A stretch of 64,000 bases of DNA, taken from the NCBI GenBank assembly GCA_036002305.1, contig DASYTL010000020.1:35852-99851 (forward strand). Direction: 5' to 3'. Within the stretch, counting starts at the first letter, position 1. Each line of letters begins with the position of its first letter. Position numbers and translations under genes: made by a program. The notes under the pieces were generated by a model that was not told the origin of the DNA, made no database searches, and saw only the letters and a list, made by a program, of their open reading frames with translations. Below, piece by piece: positions 1 through 64,000 of the stretch. This stretch comes from Candidatus Limnocylindria bacterium (GTDB lineage: Bacteria > Chloroflexota > Limnocylindria > P2-11E).

Positions 1-303
1 CTCGTGCGCGAAGCTCGAGAGCGGGTCCTCACGGTCCTCGGCGAGCTGGTCGGCGTCGAAGTCCGCGGCCTGGCACGTGCAGGGCACCCACACCCGAATG
101 AGGCCAGGCTCATAGTCCGCGAGCACCATCCCGTCCTGCACACCGGTGCGCTCGGCCTTGCGCTGCGCGCCGCCGGGCCGTCCGCCGACGCCGTACCCGT
201 AGACGGCGAGCGTGCCGCTGAACGCGGCGCGGCGCGCCAGCCGCCGCCAGAGGCGCAGCCCGCCGGGCAACCGCTCCCTGCCGCAGAACCTCGCGATCCG
301 CAT
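1..303 (-). CDS. hypothetical protein, N-terminal part only (gene continues past left edge)
   Basis: My own minus-strand translation from the ATG (complement of 301-303) stays open to base 1: MRIARFCGRERLPGG...GVQDGMVLADYEPGLIRVWVPCTCQAADFDADQLAEDREDPLSSFAHE. It is absent from the ORF track because it has no in-window stop. It is the same-phase antisense of track ORF 4..390, so the strand choice is uncertain. No family recognised. Confidence 0.3.
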   Translation of the reverse strand, partial: MRIARFCGRERLPGGLRLWRRLARRAAFSGTLAVYGYGVGGRPGGAQRKAERTGVQDGMVLADYEPGLIRVWVPCTCQAADFDADQLAEDREDPLSSFAHE

Positions 304-400
304 CGGAAAACTCGGAAGCACGGCCCGTACCCGCGCGGGCCGACGGCCCTCCCGGCATGCCGGGTTGGCGCTCGTTCGCCAGTCTGGTGAGAATGCTCCC

Positions 401-1156
401 GTGATCCCTGTCGGCGACGAGCCCCATCCCCGCCCGGCCCTCCCCTACGTCAACCTGGCGATCATCGCGATCAATGTCCTCGTCTTCGTGCTCCTGCAGC
501 TGCCGAACGATGCATTCACGATGGCGTTCAGCACGATCCCGAAGGAGATCACCACCGGCACCGACCTGATCGGTCCCACTCCGATCACCCTGCCAAATGG
601 CACGACCGAGACGATCGTTCAGGCGGATGGGCCCGATCCGATCTGGCTGACGCTCCTCACGTCCATGTTCATGCATGGCGGCTGGCTGCACCTTGGGGGC
701 AACATGCTTTTCCTCTTCATCTTCGGAGACAACATCGAGGCGGCGTACGGCTCACTCAAGTACCTCGTCTTCTATCTCGTCTGCGGGATCATCGCGAGTC
801 TCGCGCACATTGCGACCGATCCGAGCTCGGTCATCCCGAGCCTGGGCGCGTCGGGCGCGATTAGCGGCGTACTCGCCGCCTACCTCGTGCTCTTCCCGCA
901 GAACCAGGTGCGCGTGCTCGTGATGTTCGGCTACGTCGGGCGGATCGCCACCGTGCCCGCGCTCGTGATGATCGGCCTCTGGGCACTCCTGCAGTTCATC
1001 AGCGGGATCGGCTCGATCGCGGTGAGCGAGCAGACCACCGGCGTCGCGTACTGGGCGCACATCGGCGGCTTCATCGCCGGTCTCGTCATCACGTTCCTGC
1101 TCCGGCCGTTCCTCGATCGCGGCGGCGGGCCGCGCCCGAGCTTCGCGAGTCCCTAG
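401..1156 (+). CDS. rhomboid family intramembrane serine protease
   Basis: Track ORF 212..1156. Motifs: MFMHGGWLHLGGNMLFLF (TM2 H..H..N), GASGAISGVLAAY (GxSG catalytic Ser), AHIGGFIAGL (catalytic His). An in-frame GTG at 401 lies just before the first TM (PYVNLAIIAINVLVF) and avoids overlap with the divergent upstream ORF. A start at 212 is possible. Confidence 0.85.
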   Translation: MIPVGDEPHPRPALPYVNLAIIAINVLVFVLLQLPNDAFTMAFSTIPKEITTGTDLIGPTPITLPNGTTETIVQADGPDPIWLTLLTSMFMHGGWLHLGGNMLFLFIFGDNIEAAYGSLKYLVFYLVCGIIASLAHIATDPSSVIPSLGASGAISGVLAAYLVLFPQNQVRVLVMFGYVGRIATVPALVMIGLWALLQFISGIGSIAVSEQTTGVAYWAHIGGFIAGLVITFLLRPFLDRGGGPRPSFASP

Positions 1157-2634
1157 AGGATCTTCGCGAGCCGCTCCACGTCTTCGGCGATGGCGCCCTG
1201 GCCATCAAGCCGGTAGGCGGCCCCGAGGAGCTCGCACTTCTCACGAGCGGTCTCGCGACGGCCGAGCTCGCAGTTCACCTCGATCAGCAGACGCTGCGCC
1301 TCGCGGTCCCTGAACCCGGACCCAATCAGGTCGAGCAGCACGTCGGACGCCGCCTGCATCTTGTGGAGCGCCATGAGCTTGCGCGCGGCGTCGAGCGCCG
1401 CTTCGCAGGCCCGCTGGTCCTGCGCGCCGATGAGGATGGTCGCGCGCAGATCGGCGACCGCAGCGTCCTCGAGCGCGCCCGCGCGCGGGACCAGGCGCGC
1501 GAGCTCCGGCTCCGGGTCGACAGGCATCCGCCCGATTCGCCTCGGCGGCGCGACGACGACCTCGGTGCGGGGACTTCCGTTCAGGCCGGCGCGGGCGCGC
1601 CAGTCCGACGCGCTCGCGACGTCCGTGCGCTCGGCGTGGGTCAGCGTTTCCGCGTTCTTGAGGACGACCGCCGAGCTCCCCTCGCCCCGCGTGCGTGCCT
1701 GCACCGCGGCCGCGAGCGCGGAGCGGTGCTTCGCCTCCACGGCGGCCTCGTGCGATAGCGCCGTCGCGGGGGACGGATGGATCGGCTCGGGCTCCGGCGC
1801 CGGTCGCCTGGTCTGTGGCTGCGCGGTCGGCTGGACGACCGGTCGCGACGGTGCGGGCGCGGACGGTGTGGCCGCGACGCGAACAGGCGGTGGCGGCGTC
1901 GGCATCGCCCCGCCCTGCGCCGCGGCCACGCGGTCCGCGAGCGCGAGAAGCTGCGGGAGGTCGCCCAGGGTCTCCCGGCCATAGGCCAGCTCGAGCCATG
2001 CGCGTCGTGTGTCGCGCTGCGCGAGTGCCGCGTCGATGTAGCGCGCATATTCCTGGCACGCGCTGATGAGGTCGCCCTGGTTGGCGAGCGCGGCCGCGAG
2101 GCGGCGGTGCGCCGCGAGGTCGGACGGCGCGATCTGGACCGCGACTCCGAGCAGCTCGATCGCGCTCACGCGGTCGGCCCGCTTCGCGAACGCGGCCGCG
2201 CCGTCGCGCAGCATCTTGAGGGCCTCGTCCCGATCCTCCAGCGAGACGAGGGTTCGCGCGAGGCCGGTGTAGGAGTCCACGTCGCCGTGCTTGTTCACGA
2301 GCTCGCGATACGCGCCCTCGGCCTGGCGGAGCTTTCCGCTGGCGAAGAGCTTCGCGGCGGCCTCGCTGGCGAGGCGGTGGTCGCCGGTGGTCCTGGTCTG
2401 GCCGATTCGTCCCCCGCGCTGGGCGAGCGCCTGAGCGAACTCGCCGGCCTTCTTGTTGTCCATGACCCTCGTCGCCGCGATCCGCGCGCGCTCGGCGAGG
2501 GGAAGGACGTGCGTGGTCTCGACGTTGTTCGCGTTGACGCCAAGCGCGTGCAGCTCGCGCGAGAGGAACGCCGGGGCCGCCGGCCCGAGGTATTCCTTGG
2601 CGACGCCCAGGAGCTCCAGGGCGAGCGCGTTCAC
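1153..2634 (-). CDS. TPR-like / helical-repeat protein with Pro-rich linker, function unknown
   Basis: 493-aa ORF. Repeated Ala/Leu-rich helical hairpins, a Pro-rich middle (PTPPPPVRVAATPSAPAPSRP), and a block AHRRLAAALANQGDLISACQEYARYIDAAL shared with ORF 51313..52143. The start ATG at 2634 is 1 nt after the stop of the upstream dCache-HAMP gene. Confidence 0.65.
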   Translation of the reverse strand: MNALALELLGVAKEYLGPAAPAFLSRELHALGVNANNVETTHVLPLAERARIAATRVMDNKKAGEFAQALAQRGGRIGQTRTTGDHRLASEAAAKLFASGKLRQAEGAYRELVNKHGDVDSYTGLARTLVSLEDRDEALKMLRDGAAAFAKRADRVSAIELLGVAVQIAPSDLAAHRRLAAALANQGDLISACQEYARYIDAALAQRDTRRAWLELAYGRETLGDLPQLLALADRVAAAQGGAMPTPPPPVRVAATPSAPAPSRPVVQPTAQPQTRRPAPEPEPIHPSPATALSHEAAVEAKHRSALAAAVQARTRGEGSSAVVLKNAETLTHAERTDVASASDWRARAGLNGSPRTEVVVAPPRRIGRMPVDPEPELARLVPRAGALEDAAVADLRATILIGAQDQRACEAALDAARKLMALHKMQAASDVLLDLIGSGFRDREAQRLLIEVNCELGRRETAREKCELLGAAYRLDGQGAIAEDVERLAKIL

Positions 2635-2635
2635 C

Positions 2636-3877
2636 TCAATCCTCTCCGCTCGTCGCCTCGTCAGCGAGGGCGTAGAAACGCAGCGCGTTCAGCATGCGAT
2701 CGAACGCGGAGGCGACCTCATGGGTGATGTCGTCCCCGGAGCGCGTGTCGAAATGCGCCTCGCGCAGATCGATGTCCCCGGTCGAGACCTGCGTCGCCTC
2801 ACCGACGAGCCGGCGGAGCGGCCCGACGAGGGAGCGCGTGAGGACGATGCCGATCACGAACGAGAGCAGCACGCCCATGACGAGCATGAGCATCGCGTCG
2901 AAGGTCGCATTGTCGGCCGCCTTCGTATAGGTCGCGAGCGGAACGGCGAGCACGTAGCCCCAGGGCTTGGTGACCAGGCGCGTGACAACGCCGCGTTGCT
3001 CGTCGCCGCCGGCGCCGTATGCGAACGTCGCGTCCGCTCCGGTGCCCTTCGGAAGGGCGTCGAGCGCGGTCTTGAGCGTGGGCAGCGGGTCGATCACGAG
3101 CTGCTCCGGCTTGAGCTGCCCGAAGCGCCTGTCCGCGACGAGCTTTTTCACGGTGTCCGCGTCGATAGGGGCGATCGGCTTGTAGATCAGGGACTCGGCC
3201 TTTTCGCGCTGCCCCTTGGTCTCGGATACGGCGAGGCGGATCCCGTAGTCGTCGACGAGGAATGAGTGCGCGCCCCTGCCGACCGAGCCGGCATCTCCTT
3301 CGACGATGTCCCAGATCGCCGCGAGGTTCACGCGGGTCCGGACGACGGCGACCACCACGCCGTTGGCGGCCACCGGCGCCGAGAAGAAGAGGGCCGGTTT
3401 GTTGGTGATGACGGAGTAGGACGGATCGCTGACGTACGGCGTGCCTTTCAGGGCGGTGAGGAAGTATTCGCGGAAGGCGACGCTCGTCCCCTCGTCGGTC
3501 TGGATGGACGCGGCGACGATCGTGCCCTTCGGGTCGACGACCGCCACCGACTCGTACTCAGGGGACCGCGCCGCGGCGGCGGCGAGGGCCGTGCGGGCCA
3601 CGTTCCTCGCGTTCTGGTCCGAGAGGTTGCTGGAGTAGCGGACGATGTCCGGCAGCTTGCCGACGAGGACGATGTCCCCGAGCCGGCTTTGCAGATAGGC
3701 GTCGATGGCGTTCGCGGTGGAGGTCGATCGCTGGCGGATGTTCGTCACGCCGAGGGAGGTCAGGTCGTTCCGGGTCCCGTGGATGGATACCAAACTGACG
3801 AGGGCAATCGGGGCCACGCCCACGATGAGCAGGGCGGCGAGGACCTTCTGCCAGAAGCGGATGCGAGGCCGGCGCAT
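2636..3877 (-). CDS. membrane sensor protein: TM - dCache-like extracytoplasmic domain - TM - HAMP, no output domain
   Basis: Track ORF 2636..3937. The ATG at 3877 (MRRPRIRFWQKVLAALLIVGVAPIALV) has a GGGGAG Shine-Dalgarno 5-6 nt upstream. Cache-like strings: YFLTALKGTPYVSDPSYSVITNKPALFFSAPV and KPWGYVLAVP. A second TM and a HAMP (LTRSLVGPLRRLVGEATQVSTGDIDL...EVASAFDRMLNAL) follow, and the protein ends about 15 aa later. Confidence 0.8.
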   Translation of the reverse strand: MRRPRIRFWQKVLAALLIVGVAPIALVSLVSIHGTRNDLTSLGVTNIRQRSTSTANAIDAYLQSRLGDIVLVGKLPDIVRYSSNLSDQNARNVARTALAAAAARSPEYESVAVVDPKGTIVAASIQTDEGTSVAFREYFLTALKGTPYVSDPSYSVITNKPALFFSAPVAANGVVVAVVRTRVNLAAIWDIVEGDAGSVGRGAHSFLVDDYGIRLAVSETKGQREKAESLIYKPIAPIDADTVKKLVADRRFGQLKPEQLVIDPLPTLKTALDALPKGTGADATFAYGAGGDEQRGVVTRLVTKPWGYVLAVPLATYTKAADNATFDAMLMLVMGVLLSFVIGIVLTRSLVGPLRRLVGEATQVSTGDIDLREAHFDTRSGDDITHEVASAFDRMLNALRFYALADEATSGED

Positions 3878-4073
3878 AAGGCTCCCCTGCTCCGCGCGCC
3901 CTTTCTCGTCCCTACCCACGCGCGCGGTAAGGGGCATCGTCGGCGGGTCCGGCCGTCCGGCCTAGTCACAGGCCCGGTGCGCGCTCGTACCGGAAAGGTC
4001 CTAGTACCGCGGGGCCGGGAACGCGTACAGTTTCCCCAAATAGCACGGACGTGCCCGCGCACGTGGAGGACAA

Positions 4074-4280
4074 GTGGCCAACGGAACGATCAAGAAGCTC
4101 GTCGGCGACCGGGGCTTCGGCTTCATTCAGACCGAGGACGGCTCAGACATCTTCTTCCACCGGTCGCAGGTGGAAGGCGACGCCTTCGACACTCTCCGCG
4201 AGGGACAGAGCGTGTCCTACGAGAAGGGCATGGACCCCCGCCGGGGAAAGCCGCAGGCAGAGAAGGTGACCCCGGCCTAA
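4074..4280 (+). CDS. cspA: cold-shock protein, CspA family
   Basis: 68 aa. GTIKKLVGDRGFGFIQ (RNP1-like KGFGFI) and DIFFHRSQV (RNP2-like VFVH). GGAGGA lies upstream of the start. Confidence 0.95.
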   Translation: MANGTIKKLVGDRGFGFIQTEDGSDIFFHRSQVEGDAFDTLREGQSVSYEKGMDPRRGKPQAEKVTPA

Positions 4281-4759
4281 GTCCTCGCAGGCAGGCCGCG
4301 CAGGCCGCTTCGCCGCGCGTCGCGCAGGAGACCCCGGAGAAGACGCTTTGACGTCTCGATCTGCTCGCGGTCGGCCGCCGTCAGACCCGCACGCTCCGTG
4401 TCGACGCGCCACCAGCATTCGAAGCCCCAGAGTCGCTCCTCGGCCACCCGCAGCCTCGGCACGCCTCCGCCTGGCCGCCGCGACTCGCCCGACTCGAGAT
4501 CGAAGAACCCTTCGAAGACCGCGGTGGCGCCGGTGCGGTCGGGCTCGCCTTCGCGGCAATCGAGCAAGATCACACACGGCGTCCCCGCCCGCAGCTCGTC
4601 CCGCGGACGCGACGGCGAACGATCGCGGGCGCGAACAGGCCGGCGGTCGGTGCGGTCCTCCGGCTTGCGCTGAGCTCGTACCGGGGCGGCTTCGGTTGCC
4701 CGAGGCGGTGGCTTCGGTCGGCGCGAGCGGAACCGACGGCGTCGCGGACGCTCCTGCAC
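4277..4759 (-). CDS. hypothetical protein (Arg-rich N-terminus)
   Basis: 3' part of track ORF 4277..5473, which lies outside aceE. GTG at 4759, with an alternative GTG at 4573. The C-terminal half looks coding (CVILLDCREGEPDRTGATAVFEGFFDLESGE...LWGFECWWRVDTERAGLTAADREQIE). No family recognised. Confidence 0.35.
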   Translation of the reverse strand: MQERPRRRRFRSRRPKPPPRATEAAPVRAQRKPEDRTDRRPVRARDRSPSRPRDELRAGTPCVILLDCREGEPDRTGATAVFEGFFDLESGESRRPGGGVPRLRVAEERLWGFECWWRVDTERAGLTAADREQIETSKRLLRGLLRDARRSGLRGLPART

Positions 4760-4795
4760 GTGACCGAGTCTAGCGATCGAGCGCGCCCTTAAGAT

Positions 4796-7495
4796 TTGAG
4801 TGAGATGCGCGACGTCCACGACATCTTCGACGAGTTCAAGCACCAGCTTCCCGACATCGATCCGCAGGAGACGCAAGAGTGGATCGAGTCGCTCGACGCA
4901 CTGGTGAAGCAGGCGGGCCCCGATCGCGCTCGGTTCGTGCTCTACAAGCTGCTCAAGCGGGCGCGCATGCTCCACGTCGGGCTCCCCCCGCTCACCCAGA
5001 CCCGCTACATCAACACGATCTCGCCAGAGCAGGAGCCCTACTTCCCGGGCGACGAGGCGATGGAGCTCCGCATCCGGCGGCTCATCCGCTGGAACGCGGT
5101 GGCGATGGTCGTGCGTGCGAACCACCACTTCGAAGGGATCGGCGGCCATCTCGCCACGTACGCGTCGGCCGCGAGCCTCTACGAGGTCGGCTTCAATCAC
5201 TTCTTCCGCGGCAAGGACGACGGCTCGTCCGGGGACCAGATCTTTTTCCAGGGACACGCCGCGCCGGGGATCTACGCGCGCGCGTTCGTGGAGGGAAGGC
5301 TCACGGAGTCGCAGCTCGACCACTTCCGCCGCGAGGTCGTCCCGGGCGAGGGCCTGTCGAGTTACCCGCACCCCAGGCTCATGCCGGACTTCTGGGAGTT
5401 CCCCACCGTGTCGATGGGCCTCGGCCCGATCGCCGCCATCTACCAGGCGCGCTTCAACCGGTACCTGCAGCACCGCGGGATCAAGGACACCTCGTCATCC
5501 CGCGTGTGGGCGTTCGTCGGGGACGGCGAATGCGACGAGCCGGAGGCGCTCGGCGCGCTGCACGTCGCGGCGCGCGAGGGCCTGGACAACCTCACGTTCG
5601 TGGTGAACTGCAATCTCCAGCGGCTCGACGGACCGGTGCGCGGCAACGGCAAGATCATCCAGGAGCTCGAGTCGGTGTTACGCGGCTCGGGCTGGAACGT
5701 GATCAAGGTCCTCTGGGCCCGCGAGTGGGACGATCTCCTCGCGCGCGATGCCGACGGCGTGCTCGTGAACAAGATGGCCGAGACGACGGACGGCGAATCG
5801 CAGCGCATGACCATCGCCGACGGCGCCTACATCCGCGAGCACTTCTTCGGCCCGGACACGAGGCTGCGCAAGCTGGTGGAGCATCTCTCCGACGACCAGC
5901 TGCGGGGGCTGCGCCGCGGCGGCCACGACTACCGCAAGCTCTACGCGGCGTACCACGCCGCGGTCGCCCACACCGGCGCGCCCACCGCCGTCCTCGCCCA
6001 AACCGTGAAGGGCTGGGCGCTCGGACCATCGGTCGAAGCGCGCAACATCACGCATCAGGCGAAGAAGATGAGCGTCGAGGAGCTCAAGATCTTCCGCGAC
6101 CGCCTCGAGCTCCCGATCGCCGATGACAAGCTCGCCGACGATCCGCCCTACTACCACCCCGGGCCGGACAGCCCCGAGGTGCGCTACATGCTCGAGCGCC
6201 GGCGCGCGCTGGGCGGGTTCGTCCCGAGACGGACGCTGCGCGCGAAGCCGACGCAATTGCCGGACGAGTCCGTCTTCGCCGAATTCCCGAAGGGCTCGGG
6301 CTCGGCGGCCGCCTCGACGACGATGGCGTTCACGCGCCTGCTGCGGAACCTCCTCCGCGACAAGAACATCGGCAAGCGGGTGGTGCCGATCATCCCCGAC
6401 GAGGCGCGCACGTTCGGCATGGATCCGCTCTTCAAGGAGGTCGGCATCTATTCGCCGCTCGGGCAGCGGTACGAGCCGGTCGACGCGGAGACCCTTCTCC
6501 CGTACCGGGAGGCGATCGACGGGCAGGTTCTCGAGGAAGGCATCACCGAGTCGGGCTCCATGGCGTCATTCACCGCGGCGGGAACGAGCTACGCGACCCA
6601 CGGCGAGCCGATGCTGCCCTTCTACGTCTTCTACTCGATGTTCGGCTTCCAGCGGACGATGGACCAGATCTGGGCGTTCGGCGACTCGCGCGGGCGGGGC
6701 TTCCTCATGGGCGCCACCGCCGGCCGGACGACGCTGAATGGCGAAGGGCTGCAGCACGAGGACGGCCACAGCCATCTGCTCGCGACGGCGATACCGAACA
6801 TCCGCGCGTACGACCCGGCCTTCGCTTACGAGACCGCGGTCATCGTCCGCGACGGGATCAAGCGGATGCTCGCCGACGGCGAGGACATCTTCTACTACCT
6901 CACCCTCTACAACGAGAACTACCCGCAGCCGGCGATGCCGGAAGGCATCGAGGAGGGGATCGTCCGCGGGATCTACCTCTTCCGGAAGGGCGAGGAAAGC
7001 CGGCGCCGCGTCACGCTCCTTGGCTCGGGGTCGATCATGCGGCAGGTGCTCCGCGCCCAGGAGCTCCTTCAGGAGAAGTACGACGTCGCCGCGGACGTGT
7101 ACAGCGTCACGAGCTTCCAGCAGCTCCGCAACGAGGCCCTCGCGGTCGAGCGCTGGAATCGCCTGCACCCCGAGGCCGAGCCGCGCCTGCCGCTGATCAC
7201 GTCGGTGCTCGGCGGCCACTCGCCCATCGTCGGGGCATCGGACTGGCTCAAGTCGCTTCCCGATCAGATATCGCGCTGGGTCGGAGGCCCGTTCGTGCCT
7301 CTCGGGACCGACGGGTTCGGGCGCAGCGACACGCGCGAGGCATTGCGCCGGCACTTCGAGATCGACTCCGAGAGCGTCGCCGCCGCGTCGCTGCACGCGC
7401 TGGCCCTCTGCGAGCAGTACGGGCCGGCCGAGGTCGCCAAGGCGATCGCCGAGCTCGGGATCAACCCCGAGAAGCCGGAGCCGAGGACGGCCTAG
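4796..7495 (+). CDS. aceE: pyruvate dehydrogenase E1 component, homodimeric type
   Basis: 899 aa. The N-terminus DIDPQETQEWIESLDALV, the ThDP region AFVGDGECDEPEALGAL...VNCNLQRLDGPVRGNGK, and the length are all typical of AceE. Start is TTG at 4796 or ATG at 4805. No E2/E3 genes are adjacent. Confidence 0.95.
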   Translation: MSEMRDVHDIFDEFKHQLPDIDPQETQEWIESLDALVKQAGPDRARFVLYKLLKRARMLHVGLPPLTQTRYINTISPEQEPYFPGDEAMELRIRRLIRWNAVAMVVRANHHFEGIGGHLATYASAASLYEVGFNHFFRGKDDGSSGDQIFFQGHAAPGIYARAFVEGRLTESQLDHFRREVVPGEGLSSYPHPRLMPDFWEFPTVSMGLGPIAAIYQARFNRYLQHRGIKDTSSSRVWAFVGDGECDEPEALGALHVAAREGLDNLTFVVNCNLQRLDGPVRGNGKIIQELESVLRGSGWNVIKVLWAREWDDLLARDADGVLVNKMAETTDGESQRMTIADGAYIREHFFGPDTRLRKLVEHLSDDQLRGLRRGGHDYRKLYAAYHAAVAHTGAPTAVLAQTVKGWALGPSVEARNITHQAKKMSVEELKIFRDRLELPIADDKLADDPPYYHPGPDSPEVRYMLERRRALGGFVPRRTLRAKPTQLPDESVFAEFPKGSGSAAASTTMAFTRLLRNLLRDKNIGKRVVPIIPDEARTFGMDPLFKEVGIYSPLGQRYEPVDAETLLPYREAIDGQVLEEGITESGSMASFTAAGTSYATHGEPMLPFYVFYSMFGFQRTMDQIWAFGDSRGRGFLMGATAGRTTLNGEGLQHEDGHSHLLATAIPNIRAYDPAFAYETAVIVRDGIKRMLADGEDIFYYLTLYNENYPQPAMPEGIEEGIVRGIYLFRKGEESRRRVTLLGSGSIMRQVLRAQELLQEKYDVAADVYSVTSFQQLRNEALAVERWNRLHPEAEPRLPLITSVLGGHSPIVGASDWLKSLPDQISRWVGGPFVPLGTDGFGRSDTREALRRHFEIDSESVAAASLHALALCEQYGPAEVAKAIAELGINPEKPEPRTA

Positions 7496-8169
7496 CCGCC
7501 GAGGGCGCGCACCTCGAGCGGGCGCTCGCCCGCGGCGTCGACCCGGAACGCCCGGCCGTCCGGCCGCGCGCTCACAATCTCGAACAGGCGCTCGTCGTCG
7601 TATCGTGCCGCGACCGCGTCCTCGAGCGCGACCCCGGCGGGGAACCCCGTCGCGACCTCGCGCTGATAGACCGGACGGCGGCGGACCTCGGAGTCGTAAT
7701 GCGGGCACGCGCTCCCCGCGAGCAGCCCGAGCCCGTCGCGAAGCGGGCCGAGCTCCGGACTGAAGGAGTCGGTGATCCCCGCTTCGAACCAGCAGATGCA
7801 CCCCGCCGAGGCGCCCGTGAGGACGGTCCCGTCCGCGTAGGCCTTGCGGAGCGCTTCGTCGACGCCGTGGAGCCGCCAGATGGCCAGCATGTTCGCCGTG
7901 TTCCCGCCGCCGACGATCACCACGTCCTGCGCACGAATGAGTCCGTCGATGTCGCCGATCGTCCGATGGAAGAGCGCGAGGTGCGAGGGCTCGCATGAGA
8001 GGCCGGCGAGGTGCTGATAGAAGGTCAGCAGGTACGCCGGGTCATCGCCGGAGGCGGTCGGGATGAGCAGGACCTTCGGGCGCGGTCGACCGACGAGCGA
8101 GAGGACGTAGCTCGTGAGCGCGAGATGCTGGAGCTGCTGACCGCCGCACGCGACGATGTGCCTCGGCAC
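7492..8169 (-). CDS. peptidase E / S51 family dipeptidase
   Basis: 225 aa. KVLLIPTASGD, VIVGGGNTANML, and TGASAGCICWF (nucleophile Ser context), followed by a CPHYD His region. Confidence 0.85.
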   Translation of the reverse strand: MPRHIVACGGQQLQHLALTSYVLSLVGRPRPKVLLIPTASGDDPAYLLTFYQHLAGLSCEPSHLALFHRTIGDIDGLIRAQDVVIVGGGNTANMLAIWRLHGVDEALRKAYADGTVLTGASAGCICWFEAGITDSFSPELGPLRDGLGLLAGSACPHYDSEVRRRPVYQREVATGFPAGVALEDAVAARYDDERLFEIVSARPDGRAFRVDAAGERPLEVRALGG

Positions 8170-8197
8170 GGCCGTCCACTCTGCCAGACCGAGCCGG

Positions 8198-8590
8198 CTA
8201 GGTCCTCGCGGCCGAGCGGTACACGAGGCCGTGCTCGACGTAGAACTTCGCGAGGGTGAGGGCCTCGCCCCAACCTATCGTTCCGCCGTCGCGCTCCTCG
8301 AAGCGGACCTCGACGGTCGTCGCCTTCGCCGGGTCCTTGTCCCACCACTCGAAGACGAAACGCTCGGGCCGCTTGGCCTCGAGCACGCGCCCCTCGGAGG
8401 TGACGTTCTCCCTATCGACGCCCCAGTCCTTCCAGCGGAAGACGATCCGCCCGCCGGGCCTAGCGTCGACCTCGGCGCCCTTGGTGAACCACGCGTCGAG
8501 GCCTTTCGCGGTCGCGAACACGTCGTACACCCGGTCGCGTGGCGCGTACACGAAGGTGCTCGCTCGCGCCTCCAGCTTGGGCGTGTCCAT
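8198..8590 (-). CDS. SRPBCC / AHSA1-like (activator of Hsp90 ATPase homologue 1-like) domain protein
   Basis: 130 aa. FVYAPRDRVYDVFATAKGLDAWFTKGAEVDARPGGRIVFRW...TTVEVRFEE is the typical pattern. GGAGGA lies 7 nt upstream of the ATG. It follows an ArsR-type regulator, the usual pairing. Confidence 0.8.
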   Translation of the reverse strand: MDTPKLEARASTFVYAPRDRVYDVFATAKGLDAWFTKGAEVDARPGGRIVFRWKDWGVDRENVTSEGRVLEAKRPERFVFEWWDKDPAKATTVEVRFEERDGGTIGWGEALTLAKFYVEHGLVYRSAART

Positions 8591-8906
8591 GGTCGTCCTC
8601 CTCCGCTTGCACGTATGCGCGCATCCGCTCGAGCCGCTGCTGCCACCGGTCGCTCACCGTCTCCACCCACGCAGCGACCCGGGCGAGCGGCGCGGGAACC
8701 GCCGCGAAGAGGACCTCGCGCCCGTCGCGGTCACGACGCACCAGGCCTGCGTTCTCCAGCGCCGCGAGGTGCTTCAGGACGGCCTGCCGCGTCACCGGCA
8801 GGTCGCGCGCGAGCGTCGTCGCGGTCTCCGGCCCGCCGCGGGCGAGCGTCGACAGCAGGTCGCGCCTGCGGGCATCGGAGAGCGCCGCGAAAAGGTCCGA
8901 CGACAT
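8460..8906 (-). CDS. ArsR/SmtB family transcriptional regulator
   Basis: Track ORF 8460..8912 has a TTG start; ATG at 8906 is more likely. wHTH: FAALSDARRRDLLSTLARGGPETATTLARDLPVTRQAVLKHLAALENAGLV. The reading frame runs 131 nt into the downstream SRPBCC gene before its first stop. Confidence 0.8.
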   Translation of the reverse strand: MSSDLFAALSDARRRDLLSTLARGGPETATTLARDLPVTRQAVLKHLAALENAGLVRRDRDGREVLFAAVPAPLARVAAWVETVSDRWQQRLERMRAYVQAEEDDHGHAQAGGASEHLRVRATRPGVRRVRDRERPRRVVHQGRRGRR

Positions 8907-8926
8907 GTGCAACCGTACGGTTGCAC
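8907..8926. promoter_or_regulatory. 20-bp perfect palindrome GTGCAACCGTACGGTTGCAC abutting the ArsR start codon; candidate ArsR operator
   Basis: Read directly. Its reverse complement is identical. It begins at the base next to the ATG at 8904-8906. Confidence 0.5.
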
Positions 8927-9031
8927 GTGGCGCGCCCCGCCGTCAAGCTGCCGGTCCACTCGCGATCCGCCCGTCCGAGACAAGGCGTGGCCCCGGCACG
9001 GGCCGGGGCCACGCGTGGACGTCGCGCTGGG

Positions 9032-12000
9032 CTAGTAGGCGCCTACGTCGTCGAATACCACTGTGCCCGTGGTGTGAAGGTCAGTGGGCGCGAAGCCTTG
9101 CAGGGTGACGGTCGCCCCCGTCGCGCCGGCGGGCACGCTTACCGTGCCGGTGAGCGTGCCGATCGCGCTCCCGGCCGCGCCGGTCGCGCCGATCGCCGTC
9201 GAAATGACTTTGCCGGAGAGACCGGTGAACGACAGCGTGAGGCTCGGCGCGCTGGAGGCGCCGAAGCCACGGACGCTGACGCTCACCACGAGTGTCTCGC
9301 CGGCGGTCACGCCGAACGGCGAGGAGGTCCACGACCCGCCGGTCGGACCGCCGGTGCCGATGACGGAGACGCTCCGGGTGCCGTCCGTCGCGAGGGTCGG
9401 GTCATTGCTCGTGCCAGTGCTACCGCTCGGGGTCCACCCATCCGGCTGGCCCGACGAGGTCTGCTGCTCGAAGCTGCCGTTGCGCACACGGTTGCCGCGA
9501 ACATTCACGATCCGCGAAGCCGAGTTGTTGTCCTCGCGGATCTCGGAGATCGCGCTCGCCGGGTCCGCGACGACCGTGATGACATGGTCGCCCTGCACGT
9601 GCTTGGTGTCCCAGATCGTGCTCGCGACGCCGGTGCCGCCGGCCGCGATCGACGCGATCGTCTTGTCCGCGCCGAGCTGCGCTCCGTCGACGAGGAACCG
9701 AACCGCGACGTTGCTCGCCCCGACGTCGCCGACGTTCCGGATGGTGGCGGCGATCGTCGTCGTCTCCTTGAGGCCGGTCACGGCGATGTCGCCGGAGGCG
9801 AGGGTGAGGTCCGGCTTCGCGCAGTCACGCAGCGTGTACGTGCCGGCGCTCGTCGAGTCGATGTTCGTGGTCAGCGTGCCCGGCACCGCCGGACCGGCCG
9901 CGCCGACGATACCGGTGATCGTCTGGCCGATCTGCGGACTCAGGATCTTGGTCGCCGCGATCGTGATCGTGATCGTCCCGTTGGACGTGAAGCCTCCCGC
10001 CTCAGGCGCGCCGAGGATGCTGAAGGATCCGCCGGAGAGCGTGCCGTAGACGAAGCTCGGACTGCCCGAGGTGCCGTTCAGCATCTGCACGAAGTAGCTC
10101 GTCCCGGCCGGTGCGCCCGGTGGCACGAAGGCGATGCGCCAGTGTGACTCGGGCGGAAGGACGCTCAGGCTCGCGACCTTCATGCGGAACGCGATGTTCG
10201 GGATCGGCTGATCCCCGAATGTCGGGAAGAGCCCGGCGACGCCGATCTCGCGTATGTCGTGCGCGGGGCTGATCGAGACCGGCTGGCCGTTGACGGTCGC
10301 GTCGGACGGGTCGGTGACGACCGTCGTGTCCGGGATGGCGCAGGCTTGCGCCGGAGCGGCGCCCTTCGCTTTCACCGCGACCGGGAAGTGCTGCGCGGGC
10401 AGCGCGGTGCTCGGTGCGAATCGGACCTCGCCGAACTGCCAGAAGCTGGGAACGAGCCCGGTGTTCGTCGCGGTGATCGTGACGGTCTGTGTCGATGGCA
10501 GTCCAAGCGCGCTCGGCGCGAGCGTGAAGGTCGAGGGGCTCACGCTGAGGGTGAAGCCGCTCGACGACGCCGTCGTGACAGTCCAGGCCACGGCGCCGCT
10601 GGCGGTGCTGGTGACGATGCGCGACCAGGTGCACGTCGTGCGGCAATCGTCGTTCGCGAGGCTCGCGAGGTTCAAGCCGCGGGCGCTCCCCCCGAGCGCG
10701 GGATTCGCGGCCTGATACGAACCGACGCTCTCGTCGAGCGTCAGGCCCGCGCGGACGGCGCGGGCCACGTTGATGCGGCCTCCGCCCCGGTCGAACGGGT
10801 CGGCGGGGGTGGCGTGGTCTTCCTTCGTCACGCTGACGCTCTCTTTCCCGCCGTCCGGCGTCGTGAAACCGGTGCTCATGAGCGCGGACTTCACCTGGTC
10901 GGGGGTCCAATCGCGATGTGCGGCGCGCACGAGCGCCCCCGCGCCCGCGGCATGCGGGCTCGACATCGACGTGCCCTGGATGATGTTGTACTCGGGCGTG
11001 TTCGGCGGTCCCGCGTGCGTGTTGTACGCCGCGAGGATCGCGACGCCCGGCGCGGTGACGTCGGGCTTGATGACGTTTGGAATGTTGAGGTCGGGACCGC
11101 GCGAGCTGAAATAGGCCATGCGGTCCGCGAGCGCGGCGTCCTCCTCGATGATCGTCGCCTCGATGGTCGCCGAGTGGCCGGTGCCGCCAGCGAGCCACGA
11201 GCGCAGCGTGGCACCGTCGAACTCGCTGATCATCACCGCGGGCAGCACGTGGGTGTCGGCGATGACGCTCGCCTTCGCGCCCGCCTGCGCGACAAGGACC
11301 ATGCCGGCGCCGCCCGCGGCCTTGACGTTCTCGCCCTTCGCGACGCGCCCGATCACGCCTTGCGTGCAGACGACGATCCTGCCCGTGATAGCGGCTGCCT
11401 GGGTCGCCGTGAACGTATTGCAGAGCTCGTTGCCGACACCCTTCGCGTCGACGATCGGCAGGGGCCCGGCCCCTGAGGTGACGGTCATGCCCGTGAGGAC
11501 CGGCAGCGCCGAGGCGCCACCGGTCGTCATCAGCCGTCCCGTGGGACGGCGGTCATGGGTGCTGGCGCCGAGGGCGAGAAGCCATGGCGAGTTCGCCGGC
11601 CGACCGACGGTCGACGGGTTCGGGCCGCTGTTCCCGGCGGATGCGGCGACGAAGATCCCCGCCGAGCGCGAGCCGAAGAAGGACAGGCCCAGCGGGTCCT
11701 GCCATGGGTCGGCCGAGCCGCCGCCGATCGAGAAGTTGATGACGTCGACGACGTCGGCGGTCGCCTGGTCGATGGCCGCCAGAAGCGCGTCGAGCGGGCA
11801 CGTGCCGAGATTGACGACTCCCGCTGGATTGAAGTTCGCCGCCTGGCAGGCCTTGTACGAGATCACGTTCGCGTGCGGCGCCACGCCGGAGATGCGACGG
11901 CTGAGCGTCGTCGTCGGCGCATAGAGCGTGGCGTCGACGACGTTACCGGCGACGGTGCTCGCGGTGTGGCTGCCATGCCCGACGTCGTCCTCGACCTCCG

Positions 12001-12736
12001 GGCCGGTGAAGCCGTAGAGACCGATGAGCTTGTCATTGCATTTTGTGACGTCGGCGAGGCAGACGCCGAAGCGGTGGCCCCTCGGGTTGGCATGCACGTA
12101 GCCGTCGATCGGGCCGACGGCGGCGAACGACGGGTGATCGGTATTGACGCCGGTGTCGATGATCCCGGCGACGATCCCCTCGCCCTTGGTGCCAGGGCCG
12201 CCCGTCGCGGTGCCCGCCCAGACGTCGTCGGCGTCCATCCACATCGGGCCGTTGTCGGTCAGCGTCTCGAGGAGCTCTTGCTTGCGCACGAACGCGACGC
12301 CGGAAAGGGAACTGACCTTCGCGGCCTCCGCTGAGGTCAGCGTCACGGCGATCCCCGCGATCGCGTACGCGTAGCTGCGGTTCGCCGTCAGCGAGCGGCC
12401 GAGCGCGCTTCGCATGGCCGCGAGCAGCGACGACCTCCGTGATCCAAGGTAGGTGAGGTAGGCCTGGCTCGCCGAGCTCGTCGGGTCGAGCCGCGCTTCC
12501 TTCCGCGCCTCGGGGTTCGTGGCCGCGAGGCCCGCGACTCCCCCGCGATACAGGGCAAGCGGCGCGTCGGTCTGCACGACGATGTAGGTGGCGATGTCGT
12601 TGACCGCGGCCACCGTCGCGGAAGCTCCGCGGAGGTCGAGCGCGGCATGCGCTGGGGAGACGAGGATGCCCGGCGAGATCGCCGCGAACACGACGACGAA
12701 CGACGCGATGCCCGGCCACCATGACCGCGATCCCAT
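9032..12736 (-). CDS. secreted subtilisin-like (S8) serine protease with propeptide, PA insert and long C-terminal extension (CARDB-like plus CBM-like)
   Basis: 1234 aa. Signal peptide ...VSPAHA-ALD. Catalytic triad motifs AGIIDTGVNTDH, HGSHTASTVAGN, GTSMSSPHAAGAGALV. CARDB-like segment DLTLASGDIAVTG...IRNVGDVGASNVAVRFLVDG...EDNNSA. Terminal segment NGSFEQQTSSGQPDGWT. Confidence 0.9.
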   Translation of the reverse strand: MGSRSWWPGIASFVVVFAAISPGILVSPAHAALDLRGASATVAAVNDIATYIVVQTDAPLALYRGGVAGLAATNPEARKEARLDPTSSASQAYLTYLGSRRSSLLAAMRSALGRSLTANRSYAYAIAGIAVTLTSAEAAKVSSLSGVAFVRKQELLETLTDNGPMWMDADDVWAGTATGGPGTKGEGIVAGIIDTGVNTDHPSFAAVGPIDGYVHANPRGHRFGVCLADVTKCNDKLIGLYGFTGPEVEDDVGHGSHTASTVAGNVVDATLYAPTTTLSRRISGVAPHANVISYKACQAANFNPAGVVNLGTCPLDALLAAIDQATADVVDVINFSIGGGSADPWQDPLGLSFFGSRSAGIFVAASAGNSGPNPSTVGRPANSPWLLALGASTHDRRPTGRLMTTGGASALPVLTGMTVTSGAGPLPIVDAKGVGNELCNTFTATQAAAITGRIVVCTQGVIGRVAKGENVKAAGGAGMVLVAQAGAKASVIADTHVLPAVMISEFDGATLRSWLAGGTGHSATIEATIIEEDAALADRMAYFSSRGPDLNIPNVIKPDVTAPGVAILAAYNTHAGPPNTPEYNIIQGTSMSSPHAAGAGALVRAAHRDWTPDQVKSALMSTGFTTPDGGKESVSVTKEDHATPADPFDRGGGRINVARAVRAGLTLDESVGSYQAANPALGGSARGLNLASLANDDCRTTCTWSRIVTSTASGAVAWTVTTASSSGFTLSVSPSTFTLAPSALGLPSTQTVTITATNTGLVPSFWQFGEVRFAPSTALPAQHFPVAVKAKGAAPAQACAIPDTTVVTDPSDATVNGQPVSISPAHDIREIGVAGLFPTFGDQPIPNIAFRMKVASLSVLPPESHWRIAFVPPGAPAGTSYFVQMLNGTSGSPSFVYGTLSGGSFSILGAPEAGGFTSNGTITITIAATKILSPQIGQTITGIVGAAGPAVPGTLTTNIDSTSAGTYTLRDCAKPDLTLASGDIAVTGLKETTTIAATIRNVGDVGASNVAVRFLVDGAQLGADKTIASIAAGGTGVASTIWDTKHVQGDHVITVVADPASAISEIREDNNSASRIVNVRGNRVRNGSFEQQTSSGQPDGWTPSGSTGTSNDPTLATDGTRSVSVIGTGGPTGGSWTSSPFGVTAGETLVVSVSVRGFGASSAPSLTLSFTGLSGKVISTAIGATGAAGSAIGTLTGTVSVPAGATGATVTLQGFAPTDLHTTGTVVFDDVGAY

Positions 12737-12938
12737 CGATTGACTCCACGCTGCACGAACGCGCGCGGGACCGCGCGGCTGTCAGCGAGAAACGATCATC
12801 GGCGCGACGAGCGGGAGGTCCAAGTCAATTTTTGGGTAACGCGCGCGTAACGCCCCGGATCGCGCGCGGCCTCCTCCACGGGCGGGCGCCGGGCGAGATA
12901 CCGAGCGCATGTCGTGCCGCCCGCGCGGCAGCGCGATC

Positions 12939-14639
12939 TCAATTGACCGTCGTCGTGTCGTGACCTTTGGTGAGCCAGGTGGGGATCGCTCTCGCGACCA
13001 TGGGCCGGGCCACGTAGAAGCCCTGGGCCGCGTCGCAGCGGAGGCCGGCGAGGGCATCCCAGGTCGCGCGGTCCTCGATGCCTTCGGCGACGACCTTCAT
13101 GCCGAGGGAGTGCCCGAGCTCGATGATCAGCTTCACGATGGACTCGCTGCTGCGGTCGCGGGTCATTCGGCTCACGAAGGAGCGGTCGATCTTGACGGCG
13201 TAGGCTGGCAGGCGCTGAAGATAGGCGAGCGACGAGTACCCCACGCCGAAATCGTCGATCGCCAGCTGCACGCCCAGAGCGCGAAGGCCCTCGACCGCGC
13301 GCATCGCGCGCTGGGGATCGGCCATCAGCATCGACTCGGTGATCTCGAGCCCGACGAGCTCCGGCCGCGCGCCGGTCCGCTCGATCGCGCGCGCGACGGT
13401 GGGCACGAGCTCGGGGTCGAGAAGGTTGCGCATCGAGAGGTTCACCGCGCCCTGCAGCGGCAGGCCGAGCTTCTGCCAGGCCTGACACTGCCGCAGTGTG
13501 GTGACGAGGACGTGCTCGAAGAGCGAGCGGACGAGCCCCGACCGCTCCGCGAGCGGGATGAACTCCGCGGGCGGAACGAGCCCGCGGTCGCGATGCCGCC
13601 ATCGCGCGAGCGCTTCGACGCGGGTCACCGCGAGCGACTCCATCGTGATGATCGGCTGGTACATGACCGTGACCTCGTCGTGGGAGAGGCCGTGCCGCAG
13701 CTCGGCCATGAGCGCGAGCTGGTTCGAGCCCTCGTCCTCCCCTGTCTGGTCGGCGTAGACGCCGAAGCCGGCCGCCGATCGCTTCGCCGTGTACATCGCG
13801 ATGTCGGCCCGCCGGAGCAGGGTCTGCACGTCCTCGCCGTGGCGAGGCCAGAGCGCGATGCCGATCGACGCGCTGACCTCGAGCACGCCGCCCTCGATCT
13901 CGTATGGGCGCTGCAGCGCCGCCACGATCTTCTTCGCCACCTTGATCGCGCCGTCCTCGTCGGTGCCCGGAAGGACGAGCGCGTACTCGTCCCCGCCGAT
14001 GCGGGCCACGGTGTCGGTGTCGCGAAGATCCCCACGTAGCCGCGCCGCGGTCTCACGCAGGAGCGCATCGCCGGCCTCGTGCCCGAGGCTGTCGTTCACC
14101 TGACGGAAGCGGTCGAGGCCGAGGACGAGCAGCGCGAGCGGCGCGCTGAAGCGGCGCGACGTGCGCACGGCCTGCTCGAGCCGGTCGAGCATCAGGACGC
14201 GATTTGGGAGGCCGGTGAGCTGGTCGTGCAGCGCCTGCCGCTCGAGCTCGTGTTCGGCTTTCTTGCGGTCGGTGACGTCGGTGAAGCTCGACACCACCTC
14301 CTGCACACGCCCGTGTTCGTCCATGATCGGCACAGCGTCGACGAGTAACCAGCGCACATAGCCGTCGGAGCGCACCATGCCCATCATCACGTTGCGAATG
14401 GGCTCACCGCGGGCCTGCGCCGCGACGTTCGGGACCTCGTCGTCAGGCATGGGGGTGCCGTCTTCGCGGATCCGACGATCCTCGCCCGGCGGCTCGGCTC
14501 CCTCGAGCTGATCCGGCGGGCGGCCGAAGATGCGTTTCGCCGCGGCGTTCGCGAATACGACCGCCCCGGCGGCGTTGCGGACGACGACGCCACACGCCAT
14601 CGCGTCATAAATGGCGGTGAGGTCTCGCTCCTCCCTCAC
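12939..14639 (-). CDS. PAS - GGDEF - EAL protein (c-di-GMP cyclase/phosphodiesterase)
   Basis: 566 aa. N-terminal PAS. RDTD (RxxD I-site) lies 5 aa before the variant GGDEY (ARIGGDEYALVL). EAL domain strings: VEALARWRH, GLEITES, LAIDDFGVGYSSL, KIDRSF, AEGIE. Confidence 0.9.
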   Translation of the reverse strand: MREERDLTAIYDAMACGVVVRNAAGAVVFANAAAKRIFGRPPDQLEGAEPPGEDRRIREDGTPMPDDEVPNVAAQARGEPIRNVMMGMVRSDGYVRWLLVDAVPIMDEHGRVQEVVSSFTDVTDRKKAEHELERQALHDQLTGLPNRVLMLDRLEQAVRTSRRFSAPLALLVLGLDRFRQVNDSLGHEAGDALLRETAARLRGDLRDTDTVARIGGDEYALVLPGTDEDGAIKVAKKIVAALQRPYEIEGGVLEVSASIGIALWPRHGEDVQTLLRRADIAMYTAKRSAAGFGVYADQTGEDEGSNQLALMAELRHGLSHDEVTVMYQPIITMESLAVTRVEALARWRHRDRGLVPPAEFIPLAERSGLVRSLFEHVLVTTLRQCQAWQKLGLPLQGAVNLSMRNLLDPELVPTVARAIERTGARPELVGLEITESMLMADPQRAMRAVEGLRALGVQLAIDDFGVGYSSLAYLQRLPAYAVKIDRSFVSRMTRDRSSESIVKLIIELGHSLGMKVVAEGIEDRATWDALAGLRCDAAQGFYVARPMVARAIPTWLTKGHDTTTVN

Positions 14640-14705
14640 GATGGCGAGCCCGCGGTGCGTCCCTCCGCGCGACCGCGACGCAGCGACGCTACCGGCAGGT
14701 TGCCT

Positions 14706-14722
14706 GCCTTGAACTTCAAGGC
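14706..14722. promoter_or_regulatory. AT-rich 8-1-8 palindrome GCCTTGAA-C-TTCAAGGC between the ettA stop and the GGDEF-EAL start
   Basis: Read directly. It could be an RNA hairpin (7-bp stem, 3-nt loop) ending ettA, or an operator about 70 nt upstream of the 14639 start. Confidence 0.3.
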
Positions 14723-14799
14723 GGTATCGGGCTGATGGCCCGGAAGTACTAGGGCGGCGAATCAGGCTTCAATCACGAACCGAGGCAAGGACTCCGGGA

Positions 14800-16479
<1,680 letters not shown>

Positions 16480-16501
16480 CCAAAAACCGTAACAGGTAAC
16501 C

Positions 16502-19072
16502 TTGGGTGTCAGCGTGGGCGAGGACAAGCGCAACTTCCGACTGTCGAAGAGCGTTCGGCCGACCCGGTACGAGCTCCGGTTCGACCTGGACCTCGACACA
16601 TGGACGTCCCGCGGCCGCGAGCGGATCGGGATCACCCTCGATGCGCCCGCACGTGAGATCGTCCTCCACTCGGTCGATCTGAACATCGAGCGTGCCTCGA
16701 TCGAGGGCGGCCCGAAGATGACGGATGTCTCCTATGAGCCCGAGTCGCAGACCGCGACGCTCCGTTTCGAGAGCGAGATCGCGAAGGGCGAGCGGCGGCT
16801 CGTGATCGAGTGGACCGGCGAGATCCGCGAAGCGCTGCGCGGGCTGTACCGCTCGACACGCCCTGGCGAGCGCTACGCGGCCACGCAGTTCGAGGCGGCT
16901 GACGCGCGGCGGGCGTATCCGAACTTCGATGAGCCCGAGTTCAAGGCCCGTTTCGCGCTCGAGCTCGTCCATCCGACCGGGCTCATAGCGATCGCCAACA
17001 ATCCGGTCGAGCGCACCGAGACGCTCGCCGACGGCCGCACGCTCACCCGCTTCGTCGAGACCCCCAAGATCTCTCCCTACCTGCTCGCTTTCACCGTCGG
17101 GCCGTACGAAGCGACCGACATCGCGCAGACGAAGAGCGGAGTCGCGACGCGCGTGTGGCTCCCGCCTGGGCTCGCCCAGCAGGGCATCTACGCTCGTGAC
17201 GCCCACGTCCGCTCGCTGGAGTACCTCGAGACGTACACGGGCATGCCCTACCCCTACATCAAGGTCGACGCGATCGGCATCCCGGACTTCGAGGCCGGCG
17301 CGATGGAGAACCCGGGCGCGATCACGTACCGCACCCGCCTCCTGGCCGCGGACGAGAAGAACGCCTCGATCGCCGCGTTCAAGAGCATCTTCTCGACCGC
17401 TGCGCACGAGCTGACCCACATGTGGTGGGGCGACCTCGTGACCATGAAGTGGTGGACCGACCTCTGGCTGAACGAGTCGTTCGCGAGCTTCGTGGGCGAA
17501 AAGGCCACGGCGGCGCTGAACCCCGAGTGGGGCTTCTGGCGCGACTTCATCGCGCAGAACGCGAGTGGCTTCAACCTGGACGCGCTGGCATCGACGCATC
17601 CGATCTCGGTGGAAGCCAGGAACGCCGACGAGGCGTCGGAACGCTTCGACGCGATCACCTATACGAAGGGCGGGGCGGTGCTGCGGATGATCGAGGGGTA
17701 CCTCGGCGAGGAGGCCTTCCGCGAGGGCGTCCGCATCTACCTCCGGCGGTTCGCCGAGGCCAACGCCTCGGCCGACGACTTCTGGCAGGCGCTCGACGAG
17801 GCATCCGGGCAGGACGTCACGAAGATCGCGAATGCCTGGATCAAAGAGTCCGGCCATCCGCTGGTGCAGATCGACGCGCGCGAGGCCGGGGACGGTCTCG
17901 AGCTCACCCTGTCGCAGACGCGCTACTTCTCGGATCCCCAGGCGAAGCCGACCGGTCAGATCTGGCCCGTGCCGCTCGTGATCAAGTACGGACGCCGCGA
18001 GGGCGCTCGCGAGCAACGGGTCCTCCTCACGACCGAGCGAACGACGGTGACACTGCCCGGCGCGCGGTGGTTCTATCCGAACGCCGGCGGCCGCGGGTTC
18101 TATCGCTTCCGGCTGGCCGGCATCTCGGAGCAGCGGCTGGACGACGGAATCCGCGAGCTAGGCGCGGAGGAGCGGCTGAACCTGATCGACAACCTGTGGG
18201 CGCTCACCCGCCACGGGAAGGCAACGCTCGCGGCGTTCATGCATCGGCTCGAGACCTTGCGGGGCGAAGAGGACCGCGCGGTCGTCTCGGCGATCTCCGA
18301 GGCCCTCAACTGGATCGCGAACAACGCCGTGCGCGACGCCACTGAGCCCGCCTTCCGCCGCTTCGTCGAGGATCTCTACCGGCCGATGTTCGAGCCTCTC
18401 GGGTTCGAGACCCGCCCGAGCGACGACCCCGACACCCGCGAGAAGCGGGGCCGGGTCCTCGCGATGCTCGGCACGCACGGCGGCGCCCAGGACGTGCGCG
18501 AGGAGGCCGGCCGGCGCGTCCGCGCGCACCTCGAGGGACGCTCGCGGCTCGACCCGGATGTGGCGGGCGCGCTTGTCAGCGTGGCGGCCGTCGACGGCGA
18601 GGCGGAGCTCTACGAGCGCTACGTCGCGCGGATGAAGCAGGCCGCCGCCGACGACGCCCAGGAGGAGGCGCGGTTCCGGCAGGCGATCGTCTCGTTCGAG
18701 CGGCCGGAGCTCGTCCGCCGGACGACCGAGTCGATCTTCACCGACCTGATCCGCCCGATGGAGCGCGGGCTGATGGTCCTTCCGCTCCTGCAGCAGCGCC
18801 GGTCACGGCGCATCGCCTGGCCGATCATCCGCGACCGCTGGGACACCGACGTCGCGCCTGCGGAGCCCCTTCTCAAGCAGCGGTTCGTCAACGCGGTGAG
18901 CCAGCTGGCCCAGCCGGATCTGGTCGACGACGCGATTCGCTTCCTCGAGGCCAAGCGCACGACCGATGTGAACGAGGTCGTCGCTCAGAGCATCGAGCGG
19001 CTGCGGGTGAACACCGCCGCGGCGCAGCGCCTCGCCGACGAGCTGGAGGACGCCCTCAAAGTCCCGGCCTGA
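16502..19072 (+). CDS. M1 family aminopeptidase (aminopeptidase N-like)
   Basis: 856 aa. GAMENPG exopeptidase motif and HELTHMWWGDLVTMKWWTDLWLNESFA (HExxH-18-E). ERAP1-like C-terminal helical domain. Start is TTG at 16502 or GTG at 16514, only about 22-35 nt from the divergent ettA start. Confidence 0.9.
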   Translation: MGVSVGEDKRNFRLSKSVRPTRYELRFDLDLDTWTSRGRERIGITLDAPAREIVLHSVDLNIERASIEGGPKMTDVSYEPESQTATLRFESEIAKGERRLVIEWTGEIREALRGLYRSTRPGERYAATQFEAADARRAYPNFDEPEFKARFALELVHPTGLIAIANNPVERTETLADGRTLTRFVETPKISPYLLAFTVGPYEATDIAQTKSGVATRVWLPPGLAQQGIYARDAHVRSLEYLETYTGMPYPYIKVDAIGIPDFEAGAMENPGAITYRTRLLAADEKNASIAAFKSIFSTAAHELTHMWWGDLVTMKWWTDLWLNESFASFVGEKATAALNPEWGFWRDFIAQNASGFNLDALASTHPISVEARNADEASERFDAITYTKGGAVLRMIEGYLGEEAFREGVRIYLRRFAEANASADDFWQALDEASGQDVTKIANAWIKESGHPLVQIDAREAGDGLELTLSQTRYFSDPQAKPTGQIWPVPLVIKYGRREGAREQRVLLTTERTTVTLPGARWFYPNAGGRGFYRFRLAGISEQRLDDGIRELGAEERLNLIDNLWALTRHGKATLAAFMHRLETLRGEEDRAVVSAISEALNWIANNAVRDATEPAFRRFVEDLYRPMFEPLGFETRPSDDPDTREKRGRVLAMLGTHGGAQDVREEAGRRVRAHLEGRSRLDPDVAGALVSVAAVDGEAELYERYVARMKQAAADDAQEEARFRQAIVSFERPELVRRTTESIFTDLIRPMERGLMVLPLLQQRRSRRIAWPIIRDRWDTDVAPAEPLLKQRFVNAVSQLAQPDLVDDAIRFLEAKRTTDVNEVVAQSIERLRVNTAAAQRLADELEDALKVPA

Positions 19073-19094
19073 TCTCGAAGCCGAATCTGATCGG

Positions 19095-19337
19095 CTAGGG
19101 GAAGCTGTTCCAGCGAGGAAGGAAGACGAGGAAGAGGAATAGGAAGAACACGATCAGGCCGACCGCCGCCATGACGATCTGAAAGGTCACGTACCGGTTC
19201 GCGGCTTCGCCGATACGCGTCGTGCCTGAGGTCGCGCCTCTCAGGACGGCCTCCTTGGCGTCGGCATACTCTCGCTCGCTGAGCGCGCCGCTCCTGTGCA
19301 GGTCCGCCAGCTTCTCGAGCTCTTCAGCGACTCCCAC
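19095..19337 (-). CDS. SHOCT-domain small membrane protein
   Basis: 80 aa. EELEKLADLHRSGALSEREYADAKEAVL (SHOCT-like) followed by one TM (FQIVMAAVGLIVFFLFLFLVFL). Confidence 0.6.
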   Translation of the reverse strand: MGVAEELEKLADLHRSGALSEREYADAKEAVLRGATSGTTRIGEAANRYVTFQIVMAAVGLIVFFLFLFLVFLPRWNSFP

Positions 19338-19357
19338 GCGCCATCCCCCGCTCGGAC

Positions 19358-20362
19358 CTAGCCACCGATGAAGCTCATCTCGATCTTGTGGAGGCCGGCG
19401 GTCTCAGACGAGCGCAGCTCGGAGTAGCGGTCCGTCCGCACCGACCACACGTCCGCGACCGTGCGCGAGATCTCGTCGTCGGTCGCGCCGCTCCGAAGGA
19501 GTCCGCGCAGGTCGTGGCCCTGCGTGGCGAAAAGACACGTATAGAGCGAGCCGTCCGCCGAGAGGCGCGCGCGTGTGCAGTCCGCGCAGAACGGCTGCGT
19601 GACCGAGGCGATGACCCCGATCTCGCCGGATCCGTCCCGGTACCGGTAGCGGTTCGCCACCTCGCCGCGATACGCGGGCTCCACCGGCTCGAGCGGCATC
19701 TCGCGGTCGATCATCGCGACGATCTCGCTAGCAGGAACGACGTCATCGAGGCGCCAGCCGTTCGTCGAGCCCACGTCCATGAATTCGATGAAGCGAAGGG
19801 TCATCCCCGCGTCCTTGAAATAGCGCGCCATCGGCACGATGCTCGACTCGTTCACGCCGCGCTTGGTGACCATGTTGATCTTGATCGGAGCGAGTCCCGC
19901 CGCTTGCGCGGCCTCGATGCCGGCGAGGACCTTCGCCACCGGGAAGTCCACGTCATTCATCCGCTTGAAGGTCGCGTCGTCGAGCGAGTCGAGGCTGACG
20001 GTGATGCGCTTCAGACCCGCGGCCGCGAGCGCCTTCGCCTTCTGCGCGAGGAGCGAGCCGTTCGTGGTGAGCGTGAGGTCGAGGTCGCCGAGGGCCGCGA
20101 GCTTTTCGACGAGGCGCTCGAGGTCCCGCCGGACGAGCGGCTCGCCACCGGTTAGCCGGATCTTCCGCACGCCCAGGCCCAGGAAGATCCGGACGAGGCG
20201 TTCGATCTCCTCGAACGTCAGGATCTCGCTCCGCGGCAGGAACTGGAAGTCCTTGCCGAAGACCTCTTTCGGCATGCAGTAGACGCAGCGGAAGTTGCAA
20301 CGGTCGGTGACGCTGATGCGCAGGTCGTGGAGCGGACGGCCGAGGGTGTCGAGCGGGTACAT
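19358..20362 (-). CDS. moaA: GTP 3',8-cyclase MoaA (radical SAM, molybdenum cofactor biosynthesis)
   Basis: 334 aa. [18 protein letters not shown] (CxxxCxxC). C-terminal second cluster [23 protein letters not shown] tail. Confidence 0.95.
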
Positions 20363-20376
20363 CGCTGAAAAGTATG

Positions 20377-20400
20377 AGGCCCCGGCCGCGTGGCCGGGGC
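20377..20400 (-). terminator. intrinsic-terminator-like hairpin after the S8 protease gene
   Basis: GGCCCCGGCC-(4 nt)-GGCCGGGGCC, a perfect 10-bp stem. On the minus strand it is followed by TCATACTTTTC. It lies 17 nt upstream of the moaA ATG. Confidence 0.55.
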
Positions 20401-20416
20401 CCCACGAGCTGGATGG

Positions 20417-23400
20417 TTATCCGGCTGGGATGAGCTGCGCCTCGCTCGGTCCGGCCGCGTTGTCGATGTACACGATCATGAGGCCCTTCGGCGTCGAAAG
20501 GTCCCACTCCGTGGCACTCGTGGTCGTGGTGGTTGGCACGGTGGCGCCGGGTGCGATCCCGAATAGGCCCGTGCTGGCGCTGATCGCCGCTGTAAACGCG
20601 TTGTAGGCACCCGTCTCGCCCAGGACGTTGTCGTCCGGCCCGCGGAAGTTAAAGGCGACGGCTCGGTACGTGAAGCGCGGCGCCGTTGCGGTACGCCCGA
20701 AGTCTGCCGCGCGGAAGGTCAGGATGATGGTGCTCTGGTCCGACGACGCGTTCGCGAGGAAGAGCGCCGTGGTGGTCCCGGTCGCGACGTTGAACACGAA
20801 CGAGACGTACTGGCCGTCGAATGCGCCGGCGGTCACCAGACCGAAGTCCGCTGCGAAGCCGATGTAGTCGGCGACCCCGTCCCCGGTTGTGTCGATGTAG
20901 AGATCGACTTCCCCGACCGATGCGGTCGAGTTCCGCTCGTGGAAGTTGATCGCAAACTGCAGGACCCGGCCGAGAGTCGGGTCGTTCAGGCCACGGACGC
21001 CCACCGCGCGGATGTCAAAGTGATCGACCGAGGCCTCATCCGCGTCGGCGATGCCCCAGGTGAAGAGGCGCGCGGTCCCGGCGTTCGCAACGGGGTTGGT
21101 CAGCGTGACGGTGTTGGTGGCGTTCGCCTTGGCTAGCGCGGGCGAGACGGCCGCGCCGACGTTCGCGGCGACGCGCGGAACGAAGTAGTACGCGACGTGA
21201 AGAGTGACGCCGTTGTTCTGTCCGGCCGCCGGGGTGAGGTTGACGAGCCCGGCGACCTCGTTGAACGCGGATTGCGATCCTGCCGACCCGGCCGTGGCCG
21301 ACAGGTTGACGGTGAGCGGAGCCGACCCGCCCGCCGGGACCGTCACCGACGAGGCCCCGAAGCTCACGGCCGCCGGGATCGACGTACTCGGCGCCGCAGC
21401 CGGCGCGAACGTCATCGCCGCGGAGCCATGGTTGCGGATCGTGAGCGTCCGGCTGGCGGTGTAGGTCGCGCCGGTGATGTGATCGAACCCGAAGTTGAGC
21501 GTTGAAGCGCCGTCGGCGGTCACGGCGACCGCCTGAGTGCGCGTCGACGCCAGCGGCTGTATGAGGCCCGTGCCGCCGCGGCCGGTGCGGTAGCTCGTGA
21601 CCTTGCTCGCGTCTCCGCTGTTCACGATGGCCGCGCGGATGTCCTCCGCCGACCAGCCCGGCTTCGACTGCTTGGTGAGCGCGGCCACGCCCGCGACGTG
21701 CGGCGCCGCCATCGAGGTACCCGAAAGGAACTCGCCCTCCGCCCCGGTGCCGACGGCGGTCGAGAACGTCGACACACCTGGCGCGCTGACGTCCGGCTTG
21801 AGGAAGCTGTCGCCGAGCCGCGGCCCGCTCGAGCTGAACCCGGCGAGTGTACGGAAGCCCGGATTGACGAGCTGCAGACCCGTGAGCGTGGCGGTGCTCC
21901 CGCCGGCCGCTCGGGCCAGGGCCGCGTCAGCGCCGCGAATCCCGAGGAAGGGGATCGTGACCGTGAAGGGCACGCCATCGTCGGGATTGCTCGTGATCGG
22001 TCCCTCGAGGGGCGGGTAGCCCGCGGCGTTGTTGATCATCGCGACCGCGACCGCGCCGGCCTGTTGGCCGAAGATCGCCTTGGCGACGCGAGCGCACGAG
22101 CCGCGGTTGACGACGACGAGCGTGCCGGGCGCAAGGGCGCCGAAATCGGCGACGCTGCAACCGAGCGACTCGTCTCGAGCGGTAGCCGGATCGTTGACCA
22201 GCACCTTCACATTGGCGTACGCGGTGCCATCCGCGACCGTGGCTTGGTTCGCGTTCAGGGCATCGAGGACGCTCGAATTGCCGAACACGACGTGGAAGCC
22301 TGGAAGCGTTACGTTGGGGTCGATCGCCGCCACGCTGATCGTGCGCAGGCCGGCCGCTGGCGCCCCCACGATGTAGGGGAGGTTCGCCTCGTTGCCGGCG
22401 GACGTGACCACGATCATGCCCCCGGCGGCCGCGTTGTCGGCCGCGACGGCGCTCGCCGCTTCCTTCCGCCCGTACGGCGAGCCAAGCGACATGTTGATGA
22501 CGTCCATGTCGTTGTCGACGGCCCAATCGATCGCGTCAACCGTGAGGGTCGTGCTGCCGGTGCAGCCAAAGACCCGGATCGAGTAGAGGTCGGCGAGCGG
22601 GGCGACGCCCGGCCCGATCCGGAACGTGTTCGCTTCGTAAGCGGCGCTGTCGTATTTGCCCTTGTAGGTCGCCCCGCTGTCGAGGACGCCGAGGCCGGCG
22701 GCAGTGCCGGCGACGTGCGAGCCGTGACCGTTGCAGTCGAGCGGGTTCACGTCGGGGTGCGGCGTGTTTATCGCGGGATCGGTCGAGCTCGCATCGTACG
22801 TATCGCCCGCGAGGTCGACGCCGCCCTTCACCTTCGCTGCCTTCGGGCCGAACTGGCCGGGCGCGGCCTTCTTCGCGTCCTTCTTATTGAAAGCCGCGTA
22901 CGCGCCGTGCGTCCCTGGGCCTCCGAAGTTCGCGTGGAGATAGTCGATCCCTGTGTCGATGATCCCGATCTTGATGCCTTCGCCGCGGAAGCCGGTGGTC
23001 TCCCATGCCTGCGGCGCGGAAATGTATGGGACACCCACCGTGTTCCCCGGCACCACGATCTCGACGGGGTCGACGGCGACGACGCCCGGAAGCGCGCGCA
23101 ACGCCGAGACGCCGGCGAGAGACGTCCTGACCTTCATCGCGTTGATCGCGCTCTGGTACTGACCGACGATGCTGGCGCCCGCGCCGGCGATCTGCGGTGC
23201 CAGGGCGTCCTGCTGCGTCTTGAGGTCCGACTTGATGCGGTCCTTCTCGGCGCGGCTGAGCTTGCGCCCGGCTCGGCCCTGCTCGACGGCAACCGGGTTA
23301 CCTTCCAGGCGCACCGTCACGAGGACGGACTCGTCGCGCGCGCCCTGCGGCACGTAGTCGCCGACGTAGCTCGGGGCGGGCGTCGCTTCTTCCGTTATCT

Positions 23401-23533
23401 CGTCTTCAGCGGAAGCGGGCTGCTGACCGAAGACCACGGACGTCGCAAGAAGCGCCGGAATGAAGATAAGCGCCGGCGCGGACCGTACACGCACCATCGG
23501 TCGTGTGCTCCCTTCCCTACCCAGCTCTGCCAC
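20417..23533 (-). CDS. secreted subtilisin-like (S8) serine protease with PA insert and large C-terminal beta-rich extension
   Basis: 1038 aa. Signal peptide ...QQPASA-EDE. Triad motifs IGIIDTGIDYLH, GHGSHVAGTAAG, GTSMAAPHVAGVAALT. Confidence 0.9.
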   Translation of the reverse strand: MAELGREGSTRPMVRVRSAPALIFIPALLATSVVFGQQPASAEDEITEEATPAPSYVGDYVPQGARDESVLVTVRLEGNPVAVEQGRAGRKLSRAEKDRIKSDLKTQQDALAPQIAGAGASIVGQYQSAINAMKVRTSLAGVSALRALPGVVAVDPVEIVVPGNTVGVPYISAPQAWETTGFRGEGIKIGIIDTGIDYLHANFGGPGTHGAYAAFNKKDAKKAAPGQFGPKAAKVKGGVDLAGDTYDASSTDPAINTPHPDVNPLDCNGHGSHVAGTAAGLGVLDSGATYKGKYDSAAYEANTFRIGPGVAPLADLYSIRVFGCTGSTTLTVDAIDWAVDNDMDVINMSLGSPYGRKEAASAVAADNAAAGGMIVVTSAGNEANLPYIVGAPAAGLRTISVAAIDPNVTLPGFHVVFGNSSVLDALNANQATVADGTAYANVKVLVNDPATARDESLGCSVADFGALAPGTLVVVNRGSCARVAKAIFGQQAGAVAVAMINNAAGYPPLEGPITSNPDDGVPFTVTIPFLGIRGADAALARAAGGSTATLTGLQLVNPGFRTLAGFSSSGPRLGDSFLKPDVSAPGVSTFSTAVGTGAEGEFLSGTSMAAPHVAGVAALTKQSKPGWSAEDIRAAIVNSGDASKVTSYRTGRGGTGLIQPLASTRTQAVAVTADGASTLNFGFDHITGATYTASRTLTIRNHGSAAMTFAPAAAPSTSIPAAVSFGASSVTVPAGGSAPLTVNLSATAGSAGSQSAFNEVAGLVNLTPAAGQNNGVTLHVAYYFVPRVAANVGAAVSPALAKANATNTVTLTNPVANAGTARLFTWGIADADEASVDHFDIRAVGVRGLNDPTLGRVLQFAINFHERNSTASVGEVDLYIDTTGDGVADYIGFAADFGLVTAGAFDGQYVSFVFNVATGTTTALFLANASSDQSTIILTFRAADFGRTATAPRFTYRAVAFNFRGPDDNVLGETGAYNAFTAAISASTGLFGIAPGATVPTTTTTSATEWDLSTPKGLMIVYIDNAAGPSEAQLIPAG

Positions 23534-23618
23534 GTGGCCGTGACGCGCGTCAGTCTGCGGCTTCTGACCCCGCTCAGTAAAGACAACCGGCGACCGCTGC
23601 TACCGGTTCGCTTGCGCG

Positions 23619-23870
23619 CTAGGGAGTCAAGCGAGCGCGCACCGCCGCTTTGATCGTCTTCTGGTCCGGGAATCCGCCATCACGTGTCATCGAGTGCACC
23701 AATTGGCCGCCGACGCTTACATCGAAGGTCCCGGCATCCCAGGGAATGAGCTCGATCGAAGAAAGGCGGGAGCCGAACTCGAGCATGAGGGCCTTCGCAA
23801 GATCGAGCGTCTGCGGCTCGTAGCCGCACTCCGCACAGTACGTGATCCTCACGTTTAGCGGGCCTGTCAC
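23619..23870 (-). CDS. Rdx (SelW/SelT/SelH-like) family redox protein, Cys form
   Basis: 83 aa. VRITYCAECGYEPQ (CxxC encoded by TGT...TGC, with no in-frame TGA). The length and pattern are typical of bacterial SelW-like proteins. Confidence 0.8.
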   Translation of the reverse strand: MTGPLNVRITYCAECGYEPQTLDLAKALMLEFGSRLSSIELIPWDAGTFDVSVGGQLVHSMTRDGGFPDQKTIKAAVRARLTP

Positions 23871-23884
23871 GGATAGCGGCGCAT

Positions 23885-24484
23885 CTACGCCGCGACGCGC
23901 GTGACCAGATCGCGGAGCTCGCGCACCACCTCGCCGTTCGCGAACGGCGTGGTCTCCTCCCGCATCCGCTGGAGCTCCGCCGCCAGGCGCGCCCGCACAT
24001 CTTCGGGAAGCTGGTCCACGGGAGCGTCGGGCGAGCCGAACTCGGGGTGCGCCGCGAAGATCTCGCGGCGGCGCTTCGCGCGCAGCTCAGTCACCGACGT
24101 GGGCCGCTCGATCCAGTGGCCGAGCTCACGGAAATCCTTGTCGAAGAACACGAAGACCGGGATCGACTTGAATTTCTCCTGGTTCAGATAGCGCTGCATG
24201 ATGTCGTCGTTCTGGTCGCGCAGGAACACGCGGAGGTCGAGCTTGCCACTCTCCCGCGCGAGCCGGCCGAGCACCGGCAGGTTCGCGATGACGTCGCCGC
24301 ACCAGTCCTCAGCGAGCACCACCACGTTCAGCGGCTGAGGGAGCCCGCGGAACGCAGCTAGGTCGTCCGATCGCAGCTGCAACCGGCGCTCGTTCTCTTC
24401 GAGGCGGTCGAGGTTGCGCGTCATCTGCGCCTTGTAGGCGTCGTAGGTCATTCCGCGGTCGAAGCGAGCGCGATCGATCGTCAT
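23885..24484 (-). CDS. thioredoxin-fold family protein (single-Cys WCGD type)
   Basis: 199 aa. VVVLAEDWCGDVIANLPVLGRLA, IPVFVFFD. 14 nt upstream of the Rdx gene on the same strand. Confidence 0.75.
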   Translation of the reverse strand: MTIDRARFDRGMTYDAYKAQMTRNLDRLEENERRLQLRSDDLAAFRGLPQPLNVVVLAEDWCGDVIANLPVLGRLARESGKLDLRVFLRDQNDDIMQRYLNQEKFKSIPVFVFFDKDFRELGHWIERPTSVTELRAKRRREIFAAHPEFGSPDAPVDQLPEDVRARLAAELQRMREETTPFANGEVVRELRDLVTRVAA

Positions 24485-24551
24485 GGCATGGCCTCCTGAC
24501 GTGATGGTCGCACCACCTCCGACAACGCGCAGGGAGGCCTCGCGATTCCCG

Positions 24552-24800
24552 CTAACGCTTCGAGCGGCTCGCCCTCGCCCGCGCGCCTTTGCGGCCAGCC
24601 CGGGACATGTCGCGCTTCGCGCGCGCTCGTTCGCTCGGTGGCTTCGGCTCCTTCGTCTCGCCCTTTGCGGTCCGCGTCTGGTTCACGGTCGCCGCGGCGA
24701 TGCGCTCCGCCGTTTCCTCTGGACGTCCCCGTCGCTTCAGGTTCGTCTTGATGTGCTCGTACTGGCGTTCACGCTTGTCGGTCCAAGCTTGCTGCGGCAT
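24552..24800 (-). CDS. small basic conserved hypothetical protein
   Basis: 82 aa. WTDKRERQYEHIKTNLKRRGRPEETAERIAAATVNQTR resembles a widespread small actinobacterial protein often labelled plasmid-stabilisation-like (from memory, unverified). Confidence 0.55.
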   Translation of the reverse strand: MPQQAWTDKRERQYEHIKTNLKRRGRPEETAERIAAATVNQTRTAKGETKEPKPPSERARAKRDMSRAGRKGARARASRSKR

Positions 24801-24844
24801 ATCGACGACACCTCCGCACCCGGATGTGCAAGCGGCGTGCGCGC

Positions 24845-25492
24845 TCAGGCGCCGAGGCGCGCGACGTCGAGCATCAGCAGATCGGCGATGCAGTCGACCG
24901 CGATGTCGGGCGGCGGGTCAGCCTCCTCGGCGGCGTAGTGGCCCTGGCGGACGTGGACCGTGGTCACCCGGGCGCCGAGACCGGCCTTCGTCCGCGCGAG
25001 AAGCGCCGCCTTGTCGTCGATGTGCGCGTATTGCTCCGCCGGGAACCGAATCTGGACCTCGGCGAGGCGACCCTCTTTGTGCTCGTAGACCAGGACGTTG
25101 CCGCGGACCGCGTTGAAAAGGCCTGCCCGCGCGATCTTCATCGGCTGGTAGACGCGGTCGCCGTCCGAGAAGATCGCGGGCTCGCCTCGCGTCCAGAGCC
25201 TCGCGATCACGTCGAGCGCGCCCGGGTAGAGATAGCGGTCGTACGGCAGGTCGAGCACGGCGCGGTCGACATCGGCGACGGGCGGCTCGTCGCGGTATGC
25301 CCGGCGGAAGCGCCTCAGGGTCTCGGGATAGTCGACGACCCCCATCTCGCGACGGACTTCCTCGTACAGCGACCAGAACCGCGCCGCGCGATCACGTCCA
25401 ACGAGGTCACGGATCGCGCGCTCGAGGTCGCCCTTGGCGCGGTCGTTGTCGAGGAGCGTGTTGTCGACATCGAAGAGGAAGACCAGCGCCAT
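24845..25492 (-). CDS. HAD superfamily hydrolase
   Basis: 215 aa. Motif I FLFDVDNTLLD. Later SDGD and DDK motifs. Confidence 0.8.
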   Translation of the reverse strand: MALVFLFDVDNTLLDNDRAKGDLERAIRDLVGRDRAARFWSLYEEVRREMGVVDYPETLRRFRRAYRDEPPVADVDRAVLDLPYDRYLYPGALDVIARLWTRGEPAIFSDGDRVYQPMKIARAGLFNAVRGNVLVYEHKEGRLAEVQIRFPAEQYAHIDDKAALLARTKAGLGARVTTVHVRQGHYAAEEADPPPDIAVDCIADLLMLDVARLGA

Positions 25493-25506
25493 CTCGGCGC
25501 CTCAGG

Positions 25507-26188
25507 CTATGCGCTGCGGGCGGTGGTGGAGCGTGTCGTGTCGGCGAACGGGCTGTAACCGAACCAGCGCGCGAAGCCGCGCACCGCCGGAGGGGCACCC
25601 TCGAGCGCGACCGCGCCTGAGCGGAGCGCCGCGCTGAGGGCGAGCCGGCCGGCGAACAGGCGATTCATCGTGGAGAGGTCGGTCGCGACGACCAGATCGG
25701 CGTCGAAGCCCGGGTCCTCGGTGCAGACGCTGGGCTCGCGGTCTTCGGACAGCAGCCAGTTGGTCGAGGGCCGCGGCGGGCCGAACTCGAACCGGACGAG
25801 GAACCGGCAGGGCGTCCCGTCGGACATGGCGGGCGACCCAGACGAGAAGGACCCGGGCATCCAGCTCGCGGCGCACGGGGTCGCGCGAGTAGTTGCGCGC
25901 CGCCCAGTCGCCGAGCGCGAGGAGCGCGGGCTTCAGGTCCTCCCCGATATCGGTGAGCCAGTACTCGTTCCGGCCATCAGCGGCTCTGCGGCGCTCGACG
26001 ATCCCCTCCCGTTCGAGCGAGCGCAGTCGCTGCGAGAGCAGGGTGCGCGACATGCTGGGCAGGCCATGCGAGAGCTCGCCGAAACGGTGCGAGCCCTCGA
26101 CGAGGTCACGGACCACGAGGAGCGTCCAGCGGTCGCCGAGCACCTCCGCGGCCCTTGCGACCGGGCAGTACTGCCCGTACGTGCGCAT
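25507..26188 (-). pseudogene. HxlR-family wHTH regulator with C-terminal SCP2-like domain, split by an apparent frameshift near 25803-25815
   Basis: The N-terminal frame from ATG 26188 reads MRTYGQYCPVARAAEVLGDRWTLLVVRDL...HVRRDALP. The C-terminal frame (track ORF 25507..25860) reads RFLVRFEFGPP...EDPGFDADLVVATDLSTMNRLFAGRLALSAALRSGAVALEGAP...WFGYSPFA. The two halves together look like one typical protein. They join if one base is removed (or two are added) in gccctgccggttc. Confidence 0.75.
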
Positions 26189-26312
26189 GGCCGGAGTCTG
26201 CCACGAACCGGGGCAACGATCGGTCCATTTTCTGTACTTCCGGCTCCACCCGGTCTTCTCTAGCGTCCTCTCATCCACTAGGCTCACGCACCGTTTGAGG
26301 GAGGTATCGAGC

Positions 26313-27455
26313 ATGCCTGTCACCGCAGAGACCAGGACCGAGACGAAGGATTGGTTCGCTACCGCTCGCGAGCTGGCCACCGACTTCGCGAGCCGGGCCG
26401 CGGACCACGACGCCAACGACACGTTCGTCGCCGAGAACTACCAGGCGCTCAAGGACGCGAAGCTCTTCTCGGCGCCCGTCCCCGCGGAGCTCGGCGGCGG
26501 CGGCGCGGGCTACGGCGCGCATTGCGAGATCATCCGGACGATCGCCAGAGGGTGTGGCTCGACGGCGCTCGCGTACTCGATGCACTCGCACCTGCTGCAG
26601 GCGCTGATCTGGCGACACCGGCACAACGCGACCCCGCCCGCCGAGCCGCTGCTGCGGCGGATCGCGGCGGAGGAGCTCATCCTCGTCTCGAGCGGCGGCT
26701 CCGACTGGCTCGAGGGATCGGGCACCCTGACCAAGAAGAACGGAAGCTACACGTTCAACGCGCGCAAGATTTTCGGGAGCGGCTCTCCGTCGGGCGACCT
26801 GCTCCTCACGACGGGCATCTACGAGGATCCACAGGCCGGGCCGACGGTCCTGCACTTCGGCGTGAACATGCGCGCGCCCGGGGTGAAGGTCCAGGACAAC
26901 TGGCGGACGCTCGGCATGCGCGCGACCGGGTCGAACGACATCGTCATCGAGAACGTCGAGATCCAGGACGCGACGGTCTCCGTCCGGCGGCCGAAGGGCA
27001 AGTGGCACCGGTTCTTCGACGTGATCTCGCCGATCGTGTGGCCGCTGGTCGGCGCCGCGTACCTCGGCGTCGCCGAGGCGGCCCGGGACATCGCGATCGG
27101 CCAGGTCGCGAAGAAGCGGGACGACCCGATCGTCCAGCAGCTCGTCGGCGAGATGGACACCGAGCTCGCGAACGCTCGCATGGCCTGGGAGCAGATGGTG
27201 GCGTTCGGCGCCACCGACTACGAGCCGAGCATCTCGAGCTCCGACGCCGTCTACAAGCGGAAGACGATCTTCTCGCGAGCGGCGGTACGGTCGGTCTATC
27301 TGGCGATGGAGGTGACGGGCGGCGGCTCGTTCTTCCGGAGCGTCGGCCTCGAGCGCGCGTTCCGCGACATCCAGGGCATCCGATTCCACCCGATGCACGA
27401 GCGGCGTCAGTACCAGTTCAGCGGGCGAGTTGCCCTGGGTCTCGATCCCGTCTGA
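26313..27455 (+). CDS. acyl-CoA dehydrogenase family protein
   Basis: Track ORF 25893..27455, trimmed to ATG at 26313 (GAGGGAGG lies 9 nt upstream). 380 aa. Typical three-domain layout (N-terminal helices, middle beta domain NWRTLGMRATGSNDIVIENV, C-terminal helices). Divergent from the HxlR gene. Confidence 0.85.
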   Translation: MPVTAETRTETKDWFATARELATDFASRAADHDANDTFVAENYQALKDAKLFSAPVPAELGGGGAGYGAHCEIIRTIARGCGSTALAYSMHSHLLQALIWRHRHNATPPAEPLLRRIAAEELILVSSGGSDWLEGSGTLTKKNGSYTFNARKIFGSGSPSGDLLLTTGIYEDPQAGPTVLHFGVNMRAPGVKVQDNWRTLGMRATGSNDIVIENVEIQDATVSVRRPKGKWHRFFDVISPIVWPLVGAAYLGVAEAARDIAIGQVAKKRDDPIVQQLVGEMDTELANARMAWEQMVAFGATDYEPSISSSDAVYKRKTIFSRAAVRSVYLAMEVTGGGSFFRSVGLERAFRDIQGIRFHPMHERRQYQFSGRVALGLDPV

Positions 27456-27559
27456 GCGCCACAGCGAAGTGCGTCTGCGGCCGGGAAGCCCGCTACGGCT
27501 TTCCGGCCGCCGCTGGCCTCGACCACCGGTGCGTCCGTCACGCGATCCTCTATCCGCGC

Positions 27560-27742
27560 GTGCGTGACCGCGCGCTAGCCGTCGCCGCGGTCGTCGGCAC
27601 CATCCTCTTCGCGATCAATCAGCTCGACGTCGTTTTCTCAGGCCAGCTCACACCACTTGTCGCCGCGAAGGTCGCGCTCACTTACGCGGTTCCGTACTCC
27701 GTCTCGACGTACTCGGCGCTCGAGGTGAACCGGCTCCGCTGA
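27560..27742 (+). CDS. NrtS-like small membrane protein (nitrate/nitrite transporter NrtS family-like)
   Basis: 3' end of track ORF 26351..27742: ALAVAAVVGTILFAINQLDVVFSGQLTPLVAAKVALTYAVPYSVSTYSALE. The only canonical in-frame start is GTG at 27560. Family-like sequence (CVRHAILYPRV) extends upstream. A CTG at 27452 overlaps the ACAD stop (CTGA). Confidence 0.5.
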   Translation: MRDRALAVAAVVGTILFAINQLDVVFSGQLTPLVAAKVALTYAVPYSVSTYSALEVNRLR

Positions 27743-28472
27743 CCTCGCGAAAGACCCGTTCCGTGTCGGCCGATACCGCGACGCCCGCGTGCTCGAGCGC
27801 CGCCCGGCATTCCTGGATGACGTGTGCGGCCTGCGCGCCGTTCCCACCGGCGGCGAGCGCGCGCATCAGCAGCCGGTATCCGGCCTCGCGGAGCGCATCG
27901 CGCGCGATGAGCGCCCGCGCGGCCCGCTCCGCCTCGGCCGGCCGCCCCTCGTCCAGCTCAGCCTCGACGACCGCCTCGAGCGCCTGCATCTCGATGTCGG
28001 CGAGCGTGCGGCGCTCCCCTTCGATCCACTCGCCGCTTTCGCCGGGGAGGAAGCCGCGCGCCGCGATCTCGTGCGCGATGACCGCCTCGGCCCACGCGCC
28101 GGCGGCATCGCCTCGCCGGCGGATCGCCTGCACGTGGTGGATGGCATCCCAGGCGCGCTCGCGGTCGACAAAGACATCGGCCGGCAGCGCGAGCGTGTAG
28201 CTGCCGGTCGCCGCGCGCAGCTCGACGCCAGGGTCAAGGCGTACGAGGGCCGCACGCAACCGGCTGATAAGCGCGTTCAGGCTCGCGTCGGCGGCCTCCG
28301 GCCCGTCGTCGCCCCAGAGCGCGACCGCGATCTCGCCGCGGCCCACGGGCCGCCGGCGGTTGAGCACAAGATACGTCCAGAGGCGCCGGCCGAGGCGGCC
28401 GGGGAGCGCGGACTCGTCGAGCACGGCGCCGGCCGACTCGATCCGCAGGCGGCCGCAGATGGTCACGCGCAC
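27678..28472 (-). CDS. SARP (AfsR/DnrI-type) transcriptional regulator: OmpR-like wHTH plus BTAD
   Basis: Track ORF 27678..28490. Probable GTG at 28472 (VRVTICGRLRIE). RRLWTYLVLNRRRPVGRGEIAVALWGD. BTAD helices: AWDAIHHVQAIRRRGDAAGAWAEAVIAHEIA...EAGYRLLMRALAAGGNGAQAAHVIQECRAAL. Confidence 0.8.
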   Translation of the reverse strand: MRVTICGRLRIESAGAVLDESALPGRLGRRLWTYLVLNRRRPVGRGEIAVALWGDDGPEAADASLNALISRLRAALVRLDPGVELRAATGSYTLALPADVFVDRERAWDAIHHVQAIRRRGDAAGAWAEAVIAHEIAARGFLPGESGEWIEGERRTLADIEMQALEAVVEAELDEGRPAEAERAARALIARDALREAGYRLLMRALAAGGNGAQAAHVIQECRAALEHAGVAVSADTERVFREVSGAGSPRAPSTSRRSTEPRK

Positions 28473-28534
28473 GCGACAAGGAAACCACAAGGCCGACCGA
28501 GGACACTGACGCCCAGAGCGTTCGGGAGGATGCG

Positions 28535-28834
28535 ATGAAGTACACGGTCACGATCCGCGGGCGGCTTCGCGAGGGACAGGCGGCGGCGAAGAAGTACCAC
28601 GACGACGTGACAAGGGCGACGAAGGATGCGGCGAAGCAGGCCGGCGATCTCACGCATGTGGTCTACCTCGATCCGCAGGATCCGAAGGCCTTCTTCGGGG
28701 TCGACACCTGGTCCAGCCTCGAAGGCCTCCAGAAGTTCGCGGCCTCGCCGCAGATCAAGGAGTTCTTCGCGAAGCTCTTCGACGGCGAGCCCGAGGTACG
28801 CGTGTGGGTCGACTCGGACTGGAACAATTGGTGA
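28535..28834 (+). CDS. small ABM/Dabb-fold-like protein
   Basis: 99 aa. GGGAGGA lies upstream of the ATG. VDTWSSLEGLQKFAASPQIKEFFAKLF resembles antibiotic-biosynthesis-monooxygenase-like domains. Confidence 0.55.
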   Translation: MKYTVTIRGRLREGQAAAKKYHDDVTRATKDAAKQAGDLTHVVYLDPQDPKAFFGVDTWSSLEGLQKFAASPQIKEFFAKLFDGEPEVRVWVDSDWNNW

Positions 28835-28844
28835 CAATCGCCTG

Positions 28845-29003
28845 GTGAAGCAGCTCAAGAGCTTGCGCTGTCCGTGCGGGTTCGAAGTGCGGAGCACGAG
28901 CGAGGACGAGATCGTCCATATGGCTCAGCTGCACGCCAGGAACATCCACGGGCAAGAGATCACCGTCGAGCAGGCGAAGGCACTGATCGAGCTCGCGGCG
29001 TAG
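28845..29003 (+). CDS. DUF1059-like small protein
   Basis: 3' end of track ORF 28626..29003. GTG at 28845. KQLKSLRCPCGFEVRSTSEDEIVHMAQLHARNIHGQEIT matches the DUF1059 pattern (C.C.f.v....eeev......H....H). Confidence 0.55.
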   Translation: MKQLKSLRCPCGFEVRSTSEDEIVHMAQLHARNIHGQEITVEQAKALIELAA

Positions 29004-29005
29004 AG

Positions 29006-29029
29006 CCCTCCGGCGATCCTGCCGGAGGG
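29006..29029. terminator. hairpin between convergent genes (DUF1059-like and HtrA-like)
   Basis: CCCTCCGGC-GATCCT-GCCGGAGGG, a perfect 9-bp stem, filling the 30-nt convergent gap. Confidence 0.55.
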
Positions 29030-29033
29030 CGCG

Positions 29034-29987
29034 CTAGCGGGCCTCGGCCGGAGTGACCGTGGTGCGGTGCAGCTCGCCGAACCGCACGTACGTCAGGTCG
29101 ACCGCCCGTCCGATGCGGTCCGCGATAAGCGCGCGCTGGAGGTCCGAGAGCGTGCCGGTGCTGACCCCGTCGAGGCCGACGATAAGGTCGCGCTCGCGGA
29201 TTCCCGCGCGCTCCGCGGGTCCGCCGGCCACGACCTCGAGCACGCGGATGCCCGAGGTGTTCGGCAGGCTCAGCGCGACCGCCAGCTGTCTGCCGATCGG
29301 CGTCGCGGCTCCGCCGATGCCCAGATACGCGCGCCGCACCCGGCCGTCGCGGATGAGCATGCCCGCGACCAACCGCGCGGTCGCCGCGGGGATCGCGAAG
29401 CAGATCCCCTGGGCCATGGGAATGATCGCGGTGTTGATGCCGACGACCTTCGCGTGGGTGTCGACGAGCGGGCCACCGGAATTGCCCGGGTTCAGCGCCG
29501 CGTCGGTCTGGATGACGTTCTCGATGACGCGGCCGTCGCGCGCCGCGAGCGATCGCCCGAGGGCGCTCACGACGCCGGTCGTCACCGTCGAATGGAACCC
29601 GAGCGGGTCGCCGATGGCTATCACGAGCTGGCCGACGCGCAGGCTTTCGGTCTCCGTGAGCTCCGCGGCCGCCAGGCCCGACCGCGGGATCCGGATCACC
29701 GCCAGGTCCGTCGCGGCATCCGCGCCAACGACGGATGCCCGCGCCTCGGTTCCATCCATCAAGGTCACGGCAACTTCACGCGCGCCCTCGACCACGTGCG
29801 CGTTGGTCAGCGCGTAGCCGTCCGGGGCCACGATGACGCCGCTGCCGCCGCTGCGGCCGCGCCGCACGTTGACGACGCTCGGCGAGACTCGCTCGACGAC
29901 CCGGATGACCGCCTGGGAGTACGCGTCGAGCAGCGCGCTCGCCGGGTCGGCCTCGCCCGTCAGCGCCTCGCGGACTTCGCTGGCCAT
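29034..29987 (-). CDS. S1C (HtrA/DegP-like) trypsin-like serine protease with PDZ domain
   Basis: 317 aa. TNAHVV (His), TDLAVIRI (Asp), GNSGGPLVD (Ser). C-terminal PDZ-like region (IRVLEVVAGGPAERAGIRERDLIVGLDG). No obvious signal peptide or TM. Its ATG overlaps the upstream stop (ATGA). Confidence 0.9.
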   Translation of the reverse strand: MASEVREALTGEADPASALLDAYSQAVIRVVERVSPSVVNVRRGRSGGSGVIVAPDGYALTNAHVVEGAREVAVTLMDGTEARASVVGADAATDLAVIRIPRSGLAAAELTETESLRVGQLVIAIGDPLGFHSTVTTGVVSALGRSLAARDGRVIENVIQTDAALNPGNSGGPLVDTHAKVVGINTAIIPMAQGICFAIPAATARLVAGMLIRDGRVRRAYLGIGGAATPIGRQLAVALSLPNTSGIRVLEVVAGGPAERAGIRERDLIVGLDGVSTGTLSDLQRALIADRIGRAVDLTYVRFGELHRTTVTPAEAR

Positions 29988-30514
29988 CAGTTGAGCGGTC
30001 CCTGCGAGCGCACGTCACCCACCTTCGAGAGGGCCTCCTTCAGCTCCCCGATCCAGCCCGACTCATTCTTCTCGACGAGCCGCACGCACCAGGCCAGCGC
30101 GTGCGAGCGGCTGCGTGCGACGCCCGAGCGGACGAGCGTGTCGAGGAGCTCGCGCTCGGGGAGGCGGAGCCGCGTCATGACCGGCACCGCCAGGTGGGTG
30201 AAGAGCGCGCTCTGGTCTCCGACCCTCGCGCCCCACGCCAGATTCCGCTTGAATCGCTCCCGCGCCTCTTGCGCGATCTGCACCCGCTGCTCGCGCGTGT
30301 CCTCCCGGTGCCGCTGGATCGCTCCCTGGCGCGCCGCCGTCACCGCCTCGGCGCCGCCTGAGGCCTGCACGTCGGGAAGGGTGCCAACCACCCAGATCTC
30401 GTCCTCGTCCATGCGGACGTCGGGGGCACCCGTGTACCAGTCCTTCGGCACCCGCCCCGCGAGCCAGCCCTTGACCTCGTCGATCGTCGCCACTTCAGCC
30501 CTCCCGGTTTTCAC
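29987..30514 (-). CDS. hypothetical protein with C-terminal ribbon-helix-helix (CopG/Arc-like) motif
   Basis: 175 aa. RLRLPERELLDTLVRSGVARSRSHALAWCVRLV fits the RHH pattern. A GTG at 30493 with GGGAGG 6 nt upstream is a better start than 30514. Confidence 0.6.
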   Translation of the reverse strand: MKTGRAEVATIDEVKGWLAGRVPKDWYTGAPDVRMDEDEIWVVGTLPDVQASGGAEAVTAARQGAIQRHREDTREQRVQIAQEARERFKRNLAWGARVGDQSALFTHLAVPVMTRLRLPERELLDTLVRSGVARSRSHALAWCVRLVEKNESGWIGELKEALSKVGDVRSQGPLN

Positions 30515-30524
30515 TCTACGGAGG

Positions 30525-30553
30525 ACTGTAATCCGGTAATTTCAGCAAATCAA
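30525..30553 (-). promoter_or_regulatory. candidate sigma70-type promoter (TTGATT - 17 nt - TACAGT) for the RHH-HtrA operon
   Basis: Read on the minus strand in the only AT-rich patch (30515-30564) between the ABC permease stop and the RHH gene start. Confidence 0.35.
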
Positions 30554-30564
30554 CGTAAATTCGA

Positions 30565-31488
30565 CTACTTGGCCCCCCGGAGGCGCGGGTCGAGAGCGTC
30601 TCTCAGCCCGTCGCCGATGAGGTAGAGGCAGAGGACCGTGAGCGCGATGCAGAAGCCCGGCGGGTACACGAGCCACGGCCCGCGGGTGAAGAACTGCGTC
30701 GCTCCGTTGAGCATGTTCCCCCACGACGGTACCGGAGGCTGGATGCCGAAACCAAGGTAGGACAGCCCGGACTCCGCGAGGATGACGCCGGCCACGTCGA
30801 TCATCGCGATGACGATGAGAAGCGGAAGCACGTTCGGGAAGATGTGCCGCACGATGATGCGCATCGGCGATGCGCCGATGACGCGCGCGGCGGTGACGAA
30901 ATCGCGCTCCCGCAGCGCGAACGTCTGGCCCCGCGCCTGGTTCGTGATGAACGTCCAGCCGAGCGCGCCGATGAACACAGCCAGGCTGATGTAGTCGAGC
31001 CGGAAGAGGAACCCGACGATGAGGAGGAGGTACAGCGTCGGAATGCCATTGAGCGTACTCACGATCCAGACGACGACGTCGTCCCACCATCCTCGGAAGT
31101 ACCCCGCGGTGATCCCGAGTCCCACACCGATGATCAACGAGACGATGGCGCCGAACATCCCGATGAAGAGCGAGACCCGCGCACCATAGAGGAGCCGCAC
31201 GATCTGGCTTCGGCCCAGCTGATCGCTGCCGAGCCACATCGCCGGCTCATCCGCATTCGGCTTTCCGTAACTGTTCAGGATGTCCTGCTTCGAGAAGCTC
31301 CAGTGGAAGAAGTTGTCGGCGAGGAAGTCCGCCCCGATCGCGAGGATTGCCAGGATGAAGAGCACGGCGAAGGCAGCCATCGTCGTCGGGTCGCGGCGCA
31401 GGCGCCATAGCGCATCCGACCAGAAGCTGGCGCTCACCCGCCGCAGCTGGGACGGGGGAACGAGCACGTGGGCGGCCGCGGTGCTCAC
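30565..31488 (-). CDS. peptide/nickel ABC transporter permease (DppC/OppC-like)
   Basis: Track ORF 30565..31899, trimmed to the GTG at 31488 that overlaps the upstream stop (GTGA). EAA-loop region FVTAARVIGASPMRIIVRHIFPN. 6 TM. Confidence 0.9.
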   Translation of the reverse strand: MSTAAAHVLVPPSQLRRVSASFWSDALWRLRRDPTTMAAFAVLFILAILAIGADFLADNFFHWSFSKQDILNSYGKPNADEPAMWLGSDQLGRSQIVRLLYGARVSLFIGMFGAIVSLIIGVGLGITAGYFRGWWDDVVVWIVSTLNGIPTLYLLLIVGFLFRLDYISLAVFIGALGWTFITNQARGQTFALRERDFVTAARVIGASPMRIIVRHIFPNVLPLLIVIAMIDVAGVILAESGLSYLGFGIQPPVPSWGNMLNGATQFFTRGPWLVYPPGFCIALTVLCLYLIGDGLRDALDPRLRGAK

Positions 31489-32444
31489 GCTTTGACCTTG
31501 ATGCGCGGGTCGACGATCACGTAGACGAGGTCGCGGATGATGTACGAGAGAAGGAGCAGCGCACTCCCGACCACAACGTTCGCCTGCACGATCGGGAAGT
31601 CCTTGTTCACGAGCGCTTCGAAGAAGAGCCGGCCCAGCCCGGGCCAGTTGAAGATTTGCTCGGTGATGACGGCGCCGCCGATGAGGATCGTCAGGATGCC
31701 TCCGAGCGAGGTCACGAGCGGGATGATCGCGTTCCTGAGAACGTGGCCGGTCACCACGACGCCCCGGCGCAGGCCCTTGCTGTGCGCGGTCCGGACATAG
31801 TCCTGCGAGAGCTCCTCGAGCATCTGCGTCCGCAGGAAGCGCGGGTAGTTCGAGATCGCGCCGAGCGAGAGCGTGAGCACGGGGCCGACCATGTGCCACA
31901 GGCGGTCGAGGATGTCGCTCTCCTTCCCGATCGCGTTCATGCTCCCGACCGGGAACCAGCGGAGCTGCACCCCGAGGATGAGCACGAACAGCAGGCCGAA
32001 CCAGAAGGTCGGGATCGCGTGGCCGACGACGGACGTGAGCCTGATGACGTGATCCGGCAAGCGCCCGCGCGTGAGCGCGGCGAGGATCCCGAGGGGCACA
32101 CCGATTGCCAGGCCAACCAGGAGCGCGGCGATGGAGAGCTGCAGGCTGTTCGGGAGCCGCTCCGCGATCACCGACATGACCGGCCGGTGGTAGATGAACG
32201 AGTTGCCGAAGTCGAGGACAGCGACTTTGCCGAGGTACGTGATGAATTGGATGGGCAGGGGCTCGTCGAGCCCCAGGTTGTGACGAAGCTCTTGCCGTTG
32301 CTCCTCGGTGACGTTGAAGCGGTCGCCGAACATGAGCGCCACGGGATCCGAGGGAGAGAGCCGTGTCAGCAGGAACGTGATGAGGAGGATGCCGAAGAGT
32401 GTCGGCACGGCCTGAACGAGCCTCCGAACGACGAACCGGCCCAT
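31485..32444 (-). CDS. peptide/nickel ABC transporter permease (DppB/OppB-like)
   Basis: 319 aa. MGRFVVRRLVQAVPTLFGILLITFLL; DYVRTAHSKGLRRGVVVTGHVLRNA. Confidence 0.9.
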   Translation of the reverse strand: MGRFVVRRLVQAVPTLFGILLITFLLTRLSPSDPVALMFGDRFNVTEEQRQELRHNLGLDEPLPIQFITYLGKVAVLDFGNSFIYHRPVMSVIAERLPNSLQLSIAALLVGLAIGVPLGILAALTRGRLPDHVIRLTSVVGHAIPTFWFGLLFVLILGVQLRWFPVGSMNAIGKESDILDRLWHMVGPVLTLSLGAISNYPRFLRTQMLEELSQDYVRTAHSKGLRRGVVVTGHVLRNAIIPLVTSLGGILTILIGGAVITEQIFNWPGLGRLFFEALVNKDFPIVQANVVVGSALLLLSYIIRDLVYVIVDPRIKVKA

Positions 32445-32500
32445 GACCCTCCGGCGACGCGGACGCGGGCGGCTCGCGCCGCCCGCGTCTCGCTAGGCGC

Positions 32501-34201
32501 CTATTTCTTGAACCACCACTGCTCGATGTTGTAGATCGTGCTCACCGAGGTGGGCGCGAAGTTCTGGATGTTCTTCTGGCCGAAGATGAGGTTGTTCCCC
32601 GAGTAGAGCCAGATCACCGGGACGTCTTCGTTCAGCGCCTTGTCGACGTCGTGCGCCAGCTTGTTGCGTGTCCCCTCGTTGCAGTCGGGCCCGCTGTGGA
32701 TTTGATCGAGCATCTGGTCGACCTGAGCGTTGCGGTAGCGCCAGCGGTTGAACTCATTCGGTGCGATGTGCCGCGAGTGCCAGAGGCTCTCCTGATCGGG
32801 GTCCGGGCCCAAGCCGGTGAATCCGCTGATCCACCCGTCGACGTCCTTCCCGCAGCAGCGGATCCTTTCGAGAAGGGTGTTGAACGACATGAGCTGCGCG
32901 TCGATGGATATGCCGATCTGCTTGTACTGCTCCTGCGCCAGCTGGAGGATCGTCTCGCGGACCGTATTGGGCTGATTCGTCTCGATGCGCATCTTCATTG
33001 GCGTGCCGTCCGTCCAGCGGTAGATGCCGTCAGAGCCCATCTTGGCCCCGGCCTGCTCGAGGAGCTGCTTCGCCTTCTGCACGTCGAACGGGTATTTGTT
33101 GAGATCGTCGTCCTTGTACGCAGCGTTGGCAGGCGGCTGTGCCGCGTAGACGAGCTTCCCGTGACCGAAGACGATCTTGTCGATGATCGCCTGTCGGTTG
33201 AGCCCGTACGTCAGGGCCTGGCGCACGAGCTTGTTCCCGAGCCAGGGTGCTTTGGTCGACTCCGCGTTCCAGGCGAGGTAGTTCCATCCGAAGTCGGCGA
33301 ACTCGAAGCCCTTCAGGTTTTCGACCTTGCTGAGCTCGTCCCAGTCCTTGGGCTCGACGCCCGCCCAGGACACCTCCCCGATCTGCAGCGCCGCCTTGAT
33401 CGCCGCCGCGTCCGAGTACACCTTGATGATGAACTCGTCGATGAGCGGCGCGCCGAGGTAGTAGTTCGGATTCTTGGTATAGGTGGCGCGGTCGCCGGGC
33501 TTGAAGTCCTTGAAGACCCACGGGCCCATCGACGCCGGGGGCGCCATGTTCAGCGGGTTGTCGTCGATGGTCTTGCTCGTGTCGGTCGTACGCGGATCGA
33601 AGTACTGCTTGAAGTGCGTGCTCGGCAGCATGTATCCAGCGCCGGCCCCGGCGAGGTCCTCGACCGCCGTGCACAGGGTCTTGCTGAAGGTGATGACGAT
33701 GGTCTTGCCGCCGTCCTTCACCTGTATGCCCTTGATCTCGTCGGTCTTGCCGTCCTTGTAGTCCTGCGCGCCGAGGACGTTCTGGAACACGTTCTGGCGA
33801 GTCGTGCGCTTGCTGCGCATGGTCGCTTCGGCGGTGTACTTGTAGTCCTCGCCGGTGAACGGCGTTCCGTCGCTCCACTTGAGCCCGTCGCGGAGCGTGT
33901 AGGTCAGGGTGAGCCCGTCCTTGCTTAGCTCGAACTTCTCCGCGAGGCGACCGGTCAGCTCGCCCGTCTTCTGATCGCGACGAAGGAGGTCCTGGTAGAC
34001 GGCCTCGATGTAGCGGTAAGAGGTCGTATCGGTAACCAGGATGGGGTTGAACGACTTCGGGTCGCCCGTGACGCCCCTGACCAGAGTCCCGCCGGGCACC
34101 GGCTTCTCGCCTGGCGACGCCTGGGGCGTCGTCGATGGTGTTTGAGTGCAGGCCGTCACGATCAGAAGCGCCGCCATGAGGTTGGTGATTAGTCGACGCA
34201 T
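32501..34201 (-). CDS. ABC transporter substrate-binding lipoprotein, family 5 (peptide/nickel)
   Basis: 566 aa. Lipobox LIVTAC. Typical SBP_bac_5 length and strings (TYTLRDGLKWSDGTPFTGEDYKYT). Confidence 0.9.
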   Translation of the reverse strand: MRRLITNLMAALLIVTACTQTPSTTPQASPGEKPVPGGTLVRGVTGDPKSFNPILVTDTTSYRYIEAVYQDLLRRDQKTGELTGRLAEKFELSKDGLTLTYTLRDGLKWSDGTPFTGEDYKYTAEATMRSKRTTRQNVFQNVLGAQDYKDGKTDEIKGIQVKDGGKTIVITFSKTLCTAVEDLAGAGAGYMLPSTHFKQYFDPRTTDTSKTIDDNPLNMAPPASMGPWVFKDFKPGDRATYTKNPNYYLGAPLIDEFIIKVYSDAAAIKAALQIGEVSWAGVEPKDWDELSKVENLKGFEFADFGWNYLAWNAESTKAPWLGNKLVRQALTYGLNRQAIIDKIVFGHGKLVYAAQPPANAAYKDDDLNKYPFDVQKAKQLLEQAGAKMGSDGIYRWTDGTPMKMRIETNQPNTVRETILQLAQEQYKQIGISIDAQLMSFNTLLERIRCCGKDVDGWISGFTGLGPDPDQESLWHSRHIAPNEFNRWRYRNAQVDQMLDQIHSGPDCNEGTRNKLAHDVDKALNEDVPVIWLYSGNNLIFGQKNIQNFAPTSVSTIYNIEQWWFKK

Positions 34202-34345
34202 TTCGAGACCCTCCCGCCGATCTGGCCGCTCTGCCCGGCCTCATGAGCAGTACGCGGGACGCGAGCGAGCGGTTCGACGCGCGGGAGCCTAGCAGAGCGC
34301 CGCGGCCAGGCGGCCAAGCGGGCGAGTCCGGTAGCGTCACGGCTC

Positions 34346-35509
34346 GTGCGTCGCAACGGAGTCGCGCTCGTCACCGCGGAAGCGGTGGGCTTCGGGTTCA
34401 CCTACAGCGATCAGGCAGCGCTCATTCCCTTGCTCGCCGCCGAGCTCGGCATCAACGACGTGCAGGCGGGGCTTCTCTCGACCGCGCTTTTCCTCGCCTA
34501 CATGTGCGCGACGCTGCTGACCAGCGGGCTGCCTGATCGTTTTGGACCCAAGCCGGTGATCGCGGCCGGTCTCGGCGGCGCCGCGATCGGCGCGGCCCTG
34601 CTCGCCAGCGCGACGAGCTTTGAGCTGCTCCTCGTCGCGAAGGCGGTCCAGGGCGTCGGCTCGGCACTGGCGTTCATCGCCTCCGCCCGGTTCGTGGCCG
34701 GTCTGTACGGTGACGAGCCTGCCCACTTCAGTCTGGGGCTCTACGGTGGCGGATTCCCGCTTGGCTCGGCCCTCGCCCTGCTCGTCTCGGGCACCGTGGC
34801 GACCGCGCTCGGGGGATGGCGCTGGTCCTTCGCGTTGGAGGCGTGCGCGCTGGCGGCGATGCTCGTCGCGTGGCTGGCGCTCGCGCCCGCGGTGTCCGGT
34901 GTGCGTCGCGAGGGAAGCATGCTCGACGCGCTAGGCTGCGCGAACTGCTGGCTCGTGAGCCTGCAGCACGCCGCGGGATTCGGGATGGCGATCGCCGCGG
35001 GCTCCTGGATCACGGTGTACCTGCTCCGTGAGTTCGCCTTGCCGCTCACGCTTTCCGGTGTGCTCGGATCGCTGCTGCTGCTGCTCGCCTTCCTCACGCG
35101 ACCTCTCGGCGGGCTCTTCGTCACGCGAGGCCTCCTGCGGACGAAGGCCGTCATGCGCGCCGGCGATCTCGCGGTCATCGGCGGGATCGCGCTCCTCGCG
35201 CTCCCGGGCCGCCCTCTCCCGATCGCGCTCGCCGGCGCGGTCGTGCTCGGCTTCGGCGTCGGCCTTCCCTACTCGGCGGTCTTCAACACCGCCGCGGCAT
35301 CGCTTCCGACCGCCCCCGGCGCGGCCCAGGGGCTCGCCGCGATCGGCGGCACCGCGGGCGTGATGGTCGGAGCGCCCGCGATGGGGTACGCGGTTCAGAC
35401 ATGGGGCTTCGGCGCGGCGTGGGGCTTCGTCGGTCTCGTGGGCGCCCTCGCGTTTCTGGGCACGCTCCTGATGCGTGGCGAGGAGGAGCTCGGTTCGGGC
35501 TACGCGTAG
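34346..35509 (+). CDS. MFS transporter
   Basis: 387 aa, about 12 TM. Loop 2-3 motif GLPDRFGPKPV. Divergent from the SBP gene. Confidence 0.85.
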   Translation: MRRNGVALVTAEAVGFGFTYSDQAALIPLLAAELGINDVQAGLLSTALFLAYMCATLLTSGLPDRFGPKPVIAAGLGGAAIGAALLASATSFELLLVAKAVQGVGSALAFIASARFVAGLYGDEPAHFSLGLYGGGFPLGSALALLVSGTVATALGGWRWSFALEACALAAMLVAWLALAPAVSGVRREGSMLDALGCANCWLVSLQHAAGFGMAIAAGSWITVYLLREFALPLTLSGVLGSLLLLLAFLTRPLGGLFVTRGLLRTKAVMRAGDLAVIGGIALLALPGRPLPIALAGAVVLGFGVGLPYSAVFNTAAASLPTAPGAAQGLAAIGGTAGVMVGAPAMGYAVQTWGFGAAWGFVGLVGALAFLGTLLMRGEEELGSGYA

Positions 35510-35915
35510 CTCTGGATCGTCAGCCGGCCGTACACCTTGCCCCGCATGGGCATCGGACGTTTCTCCACGAGCAACCGATAGACCTGGTGATCATTCACGA
35601 TCAATCCGTTCTGTCGCCGAAGCGACCTTGGCGCGCCGTCCACTTTCCCTATGAGGGCCTCCAGCACCCGGGTCGCGAGGTTGCCGACATCGAGGGTCCG
35701 CGGCTGGGAACGAGAGAGATACAAAGGGAACTCGACGGCGCCCGTTTCGGTCGCGCGAAAGCTCGGGATCTTGCGCCTCGCCTTCGTGTTCGAGACCGCG
35801 GTCTCGAGTCTCTTGCGCCAGGCGAGCGAACCGTCGCGGTCCGAGCCGCGGGAGGCGTCCTTGGCACGGGATACACCGGCACGACGACGGAGACGAACCT
35901 CTTCCTTCGCGACAT
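35500..35915 (-). pseudogene. RusA-like Holliday-junction resolvase, apparent -1 frameshift near 35876-35880
   Basis: An ATG at 35915 lies 5 nt after the UdgX-like stop and gives MSRRKRFVSVVVP. A second frame, which has no canonical start, gives GVSRAKDASRGSDRDGSLAWRKRLETAV...FPLYLSRSQPRTLDVGNLATRVLEALIGKV...LIVNDHQVYRLLVEKRPMPMRGKVYGRLTIQSYA. By hand this aligns to E. coli RusA (AYRDNV...[20 protein letters not shown]...[25 protein letters not shown]). Track ORF 35500..35724 is its tail. Confidence 0.55.
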
Positions 35916-35920
35916 GGCGC

Positions 35921-36613
35921 TCACTCCAGTCCGCGGATGACCTTCGCGACCGCGCGCAGGTCCGCCACGAAGAGCTTCGTCTCTCGCTCGCGGGCCGCGT
36001 CGTCCGGCGCGCGGAGGATCGACGAGGGATGCACCGTCGCCATGAGGTGCGGCGCGAGCGGGGACGGAATGAGCTTGCCGCGCTCCTGGGTCACCTTGAA
36101 CTTCGGCGAGATGAGCGCCTGCGCGGCGGTCGCGCCGAGGCAGACGATAACTTGCGGCTTCAGGATGCCGATCTCCGCATCCAGCCAGAGCCGGCACGCC
36201 GCGATCTCGCTGCGGTTTGGCTTCTCGTGAAGGCGACGCTTCCCTGCCGCGCGCCACTTGAAGTGCTTCACCGCGTTCGTCAGGTAGACCGTCTCGCGGT
36301 CGATCCCCGCGGCTTCGAGCGCATCGTCCAGGATCCGGCCCGCCGGACCGACGAACGGACGTCCTTGGACGTCCTCTCTATCGCCGGGCTGCTCACCGAC
36401 GAACATGACCCTCGCCGCGCGCCGGCCCTCGCCGAAGACGGTCTGCGTCGCCTTCTTCCAGAGATCGCAAGCGCGGCAGTGGGCCGCGGCCTCGCGCCAC
36501 GCGGCCAGGCTCTTCGTCTCGGGGAGCTCGGGGTAGCGATGCCCCGGTTCGGGCTGCGCTTTCTCCACCGCGCACTTGACGGAGCAAGCCGCACGCCCGA
36601 TGGTCCGGCGCAT
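35921..36613 (-). CDS. UdgX-like family-4-type uracil-DNA glycosylase
   Basis: 3' two-thirds of track ORF 35921..36877. Fe-S Cys HCRACDLW; motif A VGEQPGDRED (36383-36397); NAVKHFKW...GKRRLH (KRRLH at 36227-36241); motif B HPSSILR. Start is ATG at 36613 or, better for length (215 aa) and to clear the divergent gene, GTG at 36568. Confidence 0.85.
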   Translation of the reverse strand: MRRTIGRAACSVKCAVEKAQPEPGHRYPELPETKSLAAWREAAAHCRACDLWKKATQTVFGEGRRAARVMFVGEQPGDREDVQGRPFVGPAGRILDDALEAAGIDRETVYLTNAVKHFKWRAAGKRRLHEKPNRSEIAACRLWLDAEIGILKPQVIVCLGATAAQALISPKFKVTQERGKLIPSPLAPHLMATVHPSSILRAPDDAARERETKLFVADLRAVAKVIRGLE

Positions 36614-37079
36614 GCGGGCCGCCTTGATCGCTATCGCGGTCGTCGCGCTCATCGGCATCGGGACGGTGGAAGGGCTCATCAGCGCGGGGCAGCTTTCGGA
36701 GCTGCCGGGCCGCGCGCGGCCCTCTTTGGGCGCCGGCGGGGTGGCATTGACGCTCCTAGGAGTCGCTCTCTCCGCGGCGGTGTACGGAGTCCTGGGCGCC
36801 GTCCTCGCGCGGAGCGAGGCCCGCCAGGCTGAGGCCATCACGTCGGGGGTGATCGCAGGCTGCTTCGCCGGGTTCATCGGCGGGGGGATCCGCGCGTTCC
36901 TGGTACGCGACTATCTCGGGAGCTTCTTCGCGGGCTCGCCAGCCCTGGTGACCTTGGTGACAGCGGCGCTGCTCGTCTTCGTCGTGCTCTCCGCGATGGT
37001 GAGCGTCGCCGCGGGTGGCGTGTTTACTTGGCTGGGCTTCCGTTTTGGTCGCCCGCGGTCGCAGCGACCTCCGCCCTGA
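36600..37079 (+). CDS. small integral membrane protein, unknown function
   Basis: Track ORF 36576..37079; ATG at 36600 or 36612. 4 predicted TM (AALIAIAVVALIGIG; GVALTLLGVALSAAVYGVLGAVL; VIAGCFAGFIGGGI; LVTLVTAALLVFVVLSAMVSVAAGGVF). High GC3. Confidence 0.65.
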   Translation: MVRRMRAALIAIAVVALIGIGTVEGLISAGQLSELPGRARPSLGAGGVALTLLGVALSAAVYGVLGAVLARSEARQAEAITSGVIAGCFAGFIGGGIRAFLVRDYLGSFFAGSPALVTLVTAALLVFVVLSAMVSVAAGGVFTWLGFRFGRPRSQRPPP

Positions 37080-38010
37080 TCCGCTCGACGACGCCCTCGC
37101 GGGAGAGCGCGACGAACGCCGAGACGATCTCGGGATCGAAACGCTCCCCCGCCCCGGACTCGATCGCTTCGAGACCCGCCTTCGCCGACCACGCCTCCTT
37201 GTACGGGCGCTTCGAGGTGAGCGCGTCGAACACATCCGCGACGGAAACGATCCGCGCGGCGAGCGAGATGTCCTCGCCCTTCTTCCCGTCGGGGTAGCCT
37301 CGGCCGTCCCAGCGCTCGTGGTGCTCCCGGGCGATGGCTCGCGCCGTCTCGAAGAACCGCGCCTCGCCGAGCATCCTCTCGCCGTCGATGCAGTGCTGCT
37401 TGATGACGCCGAATTGCTCGTCCGTCAGGTGGTGCTCGCTCTGGAGGATGTGGTCCGGCGTGTGGATCTTGCCGACGTCGTGCATGACGCTCGAGTACCC
37501 GAACTCCTCGACCAGGTCAGGTGTCAGGCCGACGCGATCCGCGATCGCTTCGACATACCCGCGCACGCGCCGGAGGTGCTCCCCGGTGGTGCGGTCCTTG
37601 ATCGTCGCGGCAAGCAGCAGGTGGCTGATGCCCTGCAGTCCGGTGCGCCGCAGCTCCTCGTTCGCGATCTGCTCCTGCTCGAGCGCTCGCTCGAGCTCCT
37701 GCCGGCGTTCGCGCTCGCTGTGGAGCATCGAGGCGAGGTCCTCCGCGTAGCGAGTCGCCTGCTTCTCCATGAGCGTCATCTGCTTGAGCTGGGATTCGAA
37801 TTCCTTGCGGACGCCCTGCTCGCGCTCGTAGACCTTGGCGAAGTCCAGGGCCATGCGCATCGCCTGGGCGTTGGCGAGGTCGGCGACGCGCACCGCCTGA
37901 TGCAGCAGCTGGCGGAAGACATCGGGGCCCTGCCCGTCCGTGGGGACGTCCGGCATGCGCGGCGAGACGTCCACAGTCTCGACGATCCCCTTGGTGTCTT
38001 CGGCGTCCAT
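37024..38010 (-). CDS. HD-GYP domain phosphodiesterase with N-terminal coiled coil (canonical metal ligands)
   Basis: 328 aa. TTGEHLRRV, VMHDVGKIHTPD, KQHCIDG, EHHERWDGRGYPDG, VADVFDALTSKRPYK. Confidence 0.9.
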   Translation of the reverse strand: MDAEDTKGIVETVDVSPRMPDVPTDGQGPDVFRQLLHQAVRVADLANAQAMRMALDFAKVYEREQGVRKEFESQLKQMTLMEKQATRYAEDLASMLHSERERRQELERALEQEQIANEELRRTGLQGISHLLLAATIKDRTTGEHLRRVRGYVEAIADRVGLTPDLVEEFGYSSVMHDVGKIHTPDHILQSEHHLTDEQFGVIKQHCIDGERMLGEARFFETARAIAREHHERWDGRGYPDGKKGEDISLAARIVSVADVFDALTSKRPYKEAWSAKAGLEAIESGAGERFDPEIVSAFVALSREGVVERIRAEVAATAGDQNGSPAK

Positions 38011-38014
38011 CGAC

Positions 38015-38386
38015 CTAGCTGTGCGCGAGAATCCCGCGGATCGTATCGATGAGCTCGAGCGGCCCGAATGGCTTCGTCAGGTACTGGGTCGCGCCCGCGG
38101 CGAAGCCGATCGCCCGGTCGCTGTCGCTCTCGTGCGCCGTGAGCATCACCACCGGGATGTCCTTCGTCGCCTCATCCGCCTTGATCTGCCGGCAGACGTC
38201 GAAGCCGTTCGGGCCGGGGCCCATATCGACGTCGAGGAGGACGAGATCGGGCTTTTCGGAGCGCACCAGGGAGAGCGCCTCGTTCCCGTTCTTCGCCTCG
38301 ACGATGGTCCAGCCCTGCGTGGACAGGGTGATGCGGACCATCTGCCGGATGGGCACCAGGTCGTCGGCCACGAGCAGCTTCGCCAT
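38015..38386 (-). CDS. single-domain response regulator (CheY-like)
   Basis: 123 aa. LLVADD, PDLVLLDVDM, VVMLTAH, YLTKPF. GGAGG lies 8 nt upstream. Confidence 0.9.
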   Translation of the reverse strand: MAKLLVADDLVPIRQMVRITLSTQGWTIVEAKNGNEALSLVRSEKPDLVLLDVDMGPGPNGFDVCRQIKADEATKDIPVVMLTAHESDSDRAIGFAAGATQYLTKPFGPLELIDTIRGILAHS

Positions 38387-38446
38387 TTTCTGCGCCTCCG
38401 ATGCTAGTGATGGGTCCTACCGGCCCCACCCCCGAACGGATGGAAG

Positions 38447-39154
38447 TTATGACCGTTCGGGGGCAGGACCGTTTCCCCCGCGCGGGGGAGAAACTCGATC
38501 GCGGGTCCAGGACTCGAGGGTGACCAGCCCGAGACGGGCGGCCTCGGCCACGGCCTCGAGGCGCGAGTGCGCCCCGAGCTTGCGGAGCACGGCCTGCACG
38601 TGGGCGCGGAGCGTGGCGGTCGAGATCCCGAGGGAGTCCGCCGCCGCGGTGGTGCTCGTCCCGCTCGCGAGGAGCCGGAGCACCTCGAGCTCCCGGGTCG
38701 TGAGCGGCTCGATGACCTTCCGCGCGGCGGCGCTCTCCAGGAGAAGGCGCTGCAGCTCGCTCGGTGCGAAGAGGATCTCCCCGGACGCGGCGGCACGGAC
38801 GCTCTCGACGACCTCGGTCAGGCCCCGGCCCTTCGTCATATGACCGACGGCACCCGAGCGGGCGACGTCGTTGAGCGTCGCCGCCGTCGGGTCGGCGGTC
38901 AGGACCAGCACGGCCGTGTCCGGGAGCGACCCGCGGACCGCGCGCGCGAGGTCGGCGCCTGTGCCGTCGGGCAGGTGATAGTCGGCGATCACCACGTCCG
39001 GACGGTGCTCGTTCAGCGCGGCCACCGCTGCCTTGACGTCGTGCACGACCGCCTGGACCTCTATCCCGTCCGCGGCGCGCAGCGCGACGCGCATGAGCTC
39101 CGCGAAGAGACGCTCGTCGTCGACGATCACGACCCGTATCGAGTTCTCGCCCAT
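38447..39154 (-). CDS. NarL/FixJ-type response regulator (REC plus LuxR HTH)
   Basis: 235 aa. VVIVDDE, PDVVIADYHLPDG, LVLTAD. HTH: LTTRELEVLRLLASGTSTTAAADSLGISTATLRAHVQAVLRKLG. Confidence 0.9.
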   Translation of the reverse strand: MGENSIRVVIVDDERLFAELMRVALRAADGIEVQAVVHDVKAAVAALNEHRPDVVIADYHLPDGTGADLARAVRGSLPDTAVLVLTADPTAATLNDVARSGAVGHMTKGRGLTEVVESVRAAASGEILFAPSELQRLLLESAAARKVIEPLTTRELEVLRLLASGTSTTAAADSLGISTATLRAHVQAVLRKLGAHSRLEAVAEAARLGLVTLESWTRDRVSPPRGGNGPAPERS

Positions 39155-39155
39155 G

Positions 39156-40469
39156 TCACTTCCCTCCGCTCGCTCGCACTTGCGTCGCGAGCGCCGCGAC
39201 GACCGCCGCGTCGAGCTCGCCGCGCCCGACGGCGCCCTGGAGAATGCGCACCGCTTCGGCCTCGGACACCGCGGGACGGTCCGCTCGATCCGCGAGCAGC
39301 GCCTCGAACCGGTCGGCCACCGTGACGATCCGGACCTCGAGCGGGATCTGCTCGGCCCGGAGGCCGTCGGGATAGCCCGTCCCGTCGAGCCGCTCGTGGT
39401 GGTGGCGGACGATCGGCAGGAGACCCGAGAGACGCTTGAATCCGGCGAGGATCTCCTCGCCCAGGACCGGATGCCGTTCGAGCAGGGCGCGCTCCTCGGG
39501 GGTCAGCTCGCCGTCCTTCGCGAGGAGCGACGCGGGGAGGCGCGCGTTGCCGACGTCGCGCAGCAGCGCGCCCAGCCTGATCGTCATGCGCGTCGACTCG
39601 TCGAGACCGAGCGCCCGCCCGATCTGCACCGCGCGCGCCGCGACGCGCTCGGTGTAACCCGCGGTGCCGGGCCGGTCGTGCGAGGCGATGGCCGCCGCGA
39701 GCACGATCAGGGACTCGGCCGCCGACTGCAGGTCGTGTTCGAGGCTACGCTCGCGCACCACGAGGTCGACGATCCGCGGGAGGTGGGCGTCGACCGCCAC
39801 GAGCTCGCCACCGTCGGAGCCGCCGCGTCCCGCCGTGACGCGGACGATGGCGACGTCCTCCGGGGCGTCGGCCGGGAGCGCGGCGTTCCCCTCGACGATG
39901 ATGACATCGGGGGTCTCGTTCGGCTCGGCGAGGTCAAACCTCGACGAGAGGACCTTCTCGACGAGCTCGCGCAGCGCGCCGTCCGCGATGGCGACGCGGG
40001 CCACCGGCCGCTCGCCGGCGGCGCGTTCGATCGGTCGCGTGAGACGTGGCACCCGCGGGTTCCGCGCCTGCCCGAGGACAGCGTCGATGCGCGCGAGCAG
40101 CTCCGCTGCCTGGAACGGCTTCGTGATGTAGTCGGCCGCCCCGCAGGAGAGCCCGCGGACCTTGTCGACGACCTCGCCGCGCGCCGACAGGAAGATCACC
40201 GGGATCGGCGCGGTCGCGCTGTTGCTCTTGATCCGCAGGCACACGTCATAGCCGTCGGTGTCGGGGAGCATCACGTCGAGCAGGACAAGGTCCGGGAGAA
40301 GCTCCTCCACGAGCTCGATCCCGCGCCGTCCGTCGTGCGCGACCGACACGACCATCCCGTTCGCCTGGAGCCGCCGCTGCAGCACGTCAGCCGACGCCTG
40401 GTCGTCCTCCACGACGACCACGCGCGTGGCCGGCGCATCCGAGCGCATGACCTCCTCTACGATCTTCAC
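39156..40469 (-). CDS. REC - pseudo-receiver - degenerate HD-GYP protein
   Basis: Track ORF 39156..40604, trimmed to the GTG at 40469 that overlaps the upstream stop (GTGA). REC: VVVVEDD, PDLVLLDVMLPDTDG, YITKPF. The middle REC-like segment has Glu at the acceptor position (PDVIIVEGN). The HD-GYP keeps HHERLDGTGYPDG but has TAGYTERV (Tyr for the first His) and LLRDVGN (RD for HD). Confidence 0.9.
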   Translation of the reverse strand: MKIVEEVMRSDAPATRVVVVEDDQASADVLQRRLQANGMVVSVAHDGRRGIELVEELLPDLVLLDVMLPDTDGYDVCLRIKSNSATAPIPVIFLSARGEVVDKVRGLSCGAADYITKPFQAAELLARIDAVLGQARNPRVPRLTRPIERAAGERPVARVAIADGALRELVEKVLSSRFDLAEPNETPDVIIVEGNAALPADAPEDVAIVRVTAGRGGSDGGELVAVDAHLPRIVDLVVRERSLEHDLQSAAESLIVLAAAIASHDRPGTAGYTERVAARAVQIGRALGLDESTRMTIRLGALLRDVGNARLPASLLAKDGELTPEERALLERHPVLGEEILAGFKRLSGLLPIVRHHHERLDGTGYPDGLRAEQIPLEVRIVTVADRFEALLADRADRPAVSEAEAVRILQGAVGRGELDAAVVAALATQVRASGGK

Positions 40470-41242
40470 TTCTTCTTCGCCTCGTTCGCCTCGCCGAGCA
40501 GCCAGCGCATCGCCACGATGAACTTCGAGGGGCGCTCCTCGCGCGTGTTCTCCCGCAGGTAGGCGTGGAGATCGACCGCCCAGTGCGGCAGCTCGCCGTA
40601 CCACTTCATCTCGACGATGACGTTGGGCTCCATCGAGAGCAGCGAGCCGAGGGGCGACGGTTCGTCGTTCTCATCCCGCGTCTCCCAGGGGAGCGCGAAG
40701 TACATGAGGTTGTGGTCCGCGGTGATGCGGATGGACGAGTCCAGCGAGTTGTACGCGAGGCGGTTGTACTGCGTGACGACGACGGGACGCGCTCCGGCCT
40801 TGAGCAGGCGAGCGGCGCGCTCCGCGAGGCCGTGGTGGAAGTCCGGCAACGCGGCCTCGCCGCGGAGGAACGACCGCGCCACGTCCATGGGCACGCCGAA
40901 GCGCTCCTTGAGCGAGGTGTCTTCCTCGTCGTCCTTGAGCTCGATCCACGCCGTGCCCGGGTTGAGCACGTCCTGCGGGCGGGTCCGGTGGTACTCGCGG
41001 ATGCGCAGCTGCATCGCCGAGCCCTTTTCGGCCGCGCGAAAGATCGACCAGTTGATGGTGTCGCAGTAGGTCGTCGTCGACCACTGGTATGGCCGGTCGT
41101 CTCGCGAAAGCGGCAGGTTGTTCGCCGTCGTGCGCATGACGAGCCGGGCGATGCTCTCGGTGACCTGGAAGCGGTGCTCATGCCTGCGCTCGGCATCGGC
41201 CTCGTGGGCCGGGACAACGGAGGTCGTCACTTTTTTGGCCAC
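40466..41242 (-). CDS. VTC-domain (polyphosphate polymerase / triphosphate-tunnel type) protein
   Basis: 258 aa. The pattern matches bacterial VTC-domain proteins along the whole length: HEHRFQV, TTYCDTINWSIFR, QLRIREY, AWIELKDDEEDTSLKERF, VVVTQYNRLAYNSLDSSIRITADHNLMYF, VIVEMKWYGELPHW, PSKFIVAM. The GTG start is 1 nt after the upstream stop. Confidence 0.8.
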   Translation of the reverse strand: MAKKVTTSVVPAHEADAERRHEHRFQVTESIARLVMRTTANNLPLSRDDRPYQWSTTTYCDTINWSIFRAAEKGSAMQLRIREYHRTRPQDVLNPGTAWIELKDDEEDTSLKERFGVPMDVARSFLRGEAALPDFHHGLAERAARLLKAGARPVVVTQYNRLAYNSLDSSIRITADHNLMYFALPWETRDENDEPSPLGSLLSMEPNVIVEMKWYGELPHWAVDLHAYLRENTREERPSKFIVAMRWLLGEANEAKKK

Positions 41243-41243
41243 G

Positions 41244-42740
41244 CTACTCGGTCGCGTCCGCGGCCACAGCGAGGAGGCCCCGCCGGGTCAGCGCGGCGCG
41301 CACGCCGTGCTCGACATCGGCCGGGATCGATCCATCGAGCGAGCGGAGGAGCTTGTCCGGGACGGTCCCGTGCTCGGTCGCGAGGATCTCGGCCGCACTG
41401 AATCTCAGCTCGGGTTCGACGGAGGTGAGATTCGCCAGGATGCGCTGGCCGAAGACCCGGGCGGTGTGCCACGCGTTGTAGACGTATACGCCGCAGAGCC
41501 CGGTCGCGAGCGCCAGCAGCATGCGGTTGTCGTGGGCCTGCAGCCCCGCGAGCAACGCCACCGCGGCCGCGAAGTTCCCGAACGCGTTCACGCCACCCGA
41601 GAGGAACGCGCGGGCGCGGGGGCGGATGACGGACTCGACCTGGCTGTAGACGAGCTCGGTCGCCGGCCGGTGGATCGCCGGGATGACGATGCGCTCGCCG
41701 AGCTGGATCGCGAGGCCCGCGAAGAATGCGATCCCCGCCGCCGTGAACGTCGCCGCGGCGGCGGCGAAGGTCCCGAGATACCAGAGCGGCAGTATGAAGA
41801 GCACGCGGGCGATTCCGATCGAGCGGAGAAGTCCGCCCGTGATCACGCTCTGGATGAAGATCGCGACGAGCGAGGAGCTGCCGTAGACCGAGGCGTACAG
41901 CTGGCTGAACACGTCCTCGCTCTGCTGGCTGCTGCCGGCGGCCTGGGCATCGAGGCCGACGAGGAAGAGGAAGTTGCCGAACTGCATCAGGAAGTACCAG
42001 AAGAAGACGCCGACACCGAACGTGCGCAGCATCTTGTCCGACGCGACGGTGCGATAGCCGTCGGCCGAGTCCTGGAGGCTGGCGCGCAGCCCCTTCGGCC
42101 GATCTTCACCCACGCGGCTGCCGTGACCTTCCGGCAGGCCGCGATACGCGACCAGCGCGACGAAGCACACCAGGAACCCCAGCGCCTGAGCGCCGATGAA
42201 GTTCTCGGCGTGAACGAACGGCGGGAGCCCGGTGCCCAGGGCGCTGCCGATGATCTTGCCGAGCAGCACCGAGCCGGCGAAGAAGGGGAAGAGACGCTTG
42301 GACTGCTCGGCGTCGTAGAGGTTCCCGGCGTACACCCAGAAGAGGATGTAGATCGTCTCCTTCACTCCGTGCGCGAACACGTAGGAGATCGGCTGCACCA
42401 GCCAGCCGCCCGCGAACTCTCCCTGGAGCCACACGCCGACTTGGATCACGACCGAGAGCAGCGTCACGCCGGCGACGTACCAGAGGAGCAACGTCCGGCG
42501 GCGGATCCGGTCGACGAAGAAGAAGATCATCGCCGACACGGCGAGCATCACGATCGGTGTCACGATGTACATCAGGGGGATGTAGTTCACGCCCCACCGC
42601 TTCACGAAGAGGGCATCCGCCCCGACCTTCCCGACCCAGTCGGCGGCGACCATGAGCGTGAGCAGCGCGTAGAGGAAGAGCCCGAGGCCCCACTCCCCGC
42701 GCCGTAGCGGGAGGGCGTGCGCGAAGATCCCTCGCAGCAC
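41244..42740 (-). CDS. 12-TM transporter-like protein (MFS / TLC ATP:ADP-antiporter-like) with HEAT-like C-terminal tail
   Basis: 498 aa. The N-terminus LRRGEWGLGLFLYALLTLMVAADWVGKVGADALFVKRWGVNYIPLMYIV resembles the start of TLC/AAA-family carriers. About 12 hydrophobic spans. Soluble tail: ELRFSAAEILATEHGTVPDKLLRSLDGSIPADVEHGVRAAL. The family assignment is tentative. Confidence 0.7.
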   Translation of the reverse strand: MLRGIFAHALPLRRGEWGLGLFLYALLTLMVAADWVGKVGADALFVKRWGVNYIPLMYIVTPIVMLAVSAMIFFFVDRIRRRTLLLWYVAGVTLLSVVIQVGVWLQGEFAGGWLVQPISYVFAHGVKETIYILFWVYAGNLYDAEQSKRLFPFFAGSVLLGKIIGSALGTGLPPFVHAENFIGAQALGFLVCFVALVAYRGLPEGHGSRVGEDRPKGLRASLQDSADGYRTVASDKMLRTFGVGVFFWYFLMQFGNFLFLVGLDAQAAGSSQQSEDVFSQLYASVYGSSSLVAIFIQSVITGGLLRSIGIARVLFILPLWYLGTFAAAAATFTAAGIAFFAGLAIQLGERIVIPAIHRPATELVYSQVESVIRPRARAFLSGGVNAFGNFAAAVALLAGLQAHDNRMLLALATGLCGVYVYNAWHTARVFGQRILANLTSVEPELRFSAAEILATEHGTVPDKLLRSLDGSIPADVEHGVRAALTRRGLLAVAADATE

Positions 42741-42745
42741 GGTCG

Positions 42746-44293
42746 CTAGGCTCCGGAAGCCCCGCGCTCGCCGGCGGGCAGCGTGAACTGCACGATCGCT
42801 CCAGTCTCGCCGGGGTTCACGACGCTGATGCTGCCGCCGTGGAGCTCCACGGCGAGCTTGCAGAACGCGAGCCCGAGCCCGGTCCCGCCGCGGCTGCGGC
42901 CGGCGCCCTGGTAGAAGCGGTCGAAGATGTGCGGCGCGTCGGCTGCCGCGATGCCGGGTCCGGTGTCGTGGACGCGCACGACGACCGAGCCCTCGAGGCT
43001 CCGGTCGCGCGCGCTATCGATGCGGACCTTGCCGCCGCTCGGCGTGTGCTTCACCGCGTTCGCGAGCAGGTTCGTGAGCACGCGCACGATGAGCCCGTCG
43101 TCGACGAACACGTTGACATCCTGCGGGAGCGCGCTTTCGAGACCGATACCTTTCGCGAGCGCCTCGGGCGCGACCTGCGCGATGCTGCGTTCCCCGAGCG
43201 CGGACAGCGCGATGACCTGAGGCATGGCCTCGAGCTTGCCCTCCTCCATTTTGTAGACGTCGAGGAGCGCGTTGACCATCCGCAGCAGCTCGCTGATATT
43301 CGACTCGGACAGCCGGAGGAGCTCGTCGAATTCCTGGCGGCCCGGCTCGAGCTGACCCATCCGCACGAGCTGCATGAACGCGACGACGCTGTTGGCGAGA
43401 TTGCGGATGTCGTGACCGAGCATGCCGATGAGCTCTTTCCGCGATTGCTCCATGCGCTGGAGGTCGGCGGCGGTCTTGCGCAGCTGGTCCTGCAGGCGCT
43501 TCGTGAAGATCGCGCTCCGCACCCGCGCCGCGAGCTCGATCGGCTCGAACGGTTTGGCGATGTAGTCGATGCCACCCACCTCGAAGCCTTTGCTCACGTC
43601 TTCCGACCGGTCCTTCGCGGTGACGAAGATCACCGGAATGTCGGCGGTCTCGGGCTGCGACTTGAGACGGCGGCAAGCCTGCAGGCCGTCCATGCCCGGC
43701 ATCATGACGTCGAGCAGGATCAGGTCGGGCTGCTCCGTGCGCGCGAGCGCGATCGCCCGTTCCCCGGAGCTCGCGACCTGCGTCTGGCAACCGATCGCCT
43801 CGAGGCGCCGAGCGAGGAGCTCCACGTTCGCGATCTCGTCGTCGACGATGAGCACCTTCCCGAGCGGGATCGGAACTGGCCCCCGGATGGTCGGTGCGCC
43901 GTCGCGGGAGGCAGGGACCTGCGCGGCGCCGCCAGGGAAGTAGCGGAGGAGGATGGCCCGAAGCTCAGCCGGAGCGAAGGGCTTGGACACGAAGTCGTCG
44001 CAGCCCGCTTCGATCGCCCGCGCCCGATCCGATGGGAGCGCGAGCGCCGACACGGCGATGATCGGGATGCTCGCCGCCCACGGCTCAGCGCGCAGCGATC
44101 GCGTGAGGCTCCAGCCGTCCATGCGCGGCAGGAGCAGGTCGACGAGGACCGCGTCGGGGCGCTCGACCCGGGCGAGATCAAGCCCGGCGACGCCGTCAGC
44201 GGCCACCAGGGCCTCGTGCCCGGAGGCGCGGATGATCCGCGACGCGACGTCCAGGTTGTTGGCGTCGTCCTCGACGACCAGAACCCGCGCCAC
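42746..44293 (-). CDS. hybrid REC-REC-HisKA-HATPase histidine kinase
   Basis: 515 aa. REC1: VLVVEDD...DAVLVDLLLPRMDG...FVSKPF. REC2: VLIVDDE...DLILLDVMMPGMDG...YIAKPF. H-box LIGMLGHDIRNLANS. N, G1 and G2 boxes: [27 protein letters not shown]. Confidence 0.9.
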   Translation of the reverse strand: MARVLVVEDDANNLDVASRIIRASGHEALVAADGVAGLDLARVERPDAVLVDLLLPRMDGWSLTRSLRAEPWAASIPIIAVSALALPSDRARAIEAGCDDFVSKPFAPAELRAILLRYFPGGAAQVPASRDGAPTIRGPVPIPLGKVLIVDDEIANVELLARRLEAIGCQTQVASSGERAIALARTEQPDLILLDVMMPGMDGLQACRRLKSQPETADIPVIFVTAKDRSEDVSKGFEVGGIDYIAKPFEPIELAARVRSAIFTKRLQDQLRKTAADLQRMEQSRKELIGMLGHDIRNLANSVVAFMQLVRMGQLEPGRQEFDELLRLSESNISELLRMVNALLDVYKMEEGKLEAMPQVIALSALGERSIAQVAPEALAKGIGLESALPQDVNVFVDDGLIVRVLTNLLANAVKHTPSGGKVRIDSARDRSLEGSVVVRVHDTGPGIAAADAPHIFDRFYQGAGRSRGGTGLGLAFCKLAVELHGGSISVVNPGETGAIVQFTLPAGERGASGA

Positions 44294-46617
44294 TAGTGGC
44301 TCCCGGTCCGGGTCAGCAGAGCGGCCTCGCTGCCGGCGCGCACCCGGATGGGCAGCGTGAAGTGGAAGGTGCTGCCCCGGCCGACTTCGCTGTCGACCCA
44401 GATGCGGCCGCCGTGCAGCGTGACCAGGCGCTTCGAGATCGCGAGGCCCAGGCCCGTGCCCCCGTACCTGCGGGTGGTCGAGCTGTCGGCCTGCCGGAAC
44501 TCGTCGAACACATAGGCCTGCGCCTCGGGGCTGATGCCGACGCCGGTGTCGGCGACCGATACGGTCACCCAGCCTTCCGCCGCGCTGGCGGAGACGGAGA
44601 CGGAGCCGCGCTCCGTGAACTTCACCGCGTTGGCGAGCATGTTCGCGAGGATCTGGCGGATCCGGGCACGGTCGGCCCAGACGTTCGGCAGCCCGGGCGG
44701 GATGAGCGAGCGCACCTCGAGGCCCTTCTCGTCGGCGTGCGGGCGTACGAGCTCGAGCGCCTCGTCGGTGACCTCGGTGATGTTGACCTCTTCGACGTTC
44801 AGCTCCATCTTGCCGGCTTCGATCTTGGCGAGATCGAGCAGCCCGTTGATCAGGCCGAGCAGGTTGTCCGCGGCCTGCGCCACCCGGAAGAGGTCCGTGG
44901 TCTGTTGCGCGGTGAGCTCGCCGTCGAGGCCGTCGAGCATCAGCTTCGTGTAGCCGATGATCGCGTTCATCGGCGTGCGGAGCTCGTGGCTCACGCTCGC
45001 CAGGAACTCGCTCTTCAGGCGGTTGGCGCGCTCGAGCTGCAGGTTGTTCACGCGCAGCTCGCCGACGAGATCGGCGTTCTCGTTCGCCACCGACACCAGA
45101 CGGGCAATGGTCCGCAGAGCGCGGGCCTGCGTGTCGGTGATGTCGCGCTGCTCGCGGAAGTACGCCGAGAGCAGGCCGATCGTGCGGCCCCGGGCTGAGA
45201 GCGGGACGTGCGCGACGAACCGCAGGTCGCCGGCGGACACGGCCGACAGCCGGATGCGGTCGGCGTCCGCCTCGGAGCGGACCAGCACGCGCATGGCGAG
45301 CGTGACGGCGGTCTCGGGATCGATGCCGACCGTCGCGGGCGCGTTAAGCCGTCCGCCGGATCCGGGCGGGGCGCCGGGCGGGTCCTCCCGGATGACGATC
45401 GCGCCGCCGTCGGCATTGAGGAGGGACACCATGCGGTCGAGGGAGCGCGCGAAGATGCGCTCTGCGTCGGTGACGCCGACGACGGCGTCGGCGACCTCGT
45501 TCACCGCGCGCACCTCGTCGAGGTACTCGCGCTGCGCACGTTCGCGTTCGTACAACGACGCGGCCATCGTGTCGAAGGCGCGTTCGAGCGTGCCGATCTC
45601 GTGCGGCGACACCTGCTGTACGCGCGCGGCGAGGTCGCCCGCCTCGATCCGCTGCGCCGCCGCCGCGAGGTTCTCGAGCGGCTGGGTGATGCTCCGCGCG
45701 GTGCGGTACGCGAGCAGCGTGACCACTCCCACGAGCCCGAGGCCGACGAGCAGCAGGATGCCGAGGAGAGTCCGTTGCGCCTGCTCGACCGGGTCGGTCG
45801 GGACGAGCACGGCGAGGATCCCGGGGTTCTGACGCTGGGACCGGATCACCCGGAAGATGCCGTAGTAGTTCTTGTTGTTCGCGGTCAGGTTCTCGATGAG
45901 GACGTCCCGCAGCTGCGCGTCGACCTGCTCCGTCGTGGGGAACATCGTGTTCGAGCCGAAGTCGACGGTCGAGGCGCGCACCTGGCCGTTCCAGATCAGC
46001 GCGAGGTCGGCGTCCGACCGCGTCTTGATCGCCTTGAGGAAGTCCGAGTTCAGGAGGTTGCCGACCTCCATGATGCCGATGTAATCGCCGTCGGCGTTCC
46101 GGATCACGAAGATCGCGCGGATGACGAGGCCGTCCGGCTCGTCGTAAAGCACCCACTGCTGCTGGGCCCGCGCCTTCGCGTACGTCACGAGCTCGGGCTC
46201 GAGCGTCTTGTTCCTGTTCTCCTGGGCGCCCGCGATGATCACGCCTTCCTTGTCGGCGATGTTCATCACGTTGACGCCGAGGCGTGACTTCATTGGGAGG
46301 AGGAAAGCCTGGATGCCCTCGATGTCGCGCTGCTCGGTGAGCTCGCGCGTCGTCGGCAGCCCGGCGGCCAGCGCAGCGGCTCTGGTCGCGACCAGGGCCT
46401 GGTCGTCGATCTCGTTCCTGGCGACGTCGGCGAGGATCGCCGACTCGTCCTCGAACTGGCTCAGGATGAGCTGGTAGGACTCGTAGATGGCGACGCCCGT
46501 CACGATGACGAGCGCGAGGACGCTCACCAGCACGTTGCGGCTGACGAGCGCCCTCAGCAGGCTCGGTGCGAAGAGCTTCTGCATGGCCCGAGCTGAGCCT
46601 TCCTCCTCGACGATCAC
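44293..46617 (-). CDS. sensor histidine kinase: TM - extracytoplasmic Cache/PDC-like domain - TM - HAMP - GAF-like - HisKA - HATPase
   Basis: 774 aa (GTG at 46617, or ATG at 46584 giving MQKLF). HAMP: [25 protein letters not shown]-box [18 protein letters not shown]. ATPase boxes: [26 protein letters not shown]. Its stop overlaps the next gene's start by 1 nt. Confidence 0.9.
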
Positions 46618-46632
46618 GCGGGGCCGGTGTGC

Positions 46633-47487
46633 TTAGAGTCCGGCGAGGATCTTCTGGCCTTCCGGTCCCTTCACGAAGTCCAGAAAAGCCCTGATCGCCG
46701 GCTTCAGCTTGGTCGGATCGGCGTCGTAGACGAAGTAGAGCGGCCGGCGAACCTTGTATGTGCCGCTGTTCAGGTTGTCGCGCGTCGCAGCGACGCCGTC
46801 GATGGTCGCGAAAGCGATCTGCGAGTTCCCGAAGGTGCTCGCGTTCATCGTGACCATGCCGATGGACTCCTTGAACGAGTTGATGGCCTTAACTGTCTCG
46901 TCGATCGTGGTCACCTCGATCGCTGACGGCGCGTACGTCGGCTTCTTGCCGTCGTAGAAATACGTCTCGAAAGCGCTCCGCGTCGACGAGCCCGGCTCGC
47001 GGATGAGCACGCGGATCTTGCCCGGCGTCCCGCCGACGTCCTTCCAGTCGGTGATCGTGCCGGTGAAGATCTTCGCGACCTGGTCCTTGGTCAGCGCCTT
47101 CACCGTGTTCTGCGCGCTCACGGCGACGGCCGTGCCGCTCGCGCCGATGGCGAGCGCCTCGACCTTCCCCTTCTCGGCCTCACGGAGGTCGCGGCTGATG
47201 TAGCCAAGATCGATCTCGCGGCTCACCGCGAGGCTCACGCCTGCGTCCGAGCCGATGTCCGCGAGGCCCTGCCAGGTGATCGTGGGGTGAAGCTTTTGGA
47301 ATCCGTCGGCGAGCGCCCTCACGTTGTCGAGCGCACCACCTCCACCGTTCACGATGTATTGTCCGCCGAGCGGGTCCGGAGTCTTCGCCGGCCCGACCGG
47401 CAGCTGACCTCCACAGCTCGCGGCGAATCCCGCGGCGGTGATCAGCAATGCGGCTGTCCGCAAAGAGCGCATTCGGGCCCTCCTCAT
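46633..47487 (-). CDS. PstS-like (PBP_like_2) phosphate-binding-protein homologue, lipoprotein
   Basis: 284 aa. An internal ATG at 47472 has AGGAGG 6 nt upstream and gives MRSLRTAALLITAAGFAASCGG (lipobox). GSDAGVSLAVSREIDLGYISR, GTITDWKDVGG, REPGSSTRSAFE, GTYKVRRPLYFVY. No pstCAB genes nearby. Confidence 0.85.
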   Translation of the reverse strand: MRRARMRSLRTAALLITAAGFAASCGGQLPVGPAKTPDPLGGQYIVNGGGGALDNVRALADGFQKLHPTITWQGLADIGSDAGVSLAVSREIDLGYISRDLREAEKGKVEALAIGASGTAVAVSAQNTVKALTKDQVAKIFTGTITDWKDVGGTPGKIRVLIREPGSSTRSAFETYFYDGKKPTYAPSAIEVTTIDETVKAINSFKESIGMVTMNASTFGNSQIAFATIDGVAATRDNLNSGTYKVRRPLYFVYDADPTKLKPAIRAFLDFVKGPEGQKILAGL

Positions 47488-47578
47488 GGGTCGAATCGAG
47501 ACATTAGTCTCTTGCCTTTGTATAGCGAGGTCTATCCCTCTATCGGCCGATTCCCGTTACACATCGGGATATGCGGGC

Positions 47579-47596
47579 CTAATGCAATTGCATTAG
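47579..47596. promoter_or_regulatory. 18-bp perfect AT-rich palindrome CTAATGCAATTGCATTAG in the divergent intergenic region; candidate operator
   Basis: Read directly; it is self-complementary. It lies 92 nt from the PstS-like start (47487) and 54 nt from the kinase start (47650). A direct repeat TCTATC-CC-TCTATC lies nearby at 47531-47544. Confidence 0.5.
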
Positions 47597-47649
47597 CCGA
47601 CACCGAAAGTGAACCAAAACCGTCCGCCCGCGCGCAATACTCTCGGCCG

Positions 47650-48729
47650 GTGAGCGAAAGAGACGCGACGCTGCGGCGGCAGATCCTGCCCGCGACCCGT
47701 CTTGCCGATGTCGACGTCCGCGGCCACCGCCAGGTCCTTCCGCTCACCCTGGCCGCCGCTGTAGGTATCGCCGCCGTCTGGCTCGTGGACATCTCCACCG
47801 GACCCGAATTCGGCTTCGCGATCTTCTATCTCATCCCGATCGGGCTGGCGAGCTGGTGGCTCGGCCGGGCCCCGGCGGTATTCATCGCTCTCCTCTCGAC
47901 CATCGCCTGGATCTGGGCGGATCTGATCGCCCGGGCGGCCGTGTCCTTCTCGGCAAGCCTCTGGAACGGTCTCACGCGCGCGGCCATCTTCATCCTGCTC
48001 GCCCTCCTCATCGACCAGGTGCGTCGCGAAAGGATCGCCCTCCGCAGCGTCGACGCCCACCGGGAGGAGTCGCTGGCGCTTATCGCGCACACCTTGCGGC
48101 GATCCGCTGGCGAGATCGAGTCCGCGATCCCGGATCTCACGAGGGCGCCCGCGCTCTCCGCCGCGGAGCGTAGCGCCATCGACGAGCTGCGCCGGCAGAA
48201 CCGCAACTTCAAACGGTTCGCCGATGACGTGCTCGAGGTCGGCCAGCTCGAAGCGGGCCGCTTCCGCCTGAATCGCGGGCGATTCGACCTCGCGGAATTC
48301 GTCGCGGTGCTCGCGAAGGAGACCGAACGGGATCGCCTGCAGCTCGTCGCGGAATCCGATCCGGTGTGGGTCGATGCCGATCCCGAGCGTCTGCGAACCG
48401 CGATCGAGCACCTCCTCAACAACGCGCTCCGATTCTCTCCTCCGGGCTCCGCGGTACACGTGACGGTCGGCCACCGCGGAGGTCGTGCCCGCATCACGGT
48501 GAAGGATCAGGGCGTCGGGCTCGCGAAGTCGCACCTCGGAGTGATCTTCAAGAGATACGGGCGGGTGGACACGGAGGCGACCAGGGACAAGATCGGCGTC
48601 GGCCTCGGCCTCTACGTGACGCGTCTCATCGTCGAAGCGCACGCCGGAACGGTCTCGGCGAGCAGCGTCGGACTTGGCCTCGGATCGACGTTCACCATCG
48701 AGCTTCCGCTGGCGTCGTCACAGCCCTGA
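47650..48729 (+). CDS. membrane histidine kinase (DUF4118-like TM sensor plus HisKA plus HATPase)
   Basis: Track ORF 47287..48729, trimmed to GTG at 47650. TM region FAIFYLIPIGLASWWLG (KdpD-type DUF4118-like). Unusual H-box LALIAHTLRRSAGEI. LLNNALRFSP, DQGVGL, GVGLGLYV. Confidence 0.85.
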   Translation: MSERDATLRRQILPATRLADVDVRGHRQVLPLTLAAAVGIAAVWLVDISTGPEFGFAIFYLIPIGLASWWLGRAPAVFIALLSTIAWIWADLIARAAVSFSASLWNGLTRAAIFILLALLIDQVRRERIALRSVDAHREESLALIAHTLRRSAGEIESAIPDLTRAPALSAAERSAIDELRRQNRNFKRFADDVLEVGQLEAGRFRLNRGRFDLAEFVAVLAKETERDRLQLVAESDPVWVDADPERLRTAIEHLLNNALRFSPPGSAVHVTVGHRGGRARITVKDQGVGLAKSHLGVIFKRYGRVDTEATRDKIGVGLGLYVTRLIVEAHAGTVSASSVGLGLGSTFTIELPLASSQP

Positions 48730-48751
48730 ACCGCGTCCGATAGCCACGCCG

Positions 48752-49120
48752 ATGGCGAAGATCCTCGTGGTCGAGGACGAGCCCAACAACCTCGAGCTGG
48801 CGCTCCGCATCGTGCGGCACGCCGGGCACGAGGCCATCGTGGCGACGAACGGGTTCGCGGCGCTCGAGCTCGCGCGGGAGCACCGCCCGGATCTGGTCCT
48901 GCTCGACCTTCAGCTCCCGAAGCTCGATGGTTGGACCGTGGTCCGCCTGCTCCGCAAGGAGCAGTGGGCCACCGGTGTGCCGATCATCGCTGTCTCCGCG
49001 TCGGCGAGCCCGGGCGACGAGTCGAAGGCGCTCGAAGCCGGGTGCACGGAGTTCCTCTCGAAGCCTTACTACCCGGCGACCATGCGCGAGCTCCTGCTCC
49101 GTTACCTGCCGGCTCCCTGA
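48752..49120 (+). CDS. single-domain response regulator
   Basis: Track ORF 48674..49120, trimmed to ATG at 48752. 122 aa. ILVVEDE, PDLVLLDLQLPKLDG, FLSKPY. Roughly 55-60 percent identical by hand alignment to REC1 of the hybrid kinase at 42746..44293. Confidence 0.9.
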   Translation: MAKILVVEDEPNNLELALRIVRHAGHEAIVATNGFAALELAREHRPDLVLLDLQLPKLDGWTVVRLLRKEQWATGVPIIAVSASASPGDESKALEAGCTEFLSKPYYPATMRELLLRYLPAP

Positions 49121-49146
49121 GGAAAAAGAAGAAGGAGAAGCGTCGC

Positions 49147-49181
49147 GGCACGGCTCGAATGCCCCTCAGCCCATTTGTGCC
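49147..49181 (-). terminator. possible terminator of the DUF2277 gene (imperfect hairpin plus T-rich tract)
   Basis: GGCAC...GTGCC outer stem with inner GGCT/AGCC pairs. On the minus strand it is followed by CTTCTCCTTCTTCTTTTTCC (49120-49141). Confidence 0.3.
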
Positions 49182-49281
49182 CCGGACGCCTCTCCTTTAG
49201 AAGAGCGCAGGGGGCAGTGTCGGGGGCCGCGAGGAAGGCGTAAATCGGCCCGCTGGTGGAGACCCTCCTAGGGCACTTGGA

Positions 49282-49521
49282 CTAGACCCGAGCGCGCGAG
49301 TTGGGGTGCGCCGTGCTGTTCTGAGCGCTCTCGATAGCCTCGAGCAGGCGCCGAGAAGCCCGGCCCACCTCGCTGACGGCGGCGTCGAAGGCTTCGCTGT
49401 TCCGCCTGGACGGCGCCCTGAACCCCGAGACCTTGCGCACGTACTGAAGCGCGGCGGCGGCGATCTCCTCCTCGGAGGCTCGCCCCTCGGCGCGGCGTAG
49501 CGTCTTGATGCTTCGGCACAT
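49282..49521 (-). CDS. DUF2277 family protein
   Basis: 79 aa. MCRSIKTLRR...EEEIAAAALQYVRKVSGFRAPSRRNSEAFDAAV matches the DUF2277 consensus as I recall it. Confidence 0.8.
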   Translation of the reverse strand: MCRSIKTLRRAEGRASEEEIAAAALQYVRKVSGFRAPSRRNSEAFDAAVSEVGRASRRLLEAIESAQNSTAHPNSRARV

Positions 49522-49562
49522 GAAGACACCCTAGCCTTTCTCGGCAAACCTCGGCAGCCGCG

Positions 49563-50234
49563 TTGACTCGGGAGGGTCCGCGCGCCAGCGTGACGAGCGT
49601 GATGGCGGCGCTCCTCTCGGCCATCGTGAGCGCGATTTTCGCGGTCGTCATGGGGCTCCGGTACCTGCGCCGGCACCGCCCGCATCAGCTCACGTGGACG
49701 ATCGGCCTCGCGATGTTCGCCGCGGCCGCGATCGCGGGCATGCTCGCGCGGGCCGGCGGCGCGACGGAGGCGGAGTACCGGATCTTCTATCTCTTCGGCG
49801 CGATCCTGAACGTCGCCTGGCTGGCGCTCGGCACGCTCTTCCTGCTCGCGCCCCGCGTCGCGCGCTGGGCACTCCTGGGCGTGCTCGCCCTCAGCGCCGT
49901 CGCCGTCGTCGCCGTCTTCACGAGCCCGGTCAACATCAACGCCGCGGTCGACACCGGCCGTGGATTCGAGCAAGCTCCGCTGCCGCGGATCTTGGCCGGC
50001 GTCGGGAGCGGCCTCGGAAGCCTGGTGCTCATCGGCGGCGCGATCTGGTCGGCGTGGCTGTTCCTGCGCCGAAGGCATGACGGTCGCCGAGCGCTCGGCA
50101 ACGTCATCATCGCCCTGGGGGTGTTCGTCGCGGCCGCGGGCGGGACCGCCGCCTTCACCGGGGCGAGCGGCATCGTCGAGTGGACGAACTTCGCCGGGGT
50201 CACGCTCATCTTCATCGGGTTCCTGCTCGTGTAG
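49563..50234 (+). CDS. integral membrane protein, unknown function
   Basis: 223 aa, about 6 TM. The start is uncertain (TTG 49563, GTG 49590, ATG 49602). Confidence 0.6.
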   Translation: MTREGPRASVTSVMAALLSAIVSAIFAVVMGLRYLRRHRPHQLTWTIGLAMFAAAAIAGMLARAGGATEAEYRIFYLFGAILNVAWLALGTLFLLAPRVARWALLGVLALSAVAVVAVFTSPVNINAAVDTGRGFEQAPLPRILAGVGSGLGSLVLIGGAIWSAWLFLRRRHDGRRALGNVIIALGVFVAAAGGTAAFTGASGIVEWTNFAGVTLIFIGFLLV

Positions 50235-50266
50235 CGCCGTCCGGCAAGCCCTGCGAGCATGCTCGG

Positions 50267-51250
50267 GTGCTCGTCCTCTCGCGGTCGGACGTGGAACGTC
50301 TTCTCGATCCCGACCTCCTGCGTGCCGGCGTCGCGCGGGCGATGGCCGACCTCTCCGCCGGGCGCGCATCCATGCCCGCGCGGATCGCGGCGAACGTCCC
50401 CGAGCACGATGGTCTCCTCGCCGCGATGCCCGCGTACCTGCCGTCGTCGGCCGCCCTCACGACGAAGCTCGTCTCGCTCTTCCCACGGAACACCGACCGC
50501 CCGACGCATCAGGCCGTGATCCTCGTCTTCGACGCGAAGCACGGGACTCCGGTCGCGCTCATGGACGGCGAGGCGATCACCGCCGCGCGAACGGCCGCGG
50601 CCTCGGCGCTCGCGACGGACCTCCTGGCCCGGCGCGACGCGAGCGTGCTCGCGATCGTCGGGACCGGAGTGCAGGCGCGGTCGCACCTGCGCGCGGTCCC
50701 GCGCGTGCGCGATTTCCGTGAGGTCCGGATCGCGGGTCGCCACGCCGAGAACGCCGCGGCGCTCCTGGCGGAAGCCCGCGAGTGGCTACCGCGAGCGAAC
50801 GTCCGCGTCGCCGACTCGTACGCGCAGGCGGAGGACGGCGCCGACGTGATCTGCGCCGCGACGCACTCGCCCGAGCCGGTGGTGCGCCGCGAATGGATCG
50901 CGCCCGGCACTCACGTCACGTCGGTCGGCTACAACACCGCCGGCCGCGAGGTCGACGCCGCGACGTTTCGCGACGCCCTTCTGGTCGTCGAGTCGCGCGC
51001 CGCGGCGCTCGCGCCTCCGCCCGCGGGATCGAACGACATCGCGATGGCGATCGCGGAAGGAGCGATCACCCGCGAGCACGTGCACGCCGAGCTCGGCGAG
51101 CTCGTCGCCGGCACACGACCGGGGCGCGCGACCGCGGAGCAGATCACTCTCTACAAGTCGGTCGGGGTCGCCGTGCAGGACGCGGCGGCTGCGGCGATGG
51201 TGCTCGAGGCGGCGCTGCGCGCGCGAGCCGGCCGCGAGGTGGAAATCTAG
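50267..51250 (+). CDS. ornithine cyclodeaminase / mu-crystallin family oxidoreductase (candidate delta1-pyrroline-2-carboxylate reductase)
   Basis: Track ORF 50180..51250, trimmed to GTG at 50267. 327 aa. VLSRSDVERLL, KLVSLFPRN, GEAITAARTAAASALAT, Rossmann LAIVGTGVQARSHL. Confidence 0.85.
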   Translation: MLVLSRSDVERLLDPDLLRAGVARAMADLSAGRASMPARIAANVPEHDGLLAAMPAYLPSSAALTTKLVSLFPRNTDRPTHQAVILVFDAKHGTPVALMDGEAITAARTAAASALATDLLARRDASVLAIVGTGVQARSHLRAVPRVRDFREVRIAGRHAENAAALLAEAREWLPRANVRVADSYAQAEDGADVICAATHSPEPVVRREWIAPGTHVTSVGYNTAGREVDAATFRDALLVVESRAAALAPPPAGSNDIAMAIAEGAITREHVHAELGELVAGTRPGRATAEQITLYKSVGVAVQDAAAAAMVLEAALRARAGREVEI

Positions 51251-51312
51251 ATCAGTCTCCCGGCCGGGCCGGGGGATACGCTCAAGGCTGGTGGACTCGG
51301 TCGGGATCGAAT

Positions 51313-52143
51313 CTAAGAGACGGCGATCCTGGGGCCTCGGCCGAGACGGCACCCGGTGTCGAGGAGGACGCTCGAGACCCACTCGTCTCCGACCCTCGTC
51401 TCCACCCGGTACGGCGACGGCTGGCCGGCGTCGAGCGCGGCGACGACCTCGTCGGAGATGCCGAGGACGACCCACGCGACCGCGGTCGGCTCGCCCTCGA
51501 TGATCCGCGCGTGCCCCTTCTGCCCGGACGCGAGCGGGATGCACTTGCGCGTCTCGACGACGTTGTCCTTGCGGTCGAGAAGCCGGACGGACGCCGGGAC
51601 GAGCTCGGCCGTCCCACCCTCGAGCTGCAGCCAGTGGCGATCGCCGTCGTCATGGATGCAGAAGCGGAACGGGACCTTCGGCAGGAGGCGCGGCGCGGGA
51701 AGCGGTGCGGTCCCGGGGACGGCCGGTACGAGCGCGCGAACCGCGACGACGATCTTCTCGGCGGCTTCGTGCAGCGAGGCGTGGCCGCCGAGCGCCTTCG
51801 CGCCGTATGCGAGCTCCAGCGTCGCGCGGGCGATGTCGCCGATCGGGAGCATGAATTCGATGTAGCGGGCGTACTCGCTCGCCGCGCCGTCGAGGTCGCC
51901 GGCGTTCGCGAGCATCGCCGCGAGGCGGCGGTGCGCGCCAAGGTCGGTCGGAGAAATCGCCACGGCGGACCACATGAGCGCGAGGGCCGCGACGCGGTTG
52001 CCGGCCTGCGTGAGCATCGCCGCGCCGTCCTTGAGCGAGTCGAGGTCGGACCGGCTCTTCTCGATCTCAGCCAGATCCGTGGGGTCGGCCGAACCGGCGG
52101 GATCGTCGCCGTCTACGGGACGCAGGCCCAGATCGTCGCTCAT
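51313..52143 (-). CDS. hypothetical protein with helical-repeat N-domain paralogous to ORF 1153..2634
   Basis: 276 aa. NRVAALALMWSAVAISPTDLGAHRRLAAMLANAGDLDGAASEYARYIEFML...LELAYGAKALGG. The C-terminal half is beta-rich (FRFCIHDDGDRHWLQLEGG). Confidence 0.6.
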   Translation of the reverse strand: MSDDLGLRPVDGDDPAGSADPTDLAEIEKSRSDLDSLKDGAAMLTQAGNRVAALALMWSAVAISPTDLGAHRRLAAMLANAGDLDGAASEYARYIEFMLPIGDIARATLELAYGAKALGGHASLHEAAEKIVVAVRALVPAVPGTAPLPAPRLLPKVPFRFCIHDDGDRHWLQLEGGTAELVPASVRLLDRKDNVVETRKCIPLASGQKGHARIIEGEPTAVAWVVLGISDEVVAALDAGQPSPYRVETRVGDEWVSSVLLDTGCRLGRGPRIAVS

Positions 52144-52234
52144 CCGAAACAGTGTTGACCAAGCGTCAATTCGCCGCGTTGACTACTCCAGGCTGCGGCC
52201 CCCACCCGGGTGACCACGGGTATCGTCGGCGGGC

Positions 52235-53272
52235 ATGCCGCTCGAGGGTGGCCGCGCGTCCCGCTGGCAGCCTCCATCGTCGTGGCGGCGCATCCGGACC
52301 GTCGAGTCCCACGCGGCGGGCGAGCCGCTGCGCGTGATCGTCGAGGGGCTCGACCCGATCCCGGGCTCGACGATCCCCGAGAAGCGCCGCTTCGCCCGCG
52401 AGCGCCTCGACGGGCTCCGGCGCGCGCTGCTGTTCGAGCCGCGCGGCCATGCCGACATGTACGGGGCCATCCCGACGGAGCCGGTCGCGCCGGACGGCGA
52501 CCTGGGCGTCCTGTTCCTGCACAACGAGGGCTGGAGCACGATGTGCGGACACGGCGTGATCGCGCTCGTGACGGTCGCGCTCGAGACCGGGCTCCTGGCA
52601 CCGCGCGAGGTCGTGCGCATCGATACGCCCGCCGGCCGCGTGACGGCGCGCGCGCGGCGCGAGGGGTCGCGGGTGCGAAGCGTGGCGTTCGAGAACGTGC
52701 CCTCGTTCGTGGAATCCCTGGACGAGAGCGTGGACGTACCTGGCATCGGCCGCGTGCGCTACGACCTGGCGTTCGGCGGCGCCTTCTACGCGTTCGTCGA
52801 CGCCGCCAGCGTCGGCCTCGAGATGACCCCGGAGCGGTTCCGCGACCTGATCGCGGCCGGGACGGCCATCAAGCGGGCGGTGACGGCGTCGCGCGAGGTC
52901 CGCCATCCGCTGGAGCCCGACCTCTCGTTCCTGTACGGGACGATCTTCACCGGCCCCGCCCTCACGCCCGGAGCGCAGTCGCGGAACGTGTGTGTCTTCG
53001 CCGAGGGCGAGGTCGATCGGTCTCCGACCGGGACCGGCGTCTCGGCGCGCGTCGCGATCGAGCGCTCACGGGGGCGGCTTGTCACCGGGTCGCCTTTCGT
53101 CGTCGAGAGCATCATCGGCACACGCTTTGTGGGAAGGATCGCGCGCGAGCTCGAGTGGGAGGGGTACGACGCCGTCGTGCCGGAGGTCGAGGGGAGCGCC
53201 TGGATCACCGGCCGGAGCGAGCTCGTTTTCGCGCCGGACGACCCTCAGGGGGAGGGGTTCATCCTGCGCTGA
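52235..53272 (+). CDS. proline racemase superfamily enzyme, Cys/Thr type (predicted trans-3-hydroxy-L-proline dehydratase)
   Basis: 345 aa. ESHAAGEPLRV. First catalytic position STMCGHG (Cys104, 52544-52546). Second position DRSPTGTG with Thr265 (ACC at 53027-53029) instead of Cys. Confidence 0.85.
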   Translation: MPLEGGRASRWQPPSSWRRIRTVESHAAGEPLRVIVEGLDPIPGSTIPEKRRFARERLDGLRRALLFEPRGHADMYGAIPTEPVAPDGDLGVLFLHNEGWSTMCGHGVIALVTVALETGLLAPREVVRIDTPAGRVTARARREGSRVRSVAFENVPSFVESLDESVDVPGIGRVRYDLAFGGAFYAFVDAASVGLEMTPERFRDLIAAGTAIKRAVTASREVRHPLEPDLSFLYGTIFTGPALTPGAQSRNVCVFAEGEVDRSPTGTGVSARVAIERSRGRLVTGSPFVVESIIGTRFVGRIARELEWEGYDAVVPEVEGSAWITGRSELVFAPDDPQGEGFILR

Positions 53273-53277
53273 CCCGC

Positions 53278-54048
53278 TCAGCCGAGCTTCACCGCCAGCA
53301 TCGAGACGCCGCCGTTCAGTCCCTCGGTCGGGAACGTCACGGCGTCGCCCTCGCGCCGCGCGCCCATCGTGTAGAGAAGCGGGTAGTAATGGTCGGGGGT
53401 CGGAACGCAGAGCATGGCGTCCTGGCCCAGCGCGTCGTAGTGGACGAGCTGCTCGGCGTCGCCTAGGGCGGCGAGCGCCCGCACCTTCTCGTCGAAGCGG
53501 TGCGCCCAGTCGTATTCGGGCGCCTGATCGCCGAATCCGGCGCGCAGGTTGTGCACCACGTTGCCGCTCCCGAGGAGGAGCACGCCCTTGTCGCGCAGCG
53601 ACGCGAGCCGTTCGCCGAGCGCGCGATGCGTCTCAGGCGGCGCGGTCCCGTCGATGCTGAGCTGGACCACGGGGATGTCCGCCTCCGGGAACATCCGCAC
53701 GAGCACCGACCACGTGCCGTGGTCGAGCCCCCAGTAGCTGTCGAGGACGACCGGAGTGGGCGCGAGGATCTCGGTGAGGTCCTTGGCGAGCTCGGGATCG
53801 CCCGGCGCCGGGTACCGCATCTCGAACAGCGCGCGCGGGAACCCGCCGAAGTCGTGGATGGTGCGCGGCGTGGACACGGCGGTGACGCCGGTGCCGTCCG
53901 TGTACCAGTGCGCCGAGATCGCCACGATCGCGCGCGGCCGGGGGAGCGATCGGCCCAGAGCTTTCCAGTCCTCGGTCCACGTGTTCGTGACGAGCGCGTT
54001 CATCGGGCTGCCGTGCCCGACGAAGAGCGCGGGCATGGGTTCGGTCAT
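53278..54048 (-). CDS. ygiD: 4,5-DOPA dioxygenase extradiol-like (YgiD / LigB class III extradiol dioxygenase)
   Basis: The last 256 aa of the 1243-aa track ORF 53278..57009, from ATG 54048. PALFVGHGSPMNA, AISAHW, IHDFGGFP, LDHGTWSVL, GSGNVVHNL. Confidence 0.85.
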   Translation of the reverse strand: MTEPMPALFVGHGSPMNALVTNTWTEDWKALGRSLPRPRAIVAISAHWYTDGTGVTAVSTPRTIHDFGGFPRALFEMRYPAPGDPELAKDLTEILAPTPVVLDSYWGLDHGTWSVLVRMFPEADIPVVQLSIDGTAPPETHRALGERLASLRDKGVLLLGSGNVVHNLRAGFGDQAPEYDWAHRFDEKVRALAALGDAEQLVHYDALGQDAMLCVPTPDHYYPLLYTMGARREGDAVTFPTEGLNGGVSMLAVKLG

Positions 54049-54132
54049 CGCGCCTTCGTCTGCGATGGGACGAACCTCCTCCCGCGTTTGGTGACGGTCG
54101 TCGAACGCCCGCCGCCGAGCGATTATTCCCGG

Positions 54133-55071
54133 ATGCGCGTGTTCCTGACCGGGGCGGCGGGCTTCGTCATGGGCGCGGTCGCCCGCCGGCTGCAGGCGCG
54201 TGGCGACGTGGTCGTGGCGCTCGTGCGGTCGCGCGCCCGCGGCGCCGAGCTCGCCGCTCTCGGGTGCGAGCTCGTCGAGGGCGACGTGGTCGAGCCGAGC
54301 GAGGCCGTGCTCGATGCGATCCGGGGCTGCGACACACTGATCCACGGCGCGGCGATCTACGAGATCGGCGTGAACGCGGCTCGCGCGCGCCTGCTGGAGG
54401 CGACGAACGTGACCGGCACCCGGCGCATGCTCGAGGCCGCGCGTGCCGCCGGCGTCCGGCGCGTCGTGTACGTCTCGACCATCGCCGCGTTCGGCAATAC
54501 CAAACGCGCGATCGTCACCGAAGGCCATCGCCCGACCATGCCGCCGACCTCCGCGTACGAGGACACGAAGCGGCGCGCGCACGAGATCGCCCTGGAGTTC
54601 GCGTGGAGCGGGCTGCCCATCGTCGTCGTTCAGCCCGGCCAGGTCTACGGACCGCGGGACCACTCCGAGATCGGCGCGAATCTGCGGGCTCTCGCCGAGG
54701 GGCGGCTGCGCTACCTGGCGCTGGGCGGCGTCGGCTTGAACTTCGTCCACGTTGACGATCTGGCCGACGGCATCGTCCGCGCGCTCGACCGCGGCCGGGT
54801 CGGCGAGTGCTACATCCTCGGCGGGGAGATCGCGACGCTCGCTGACGCATATCGCGCGGTGGCGCGGGTCACCGGACGCAAGCTCCCCGCGCTGGTGATC
54901 CCCGACGCGCTGCTGCGCCTCGCCGGCAGGCTCCTGCCCGCCATGCGTGAGGTCGTCTCGTCGGCTGACGGCGTCACTTTCTGGGCCAGCGACGACAAGG
55001 CGCGGGCTGAATTGGGAACGAGTCCGCGCGGGCTGGCCGATGGCATGCGCGACACCTTCCGGCCCGGGTGA
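54133..55071 (+). CDS. NAD(P)-dependent epimerase/dehydratase (extended SDR) family protein
   Basis: Track ORF 53500..55071, trimmed to ATG at 54133. 312 aa. MRVFLTGAAGFVMGAV (GxxGxxG); YEDTKRRAH (YxxxK). Confidence 0.85.
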   Translation: MRVFLTGAAGFVMGAVARRLQARGDVVVALVRSRARGAELAALGCELVEGDVVEPSEAVLDAIRGCDTLIHGAAIYEIGVNAARARLLEATNVTGTRRMLEAARAAGVRRVVYVSTIAAFGNTKRAIVTEGHRPTMPPTSAYEDTKRRAHEIALEFAWSGLPIVVVQPGQVYGPRDHSEIGANLRALAEGRLRYLALGGVGLNFVHVDDLADGIVRALDRGRVGECYILGGEIATLADAYRAVARVTGRKLPALVIPDALLRLAGRLLPAMREVVSSADGVTFWASDDKARAELGTSPRGLADGMRDTFRPG

Positions 55072-55079
55072 CCTTCGGC

Positions 55080-55304
55080 CTACTCGGTCCTTCTCGGCGG
55101 CGCGGGCCGACGGGACATGCGCGGAAGGGCGCCCCCGGACGAGTACTCGGTCTTGGGCGGGGGATGCCGGTAGTCGTGCTCCGCGATCTCGTGCGCGGTA
55201 CGCCGTGCGCTCGCTTCGAGCAGCGAGGGGTACGAGTCGCTCTTCTCGACCGCGAACCGCATATCGCAGCTGCCGTATCGACAGGGGAACCCACCGTAAC
55301 GCAC
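55080..55304 (-). CDS. small hypothetical protein
   Basis: 74-aa track ORF, or 60 aa from the internal ATG (MRFAVEKSDSYPSLLEASARRTAHEIAEHDYRH...). High GC3. No family recognised. Confidence 0.3.
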   Translation of the reverse strand: MRYGGFPCRYGSCDMRFAVEKSDSYPSLLEASARRTAHEIAEHDYRHPPPKTEYSSGGALPRMSRRPAPPRRTE

Positions 55305-55482
55305 GCACGAACACGATAGGCCTCTCCCTCGGATCGCACCAGGGTCCCCGGTGTCGGACCAGCGTCGCGTGAGCCGCCCCGGACGATGGGGCAGGTCGGC
55401 GCGCCACGGACCGATCCCGCACCGCTACACGCGCCGCCCGCGGGCATACTCTTCGAGGAGCAGCGAAGGGGAGGGACACGTG

Positions 55483-57060
55483 ATGTTGCGACGGCCGAGA
55501 TCCACCGGAGCGGTCATCCTGATCCTGGCGACGATCCTCGCGGCCTGCGCGCCCGCCGCGCCCGGCGCCCAGTCGCAGTCGCCCGGCGGCAACCAGCCGA
55601 AGAAGGGCGGCACGCTCATCGTCGCGCGGCAGGGCGAGGTGACCAACCTCGACCCGCACAAAGTGCCTGCCTTCACGTCGGCGCGCGTCTTCGAGCTCGT
55701 CTACAGCTACGTCATGCGACTCGACGAGAACCTCGGCGTGCAGCCCGACCTCGCCGAATCGGCCCCGACGGTCTCCGCGGACGGCAAGCAGGTCACCATC
55801 AGCCTCCGCAAGGGCGTCAAGTTCCACAACGGCGACCCGCTCACGAGCGCGGACGTGAAGTACACGTTCGACCGGATCATCGACGCGAAGACCGTGGCCG
55901 TAGCGCGCTCGTTCTTCGCCGACGTCGGCACGATCACCGCCCCCAACGAGACCACCGTCGTCTTCGACCTGAAGGCGCCGAACGCGGCGCTCATCGCCTA
56001 CATGGCTCACCCGAACACCGGCATCGTCTCCAAGAAGATCGGGGAAGCGAACGCCGACCTCTCCAAGAAGGAGACCGCCATCGGGAGCGGACCCTTCAAG
56101 CTCGCCGAATGGGTGCCCGACAACTACATGCGCTTCGAGGCGAACAAGGACTACTACGTCTCCGGTCAGCCCTACCTGGAGGGTGTGCGCATCAACGTCA
56201 TCCCGGACGAGACGGGGATCGTCGCGGCGCTGCGCACGAAGGCCGCGGACATGGGGATCATCTTCGACGCGAAGGTCGCGCGGACCCTGCGCAGCGAGTC
56301 CGGCGTGAACCTCTCGGCGAAGCCGAGCCTCAGCTACAACCTGCTCTTCGTGAACACGAGGCGGAAGCCGTTCGACAACCTCAAGGTGCGCCAGGCGATT
56401 GCGTACGCCATCGACCGCAAGGCGATCATCGACGCGGTCGCTTTCGGGGAGGGCGAGATCGCCGGGCCCATCGCTCCGGCGCTCACCAACTACGCCCTTC
56501 CGACGTCGCAGTACCCGCTCTACACGCGCGACGTGGCGAAAGCCAAGCAGCTCCTGCAGGAGGCCAACGTCGGGACTGTGTCGTTCACGATGCTCACGCA
56601 GACGACCGAGCCCGCGTACGCCAAGGACATCGCGCAGCTCGTGCAGGCGCAGCTCGGCGAGGCCGGCATCCAGATGAAGATCGAGGCGCTCGAGTTCACT
56701 CAGTGGGTCGAACGCTGGCTCAAGGCGGACTTCGACATGGCCCCGGGCCTGAACGGCGGCGGCCCGGATCCCGACTTCTACCTCTTCCGCTACTTCACCG
56801 ACGACGGGAATCTCAACTTCGTCACGAGCTACAAGAACCCGGTGTCGAGCGATGCGATCAAGGCGGCGCGCGCGACCACCGACGTCGCCAAGCGCAAGGA
56901 CTACTACACCACCGCGCAGAAGGAGCTCGTGAACGGCGTTCCGTTCGTCTGGCTCTACGTCGGGCGTGACTACAACGCGACGCTGCCCTCGACGAAGGGC
57001 TTCACGCACCTCCCGAACGGCTCGATCATCTATCTCCGCCAGACCTGGCTCGACAAATAA
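55483..57060 (+). CDS. ABC transporter substrate-binding lipoprotein, family 5 (peptide/nickel)
   Basis: Track ORF 55351..57060, trimmed to ATG at 55483 (GAAGGGGAGGG upstream). Lipobox ILAAC. SLRKGVKFHNGDPLTSADVKYTF. Confidence 0.9.
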   Translation: MLRRPRSTGAVILILATILAACAPAAPGAQSQSPGGNQPKKGGTLIVARQGEVTNLDPHKVPAFTSARVFELVYSYVMRLDENLGVQPDLAESAPTVSADGKQVTISLRKGVKFHNGDPLTSADVKYTFDRIIDAKTVAVARSFFADVGTITAPNETTVVFDLKAPNAALIAYMAHPNTGIVSKKIGEANADLSKKETAIGSGPFKLAEWVPDNYMRFEANKDYYVSGQPYLEGVRINVIPDETGIVAALRTKAADMGIIFDAKVARTLRSESGVNLSAKPSLSYNLLFVNTRRKPFDNLKVRQAIAYAIDRKAIIDAVAFGEGEIAGPIAPALTNYALPTSQYPLYTRDVAKAKQLLQEANVGTVSFTMLTQTTEPAYAKDIAQLVQAQLGEAGIQMKIEALEFTQWVERWLKADFDMAPGLNGGGPDPDFYLFRYFTDDGNLNFVTSYKNPVSSDAIKAARATTDVAKRKDYYTTAQKELVNGVPFVWLYVGRDYNATLPSTKGFTHLPNGSIIYLRQTWLDK

Positions 57061-57106
57061 CAGGAGTGGCCGCGGGGGGCGCAGCCTCCCGCGGCTGTTC
57101 TAGCCC

Positions 57107-58060
57107 GTGAGCCGCTATCTGCTGACCCGGCTGATCGGCGCGATCCCCACCCTGCTCGGAGTCTCGCTGCTCACCTTCCTCTTCATCCGGCTCATCCCAG
57201 GTGACGCGATCGCCGCGCGCCTCGGCACCTCCACGGCGCTCACGCCGGAGCAGCTCGCGAGCCTTCGTGCCTTCTTCGGACTCGACCAGCCGCTCCCGCT
57301 GCAGTACTGGAACTGGCTCACGTCGCTGCTGCGGGGAGACGCGGGGTACTCGATCCGGACCGGCCGCCCGGTCCTGGTCGAGATCGCGGAGCGGCTGCCG
57401 GCGACCCTCGAGCTCGCGGCGGGGGCCACGCTGATCGCGGTCGCCATCGGGATCCCGCTCGGCCTGCTGTCGGCGATGCGTCCGCGCTCGCGGCTCGACG
57501 TCCTGGTGCGCGTCGGCGGCCTGATCGGCCTCTCGCTGCCGAGCTTCTGGCTCGGCACGCTCATCATCGTCCTCTTCTCGCTCTATCTGCGGTGGCTTCC
57601 CAACACGGGTGGGTACGTCGACTTCGTCCGCGATCCGCTGGGCAACCTCCGCCTCCTCCTCTTCCCCGCCCTCACGCTCGGGGTCGCGCTGGCCGCGGCC
57701 ACGATGCGGATGACGCGCTCGGCCATGCTGGATGTGCTCAGCGCGGATTACGTCCGGACCGCGACCGCCAAAGGCCTGGGGCGGCCGCTCGTCGTGCGGC
57801 GTCACGTGCTCAAAAACGGGCTCATCGTCGTGGTGACGCTGCTCGGCATCCAGGTCGGCCAGCTCCTCGGCGGCGCGGTCGTCGTGGAGGAGATCTTCAC
57901 CATCCCCGGCGTCGGCCGGATGCTCCTCGCCGCGATCGTGCAGCGTGACTACGCGCTCGTGCAGGGAGCCGTGCTCGCGATAGCGATCATCTTTGTCCTG
58001 CTGAACATCGTCGTGGACCTGCTCTATGGCTACCTGGATCCCCGAATCCGCCTCGCCTAG
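57107..58060 (+). CDS. peptide/nickel ABC transporter permease (DppB-like)
   Basis: 317 aa. MSRYLLTRLIGAIPTLLGVSLLTFLF; DYVRTATAKGLGRPLVVRRHVLKNG. Confidence 0.9.
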   Translation: MSRYLLTRLIGAIPTLLGVSLLTFLFIRLIPGDAIAARLGTSTALTPEQLASLRAFFGLDQPLPLQYWNWLTSLLRGDAGYSIRTGRPVLVEIAERLPATLELAAGATLIAVAIGIPLGLLSAMRPRSRLDVLVRVGGLIGLSLPSFWLGTLIIVLFSLYLRWLPNTGGYVDFVRDPLGNLRLLLFPALTLGVALAAATMRMTRSAMLDVLSADYVRTATAKGLGRPLVVRRHVLKNGLIVVVTLLGIQVGQLLGGAVVVEEIFTIPGVGRMLLAAIVQRDYALVQGAVLAIAIIFVLLNIVVDLLYGYLDPRIRLA

Positions 58061-58913
58061 GCTCGCGGGCGCCGGGCGCTCGTTCGGATGGACGGGCTTC
58101 ACGTCGGCGATAGCCCGCGAACCGGTCGCGCTGCTCGGCCTCGTGCTGGTCCTCCTCTACGTGCTGGTCGCCCTGACCGTCACGTTCCTCCCGCTGCGTG
58201 ACCCGCTGCAGATCTCCACGAACCGCCTCGCCGCGCCGTCGCTGGAGTTCCCGCTCGGCACCGACGCCCTCGGCCGCGACCTCCTGAGCCGGGTCCTGTT
58301 CGGTGCGCGCCTCTCGATCCAGGTCTCGGCCTTCTCCGTAGCGCTCGCGACTCTGGTCGGCGGACTGCTCGGGCTCATCTCCGGCTACCTCGGCGGCGCG
58401 ACAGACCTCGTGATCGGCCGCGTCCTGGACGTGTTCTTCGCTTTTCCCGCAATCCTGCTCGCGCTCGGCATCGTCGCGGCGCTGGGGCCCGATCCGAACA
58501 ACGTGATCCTCGCGATCGGCGTGGTCTACACGCCGATCTTCGCGCGCGTGGTGCGCGGTCCTGTGCTCGCGCTCAAGGCGCGGGACTTCGTCGAGGCCGC
58601 GCGCGCCATTGGCGCGACGCGTGCGCGTATCGTCGCCCGCCACATCGTGCCGAACCTTCTGTCGACGCTCATCGTCCAGGTGAGCCTCGCGCTCTCGTGG
58701 TCCGTCCTGACCGAGGGAGCCCTGTCGTTCCTCGGCCTCTCCGCGCAGCCGCCCGCGCCGTCGTGGGGCGTCATGCTGAACGAGGGCCGCCAGTACCTCG
58801 AGTTCGCGACGCACCTCGCGCTGTTCCCGGGGATGGCGATCATGGTCGCGGTCCTGGGCTTCAATCTGCTCGGGGACGGGCTGCGCGACGCGCTCGACCC
58901 GCAGCGCCGATGA
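58026..58913 (+). CDS. peptide/nickel ABC transporter permease (DppC-like)
   Basis: 295 aa. FVEAARAIGATRARIVARHIVPN. It overlaps the previous gene by 35 nt if the start is at 58026. Confidence 0.9.
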   Translation: MATWIPESASPRLAGAGRSFGWTGFTSAIAREPVALLGLVLVLLYVLVALTVTFLPLRDPLQISTNRLAAPSLEFPLGTDALGRDLLSRVLFGARLSIQVSAFSVALATLVGGLLGLISGYLGGATDLVIGRVLDVFFAFPAILLALGIVAALGPDPNNVILAIGVVYTPIFARVVRGPVLALKARDFVEAARAIGATRARIVARHIVPNLLSTLIVQVSLALSWSVLTEGALSFLGLSAQPPAPSWGVMLNEGRQYLEFATHLALFPGMAIMVAVLGFNLLGDGLRDALDPQRR

Positions 58914-59383
58914 GGATCGCGGGCGCGACTCGGGCGCATGTTGGCCCGCTCGCCCGCATGCTCTCGCGATCTCCACTCCTCGTGCGGTACGGCGTGACCG
59001 AGCGCGGCGCGCGCGCGAGCCTCGGCGAGGCCCTCCGCGCTCGGGACATCGTCCTCGTCGCGCTCGACCGGGGCGAGGTGATCGGCCTCGCCTGGCTCAT
59101 CGTGACGCGTGCGCTCGATCGCACCGCGTACCTGCGGCTCCTGCTCGTCGCCGATGGTCGGCAGTCCGAGGGCCTCGGCGCGGCGCTCCTCGCCGGAGGG
59201 GAGCGGCGGGCCCGCGCGGCCGGATGCCGGCACCTGGCGCTCCTCGTGACCGCGTCGAACCGGCGGGCCCGCACCTTCTATTCGCGCCACGGCTACCGCT
59301 CCATCGGCACCCTCCCGGACTTCGTCCGGCCTGGGATCGCCGAAGCCCTCTACCTGAAGAGCTGGCGCGCCCGGCGCCGCTGA
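58910..59383 (+). CDS. GNAT family N-acetyltransferase
   Basis: 3' part of track ORF 58697..59383. The ATG at 58910 overlaps the permease stop (ATGA). 157 aa. LLLVADGRQSEGLGAALLAGGERRARAAGCRHLALLVTASNRRARTFYSRHGY (acetyl-CoA motif A region). Confidence 0.85.
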   Translation: MRIAGATRAHVGPLARMLSRSPLLVRYGVTERGARASLGEALRARDIVLVALDRGEVIGLAWLIVTRALDRTAYLRLLLVADGRQSEGLGAALLAGGERRARAAGCRHLALLVTASNRRARTFYSRHGYRSIGTLPDFVRPGIAEALYLKSWRARRR

Positions 59384-59420
59384 CATCGCTCAAGGTCCCT
59401 ACCTTGCAACCGTCGAGCTC

Positions 59421-61094
59421 ATGACCGGGGTCGGGGAGCGCGCGGAGCGCATCGCGCTGCTCGCGGAGCGGCGCTGGGAGCTGCTGCGGGACGACGATGA
59501 CGCGGCCGTGCGGGATCGGGCCCGGCAGCTGCGCGAGCACGTCCGCACGTACGTGCTCCCGCGCGCGGCCGCGCTCGAGTCGCCGCTCCTCGTTGTGCTG
59601 CTCGGCCCGACCGGCGCGGGAAAGTCCACGCTCATGAACACGCTCGCGCGCGCGACGGTGAGCCGGACCGGAGTCCTCCGTCCCACCACCCGCCAGGCGG
59701 TCCTGCTCGCGACCGACGCGGACGCCGAGGTCCTCCGCCGTGGGGCGCTCGCGGAGGTGCCCGGCGGGCGGCTCGTCCGCGCGCCCGCCGGAAGCGCGAG
59801 GGCGGGCATCGCGATCGTCGACGCGCCGGACCTCGATTCGATCGAGCGCGCGAACCGCGCGATCGCAGATACGCTCGTGGAGGCCGCCGACCTCTGTGTG
59901 TTCGTGACCACCGCGACGCGCTACGCCGACAAGGTGCCGTTCGACGTGCTGCAGCGCATCGCGGCGCGCGGGCTTCCGCTCCTCTTCCTGGTCAACCGCC
60001 TTCCGCCCGACGAGTCGGAGCAGCGCGTAGTCCTCGCCGACCTGCGCAGGGTCCTCGCGAATACGCCGCTGCAAGGGCTCGACGATCGGAGGATCGAGAT
60101 GACCGGCATCGCCGAGGGGCGGCTCGCGGCGGACGGGGAGAGCTTCGCCCCGGACGCCGCGACGCGGGTCGTGGAGCGCGTGGACGAGCTCGCCGCCGAT
60201 CGCGAGCGGCGCGTGGCGCTCGCGCGGCGTGCCCTGGCCGGCGCGCTCGCCGGTCTCGCGCCGCTCGTGCAGCGCATCGTCACGGACCTCGAGCACGGCG
60301 CGGCGGAGGCGGACTCCTTGCGCGCGATCGCCCGGAATGCGTATGACGCCGAGCTCGCGGCCCTGCTCGAGGATCTGCGGGGCGGGACCTTCCTCCGCGC
60401 GGAAGTCCTCCGGCATTGGGAGTCGTACGTGAAGGCGGATCAGATCACGCGGTTCTTCTCGCGGGGCCTCGGGCGCATCCGCGGCACGATCGTCGCGGTC
60501 GTCCGCGGCATGCCGGAGGCGCCCGTCGGGGTCGTCGAGAAGGAAGTGGCGAGCGACGTCGTCGCGGTCACCGTCTCGCACGCGTCCGAGGCGGCGCGAC
60601 GCGTCGCGGGCGAGTGGTCGAGCCGCACGCGTCCGGCCGAGCGGCTGGCGGGCGATCCCTCGCTCTGGTCGTCGTCGCCCGACCTGGCCACGCGGGTCCA
60701 GCCGCGCCTTCGCGAGTGGATGGCGAGCATCGCGATCGACGTGCAGTCGCGCGGCGCGGCGAAGCGGGATCTGGCCTTCGGCGTCTCGCTCGGAGTGAAC
60801 GCGCTCGCGGTCGCCGCGATGGTCGGCGTCTTCGCGCACACCGCCGGCGTGACCGGCACGGAGATCGGCATCGTCGCGGCGACGGGCTTCCTCAACCAGA
60901 AGCTCCTTCAGGCCATCTTCGGCGAGGCGGCGATGCGCGAGATGATCGCCGGCGCCCGCGAGCGCCTCGAGGCGCTCCTCGCCGACGAGTTCGCGCGCGA
61001 GCGAGCGCGCTTCGAGGCGCTCGTGGCCGACCCGGCGGAGCTTCGCGCGCTCGCCGGAGATCTGCGCGCGGCCGGAACGGAGCTCGCGACGTGA
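59421..61094 (+). CDS. membrane-associated P-loop GTPase-like protein (dynamin-like / HSR1-type), degenerate G4
   Basis: 557 aa. P-loop LLGPTGAGKSTL; IAIVDAPDLDS; the G4 position reads VNRLPPD instead of NKxD. Long helical region. Hydrophobic hairpin near the C-terminus (FGVSLGVNALAVAAMVGVFAHTAGVTGTEIGIVAATGF). Confidence 0.8.
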   Translation: MTGVGERAERIALLAERRWELLRDDDDAAVRDRARQLREHVRTYVLPRAAALESPLLVVLLGPTGAGKSTLMNTLARATVSRTGVLRPTTRQAVLLATDADAEVLRRGALAEVPGGRLVRAPAGSARAGIAIVDAPDLDSIERANRAIADTLVEAADLCVFVTTATRYADKVPFDVLQRIAARGLPLLFLVNRLPPDESEQRVVLADLRRVLANTPLQGLDDRRIEMTGIAEGRLAADGESFAPDAATRVVERVDELAADRERRVALARRALAGALAGLAPLVQRIVTDLEHGAAEADSLRAIARNAYDAELAALLEDLRGGTFLRAEVLRHWESYVKADQITRFFSRGLGRIRGTIVAVVRGMPEAPVGVVEKEVASDVVAVTVSHASEAARRVAGEWSSRTRPAERLAGDPSLWSSSPDLATRVQPRLREWMASIAIDVQSRGAAKRDLAFGVSLGVNALAVAAMVGVFAHTAGVTGTEIGIVAATGFLNQKLLQAIFGEAAMREMIAGARERLEALLADEFARERARFEALVADPAELRALAGDLRAAGTELAT

Positions 61095-62680
61095 GCCTCG
61101 CGGTCTGCCTCGCTGCGCTCGCCGACGCCGCCGACGCGGCGGCCTCGCTCGGTCTGGACACATCCCGCGCGCAGGGCGTGCTCGACGAGGCGCGCGCACG
61201 GCTCGGCTTCGCCGGCTCCGCGTACGTCCTCGCGCTCGTCGGTGGGACGGGCGTGGGCAAGTCCAGCCTGCTCAACGCGCTTGCCGGCGACGTGGTCAGC
61301 CCGGCGAGCGCGCGCCGGCCCACGACGAGCGGACCCGTCGCCTGGGTGTCGCGGGGCGCGCGGACGGAGACGGCCGAGCTTCTCGCGTGGCTCGGCGTCA
61401 ACGACGTGCGCGATCACGCCGGACCCGAGTTCGGCGACGTCGCGATCCTCGACCTGCCGGACATCGATTCGACGACGCCCGAGCACCGGGCCCGTGTCGA
61501 CGGCCTCCTGCCGCGTATCGACGCCGTGGTGTGGGTCGCCGACCCGGAGAAGTACCGCGACGCCGTCCTGCACGACGACTACCTTCGCCGGTGGGCGCCG
61601 CGCCTCGCCCGCCAGCTCGTCGTCCTCAACAAGGCCGACCGCGTGCCGGGCGATGTCCAACGCGTGAGGGAGCATCTCGCGGCCAGCCTGCGCGACGACG
61701 GCCTCGAGCGGGTCGCCGTCGCGGTCACGAGCGCGACGCCCGGCGGCGACGTGCGTCAGCTCCGCGACTGGATCGCCGAGGGCGTCGAGGCGAAGCGGGT
61801 CGTGAGCGCCCGGATCGGCGCCGAGATCTGCGAAGCGGCGCGTGAGCTGGCGACGCGGGCCGGGGTGGGCGCGGGCGCGCCGCCGCTCGTGACGGCCGAT
61901 CGTCGCGCGCGAGTGCTCGCGGACGTGACGCGGGAGGCCGCCGCGGTGATCGACCTTCGCGGCCTGGAGCGCCAGGCGGTCGCGGCCACACGACTCGCCG
62001 CGCGGCCTCGCGGCGCCGGGCCTCTCGGCCCCATCACCGCCTTCATCTATCGCGCCACCGGCCGCGATCGGTCGGTCGCGGATCCAGAGGGCTACCTCCT
62101 ACGATGGCGGGAGCGCGGCAACCTCGCGCGTCCGGCCGAGCCGGTCCGCCTGCTGATCGCCGAGCTCATGTCGGGCGTCGCGCCCGAGGCGCGCGGTGCC
62201 GTCGCGTCGCTCGTCGACGTCGCGACGCTGCGGGACCGCGTCGCCGGCGCGATCGACACGGCCGTGGCGTCGCGTGTCGAGGAGGTCCGCGCCCCGGCGA
62301 GCTGGGTATGGACGGTCATCGGCGCGCTTCAGTACGTCGTCACCGCGGGCATGCTCTTCGTCGCGCTCTGGCTGGCCGCGGTGTTCTTCCTGCACGCGCC
62401 GTTCGCGAGCGTCGACGTGCCGGTGCTCGGGCCCATCCCCACGCCGCTCCTCGTCCTCGCCGGTCTGCTCCTCGCGGGGTACATCCTCGCCCGCTTGCTC
62501 GGCGCGCACGCCGGTCTGCTCGGGCGGCGATGGGCCCAACGCTTGCGCGACGACCTGACGCACGAGCTCGAGACGCGACTCGGCGAGGCGCTCTTCGCGC
62601 CGCTCGCGATCGTCGATGCGTCGCGCGCGCGCGTCGCGGCCGCGCGAGTCGCCATCGACGCGGAGTGCGGGCCCGAGTGA
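61091..62680 (+). CDS. membrane-anchored GTPase (dynamin-like / HSR1-type), canonical NKAD
   Basis: Track ORF 60416..62680, trimmed to the GTG at 61091 that overlaps the upstream stop (GTGA). 529 aa. LVGGTGVGKSSLLNAL; VAILDLPDIDS; VVLNKADRV. Two C-terminal TM segments (WVWTVIGALQYVVTAGMLFVALWLAAVFFL; PLLVLAGLLLAGYILARLLG). Confidence 0.8.
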   Translation: MSLAVCLAALADAADAAASLGLDTSRAQGVLDEARARLGFAGSAYVLALVGGTGVGKSSLLNALAGDVVSPASARRPTTSGPVAWVSRGARTETAELLAWLGVNDVRDHAGPEFGDVAILDLPDIDSTTPEHRARVDGLLPRIDAVVWVADPEKYRDAVLHDDYLRRWAPRLARQLVVLNKADRVPGDVQRVREHLAASLRDDGLERVAVAVTSATPGGDVRQLRDWIAEGVEAKRVVSARIGAEICEAARELATRAGVGAGAPPLVTADRRARVLADVTREAAAVIDLRGLERQAVAATRLAARPRGAGPLGPITAFIYRATGRDRSVADPEGYLLRWRERGNLARPAEPVRLLIAELMSGVAPEARGAVASLVDVATLRDRVAGAIDTAVASRVEEVRAPASWVWTVIGALQYVVTAGMLFVALWLAAVFFLHAPFASVDVPVLGPIPTPLLVLAGLLLAGYILARLLGAHAGLLGRRWAQRLRDDLTHELETRLGEALFAPLAIVDASRARVAAARVAIDAECGPE

Positions 62681-62783
62681 GGACGCGGCGGCTGCCGCTG
62701 CGTGCTGCGGGCGAGCGTGGCCAAGTCAGGCGACGCGTGCGAGCGCTCGCTGCTCGATTAAGGCGGTCGCCGCGACGATTTGC

Positions 62784-64000
62784 TCAGCTCGCGCGAGGCA
62801 GCGGGGGGAGGACGACCTCGGGCTCGGCCTCCGCGAGCTGGCGGCGGAGGATCTTGCCGATGAGGCTCTTCGGCAGCTCGTCGCGGAAGGCGACGGCGAC
62901 GGGGACCTTGTAGGGGGCGAGGCTCGCCCGGCAGTGGTCCACGATCTCCTCGGCCGTGGCCGTCATCCCGGGCCGCAGCACGACAAAGGCCTTCACCACC
63001 TCGCCCTTCGACGCATGCGGTACGCCGACCGCGGCGGCCTCGAGCACCGCGGGATGCGCGTACAGGACCTCGTCCACCTCGCGCGGGTACACCTTGAAGC
63101 CGGACACGATGATCATCTCCTTCTTCCGGTCGACCACGAAGAAGTAGCCGTCCTCGTCCATCCGCACGATGTCGCCGGTGTGCAGCCACCCGTCCCGCAG
63201 GACAAGGGCGGTCTCCTCGGGGCGATTCCAGTACCCGTCCATCAGATTGGGTCCGCGCACACAAAGTTCCCCCGGCTCGCCGGGATCCACCTCGCGCGTG
63301 CCGGTCTCGAGGTCGACGATCTTGCAGTCGACGTCCGGCATGGGGATGCCGACCGATCCGGGCTTGCGCGGGCCCTCGCGGGGATTGGAGTGCGTCACCG
63401 GCGCCGCTTCGGTCAGCCCGTATCCCTCGAGCATCTTCCCGCCCGTCAGCTGCTCGAAGCGCTGCATCACCTCGAGCGGGAGCGGAGCGGACCCCGAAAG
63501 GAACCACTCGATCGAGCGCAGGTCGTACTTCGCGAGGTCGCGCGATTCGTTGAGGAGGACGTAGATCCGCGGCGCGCCCGGGAAGAAGCGCGGCCGGTGC
63601 TTCTCGATGGCGAGGAAGATGTGCCGGAGCTCCGGCCGAGGTATGAGCACCATCGTCATCGCCTTGAGGACGGCGTGGCTCATCACGACGGTGAGCCCGT
63701 ACACGTGGAAGAACGGCATGATCGCGAGGATCCGGTCCCCTTCCCCGACAGTCGAGTGCCAAGCGTGGCACTGGTGTACGTTCGCCACGAGCGCGCGGTG
63801 CGACAGCATCGCGCCCTTCGGCACCCCGGTCGTGCCACCGGTGTACTGAAGGACGGCGAGATCCGACGGCGCGACCTCGACCGCCACGCGCGCTCCGCCG
63901 CCGCCGAGGACATCGCGGAGCCAGACCGCGCGCGCATCGCCGCTGATGTCCACGCGATGACCTTCCTTGCGCTCCCGGAGGAGCGTGAAGAGAAGGCGCA
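62784..64000 (-). CDS. fadD: long-chain-fatty-acid--CoA ligase / AMP-binding enzyme (C-terminal about 405 aa; N-terminus beyond right edge)
   Basis: Track ORF 62784..63953, and the frame stays open to 64000. YTGGTTGVPKGAMLSH, GYGLTEAAP, TGDIVRMDEDGYFFVVDRKKEMI, PKSLIGKILRR. Confidence 0.9.
   Translation of the reverse strand, partial: RLLFTLLRERKEGHRVDISGDARAVWLRDVLGGGGARVAVEVAPSDLAVLQYTGGTTGVPKGAMLSHRALVANVHQCHAWHSTVGEGDRILAIMPFFHVYGLTVVMSHAVLKAMTMVLIPRPELRHIFLAIEKHRPRFFPGAPRIYVLLNESRDLAKYDLRSIEWFLSGSAPLPLEVMQRFEQLTGGKMLEGYGLTEAAPVTHSNPREGPRKPGSVGIPMPDVDCKIVDLETGTREVDPGEPGELCVRGPNLMDGYWNRPEETALVLRDGWLHTGDIVRMDEDGYFFVVDRKKEMIIVSGFKVYPREVDEVLYAHPAVLEAAAVGVPHASKGEVVKAFVVLRPGMTATAEEIVDHCRASLAPYKVPVAVAFRDELPKSLIGKILRRQLAEAEPEVVLPPLPRAS

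Follow-up and report, generated by a model that had tools for sequence, protein, structure and literature searches.

The analysed window is a 64,000-nt stretch of a Candidatus Limnocylindria metagenome-assembled genome (MAG; Chloroflexota, soil, uncultured), and all sequences compared with it come from MAGs or metagenomes. The GC3-based gene call and the list of open reading frames place nine co-oriented genes on the minus strand at 37024-47487, here termed A to I from the upstream end. The successive junctions, taken from the coordinates, are a 15-nt gap, a 1-nt overlap, a 5-nt gap, a 1-nt gap, a 4-nt overlap, a 1-nt gap, a 60-nt gap (38387-38446) and a 4-nt gap, in agreement with the nine-gene run and the spacing (a 4-nt overlap to a 15-nt gap, with one gap of 60 nt) described in an earlier, sequence-only reading of this DNA. 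Such packing is operon-like. On either side lie unrelated genes, for a uracil-DNA glycosylase family protein, an MFS protein and an ornithine cyclodeaminase, so the cluster limits given in that reading are correct. Elsewhere in the window a PAS-GGDEF-EAL gene (12939-14639) encodes another c-di-GMP enzyme. Profile scores below are Pfam bits against the curated cut-off; the VTC, PstS-like and HD-GYP assignments all held in these searches, and the domain order claimed from PstS-like protein to canonical HD-GYP was upheld by the Pfam and model searches with the exception of one pseudo-receiver.

Gene A, called at 46633-47487 (minus), encodes a secreted binding protein of the PstS family in which the anion loop is altered. 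Its start is more likely the ATG at 47472, preceded by the ribosome-binding site GAGGAGG, than the called position, which gives a span of 46633-47472; the product is a probable lipoprotein whose signal peptide ends in ..AASC. It scored 100 bits for PBP_like_2 (cut-off 27) and 121.8 bits for the NCBIfam PstS-family model TIGR02136, under the 206.6 cut-off, and the closest solved structures are the PstS proteins 4q8r, 4gd5 and 1twy. The canonical anion loop GSTS of these relatives aligns with GGGG in a GGGGA loop that is conserved in 43 sequences together with R163, E164, T169 and R170. No pstCAB genes were found in the vicinity of A, and the cluster includes neither an ABC permease nor an ABC ATPase gene, here or in any relative examined. 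The divergent intergenic region (47473-47649) carries the motif AGAGGGATAGAC at 47530-47541 on the minus strand, the single occurrence of this type in the window. A CCCC-N4-6-(A)GAGGGAT motif sits 55-96 nt upstream of A in all clades and is also present in the four-gene locus L151, which has no NarL gene. An Rfam search of the A/J intergenic region gave no match.

B (44293-46617, minus) is a membrane sensor kinase of the arrangement TM-dCache_3-TM-HAMP-GAF-HisKA-HATPase, with a dCache_3 score of 33 bits (cut-off 25.7), HAMP, GAF, HisKA and HATPase_c matches on the same protein, and a pair of hydrophobic helices (residues 29-47 and 284-302). Residues 12-370, its sensor half, share 40-50% identity with the sensor half of GGDEF-EAL proteins adjoining homologues of A and of the VTC protein. 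C (42746-44293, minus) is a soluble REC-REC-HisKA-HATPase kinase with two Response_reg matches, HATPase_c and a HisKA score of 25.3 bits, slightly under the 26.9 cut-off. It carries the H-box GHDIRN, both receivers keep the acceptor Asp, the Thr/Ser and the Lys, and it has no sensor domain other than these receivers. On the plus strand, J (47650-48729) is a DUF4118-like membrane histidine kinase with 3-4 transmembrane segments by Pfam and hydropathy; HATPase_c was matched, Pfam gave no HisKA match, and the H-box IAHTLRR was identified by eye. The single receiver K (Pfam) lies in a frame that opens at 48674; its orthologues are 122 aa long, and the start was set at 48752 (48752-49120, plus). 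The divergent kinase and single receiver claimed at 47650-49120 were thereby recovered. Being 59% identical to the first receiver of C, K is on this comparison its paralogue. Of 42 loci containing A, 21 lack J; in 17 it runs divergently from A, and in 4 it shares the strand of A.

D (41244-42740, minus; 498 aa) is modelled as a 12-helix MFS-type transporter with a soluble C-terminal tail. The AF2 pLDDT was only 53, and the window copy itself gave no match in Pfam; among orthologues, 20 of 23 matched MFS_1 weakly and 3 of 23 matched TLC. These helices and MFS_1 matches bear out the 12-transmembrane transporter-like protein of the earlier reading. In Foldseek the best match was AtNTT1 (9j3m, E 5.6e-5), with generic MFS structures ranking next, and orthologues carry the JGI product name 'ATP/ADP translocase'. 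D may tentatively be described as NTT (ATP/ADP translocator)-like, on the basis of a low-confidence model and weak Pfam matches.

E (40466-41242, minus) is a stand-alone cytoplasmic VTC/triphosphate-tunnel protein of 258 aa that scored 72 bits against Pfam VTC (cut-off 23). An overlapping frame at 40606-41217 was rejected as the VTC gene; the domain is encoded in the frame 40466-41242. A database protein 100% identical to E bears the annotation Candidatus Limnocylindria. The AF2 model (pLDDT 87) is closest to yeast Vtc4 (3g3r, E 4.7e-13, TM 0.63), which the E-family profile also matches at E 3e-6. The tunnel residues (RxR, ExK, K/R, Y-x-R, E-x-K and S-K) are invariant, and an Arg probably stands in place of Vtc4 K200, as judged from the alignment register. 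A VTC profile search delimited a distinct subfamily, with 19 representatives at E<1e-30 before scores fell from 197 to 92 bits. The fused architecture cNMP_binding-VTC-HisKA-HATPase occurs in two proteins that share 64% identity; since the domain is there built into a histidine kinase, with its tunnel residues retained, VTC belongs to signalling machinery. E cannot be solely a kinase input domain, however, because the minimal versions in loci L151, L080 and L082 have no kinase, and because all residues expected of an active tunnel enzyme are kept, a purely sensory role is disfavoured by sequence. E may act enzymatically, its product or its substrate being what counts in the pathway.

The remaining genes encode outputs. 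F (39156-40469, minus; Response_reg and HD_5) comprises a receiver, a linker and a degenerate HD-GYP domain (RD-GYP). RD or KD replaces HD in 62 of 62 sequences, GK has become GN and D..D has become D..E, the HHE and GYP motifs are retained, and Tyr replaces the first His in the window copy only. F is probably a non-catalytic regulator, and the degeneracy noted in the earlier reading is a conserved feature. The pseudo-receiver placed in its linker was not supported: hhalign against two receiver profiles gave a probability of about 1%. The tally of the locus stands at three kinases, six receivers, two HD-GYP domains and one HTH, less that pseudo-receiver. G (38447-39154, minus; Response_reg and GerE) is a NarL/FixJ-type response regulator with a GerE HTH. 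H (38015-38386, minus; Response_reg) is a single-domain CheY-like receiver and shows the highest conservation in the operon, at 69-99% identity across loci in which VTC identity is 50-88%. I (37024-38010, minus) has a coiled-coil N-terminus, no receiver domain and the canonical HD-GYP that had been proposed for it, with 126 bits for HD_5 and H145, H177-D178, H206, H230-H231-E232, D259 and G238-Y239-P240 invariant in 53 sequences.

The G-H spacer (38387-38446, minus) contains a stem-loop at about 38445-38424, right after the G stop codon, and a TAGCAT box at 38406-38401. The hairpin is present in nearly all of 36 distinct spacers, with stem sequences that vary by clade and complementarity that is retained, and a TAnCAT box is invariant 7-17 nt ahead of the H start codon. 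RNAalifold on the raw spacer alignment found no consensus structure. The spacer is a candidate internal terminator or attenuator combined with a promoter for H-I, and the conserved hairpin and box point to possible separate transcription of H-I.

The order A-B-C-(D)-E-F-G-H-I was unbroken in every one of 67 species-representative genome loci, 33 of them complete, and 78 of 80 metagenome loci showed it as well. It was conserved down to 50% VTC identity and in several different flanking contexts. D was found in 41 of 56 loci with both C and E and was missing from the other 15, where E directly follows C; it also has counterparts in the loci L075 and L151. The PstS-like protein, the dCache-HAMP sensor and VTC, often with the transporter, also recur beside other outputs, so that the link between PstS-like protein, VTC and c-di-GMP turnover appears in five different architectures. 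L151 is a four-gene operon of PBP_like_2, sensor-HAMP-GGDEF-EAL, MFS and VTC; in L080 and L082, VTC adjoins PBP_like_2 and dCache_3-HAMP-GGDEF-EAL; another contig carries MFS, VTC, FIST and PAS-GGDEF-EAL; and in L075 a VTC-kinase fusion lies near a B homologue, three A homologues, a receiver, GGDEF/EAL genes and a D homologue (56% identity). A always adjoins the dCache sensor gene, in D-less versions as well, and a second copy of A is found in L004-type loci. As judged from domain content, the output across the variants is always c-di-GMP turnover.

This synteny supports the cluster as one functional unit, and the gene-order comparison suggested alongside the earlier reading came out in its favour. 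Of the phosphate- or polyP-responsive relay proposed there, the functional unit and the recurrent PstS-like/VTC/c-di-GMP link stand, whereas the phosphate or polyP signal was not established, given the sub-cut-off TIGR02136 score, the GGGG loop and the lack of a nearby pstCAB. Nor is the identity of E as a polyphosphate polymerase established; the fusions place the VTC domain where a kinase input would stand.

From the domain identities, residue conservation, synteny, the recurrent module of A, B-type sensor, D and E, and the VTC-kinase fusions, we infer a ligand, kinase-receiver pairings, E-C and F/H-I contacts and a direction of response as follows. With about even confidence, we read the locus as a single conserved signalling operon belonging to soil Limnocylindria, in which a sensory core feeds a phosphorelay to c-di-GMP and transcription. 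The core would consist of secreted A, the dCache-HAMP membrane sensor B and the cytoplasmic tunnel protein E, usually accompanied by D. A would bind a phosphate-like oxyanion extracellularly and dock on the dCache domain of B, setting its kinase activity. B and J would phosphorylate receivers, those of C among them, with J signalling through K. In its basic tunnel E would bind or turn over a compound of the tri- or polyphosphate type (polyP, PPPi or ATP), and it would act on or with C and so merge internal phosphorus or energy status with the external signal. The relay would end in three receivers, namely G for transcription, H, and the catalytically dead HD-GYP protein F. Through contact, F and/or H would switch I, the sole catalytically intact HD-GYP, and c-di-GMP would change as a result. 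HD-GYP enzymes can also act on other substrates. The switching of I is modelled on the control of the phosphodiesterase HnoB by the degenerate HD-GYP protein HnoD; in this precedent (PMC6335343) an active phosphodiesterase is regulated by a receiver protein whose HD-GYP is degenerate. The locus would represent a two-component/c-di-GMP network with a new input module.

Alternatively, E could be a plain cytosolic polyP polymerase and the enzymatic output of an operon that senses external phosphate and stores it as polyP from ATP, with D supplying or exchanging nucleotide and phosphate and c-di-GMP shifting in parallel. The yeast polymerase Vtc4 is the closest fold and profile match of E, the tunnel residues are conserved, D is structurally closest to an ATP/ADP+Pi exchanger, and kinase-free versions of the module contain E. 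We nevertheless consider this unlikely. Unlike the VTC complex, E comes without a membrane channel or SPX partner, and by register inference has Arg at the K200 position; VTC between a cNMP-binding domain and HisKA occupies the position of an input domain rather than of a metabolic enzyme; and no demonstration of polyP synthesis by any bacterial VTC-domain protein was found in the literature.

It is improbable that E is instead a CYTH/TTM-type hydrolase or cyclase, which would degrade PPPi or polyP or make a nucleotide messenger degraded by the HD-GYPs, so that VTC and HD-GYP formed a synthase/hydrolase pair for a messenger other than c-di-GMP. The operon has two HD-GYP domains and no GGDEF gene; however, the window has the GGDEF-EAL gene noted above, and in the variants this VTC subfamily stands beside complete GGDEF-EAL proteins without any HD-GYP, so an HD-GYP partner is unnecessary for VTC. 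The strand 1 Glu of E (E22) is as in CYTH enzymes, further down the fold search come TTM relatives, among them triphosphatases and class IV adenylate cyclases, and a cyclic-nucleotide-binding domain precedes VTC in the fusions, with a neighbouring cNMP-binding-GGDEF gene; yet in fold and profile E is clearly nearest Vtc4/Vtc3/Vtc2, not CyaB-type cyclases.

We also give little credence to A and D being uptake proteins of an organophosphate or nucleotide acquisition locus with attached regulators, in which E processes the import. A is homologous to solute-binding proteins of ABC phosphate importers and occurs in the extra copies noted above, but no ABC permease or ATPase accompanies it and it is invariably beside the dCache sensor gene; D, although a transporter, is dispensed with in the 15 loci that lack it. 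A chance pile-up of unrelated two-component genes is very remote: such genes are abundant and often clustered, and the J/K pair is not in every locus, but the identical order across species and varied flanks already contradicts it, and the core reappears as a block beside different outputs.

The literature yielded no characterised system with such a composition, as the sequence-only reading had supposed. The H-NOX/HnoK-HnoB-HnoC-HnoD network of Shewanella oneidensis and Vibrio cholerae (Plate and Marletta 2012, via PMC6335343) likewise has more than one kinase acting on several receivers, one receiver being a transcription factor and another being fused to a degenerate, inactive HD-GYP, which there regulates an active c-di-GMP phosphodiesterase by contact. 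Its input is H-NOX and NO, whereas here it is PstS-like, dCache and VTC; its active phosphodiesterase is REC-EAL, whereas here it would be a receiver-less HD-GYP in presumed contact with F; and the REC-REC kinase layer, the transporter and the single CheY-like protein are additional here. With the yeast VTC complex (Vtc4; 3g3r, 8i6v), E shares the Pfam family, the fold and the basic tunnel residues, but it is soluble, lacks SPX and channel subunits, lies in a two-component operon, is kinase-fused in relatives and has the probable Arg at the K200 place. D resembles the NTT/TLC transporters (AtNTT1 9j3m, Chlamydia NTT1 9j3o) in best structural match, from a low-confidence model, and in JGI name, but has no significant sequence match to TLC or solved NTTs, and its host is free-living. 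Compared with PstSCAB-PhoU-PhoR, A is homologous to PstS, but the Pst transporter and PhoU are absent and the anion loop is changed. In Pseudomonas fluorescens the Pho regulon ties phosphate status to c-di-GMP degradation transcriptionally through PhoB-RapA, whereas here a dedicated sensor module, not an ordinary Pho regulon, is encoded with the c-di-GMP enzymes. F shares the REC-HD-GYP architecture of RpfG (RpfC/RpfG, Xanthomonas) and the degenerate HD with GYP kept of PA2572 (YN-GYP, Pseudomonas aeruginosa), but differs from both in its RD/KD-GYP, its 130-residue linker and the separate canonical HD-GYP alongside. As in the binding-protein-dependent sensor kinases LuxP-LuxQ and TorT-TorS, a binding-protein gene adjoins the gene for a membrane kinase whose sensor domain is periplasmic, and A would contact B in a similar manner.

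The window has a G+C content of about 69 % and yields many spurious ORFs, so genes were called using third-position G+C. This gave nine co-oriented minus-strand genes in 37024–47487, lettered A to I from the higher coordinate downwards, and two plus-strand genes, J and K, in 47650–49120. The Pfam assignments for the minus-strand set were PBP_like_2 for A, dCache_3-HAMP-GAF-HisKA-HATPase_c for B, two Response_reg domains with HisKA-HATPase_c for C, VTC for E (40466–41242; 72.1 bits against a cut-off of 23), Response_reg with HD_5 for F, Response_reg with GerE for G, Response_reg for H (38015–38386) and HD_5 for I; the transporter D is treated separately below. On the plus strand, J is a membrane kinase and K, starting at 48752, a receiver. 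The start of A is probably ATG 47472, preceded by the ribosome-binding site GAGGAGG, and the GTG start at 40469 places F in a classic 4-nt overlap. An earlier, sequence-only reading had described the region as a phosphate- or polyphosphate-themed phosphorelay operon; Pfam confirmed all the domains that it named, and the junction sizes between A and I agreed with its account, ranging from a 4-nt overlap to a 15-nt gap with the exception of one 60-nt spacer. The frame 40606–41217, which had been considered as the VTC gene, was rejected, having no Pfam hit and a composition unlike that of a protein; the true gene is the overlapping 40466–41242. The flanking genes are unrelated (uracil-DNA glycosylase family, MFS, oligopeptide ABC genes, ornithine cyclodeaminase and proline racemase). 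A 167-aa plus-strand ORF with coding-like GC3 at 36576–37079 converges on the 3′ end of I with a 56-nt overlap, and small genes without Pfam hits were called at the equivalent position in two related loci, L001 and L007.

The VTC protein E is matched at 100 % identity by a database entry assigned to a Candidatus Limnocylindria MAG. Screening a single genome for each species recovered 67 loci, nearly all titled Limnocylindria, Chloroflexota or Chloroflexi, Limnocylindria being a class of the Chloroflexota. Mapping of all eleven window proteins showed the order A-B-C-(D)-E-F-G-H-I unbroken in every locus, and the complete set was present in 33. Of 56 loci, 41 have D inserted between C and E and 15 lack it. 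Of the 42 loci with A, 17 have the J/K pair in divergent orientation, four have it on the same strand and 21 lack it. Identity of the VTC protein to the window copy ranged from 50 to 88 % and the flanks varied by clade. The same order was found in 78 of 80 further loci from a metagenome scan. Gene order, whose loss in related genomes was the main way in which the sequence-only reading could have failed, is therefore conserved far beyond chance. H stands out as by far the best conserved of the operon proteins (95–99 % identity within the close clade, mostly at least 80 % elsewhere), which would fit a hub touching several partners. Operon contigs of the Limnocylindria type also occur in MAGs labelled otherwise, namely Udaeobacter (L012, VTC identity to the window copy 87 %), Bathyarchaeia (L020, 86 %), Dormiibacterota (L062, 53 %), Acidiferrales (L064, 50 %) and Saccharimonadales (L069, 58 %); these labels are most likely binning errors.

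The signalling proteins were assessed by residue inspection together with Pfam. All three kinases (B, C and J) keep their catalytic residues, comprising the H-box His and the N and G boxes, and all six receivers keep the acceptor Asp, Thr/Ser and Lys. The receiver of F is intact, with these residues invariant in 62 sequences, and K shares 59 % identity with the first receiver of C. A pseudo-receiver had also been proposed in the linker of F; it was not supported, hhalign of the linker with the receiver profiles of H and F returning a probability of ~1 %. The HD-GYP domain of F is degenerate: the HD dyad is RD in 58 and KD in four of 62 sequences, GK is changed to GN and the second Asp to Glu, the first His is Tyr in the window copy, and GYP and HHE are retained. 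For I, the HD_5 score was 126.2 bits against a Pfam cut-off of 27.2, and the ligands H145, H177-D178, H206, H230-H231-E232 and D259 are invariant in 53 orthologues, as is the GYP motif G238-Y239-P240. A PAS-GGDEF-EAL protein is encoded elsewhere in the window (12939–14639, minus strand), so the organism has enzymes for both c-di-GMP synthesis and breakdown outside the operon.

Protein A scored 100 bits against PBP_like_2, and its nearest solved relatives are PstS proteins (4q8r at E 1e-26). Its scores against the curated NCBI PstS families fell below the cut-offs (121.8 against 206.6 for TIGR02136; 25 against 205 for TIGR00975), and alignments to 1twy, 4h1x and 9l8j place a GGGG stretch opposite the canonical G-S-T-S anion loop. 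Orthologues keep the GGGGA loop together with R163, E164, T169 and R170, and the other PstS anion motifs are largely kept (GSDAG for canonical GSxAG, REPGSSTR for canonical R-E-x-G-S-G-T-R). Given the sub-threshold scores and the replacement of GSTS by a conserved GGGGA, A is classified by its sequence as a diverged PstS that has probably retained oxyanion binding, with a ligand that need not be orthophosphate. Genes for an ABC permease or ATPase, as in pstCAB, were not found in the cluster, whether in this window or in the related loci. In one clade a second PstS-like gene directly follows the last HD-GYP gene (L004, 14298–15158; L043, L045 and L046), preceded in L004 and L043 by the palindrome CCCCCGATCGGGGG, and three tandem PstS-like copies occur in L075.

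The window copy of D gave no Pfam match at E≤10; its orthologues gave weak matches to MFS_1 and, in three of 23, a very weak match to TLC (E 0.013), and are named ATP/ADP translocase by JGI. A search of the PDB with the D profile found nothing, nucleotide transporters of the NTT type included. Foldseek with the predicted structure ranked AtNTT1, the Arabidopsis ATP/ADP translocator, first (E 5.6e-5, TM 0.52), followed by generic MFS proteins, the AF2 model itself having a pLDDT of only 53. Because the model is poor and the profile search was empty, the putative NTT-like identity of D is kept only as a lead.

Protein E is a 258-aa protein with no hydrophobic helix and no further Pfam domain. 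Its AF2 model (pLDDT 87) matched Vtc4 best in Foldseek (E 4.7e-13, TM 0.63), followed by Vtc3 and Vtc2 and then by other triphosphate-tunnel enzymes. The family profile also matched Vtc4 in the PDB at E 3e-6; the profile was needed, as phmmer with E alone gave marginal matches. The HMMER alignment to Vtc4 and a wider family alignment indicated that the tunnel residues are kept (RxR, ExK, K-x-R, Y-x-R, R-x-T-x-D, E-x-K and S-K), with equivalents of Vtc4 R264/R266, K281, K294, Y359/R361, R373, E426 and S457/K458. The register of RxR is ambiguous, HMMER pairing R86/R88 with Vtc4 R264/R266 and the family-wide LRIREY motif favouring R80/R82. Strand 1 reads E22-H-R24-F, its Arg being invariant in the subfamily, with Lys or Arg at this position in other bacterial VTC proteins; this residue may be the counterpart of Vtc4 K200, the N-terminal strand of Vtc4 lying outside all alignments obtained. 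On these residues the tunnel looks catalytically complete. The membrane channel subunits of the VTC complex and the SPX domain are absent from E and from the genes of the cluster.

A profile search over 1.8 billion representative proteins placed E in a small, separate VTC subfamily of 19 representatives at E<1e-30, after which scores dropped from 197 to 92 bits. Two members of this subfamily from outside the nine-gene operon, P0247 and P0391, share 64 % identity and the architecture cNMP_binding-VTC-HisKA-HATPase_c, of which, as far as could be determined, no earlier description exists. The VTC domain in these fusions retains the tunnel residues and occupies exactly the position of kinase input domains; these fusion kinases are encoded at L075:10001–11992 and in L076, L077 and L078. 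P0391 was found on six contigs, including one of 402 kb, where it neighbours a cNMP-binding GGDEF protein, a receiver and a PAS-GGDEF-EAL protein as well as homologues of the operon proteins, namely a kinase sharing 42 % identity with B over its dCache-HAMP half, three homologues of A (47–51 %) and one of D (56 %). A four-gene operon, L151, combines homologues of A (57 % identity) and D (58 %) with a VTC gene and with the sensor half of B (50 %) fused to GGDEF-EAL. In L080/L081 and L082 the VTC gene lies next to genes for a homologue of A and for a protein with the architecture dCache_3-HAMP-GGDEF-EAL, and one further contig carries MFS, VTC, FIST and PAS-GGDEF-EAL. For P0263, a generic bacterial VTC protein outside the subfamily, no two-component or A/B-type neighbours were found, so the association with signalling is specific to the subfamily of E. 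From these neighbourhoods, the evolutionarily stable unit is A, the B sensor and E, often with D, and its output is always c-di-GMP enzymes. Comparative genomics gives good support to two parts of the proposed phosphate-responsive c-di-GMP relay, the functional unity of the cluster and its c-di-GMP output; a phosphate or polyphosphate ligand and polymerase activity are not established.

The best-supported reading of the operon is a two-input relay. By analogy with binding-protein-dependent kinases, A would bind an extracellular phosphate-like anion and signal through the dCache domain of B. The fusions and the adjacency of the genes suggest that E may bind or convert a tri- or polyphosphate compound in the cytoplasm, acting with the sensor-less kinase C. 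J and K would provide a third entry via a paralogue of the first receiver of C, the predicted outputs being G for transcription, H, the probably inactive F and I as the putative active HD-GYP enzyme. As I has no receiver, F and/or H may control it through contact, by analogy with HnoD. HnoD joins a receiver to a degenerate HD-GYP domain and keeps the phosphodiesterase HnoB inhibited as long as HnoD itself is unphosphorylated (PMC6335343).

A serious rival to the sensory role of E within this relay is an enzymatic one, as a polymerase, a hydrolase or, less likely, a cyclase, and it retains that standing because the tunnel seems catalytically complete. The kinase-free minimal versions of the module show that E is more than a kinase accessory. 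Beyond the two-input relay, we tentatively suggest, while considering it somewhat doubtful, that the VTC/triphosphate-tunnel domain is an unrecognized bacterial signalling domain, either a cytoplasmic tri-/polyphosphate sensor or a regulated synthase gating a histidine kinase, which together with an extracellular PstS-derived receptor would give a two-sided reading of phosphorus status that sets c-di-GMP. If true, the arrangement would be a prokaryotic equivalent of SPX-VTC phosphate signalling in eukaryotes. In a more extreme form, a polyphosphate-type signal made by E and exported by D would be sensed outside the cell by A and B as a self-produced cue.

Two non-coding elements recur across the loci. 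The first lies in the 60-nt spacer between G and H (38387–38446), where a stem-loop directly follows the stop codon of G in nearly all of 36 distinct spacers. The stems vary by clade yet remain complementary (CUACAUCC/GGGUGUAG, CGAACCCCC/GGGGGUUCG and UCCCCC/GGGGGA), and a TAnCAT box 7–17 nt ahead of the H start codon is invariant across clades. On these features the spacer resembles an internal terminator or attenuator combined with a promoter, which would give near-leaderless H-I transcripts in some clades. RNAalifold gave no consensus structure from the raw spacer alignment because the hairpins are misaligned in it, and folding of each G-H spacer separately gave a modest mean z of −1.4. Folds of the two spacers from single sequences gave no useful information. 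A sigma-70 and terminator scan returned nothing above shuffled expectation and found no T-rich terminator downstream of I or G.

The second element is the motif CCCC-N4-6-(A)GAGGGAT(A/G), found 55–96 nt upstream of A in all clades (window 47530–47541, minus strand; equivalents in 40 loci). It was considered as a possible operator of the NarL-type regulator G; it is also present in L151, an operon lacking G. A similar element, TCCCCC-TTA-GGGGGAT, lies inside the G-H spacer of L065 and L044. The divergent intergenic region also contains a perfect 16-bp palindrome, TAATGCAATTGCATTA, at 47580–47595, the orthologous sequences being similar and not palindromic. Rfam searches of the window and of the divergent intergenic region detected no family.

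Elsewhere in the window, a dCache_1-HAMP protein (2636–3937) is followed by a 493-aa protein without a Pfam hit (1153–2634), both on the minus strand; these may be another sensor split in two genes or one frameshifted gene. Two very large secreted subtilases (9032–12736 and 20417–23533, minus strand) carry Peptidase_S8 with PA, CARDB and fn3 domains, and an M1 aminopeptidase, an S51 peptidase and two oligopeptide ABC systems (SBP_bac_5 at 32501–34201 and 55351–57060) are also encoded. This gene content suggests a protein-degrading lifestyle.

Limnocylindria are an abundant, uncultured class of soil and freshwater, and the operon may therefore bear on how they respond to phosphorus supply. Together with its relatives, it constitutes a testable module tying a PstS-derived receptor, a dCache sensor and a polyphosphate-polymerase-type domain to c-di-GMP enzymes, the link being either direct (GGDEF-EAL) or relayed by three kinases to HD-GYP proteins at its end. 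Should the ligand prove to be a phosphorus compound, the module would provide the first dedicated phosphate or polyphosphate input to c-di-GMP signalling and the first role assigned to a bacterial VTC domain. A 2022 census of c-di-GMP sensory inputs mentions neither phosphate nor PstS nor polyphosphate, and records that only one family within the binding-protein clan has been studied in c-di-GMP networks (PMC8846402). A literature search on bacterial VTC proteins, DUF4956, and Limnocylindria with polyphosphate or HD-GYP returned no characterized bacterial VTC protein and no description of the operon.

Among known systems, the Hno network offers a likeness in its receiver with a degenerate HD-GYP domain, its receiver with an HTH output and its active phosphodiesterase under several kinases, an arrangement known here from the genes. 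It differs in its H-NOX sensor, whereas none of the cluster proteins here contains an HNOB domain. The VTC complex has channel subunits and an SPX domain, both missing from the cluster of E, and the Pst system has pstCAB and a binding protein above the family cut-off, whereas A does not reach that cut-off and is accompanied by no ABC permease or ATPase genes. As each of the three comparisons (VTC complex, Pst, Hno) fails on at least one defining feature, the operon is assigned to none of these systems. Its parts are drawn from known families (two-component proteins, HD-GYP proteins, PstS-like binding proteins, MFS and VTC); the novelty lies in the input module, above all in the VTC domain within bacterial signalling.

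Follow-up and report, generated by a model that had tools for sequence, protein, structure and literature searches.

A Vtc4-like triphosphate-tunnel protein in a conserved, putatively phosphate-responsive phosphorelay operon of Candidatus Limnocylindria, with a facultatively linked NTT-HEAT-type carrier

Hydrolytic triphosphate-tunnel (TTM) enzymes have an ExExK motif. Most characterized TTM enzymes are hydrolases, and polyphosphate (polyP) was made only by yeast Vtc4p among those compared; K458 is the catalytic lysine of Vtc4, its equivalent is dispensable to hydrolysis by AtTTM3, and the hydrolytic members are marked by an acidic patch (Glu-2/4/90/171) (PMC4641920). It was also reported that R264A/R266A/E426N Vtc4 is catalytically impaired and that the eukaryotic polyP channel is formed by the TM helices of the Vtc subunits themselves (PMC9911596). 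Biochemical data on any bacterial VTC-domain protein were not found in the literature searched.

Binding-protein-dependent sensor kinases are exemplified by TorT/TorS and LuxP/LuxQ, and phosphate-sensing logic by Pst/PhoR. Among carriers, the plastid and Chlamydia ATP/ADP translocators NTT1 belong to the TLC family (PF03219; 9J3L, 9J3N), while NTT-HEAT fusion proteins of free-living bacteria have long HEAT arrays and often cNMP-binding domains or neighbors (PMC5381601).

The window analyzed here, a stretch of 64,000 nucleotides from a Candidatus Limnocylindria bacterium (contig DASYTL010000020.1), contains an operon of nine genes tightly packed on one strand, in the order PstS-like binding protein, membrane sensor kinase, soluble REC-REC kinase, NTT-HEAT-type carrier (present in some relatives only), Vtc4-like tunnel protein, REC-HD-GYP protein, LuxR-type regulator, CheY, and HD-GYP protein. 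The intergenic junctions measure, in order, 15, -1, 5, 1, 17, 1, 60, and 4 nt.

The first gene (46633..47487, on the minus strand like all genes described below) encodes a PstS-family periplasmic binding protein, probably a lipoprotein, which matches Pfam PBP_like_2 (E=2e-28) and scores 121.8 bits against TIGR02136, under the cut-off of 206.6. In the PDB it is most closely related to 4q8r and 4gd5 (E about 1e-26), two phosphate-binding proteins; its REPGSSTRSAF motif aligns with REDGSGTRDAF there, and family membership suggests phosphate as the ligand. The gene keeps first place in related loci. It directly precedes HK1 (44293..46617), a membrane sensor histidine kinase (Pfam dCache_3-HAMP-GAF-HisKA-HATPase) whose periplasmic domain is bracketed by two hydrophobic segments, 29-47 and 284-302. 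A PstS-family binding protein placed before a double-Cache-type membrane kinase is like TorT/TorS, LuxP/LuxQ, and Pst/PhoR; however, the operon has no PstCAB permease genes, and besides a second kinase, which is soluble, it encodes three receiver proteins, a pair of HD-GYP enzymes, and a TTM enzyme. This second kinase, HK2 (42746..44293), whose start overlaps the HK1 stop by 1 nt, is a hybrid kinase (Pfam REC-REC-HisKA-HATPase) with no TM segment and, by Pfam, no input domain other than its two receiver domains.

Downstream of the tunnel gene lie a response regulator fused to an HD-GYP phosphodiesterase domain (39156..40448; Pfam Response_reg + HD_5/HD), whose ATG at 40448 is preceded by GGAGG and stands 17 nt past the VTC stop; a LuxR/NarL-type response regulator with REC and a GerE helix-turn-helix (38447..39154; Pfam), which starts 1 nt past the preceding stop and is conserved in related loci; a single-domain CheY-like receiver (38015..38386; Pfam Response_reg), which is conserved more strongly than any other operon gene (69-99% identity across loci); and, as the last gene, a stand-alone HD-GYP protein (37024..38010; Pfam HD_5/HD), which has the motif HHERWDGRGYP in its translation and is likewise conserved in related loci. 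The kinase and receiver domains assigned by Pfam bear out the sequence-only reading, which had located the tunnel gene inside a two-component operon.

The tunnel protein, a core product of the operon, is encoded at 40466..41242 by an ORF of 258 aa that matches PF09359 over residues 20-247 (E=6.6e-20; 72.1 bits, cut-off 23), and no hydrophobic or TM segment was found in it. It is thus the soluble VTC-domain protein that had been proposed, and the ORF does start 1 nt past the stop of a 498-aa polytopic protein, the junction reading TAG(41246-41244)-C-GTG(41242). This spacing is nothing special within the operon, because other junctions are similarly short. The identical NCBI protein, P0121, has 254 aa, which fits a second GTG at 41230; since the residues KKVTT ahead of that codon are conserved in relatives, the first GTG or a start further upstream is plausible.

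The protein belongs to the same Pfam family as the catalytic TTM domain of yeast Vtc4p (PF09359; PDB 3G3Q/3G3R) and is predicted to adopt the eight-stranded tunnel fold. In Foldseek, its AF2 model (pLDDT 88.8) matched Vtc4p best (3g3r; E=6e-14, TM about 0.6), and Vtc4, Vtc3, and Vtc2 reached E-values 6-7 orders of magnitude better than hydrolases did. The hydrolytic CYTH/TTM proteins (E. coli YgiF, AtTTM3, the class IV adenylate cyclase CyaB, and thiamine triphosphatase), which share the superfamily fold and the beta-1 Glu, gave weaker matches than Vtc4p (E 1e-7 to 1e-5). Vtc4p and the bacterial protein share their basic tunnel residues, metal-binding Glu, and catalytic Lys (R86=R264, R88=R266, K103=K281, K112=K294, R114=R296, Y159=Y359, R161=R361, R172=R373, E211=E426, K213=K428, S239=S457, and K240=K458). 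Across 28 homologues (51-88% identity), 11 of these 12 residues are invariant and K240 is nearly so; therefore, the objection that catalytic residues might have been lost fails. On the other hand, the bacterial protein is only ~20% identical to Vtc4p, stand-alone, soluble, and part of a two-component operon, and it lacks the SPX domain, the C-terminal TM helices, and the Vtc1/2/3 partners. It also differs from Vtc4p in having Arg for K200 (R24=K200; hhalign probability 96%, with a Vtc4 sequence that was checked solely by residue numbering and by comparison with HMMER-printed segments 261-383 and 421-469) and, in a beta-1 strand of the form R-x-E-x-R, an invariant Glu (E22) in place of the Thr (T198) of Vtc4p. 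Both substitutions appear to bring it closer to hydrolytic TTMs.

As the probable activity we nevertheless commit to Vtc4-type phosphotransfer, in which the gamma-phosphate of ATP would be passed to Pi, PPi, or polyP. This prediction is made because the catalytic lysine is kept, because a Lys stands two residues past the metal-binding Glu, as in Vtc4p, where hydrolytic TTMs have Glu, and because the two-metal acidic patch of hydrolases appears to be incomplete, with Arg for the first beta-1 Glu, the AtTTM3 patch being mapped by inference and not by structural superposition (PMC4641920). The foremost alternative, which we regard as unlikely but credible, is that the protein acts as a hydrolase (tripolyphosphatase, short-chain polyphosphatase, or NTPase) or has no catalytic role and senses polyP/PPPi, modulating one of the proteins encoded on either side of it, HK2 or REC-HD-GYP. 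The prevalence of hydrolysis among characterized TTMs, the beta-1 motif, which is like ExExK, the Arg for K200, and the constant position of the gene between HK2 (or the carrier) and the REC-HD-GYP gene speak for it, but K213 occupies a place where the acidic patch of hydrolases has Glu, the equivalent of K458, which AtTTM3 does not need for hydrolysis, is kept, and the structural ranking puts the Vtc proteins far ahead of hydrolases. Vtc4-type phosphotransfer remains the preferred prediction.

The carrier gene (MEM, 41244..42740) encodes a polytopic protein of 498 aa with 12 helices and a short HEAT-like C-terminal tail, which by itself matches no Pfam or NCBIfam model, even at E=10. By phmmer, it is tied (E about 1e-25, 25-30% identity) to the N-terminal 12-helix domains of proteins of 870-1130 aa that match TLC/MFS_1 and HEAT_2, namely the NTT-HEAT fusions, its closest detectable relatives (PMC5381601). 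The alignments extend into the start of the HEAT_2 region and reach the first HEAT repeat (residues 5-486 align with 4-475 of P0277, whose HEAT_2 starts at 452). Unlike these relatives, the carrier retains just one or two helix pairs, lacks a Pfam HEAT or TLC match, and is located in the kinase/VTC operon or by a TPR gene. In its AlphaFold model (pLDDT 84.6), residues 443-497 form short helix pairs, and the best structural matches are AtNTT1 (9j3l; TM 0.70) and CpNTT1 (9j3n), within a TM range of 0.63-0.70, although identity is 11-12% and the host is an apparently free-living soil bacterium. A profile built solely from carrier orthologues gave no significant match to solved NTT structures, and the connection by sequence runs via intermediate relatives. 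The TLC/MFS-like character and the HEAT-like tail first recognized in the sequence are therefore confirmed. The orthologues are strongly conserved, with the tail kept and many invariant charged intramembrane residues in the core, which fits real transport and sensing equally.

The operon is conserved across Candidatus Limnocylindria (Chloroflexota). All 67 VTC loci from genome contigs, which derive from MAGs and metagenomic contigs, have the same gene order as far as the sequence reaches; almost all bear Limnocylindria or Chloroflexota in their titles, and a few are labelled as other taxa. The tunnel protein was present in every operon found, the operons having been found by searching with it, and the REC-HD-GYP gene comes next at all loci with enough downstream sequence. 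Upstream sequence was readable at 58 species loci, of which 43 have the carrier, with identical carrier-VTC order throughout, and 15 lack it. In the latter, the HK2 stop overlaps the VTC start (ATGA, -4), and the coupling is equally tight; the VTC start overlaps or adjoins whichever gene is upstream. On the VTC tree (neighbor-joining, without support values), the carrier-less operons comprise one large clade and four scattered loci.

The carrier also occurs outside the operon. In all three MAGs with a carrier-less operon that were checked (DASYUY01, VBFY01, and JBIOUD01), a stand-alone carrier (~68% identical) lies on another contig behind a TPR gene. VTC adjoins the carrier at 42 of 70 metagenomic carrier loci and is not found alongside it at 28; the TPR gene, named UP, directly precedes the carrier in 38 loci, and a stand-alone carrier always follows UP. 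The UP gene of the window (51313..52143), which encodes a TPR-like protein whose C-terminal domain is unassigned (61% identity to L154 UP by tblastn), has no adjoining carrier, its neighbor on that side being a convergent OCD_Mu_crystall gene; TPR_19 was its only domain match, and the C-terminal domain had no PDB match. The two closest outside relatives of the carrier that were examined are flanked by cNMP-binding genes and not by VTC. Conservation of the VTC-carrier pair goes beyond chance in one lineage but is not maintained throughout, and the special meaning of the pairing is weakened. The best reading is that the carrier is accessory and facultatively operon-linked, not a partner that the tunnel protein requires. 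The two may still be functionally linked without co-transcription, because the carrier was kept in the genome in all three MAGs.

These findings do not support the proposal of a dedicated synthesize-and-translocate or nucleotide-supply module, and the original interpretation is partly supported overall. In a physical two-part machine, the carrier would export (oligo)phosphate made by the VTC protein or import the ATP or nucleotides consumed by it, docking via its HEAT-like tail. The frequent adjacency in fixed order, the joint retention of unlinked genes, the intact tunnel residues, the conserved tail, the NTT1-like fold, and the transport of ATP, ADP, and Pi by characterized family members are consistent with such a machine. 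However, it is improbable, since the VTC gene keeps its place and coupling without the carrier, the carrier is so often partnered with UP, its outside relatives pair with cNMP-binding genes, and its resemblance to solved NTTs is remote. Nor is a free-living soil bacterium known to have an evident pool of extracellular ATP to draw on. In addition, the alternating-access (rocker-switch) MFS fold is not plausible as a polymer conduit, and the eukaryotic channel is built differently (PMC9911596). Still less probable is a carrier acting as a transporter-like co-sensor ('transceptor', as UhpC for UhpB) that informs the sensor-less HK2, with incidental VTC adjacency: the in-operon carrier directly follows HK2 and its NTT-HEAT relatives are repeatedly linked to signaling proteins (PMC5381601), but the operon is intact without it, it adjoins a TPR protein elsewhere, and its conserved core suits transport as well.

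We therefore favor, with a probability of about 0.55, a phosphate-responsive phosphorelay that includes a cytosolic Vtc4-type phosphotransfer enzyme and a facultatively linked accessory carrier. Briefly, the lipoprotein would bind phosphate or a similar oxyanion and signal to the sensor kinase, and the phosphorelay would act on transcription via the LuxR regulator and on cyclic-dinucleotide turnover via both HD-GYP proteins. The co-expressed tunnel protein would act in the cytosol, with a divalent metal, on a triphosphate or polyphosphate substrate, and its product would probably stay there, because neither an SPX domain nor a channel is present. The carrier may serve as an accessory transporter of the NTT-HEAT clade, co-regulated with the phosphorelay when it lies inside the operon.

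The VTC protein, a 258-aa soluble Vtc4-like triphosphate-tunnel protein, and the adjoining carrier, a 498-aa NTT/TLC-like membrane protein, lie in an operon of nine co-directional genes, of which the carrier is the fourth and the VTC protein the fifth. In order, the operon encodes a PstS-family binding protein (window 46633-47487), a membrane sensor kinase with dCache_3-HAMP-GAF-HisKA-HATPase architecture (44293-46617), a soluble REC-REC-HisKA-HATPase kinase (42746-44293), the carrier (41244-42740, minus strand), the VTC protein (40466-41242, minus strand), a REC-HD-GYP protein (39156-40448, minus strand), a LuxR-type regulator (38447-39154), a CheY-like receiver (38015-38386), and an HD-GYP protein (37024-38010, minus strand). 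The two-component setting described in the sequence-only reading is thus borne out by the kinases and receivers present. The successive junctions measure 15, -1, 5, 1, 17, 1, 60, and 4 nt, and scans for Rfam families, tRNAs, and terminators gave no RNA elements or internal terminators between the genes. The binding protein matches PBP_like_2 (Pfam) above its cut-off and scores 121.8 against TIGR02136 (cut-off 206.6); its best solved relatives in the PDB are phosphate-binding proteins, with which the anion-binding GSxTR motif is aligned.

Several features were also observed in and around the operon. The HHExxDGxGYP motif is intact in both HD-GYP proteins (37024-38010(-) and 39156-40448(-)); the operon has no GGDEF or other cyclase gene that could supply their substrate. 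Divergent from the binding-protein gene are a histidine kinase (approximately 47600-48729(+)) and a single receiver (48674-49120(+)), which shares 58% identity with the first of the two receiver domains in the soluble kinase. Only in the window's own clade is a comparable receiver found on the opposite strand upstream of the operon, in some loci together with a kinase match. In one operon clade, the last HD-GYP gene is followed by another gene for a PstS-like binding protein, which has 44-46% identity to that at the head of the operon (loci L004, 12298-13158; L042, 14271-15101; L044; and L045).

The carrier ORF (41244-42740(-)) ends with a TAG stop codon at 41246-41244, and the VTC ORF (40466-41242(-)) begins with GTG at 41242, 1 base past this stop. 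The identical NCBI protein comprises 254 aa, in agreement with a start at the next GTG (41230), and the residues ahead of this second GTG are kept in VTC relatives. Given the alternative starts, the true gap therefore lies between -14 and 13 nt and is tight whichever is used. The 1-nt gap was considered as a sign of special coupling between the two genes and rejected, since the other junctions range from -1 to 17 nt, except one of 60 nt, and the VTC gene overlaps that of the soluble kinase in carrier-less operons. The LuxR gene likewise begins 1 nt past the preceding gene, and the spacing is ordinary for this operon.

The assignment of the fifth gene as a soluble VTC protein was confirmed by its Pfam match and the absence of hydrophobic segments. 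PF09359 (VTC) is matched with 72.1 bits (cut-off 23, E=6.6e-20) over profile positions 2-233 of 235 and protein residues 20-247; it is the single Pfam domain of the protein, with neither an SPX domain nor transmembrane (TM) helices. The AlphaFold (AF2) model (pLDDT 88.8, pTM 0.86) predicts a closed beta-tunnel with a C-terminal helix, and the top 13 Foldseek matches to it are Vtc4, Vtc3, and Vtc2 chains, with yeast Vtc4p as the best (E=6e-14). Hydrolytic triphosphate-tunnel proteins (TTMs), such as YgiF, AtTTM3, CyaB-type cyclases, and thiamine triphosphatase, give weaker matches (E=1e-7 or worse).

In a profile of 28 homologues, VTC residues R86, R88, E101, K103, K112, R114, Y159, R161, R172, E211, K213, S239, and K240 map to R264, R266, E279, K281, K294, R296, Y359, R361, R373, E426, K428, S457, and K458 of Vtc4p, respectively. 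All of these positions, including E101, are invariant or nearly so in the family, and R86, R88, K103, R161, R172, E211, and K240 are invariant or at least 90% conserved among the 28 homologues. R264A/R266A/E426N is the standard catalytically impaired form of Vtc4 (PMC9911596), and K458 is the catalytic lysine of Vtc4p (PMC4641920). An hhalign comparison with Vtc4 residues 189-480, using an approximate, partly verified Vtc4 query that agrees with HMMER-printed segments and published numbering, gave 96% probability and placed R24 at K200, E22 at T198, and R19/R20 at R196. R24 is invariant in the family, and on this approximate query the change of K200 to Arg would be conservative. A profile of the N-terminal 90 VTC residues, searched against the PDB to place K200, returned no Vtc4 chains and only spurious helical-repeat matches.

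With regard to catalysis, the VTC protein shares with the Vtc4p polyphosphate (polyP) polymerase the tunnel residues and the equivalents of metal ligand E426 and catalytic K458, whereas its 258 residues include neither an SPX domain nor the C-terminal TM helices by which Vtc4p enters the Vtc1/2/3 channel. A Vtc1-like gene was not found in or near the operon. According to Martinez et al., hydrolytic TTMs possess an acidic patch (Glu-2, 4, 90, and 171 of AtTTM3) that forms a second metal site and is absent from Vtc4p (PMC4641920). By our own mapping to AtTTM3, Glu-171 is replaced by Lys and Glu-2 by Arg in the VTC protein, and Glu-4 has its counterpart in a Glu. On balance, the evidence favors, though not decisively, Vtc4-type phosphotransfer over hydrolysis. 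In the literature searched, no functional study of bacterial VTC-domain proteins or of DUF4956 was found, and tblastn of the VTC protein against a plasmid collection, in search of annotated contexts, gave no matches.

The carrier matched no family in Pfam or NCBIfam, TLC (PF03219) included, even at E=10, and a profile of its orthologues alone matched no PDB sequence and hence no solved NTT. Because these direct searches were empty, the link to NTT proteins was drawn through intermediate relatives and fold comparison. In an exhaustive phmmer search, the carrier matches the N-terminal 400-470 residues of proteins of 870-1130 aa (E ~1e-25, 25-30% identity), in which TLC (PF03219) and/or MFS_1 is followed by HEAT_2 repeats and sometimes by cNMP_binding; a mixed profile (A2) matches 9j3n_A at E=1.8e-20. 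The AlphaFold model (pLDDT 84.6) contains 12 long helices and short helices at 443-497, and its nearest Foldseek matches are 9j3l, 9j3m, and 9j3n (TM 0.63-0.70), which are cryo-EM structures of Arabidopsis NTT1 and Chlamydia NTT1, followed by generic MFS transporters. Both the 12-TM NTT/MFS-like carrier and the HEAT-like tail proposed from the sequence alone are upheld, the former by the TLC-containing relatives and the proximity to NTT1, and the latter by the short helices at 443-497 together with matches that extend into the first HEAT_2 repeat of the NTT-HEAT relatives. Compared with the NTT-HEAT fusion clade, only residues 443-497 are kept in the carrier, modeled as short helix pairs; a Pfam HEAT match is absent.

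NTT-HEAT carriers are functionally uncharacterized, and their clade has been linked with cNMP-binding (Major et al. 2017, PMC5381601). In agreement with that study, the two closest relatives examined outside the lineage are flanked by cNMP-binding genes, not by VTC. Small cNMP-binding proteins flank the closest long NTT-HEAT relatives (L170, 7897-8316; L172, 36-491 and 3131-3598), and, counting the HD-GYP genes here, carriers of the NTT-HEAT clade recur beside nucleotide second-messenger proteins.

A scan with the VTC alignment, taking one genome per species, yielded 67 loci, nearly all titled Limnocylindria or Chloroflexota, with a few metagenome-assembled genome (MAG) records bearing other taxon names. 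The compared loci are MAG or metagenome contigs, and the scan patterns were specific to this subfamily, so that the operon may also occur outside Limnocylindria. The same gene order was found at all 67 loci wherever sequence extends, and independent look-ups agree. The carrier stands between the soluble kinase and the VTC protein at 43 of the 58 species loci with readable sequence upstream of VTC; at the other 15, the kinase directly abuts VTC, mostly with an ATGA overlap. In a neighbor-joining tree of VTC (computed without support values), the carrier-less state comprises one large clade and four scattered loci, and the carrier is found in all major clades.

The reverse scan of metagenomes with the carrier alignment gave 156 loci, of which the best 80 were kept and 70 have room downstream. 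Among these, VTC adjoins the carrier in 42 of 70, and no operon genes are present in 28 of 70. The 28 stand-alone carriers form a group with 66-70% identity and sit among housekeeping genes (cytochrome b/Rieske, GltD-like oxidoreductase, DUF402, and succinyl-CoA ligase). Simple loss of the carrier from some genomes was rejected as an account of the carrier-less operons, since three MAGs combine such an operon with a stand-alone carrier on another contig (DASYUY01, L028 and L154; VBFY01, L031 and L159; JBIOUD01, L055 and L169), showing that it was relocated or retained elsewhere. In a neighbor-joining tree of the carrier (likewise without support values), the stand-alone copies fall into a single clade that lies within the operon copies, and the one from a clade-D genome clusters with them rather than with the clade-D operon copies. 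This grouping suggests either an old paralogy followed by differential loss or a replacement, and speaks against a single recent move.

A conserved TPR-containing gene, here named UP, lies about 40 nt upstream of each of the 28 stand-alone carriers found among the best 80 of 156 carrier loci. This adjacency was seen at 38 loci among the matches kept, including L154 (UP at 5074-5961), and UP may be the other partner of the carrier. It consists of a TPR_19-like N-terminus, a Pro-rich linker, and a C-terminal domain of about 110 aa that gave no Pfam or PDB matches; the suggestion that UP is a divergent VTC was rejected, since it is a TPR protein whose C-terminal domain has no assignment. The window contains an orthologue (51313-52143(-), 61% identity) without an adjoining carrier, and a second, weaker match to the TPR-like N-terminal part (1789-2238(-), 41% over 155 aa). 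The orthologue is flanked by genes of the ornithine cyclodeaminase/mu-crystallin (50180-51250(+)) and proline racemase (52235-53272(+)) families; the cyclodeaminase gene also lies close to the operon of locus L001, which lacks the carrier.

Linkage of the carrier to VTC is therefore facultative, and VTC is a core operon protein with an intact tunnel. The sequence-only reading, whose interpretation is supported in part, had proposed a dedicated module of the two proteins, for split synthesis and translocation or for nucleotide supply. Obligatory linkage fails on the carrier-less operons, the carrier loci without VTC, and the outside relatives beside cNMP-binding genes, whereas genome-level co-presence of both genes in all three MAGs checked means that a looser functional link may exist. 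As a mechanism, synthesis coupled to translocation is weak, since polymers are not threaded by an MFS fold of the alternating-access type, and it is further weakened by the gene distribution. The two genes meet at one of the junctions in an apparently lineage-specific signaling operon of probable phosphate type and do not form a dedicated two-gene machine. In the operation proposed for this operon, the binding protein, a probable lipoprotein, would sense phosphate or a related anion and signal to the membrane kinase, and a relay via the REC-REC kinase would govern the LuxR regulator, CheY, and the HD-GYP enzymes. Co-produced with the relay proteins, the tunnel enzyme would be cytosolic and use ATP, triphosphate, or polyP, and the carrier would be an accessory transporter of unspecified substrate.

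A bolder version, which we consider quite unlikely, is that Limnocylindria possess a PPK-independent, Vtc4-type polyP polymerase that is cytosolic, lacks a channel, and is wired into a phosphate-sensing phosphorelay with HD-GYP outputs, while the NTT-HEAT carrier, a member of a widespread family, transports the substrate or product of this enzyme, a nucleotide or an oligophosphate. If true, this would provide the first function for both bacterial VTC proteins and NTT-HEAT carriers. A Vtc4-like enzyme in a phosphorelay/HD-GYP operon, together with a mobile NTT-HEAT-derived carrier, is moderately interesting, as no bacterial function has been characterized for either family in the literature searched. 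Through the operon, a Vtc4-like enzyme whose tunnel is intact gains a defined regulatory context, made up of a PstS-like sensor, two kinases, and two HD-GYP enzymes. The predictions that follow are that phosphate status induces the operon, that the chemistry involves polyP or oligophosphate, and that there is a tie to cyclic-dinucleotide turnover. Natural operons with the carrier inside or outside offer a ready comparison on the mutual need of VTC and carrier. The lineage is uncultured and recurs in soil metagenome assemblies. The operon could reveal a second bacterial route to polyphosphate.
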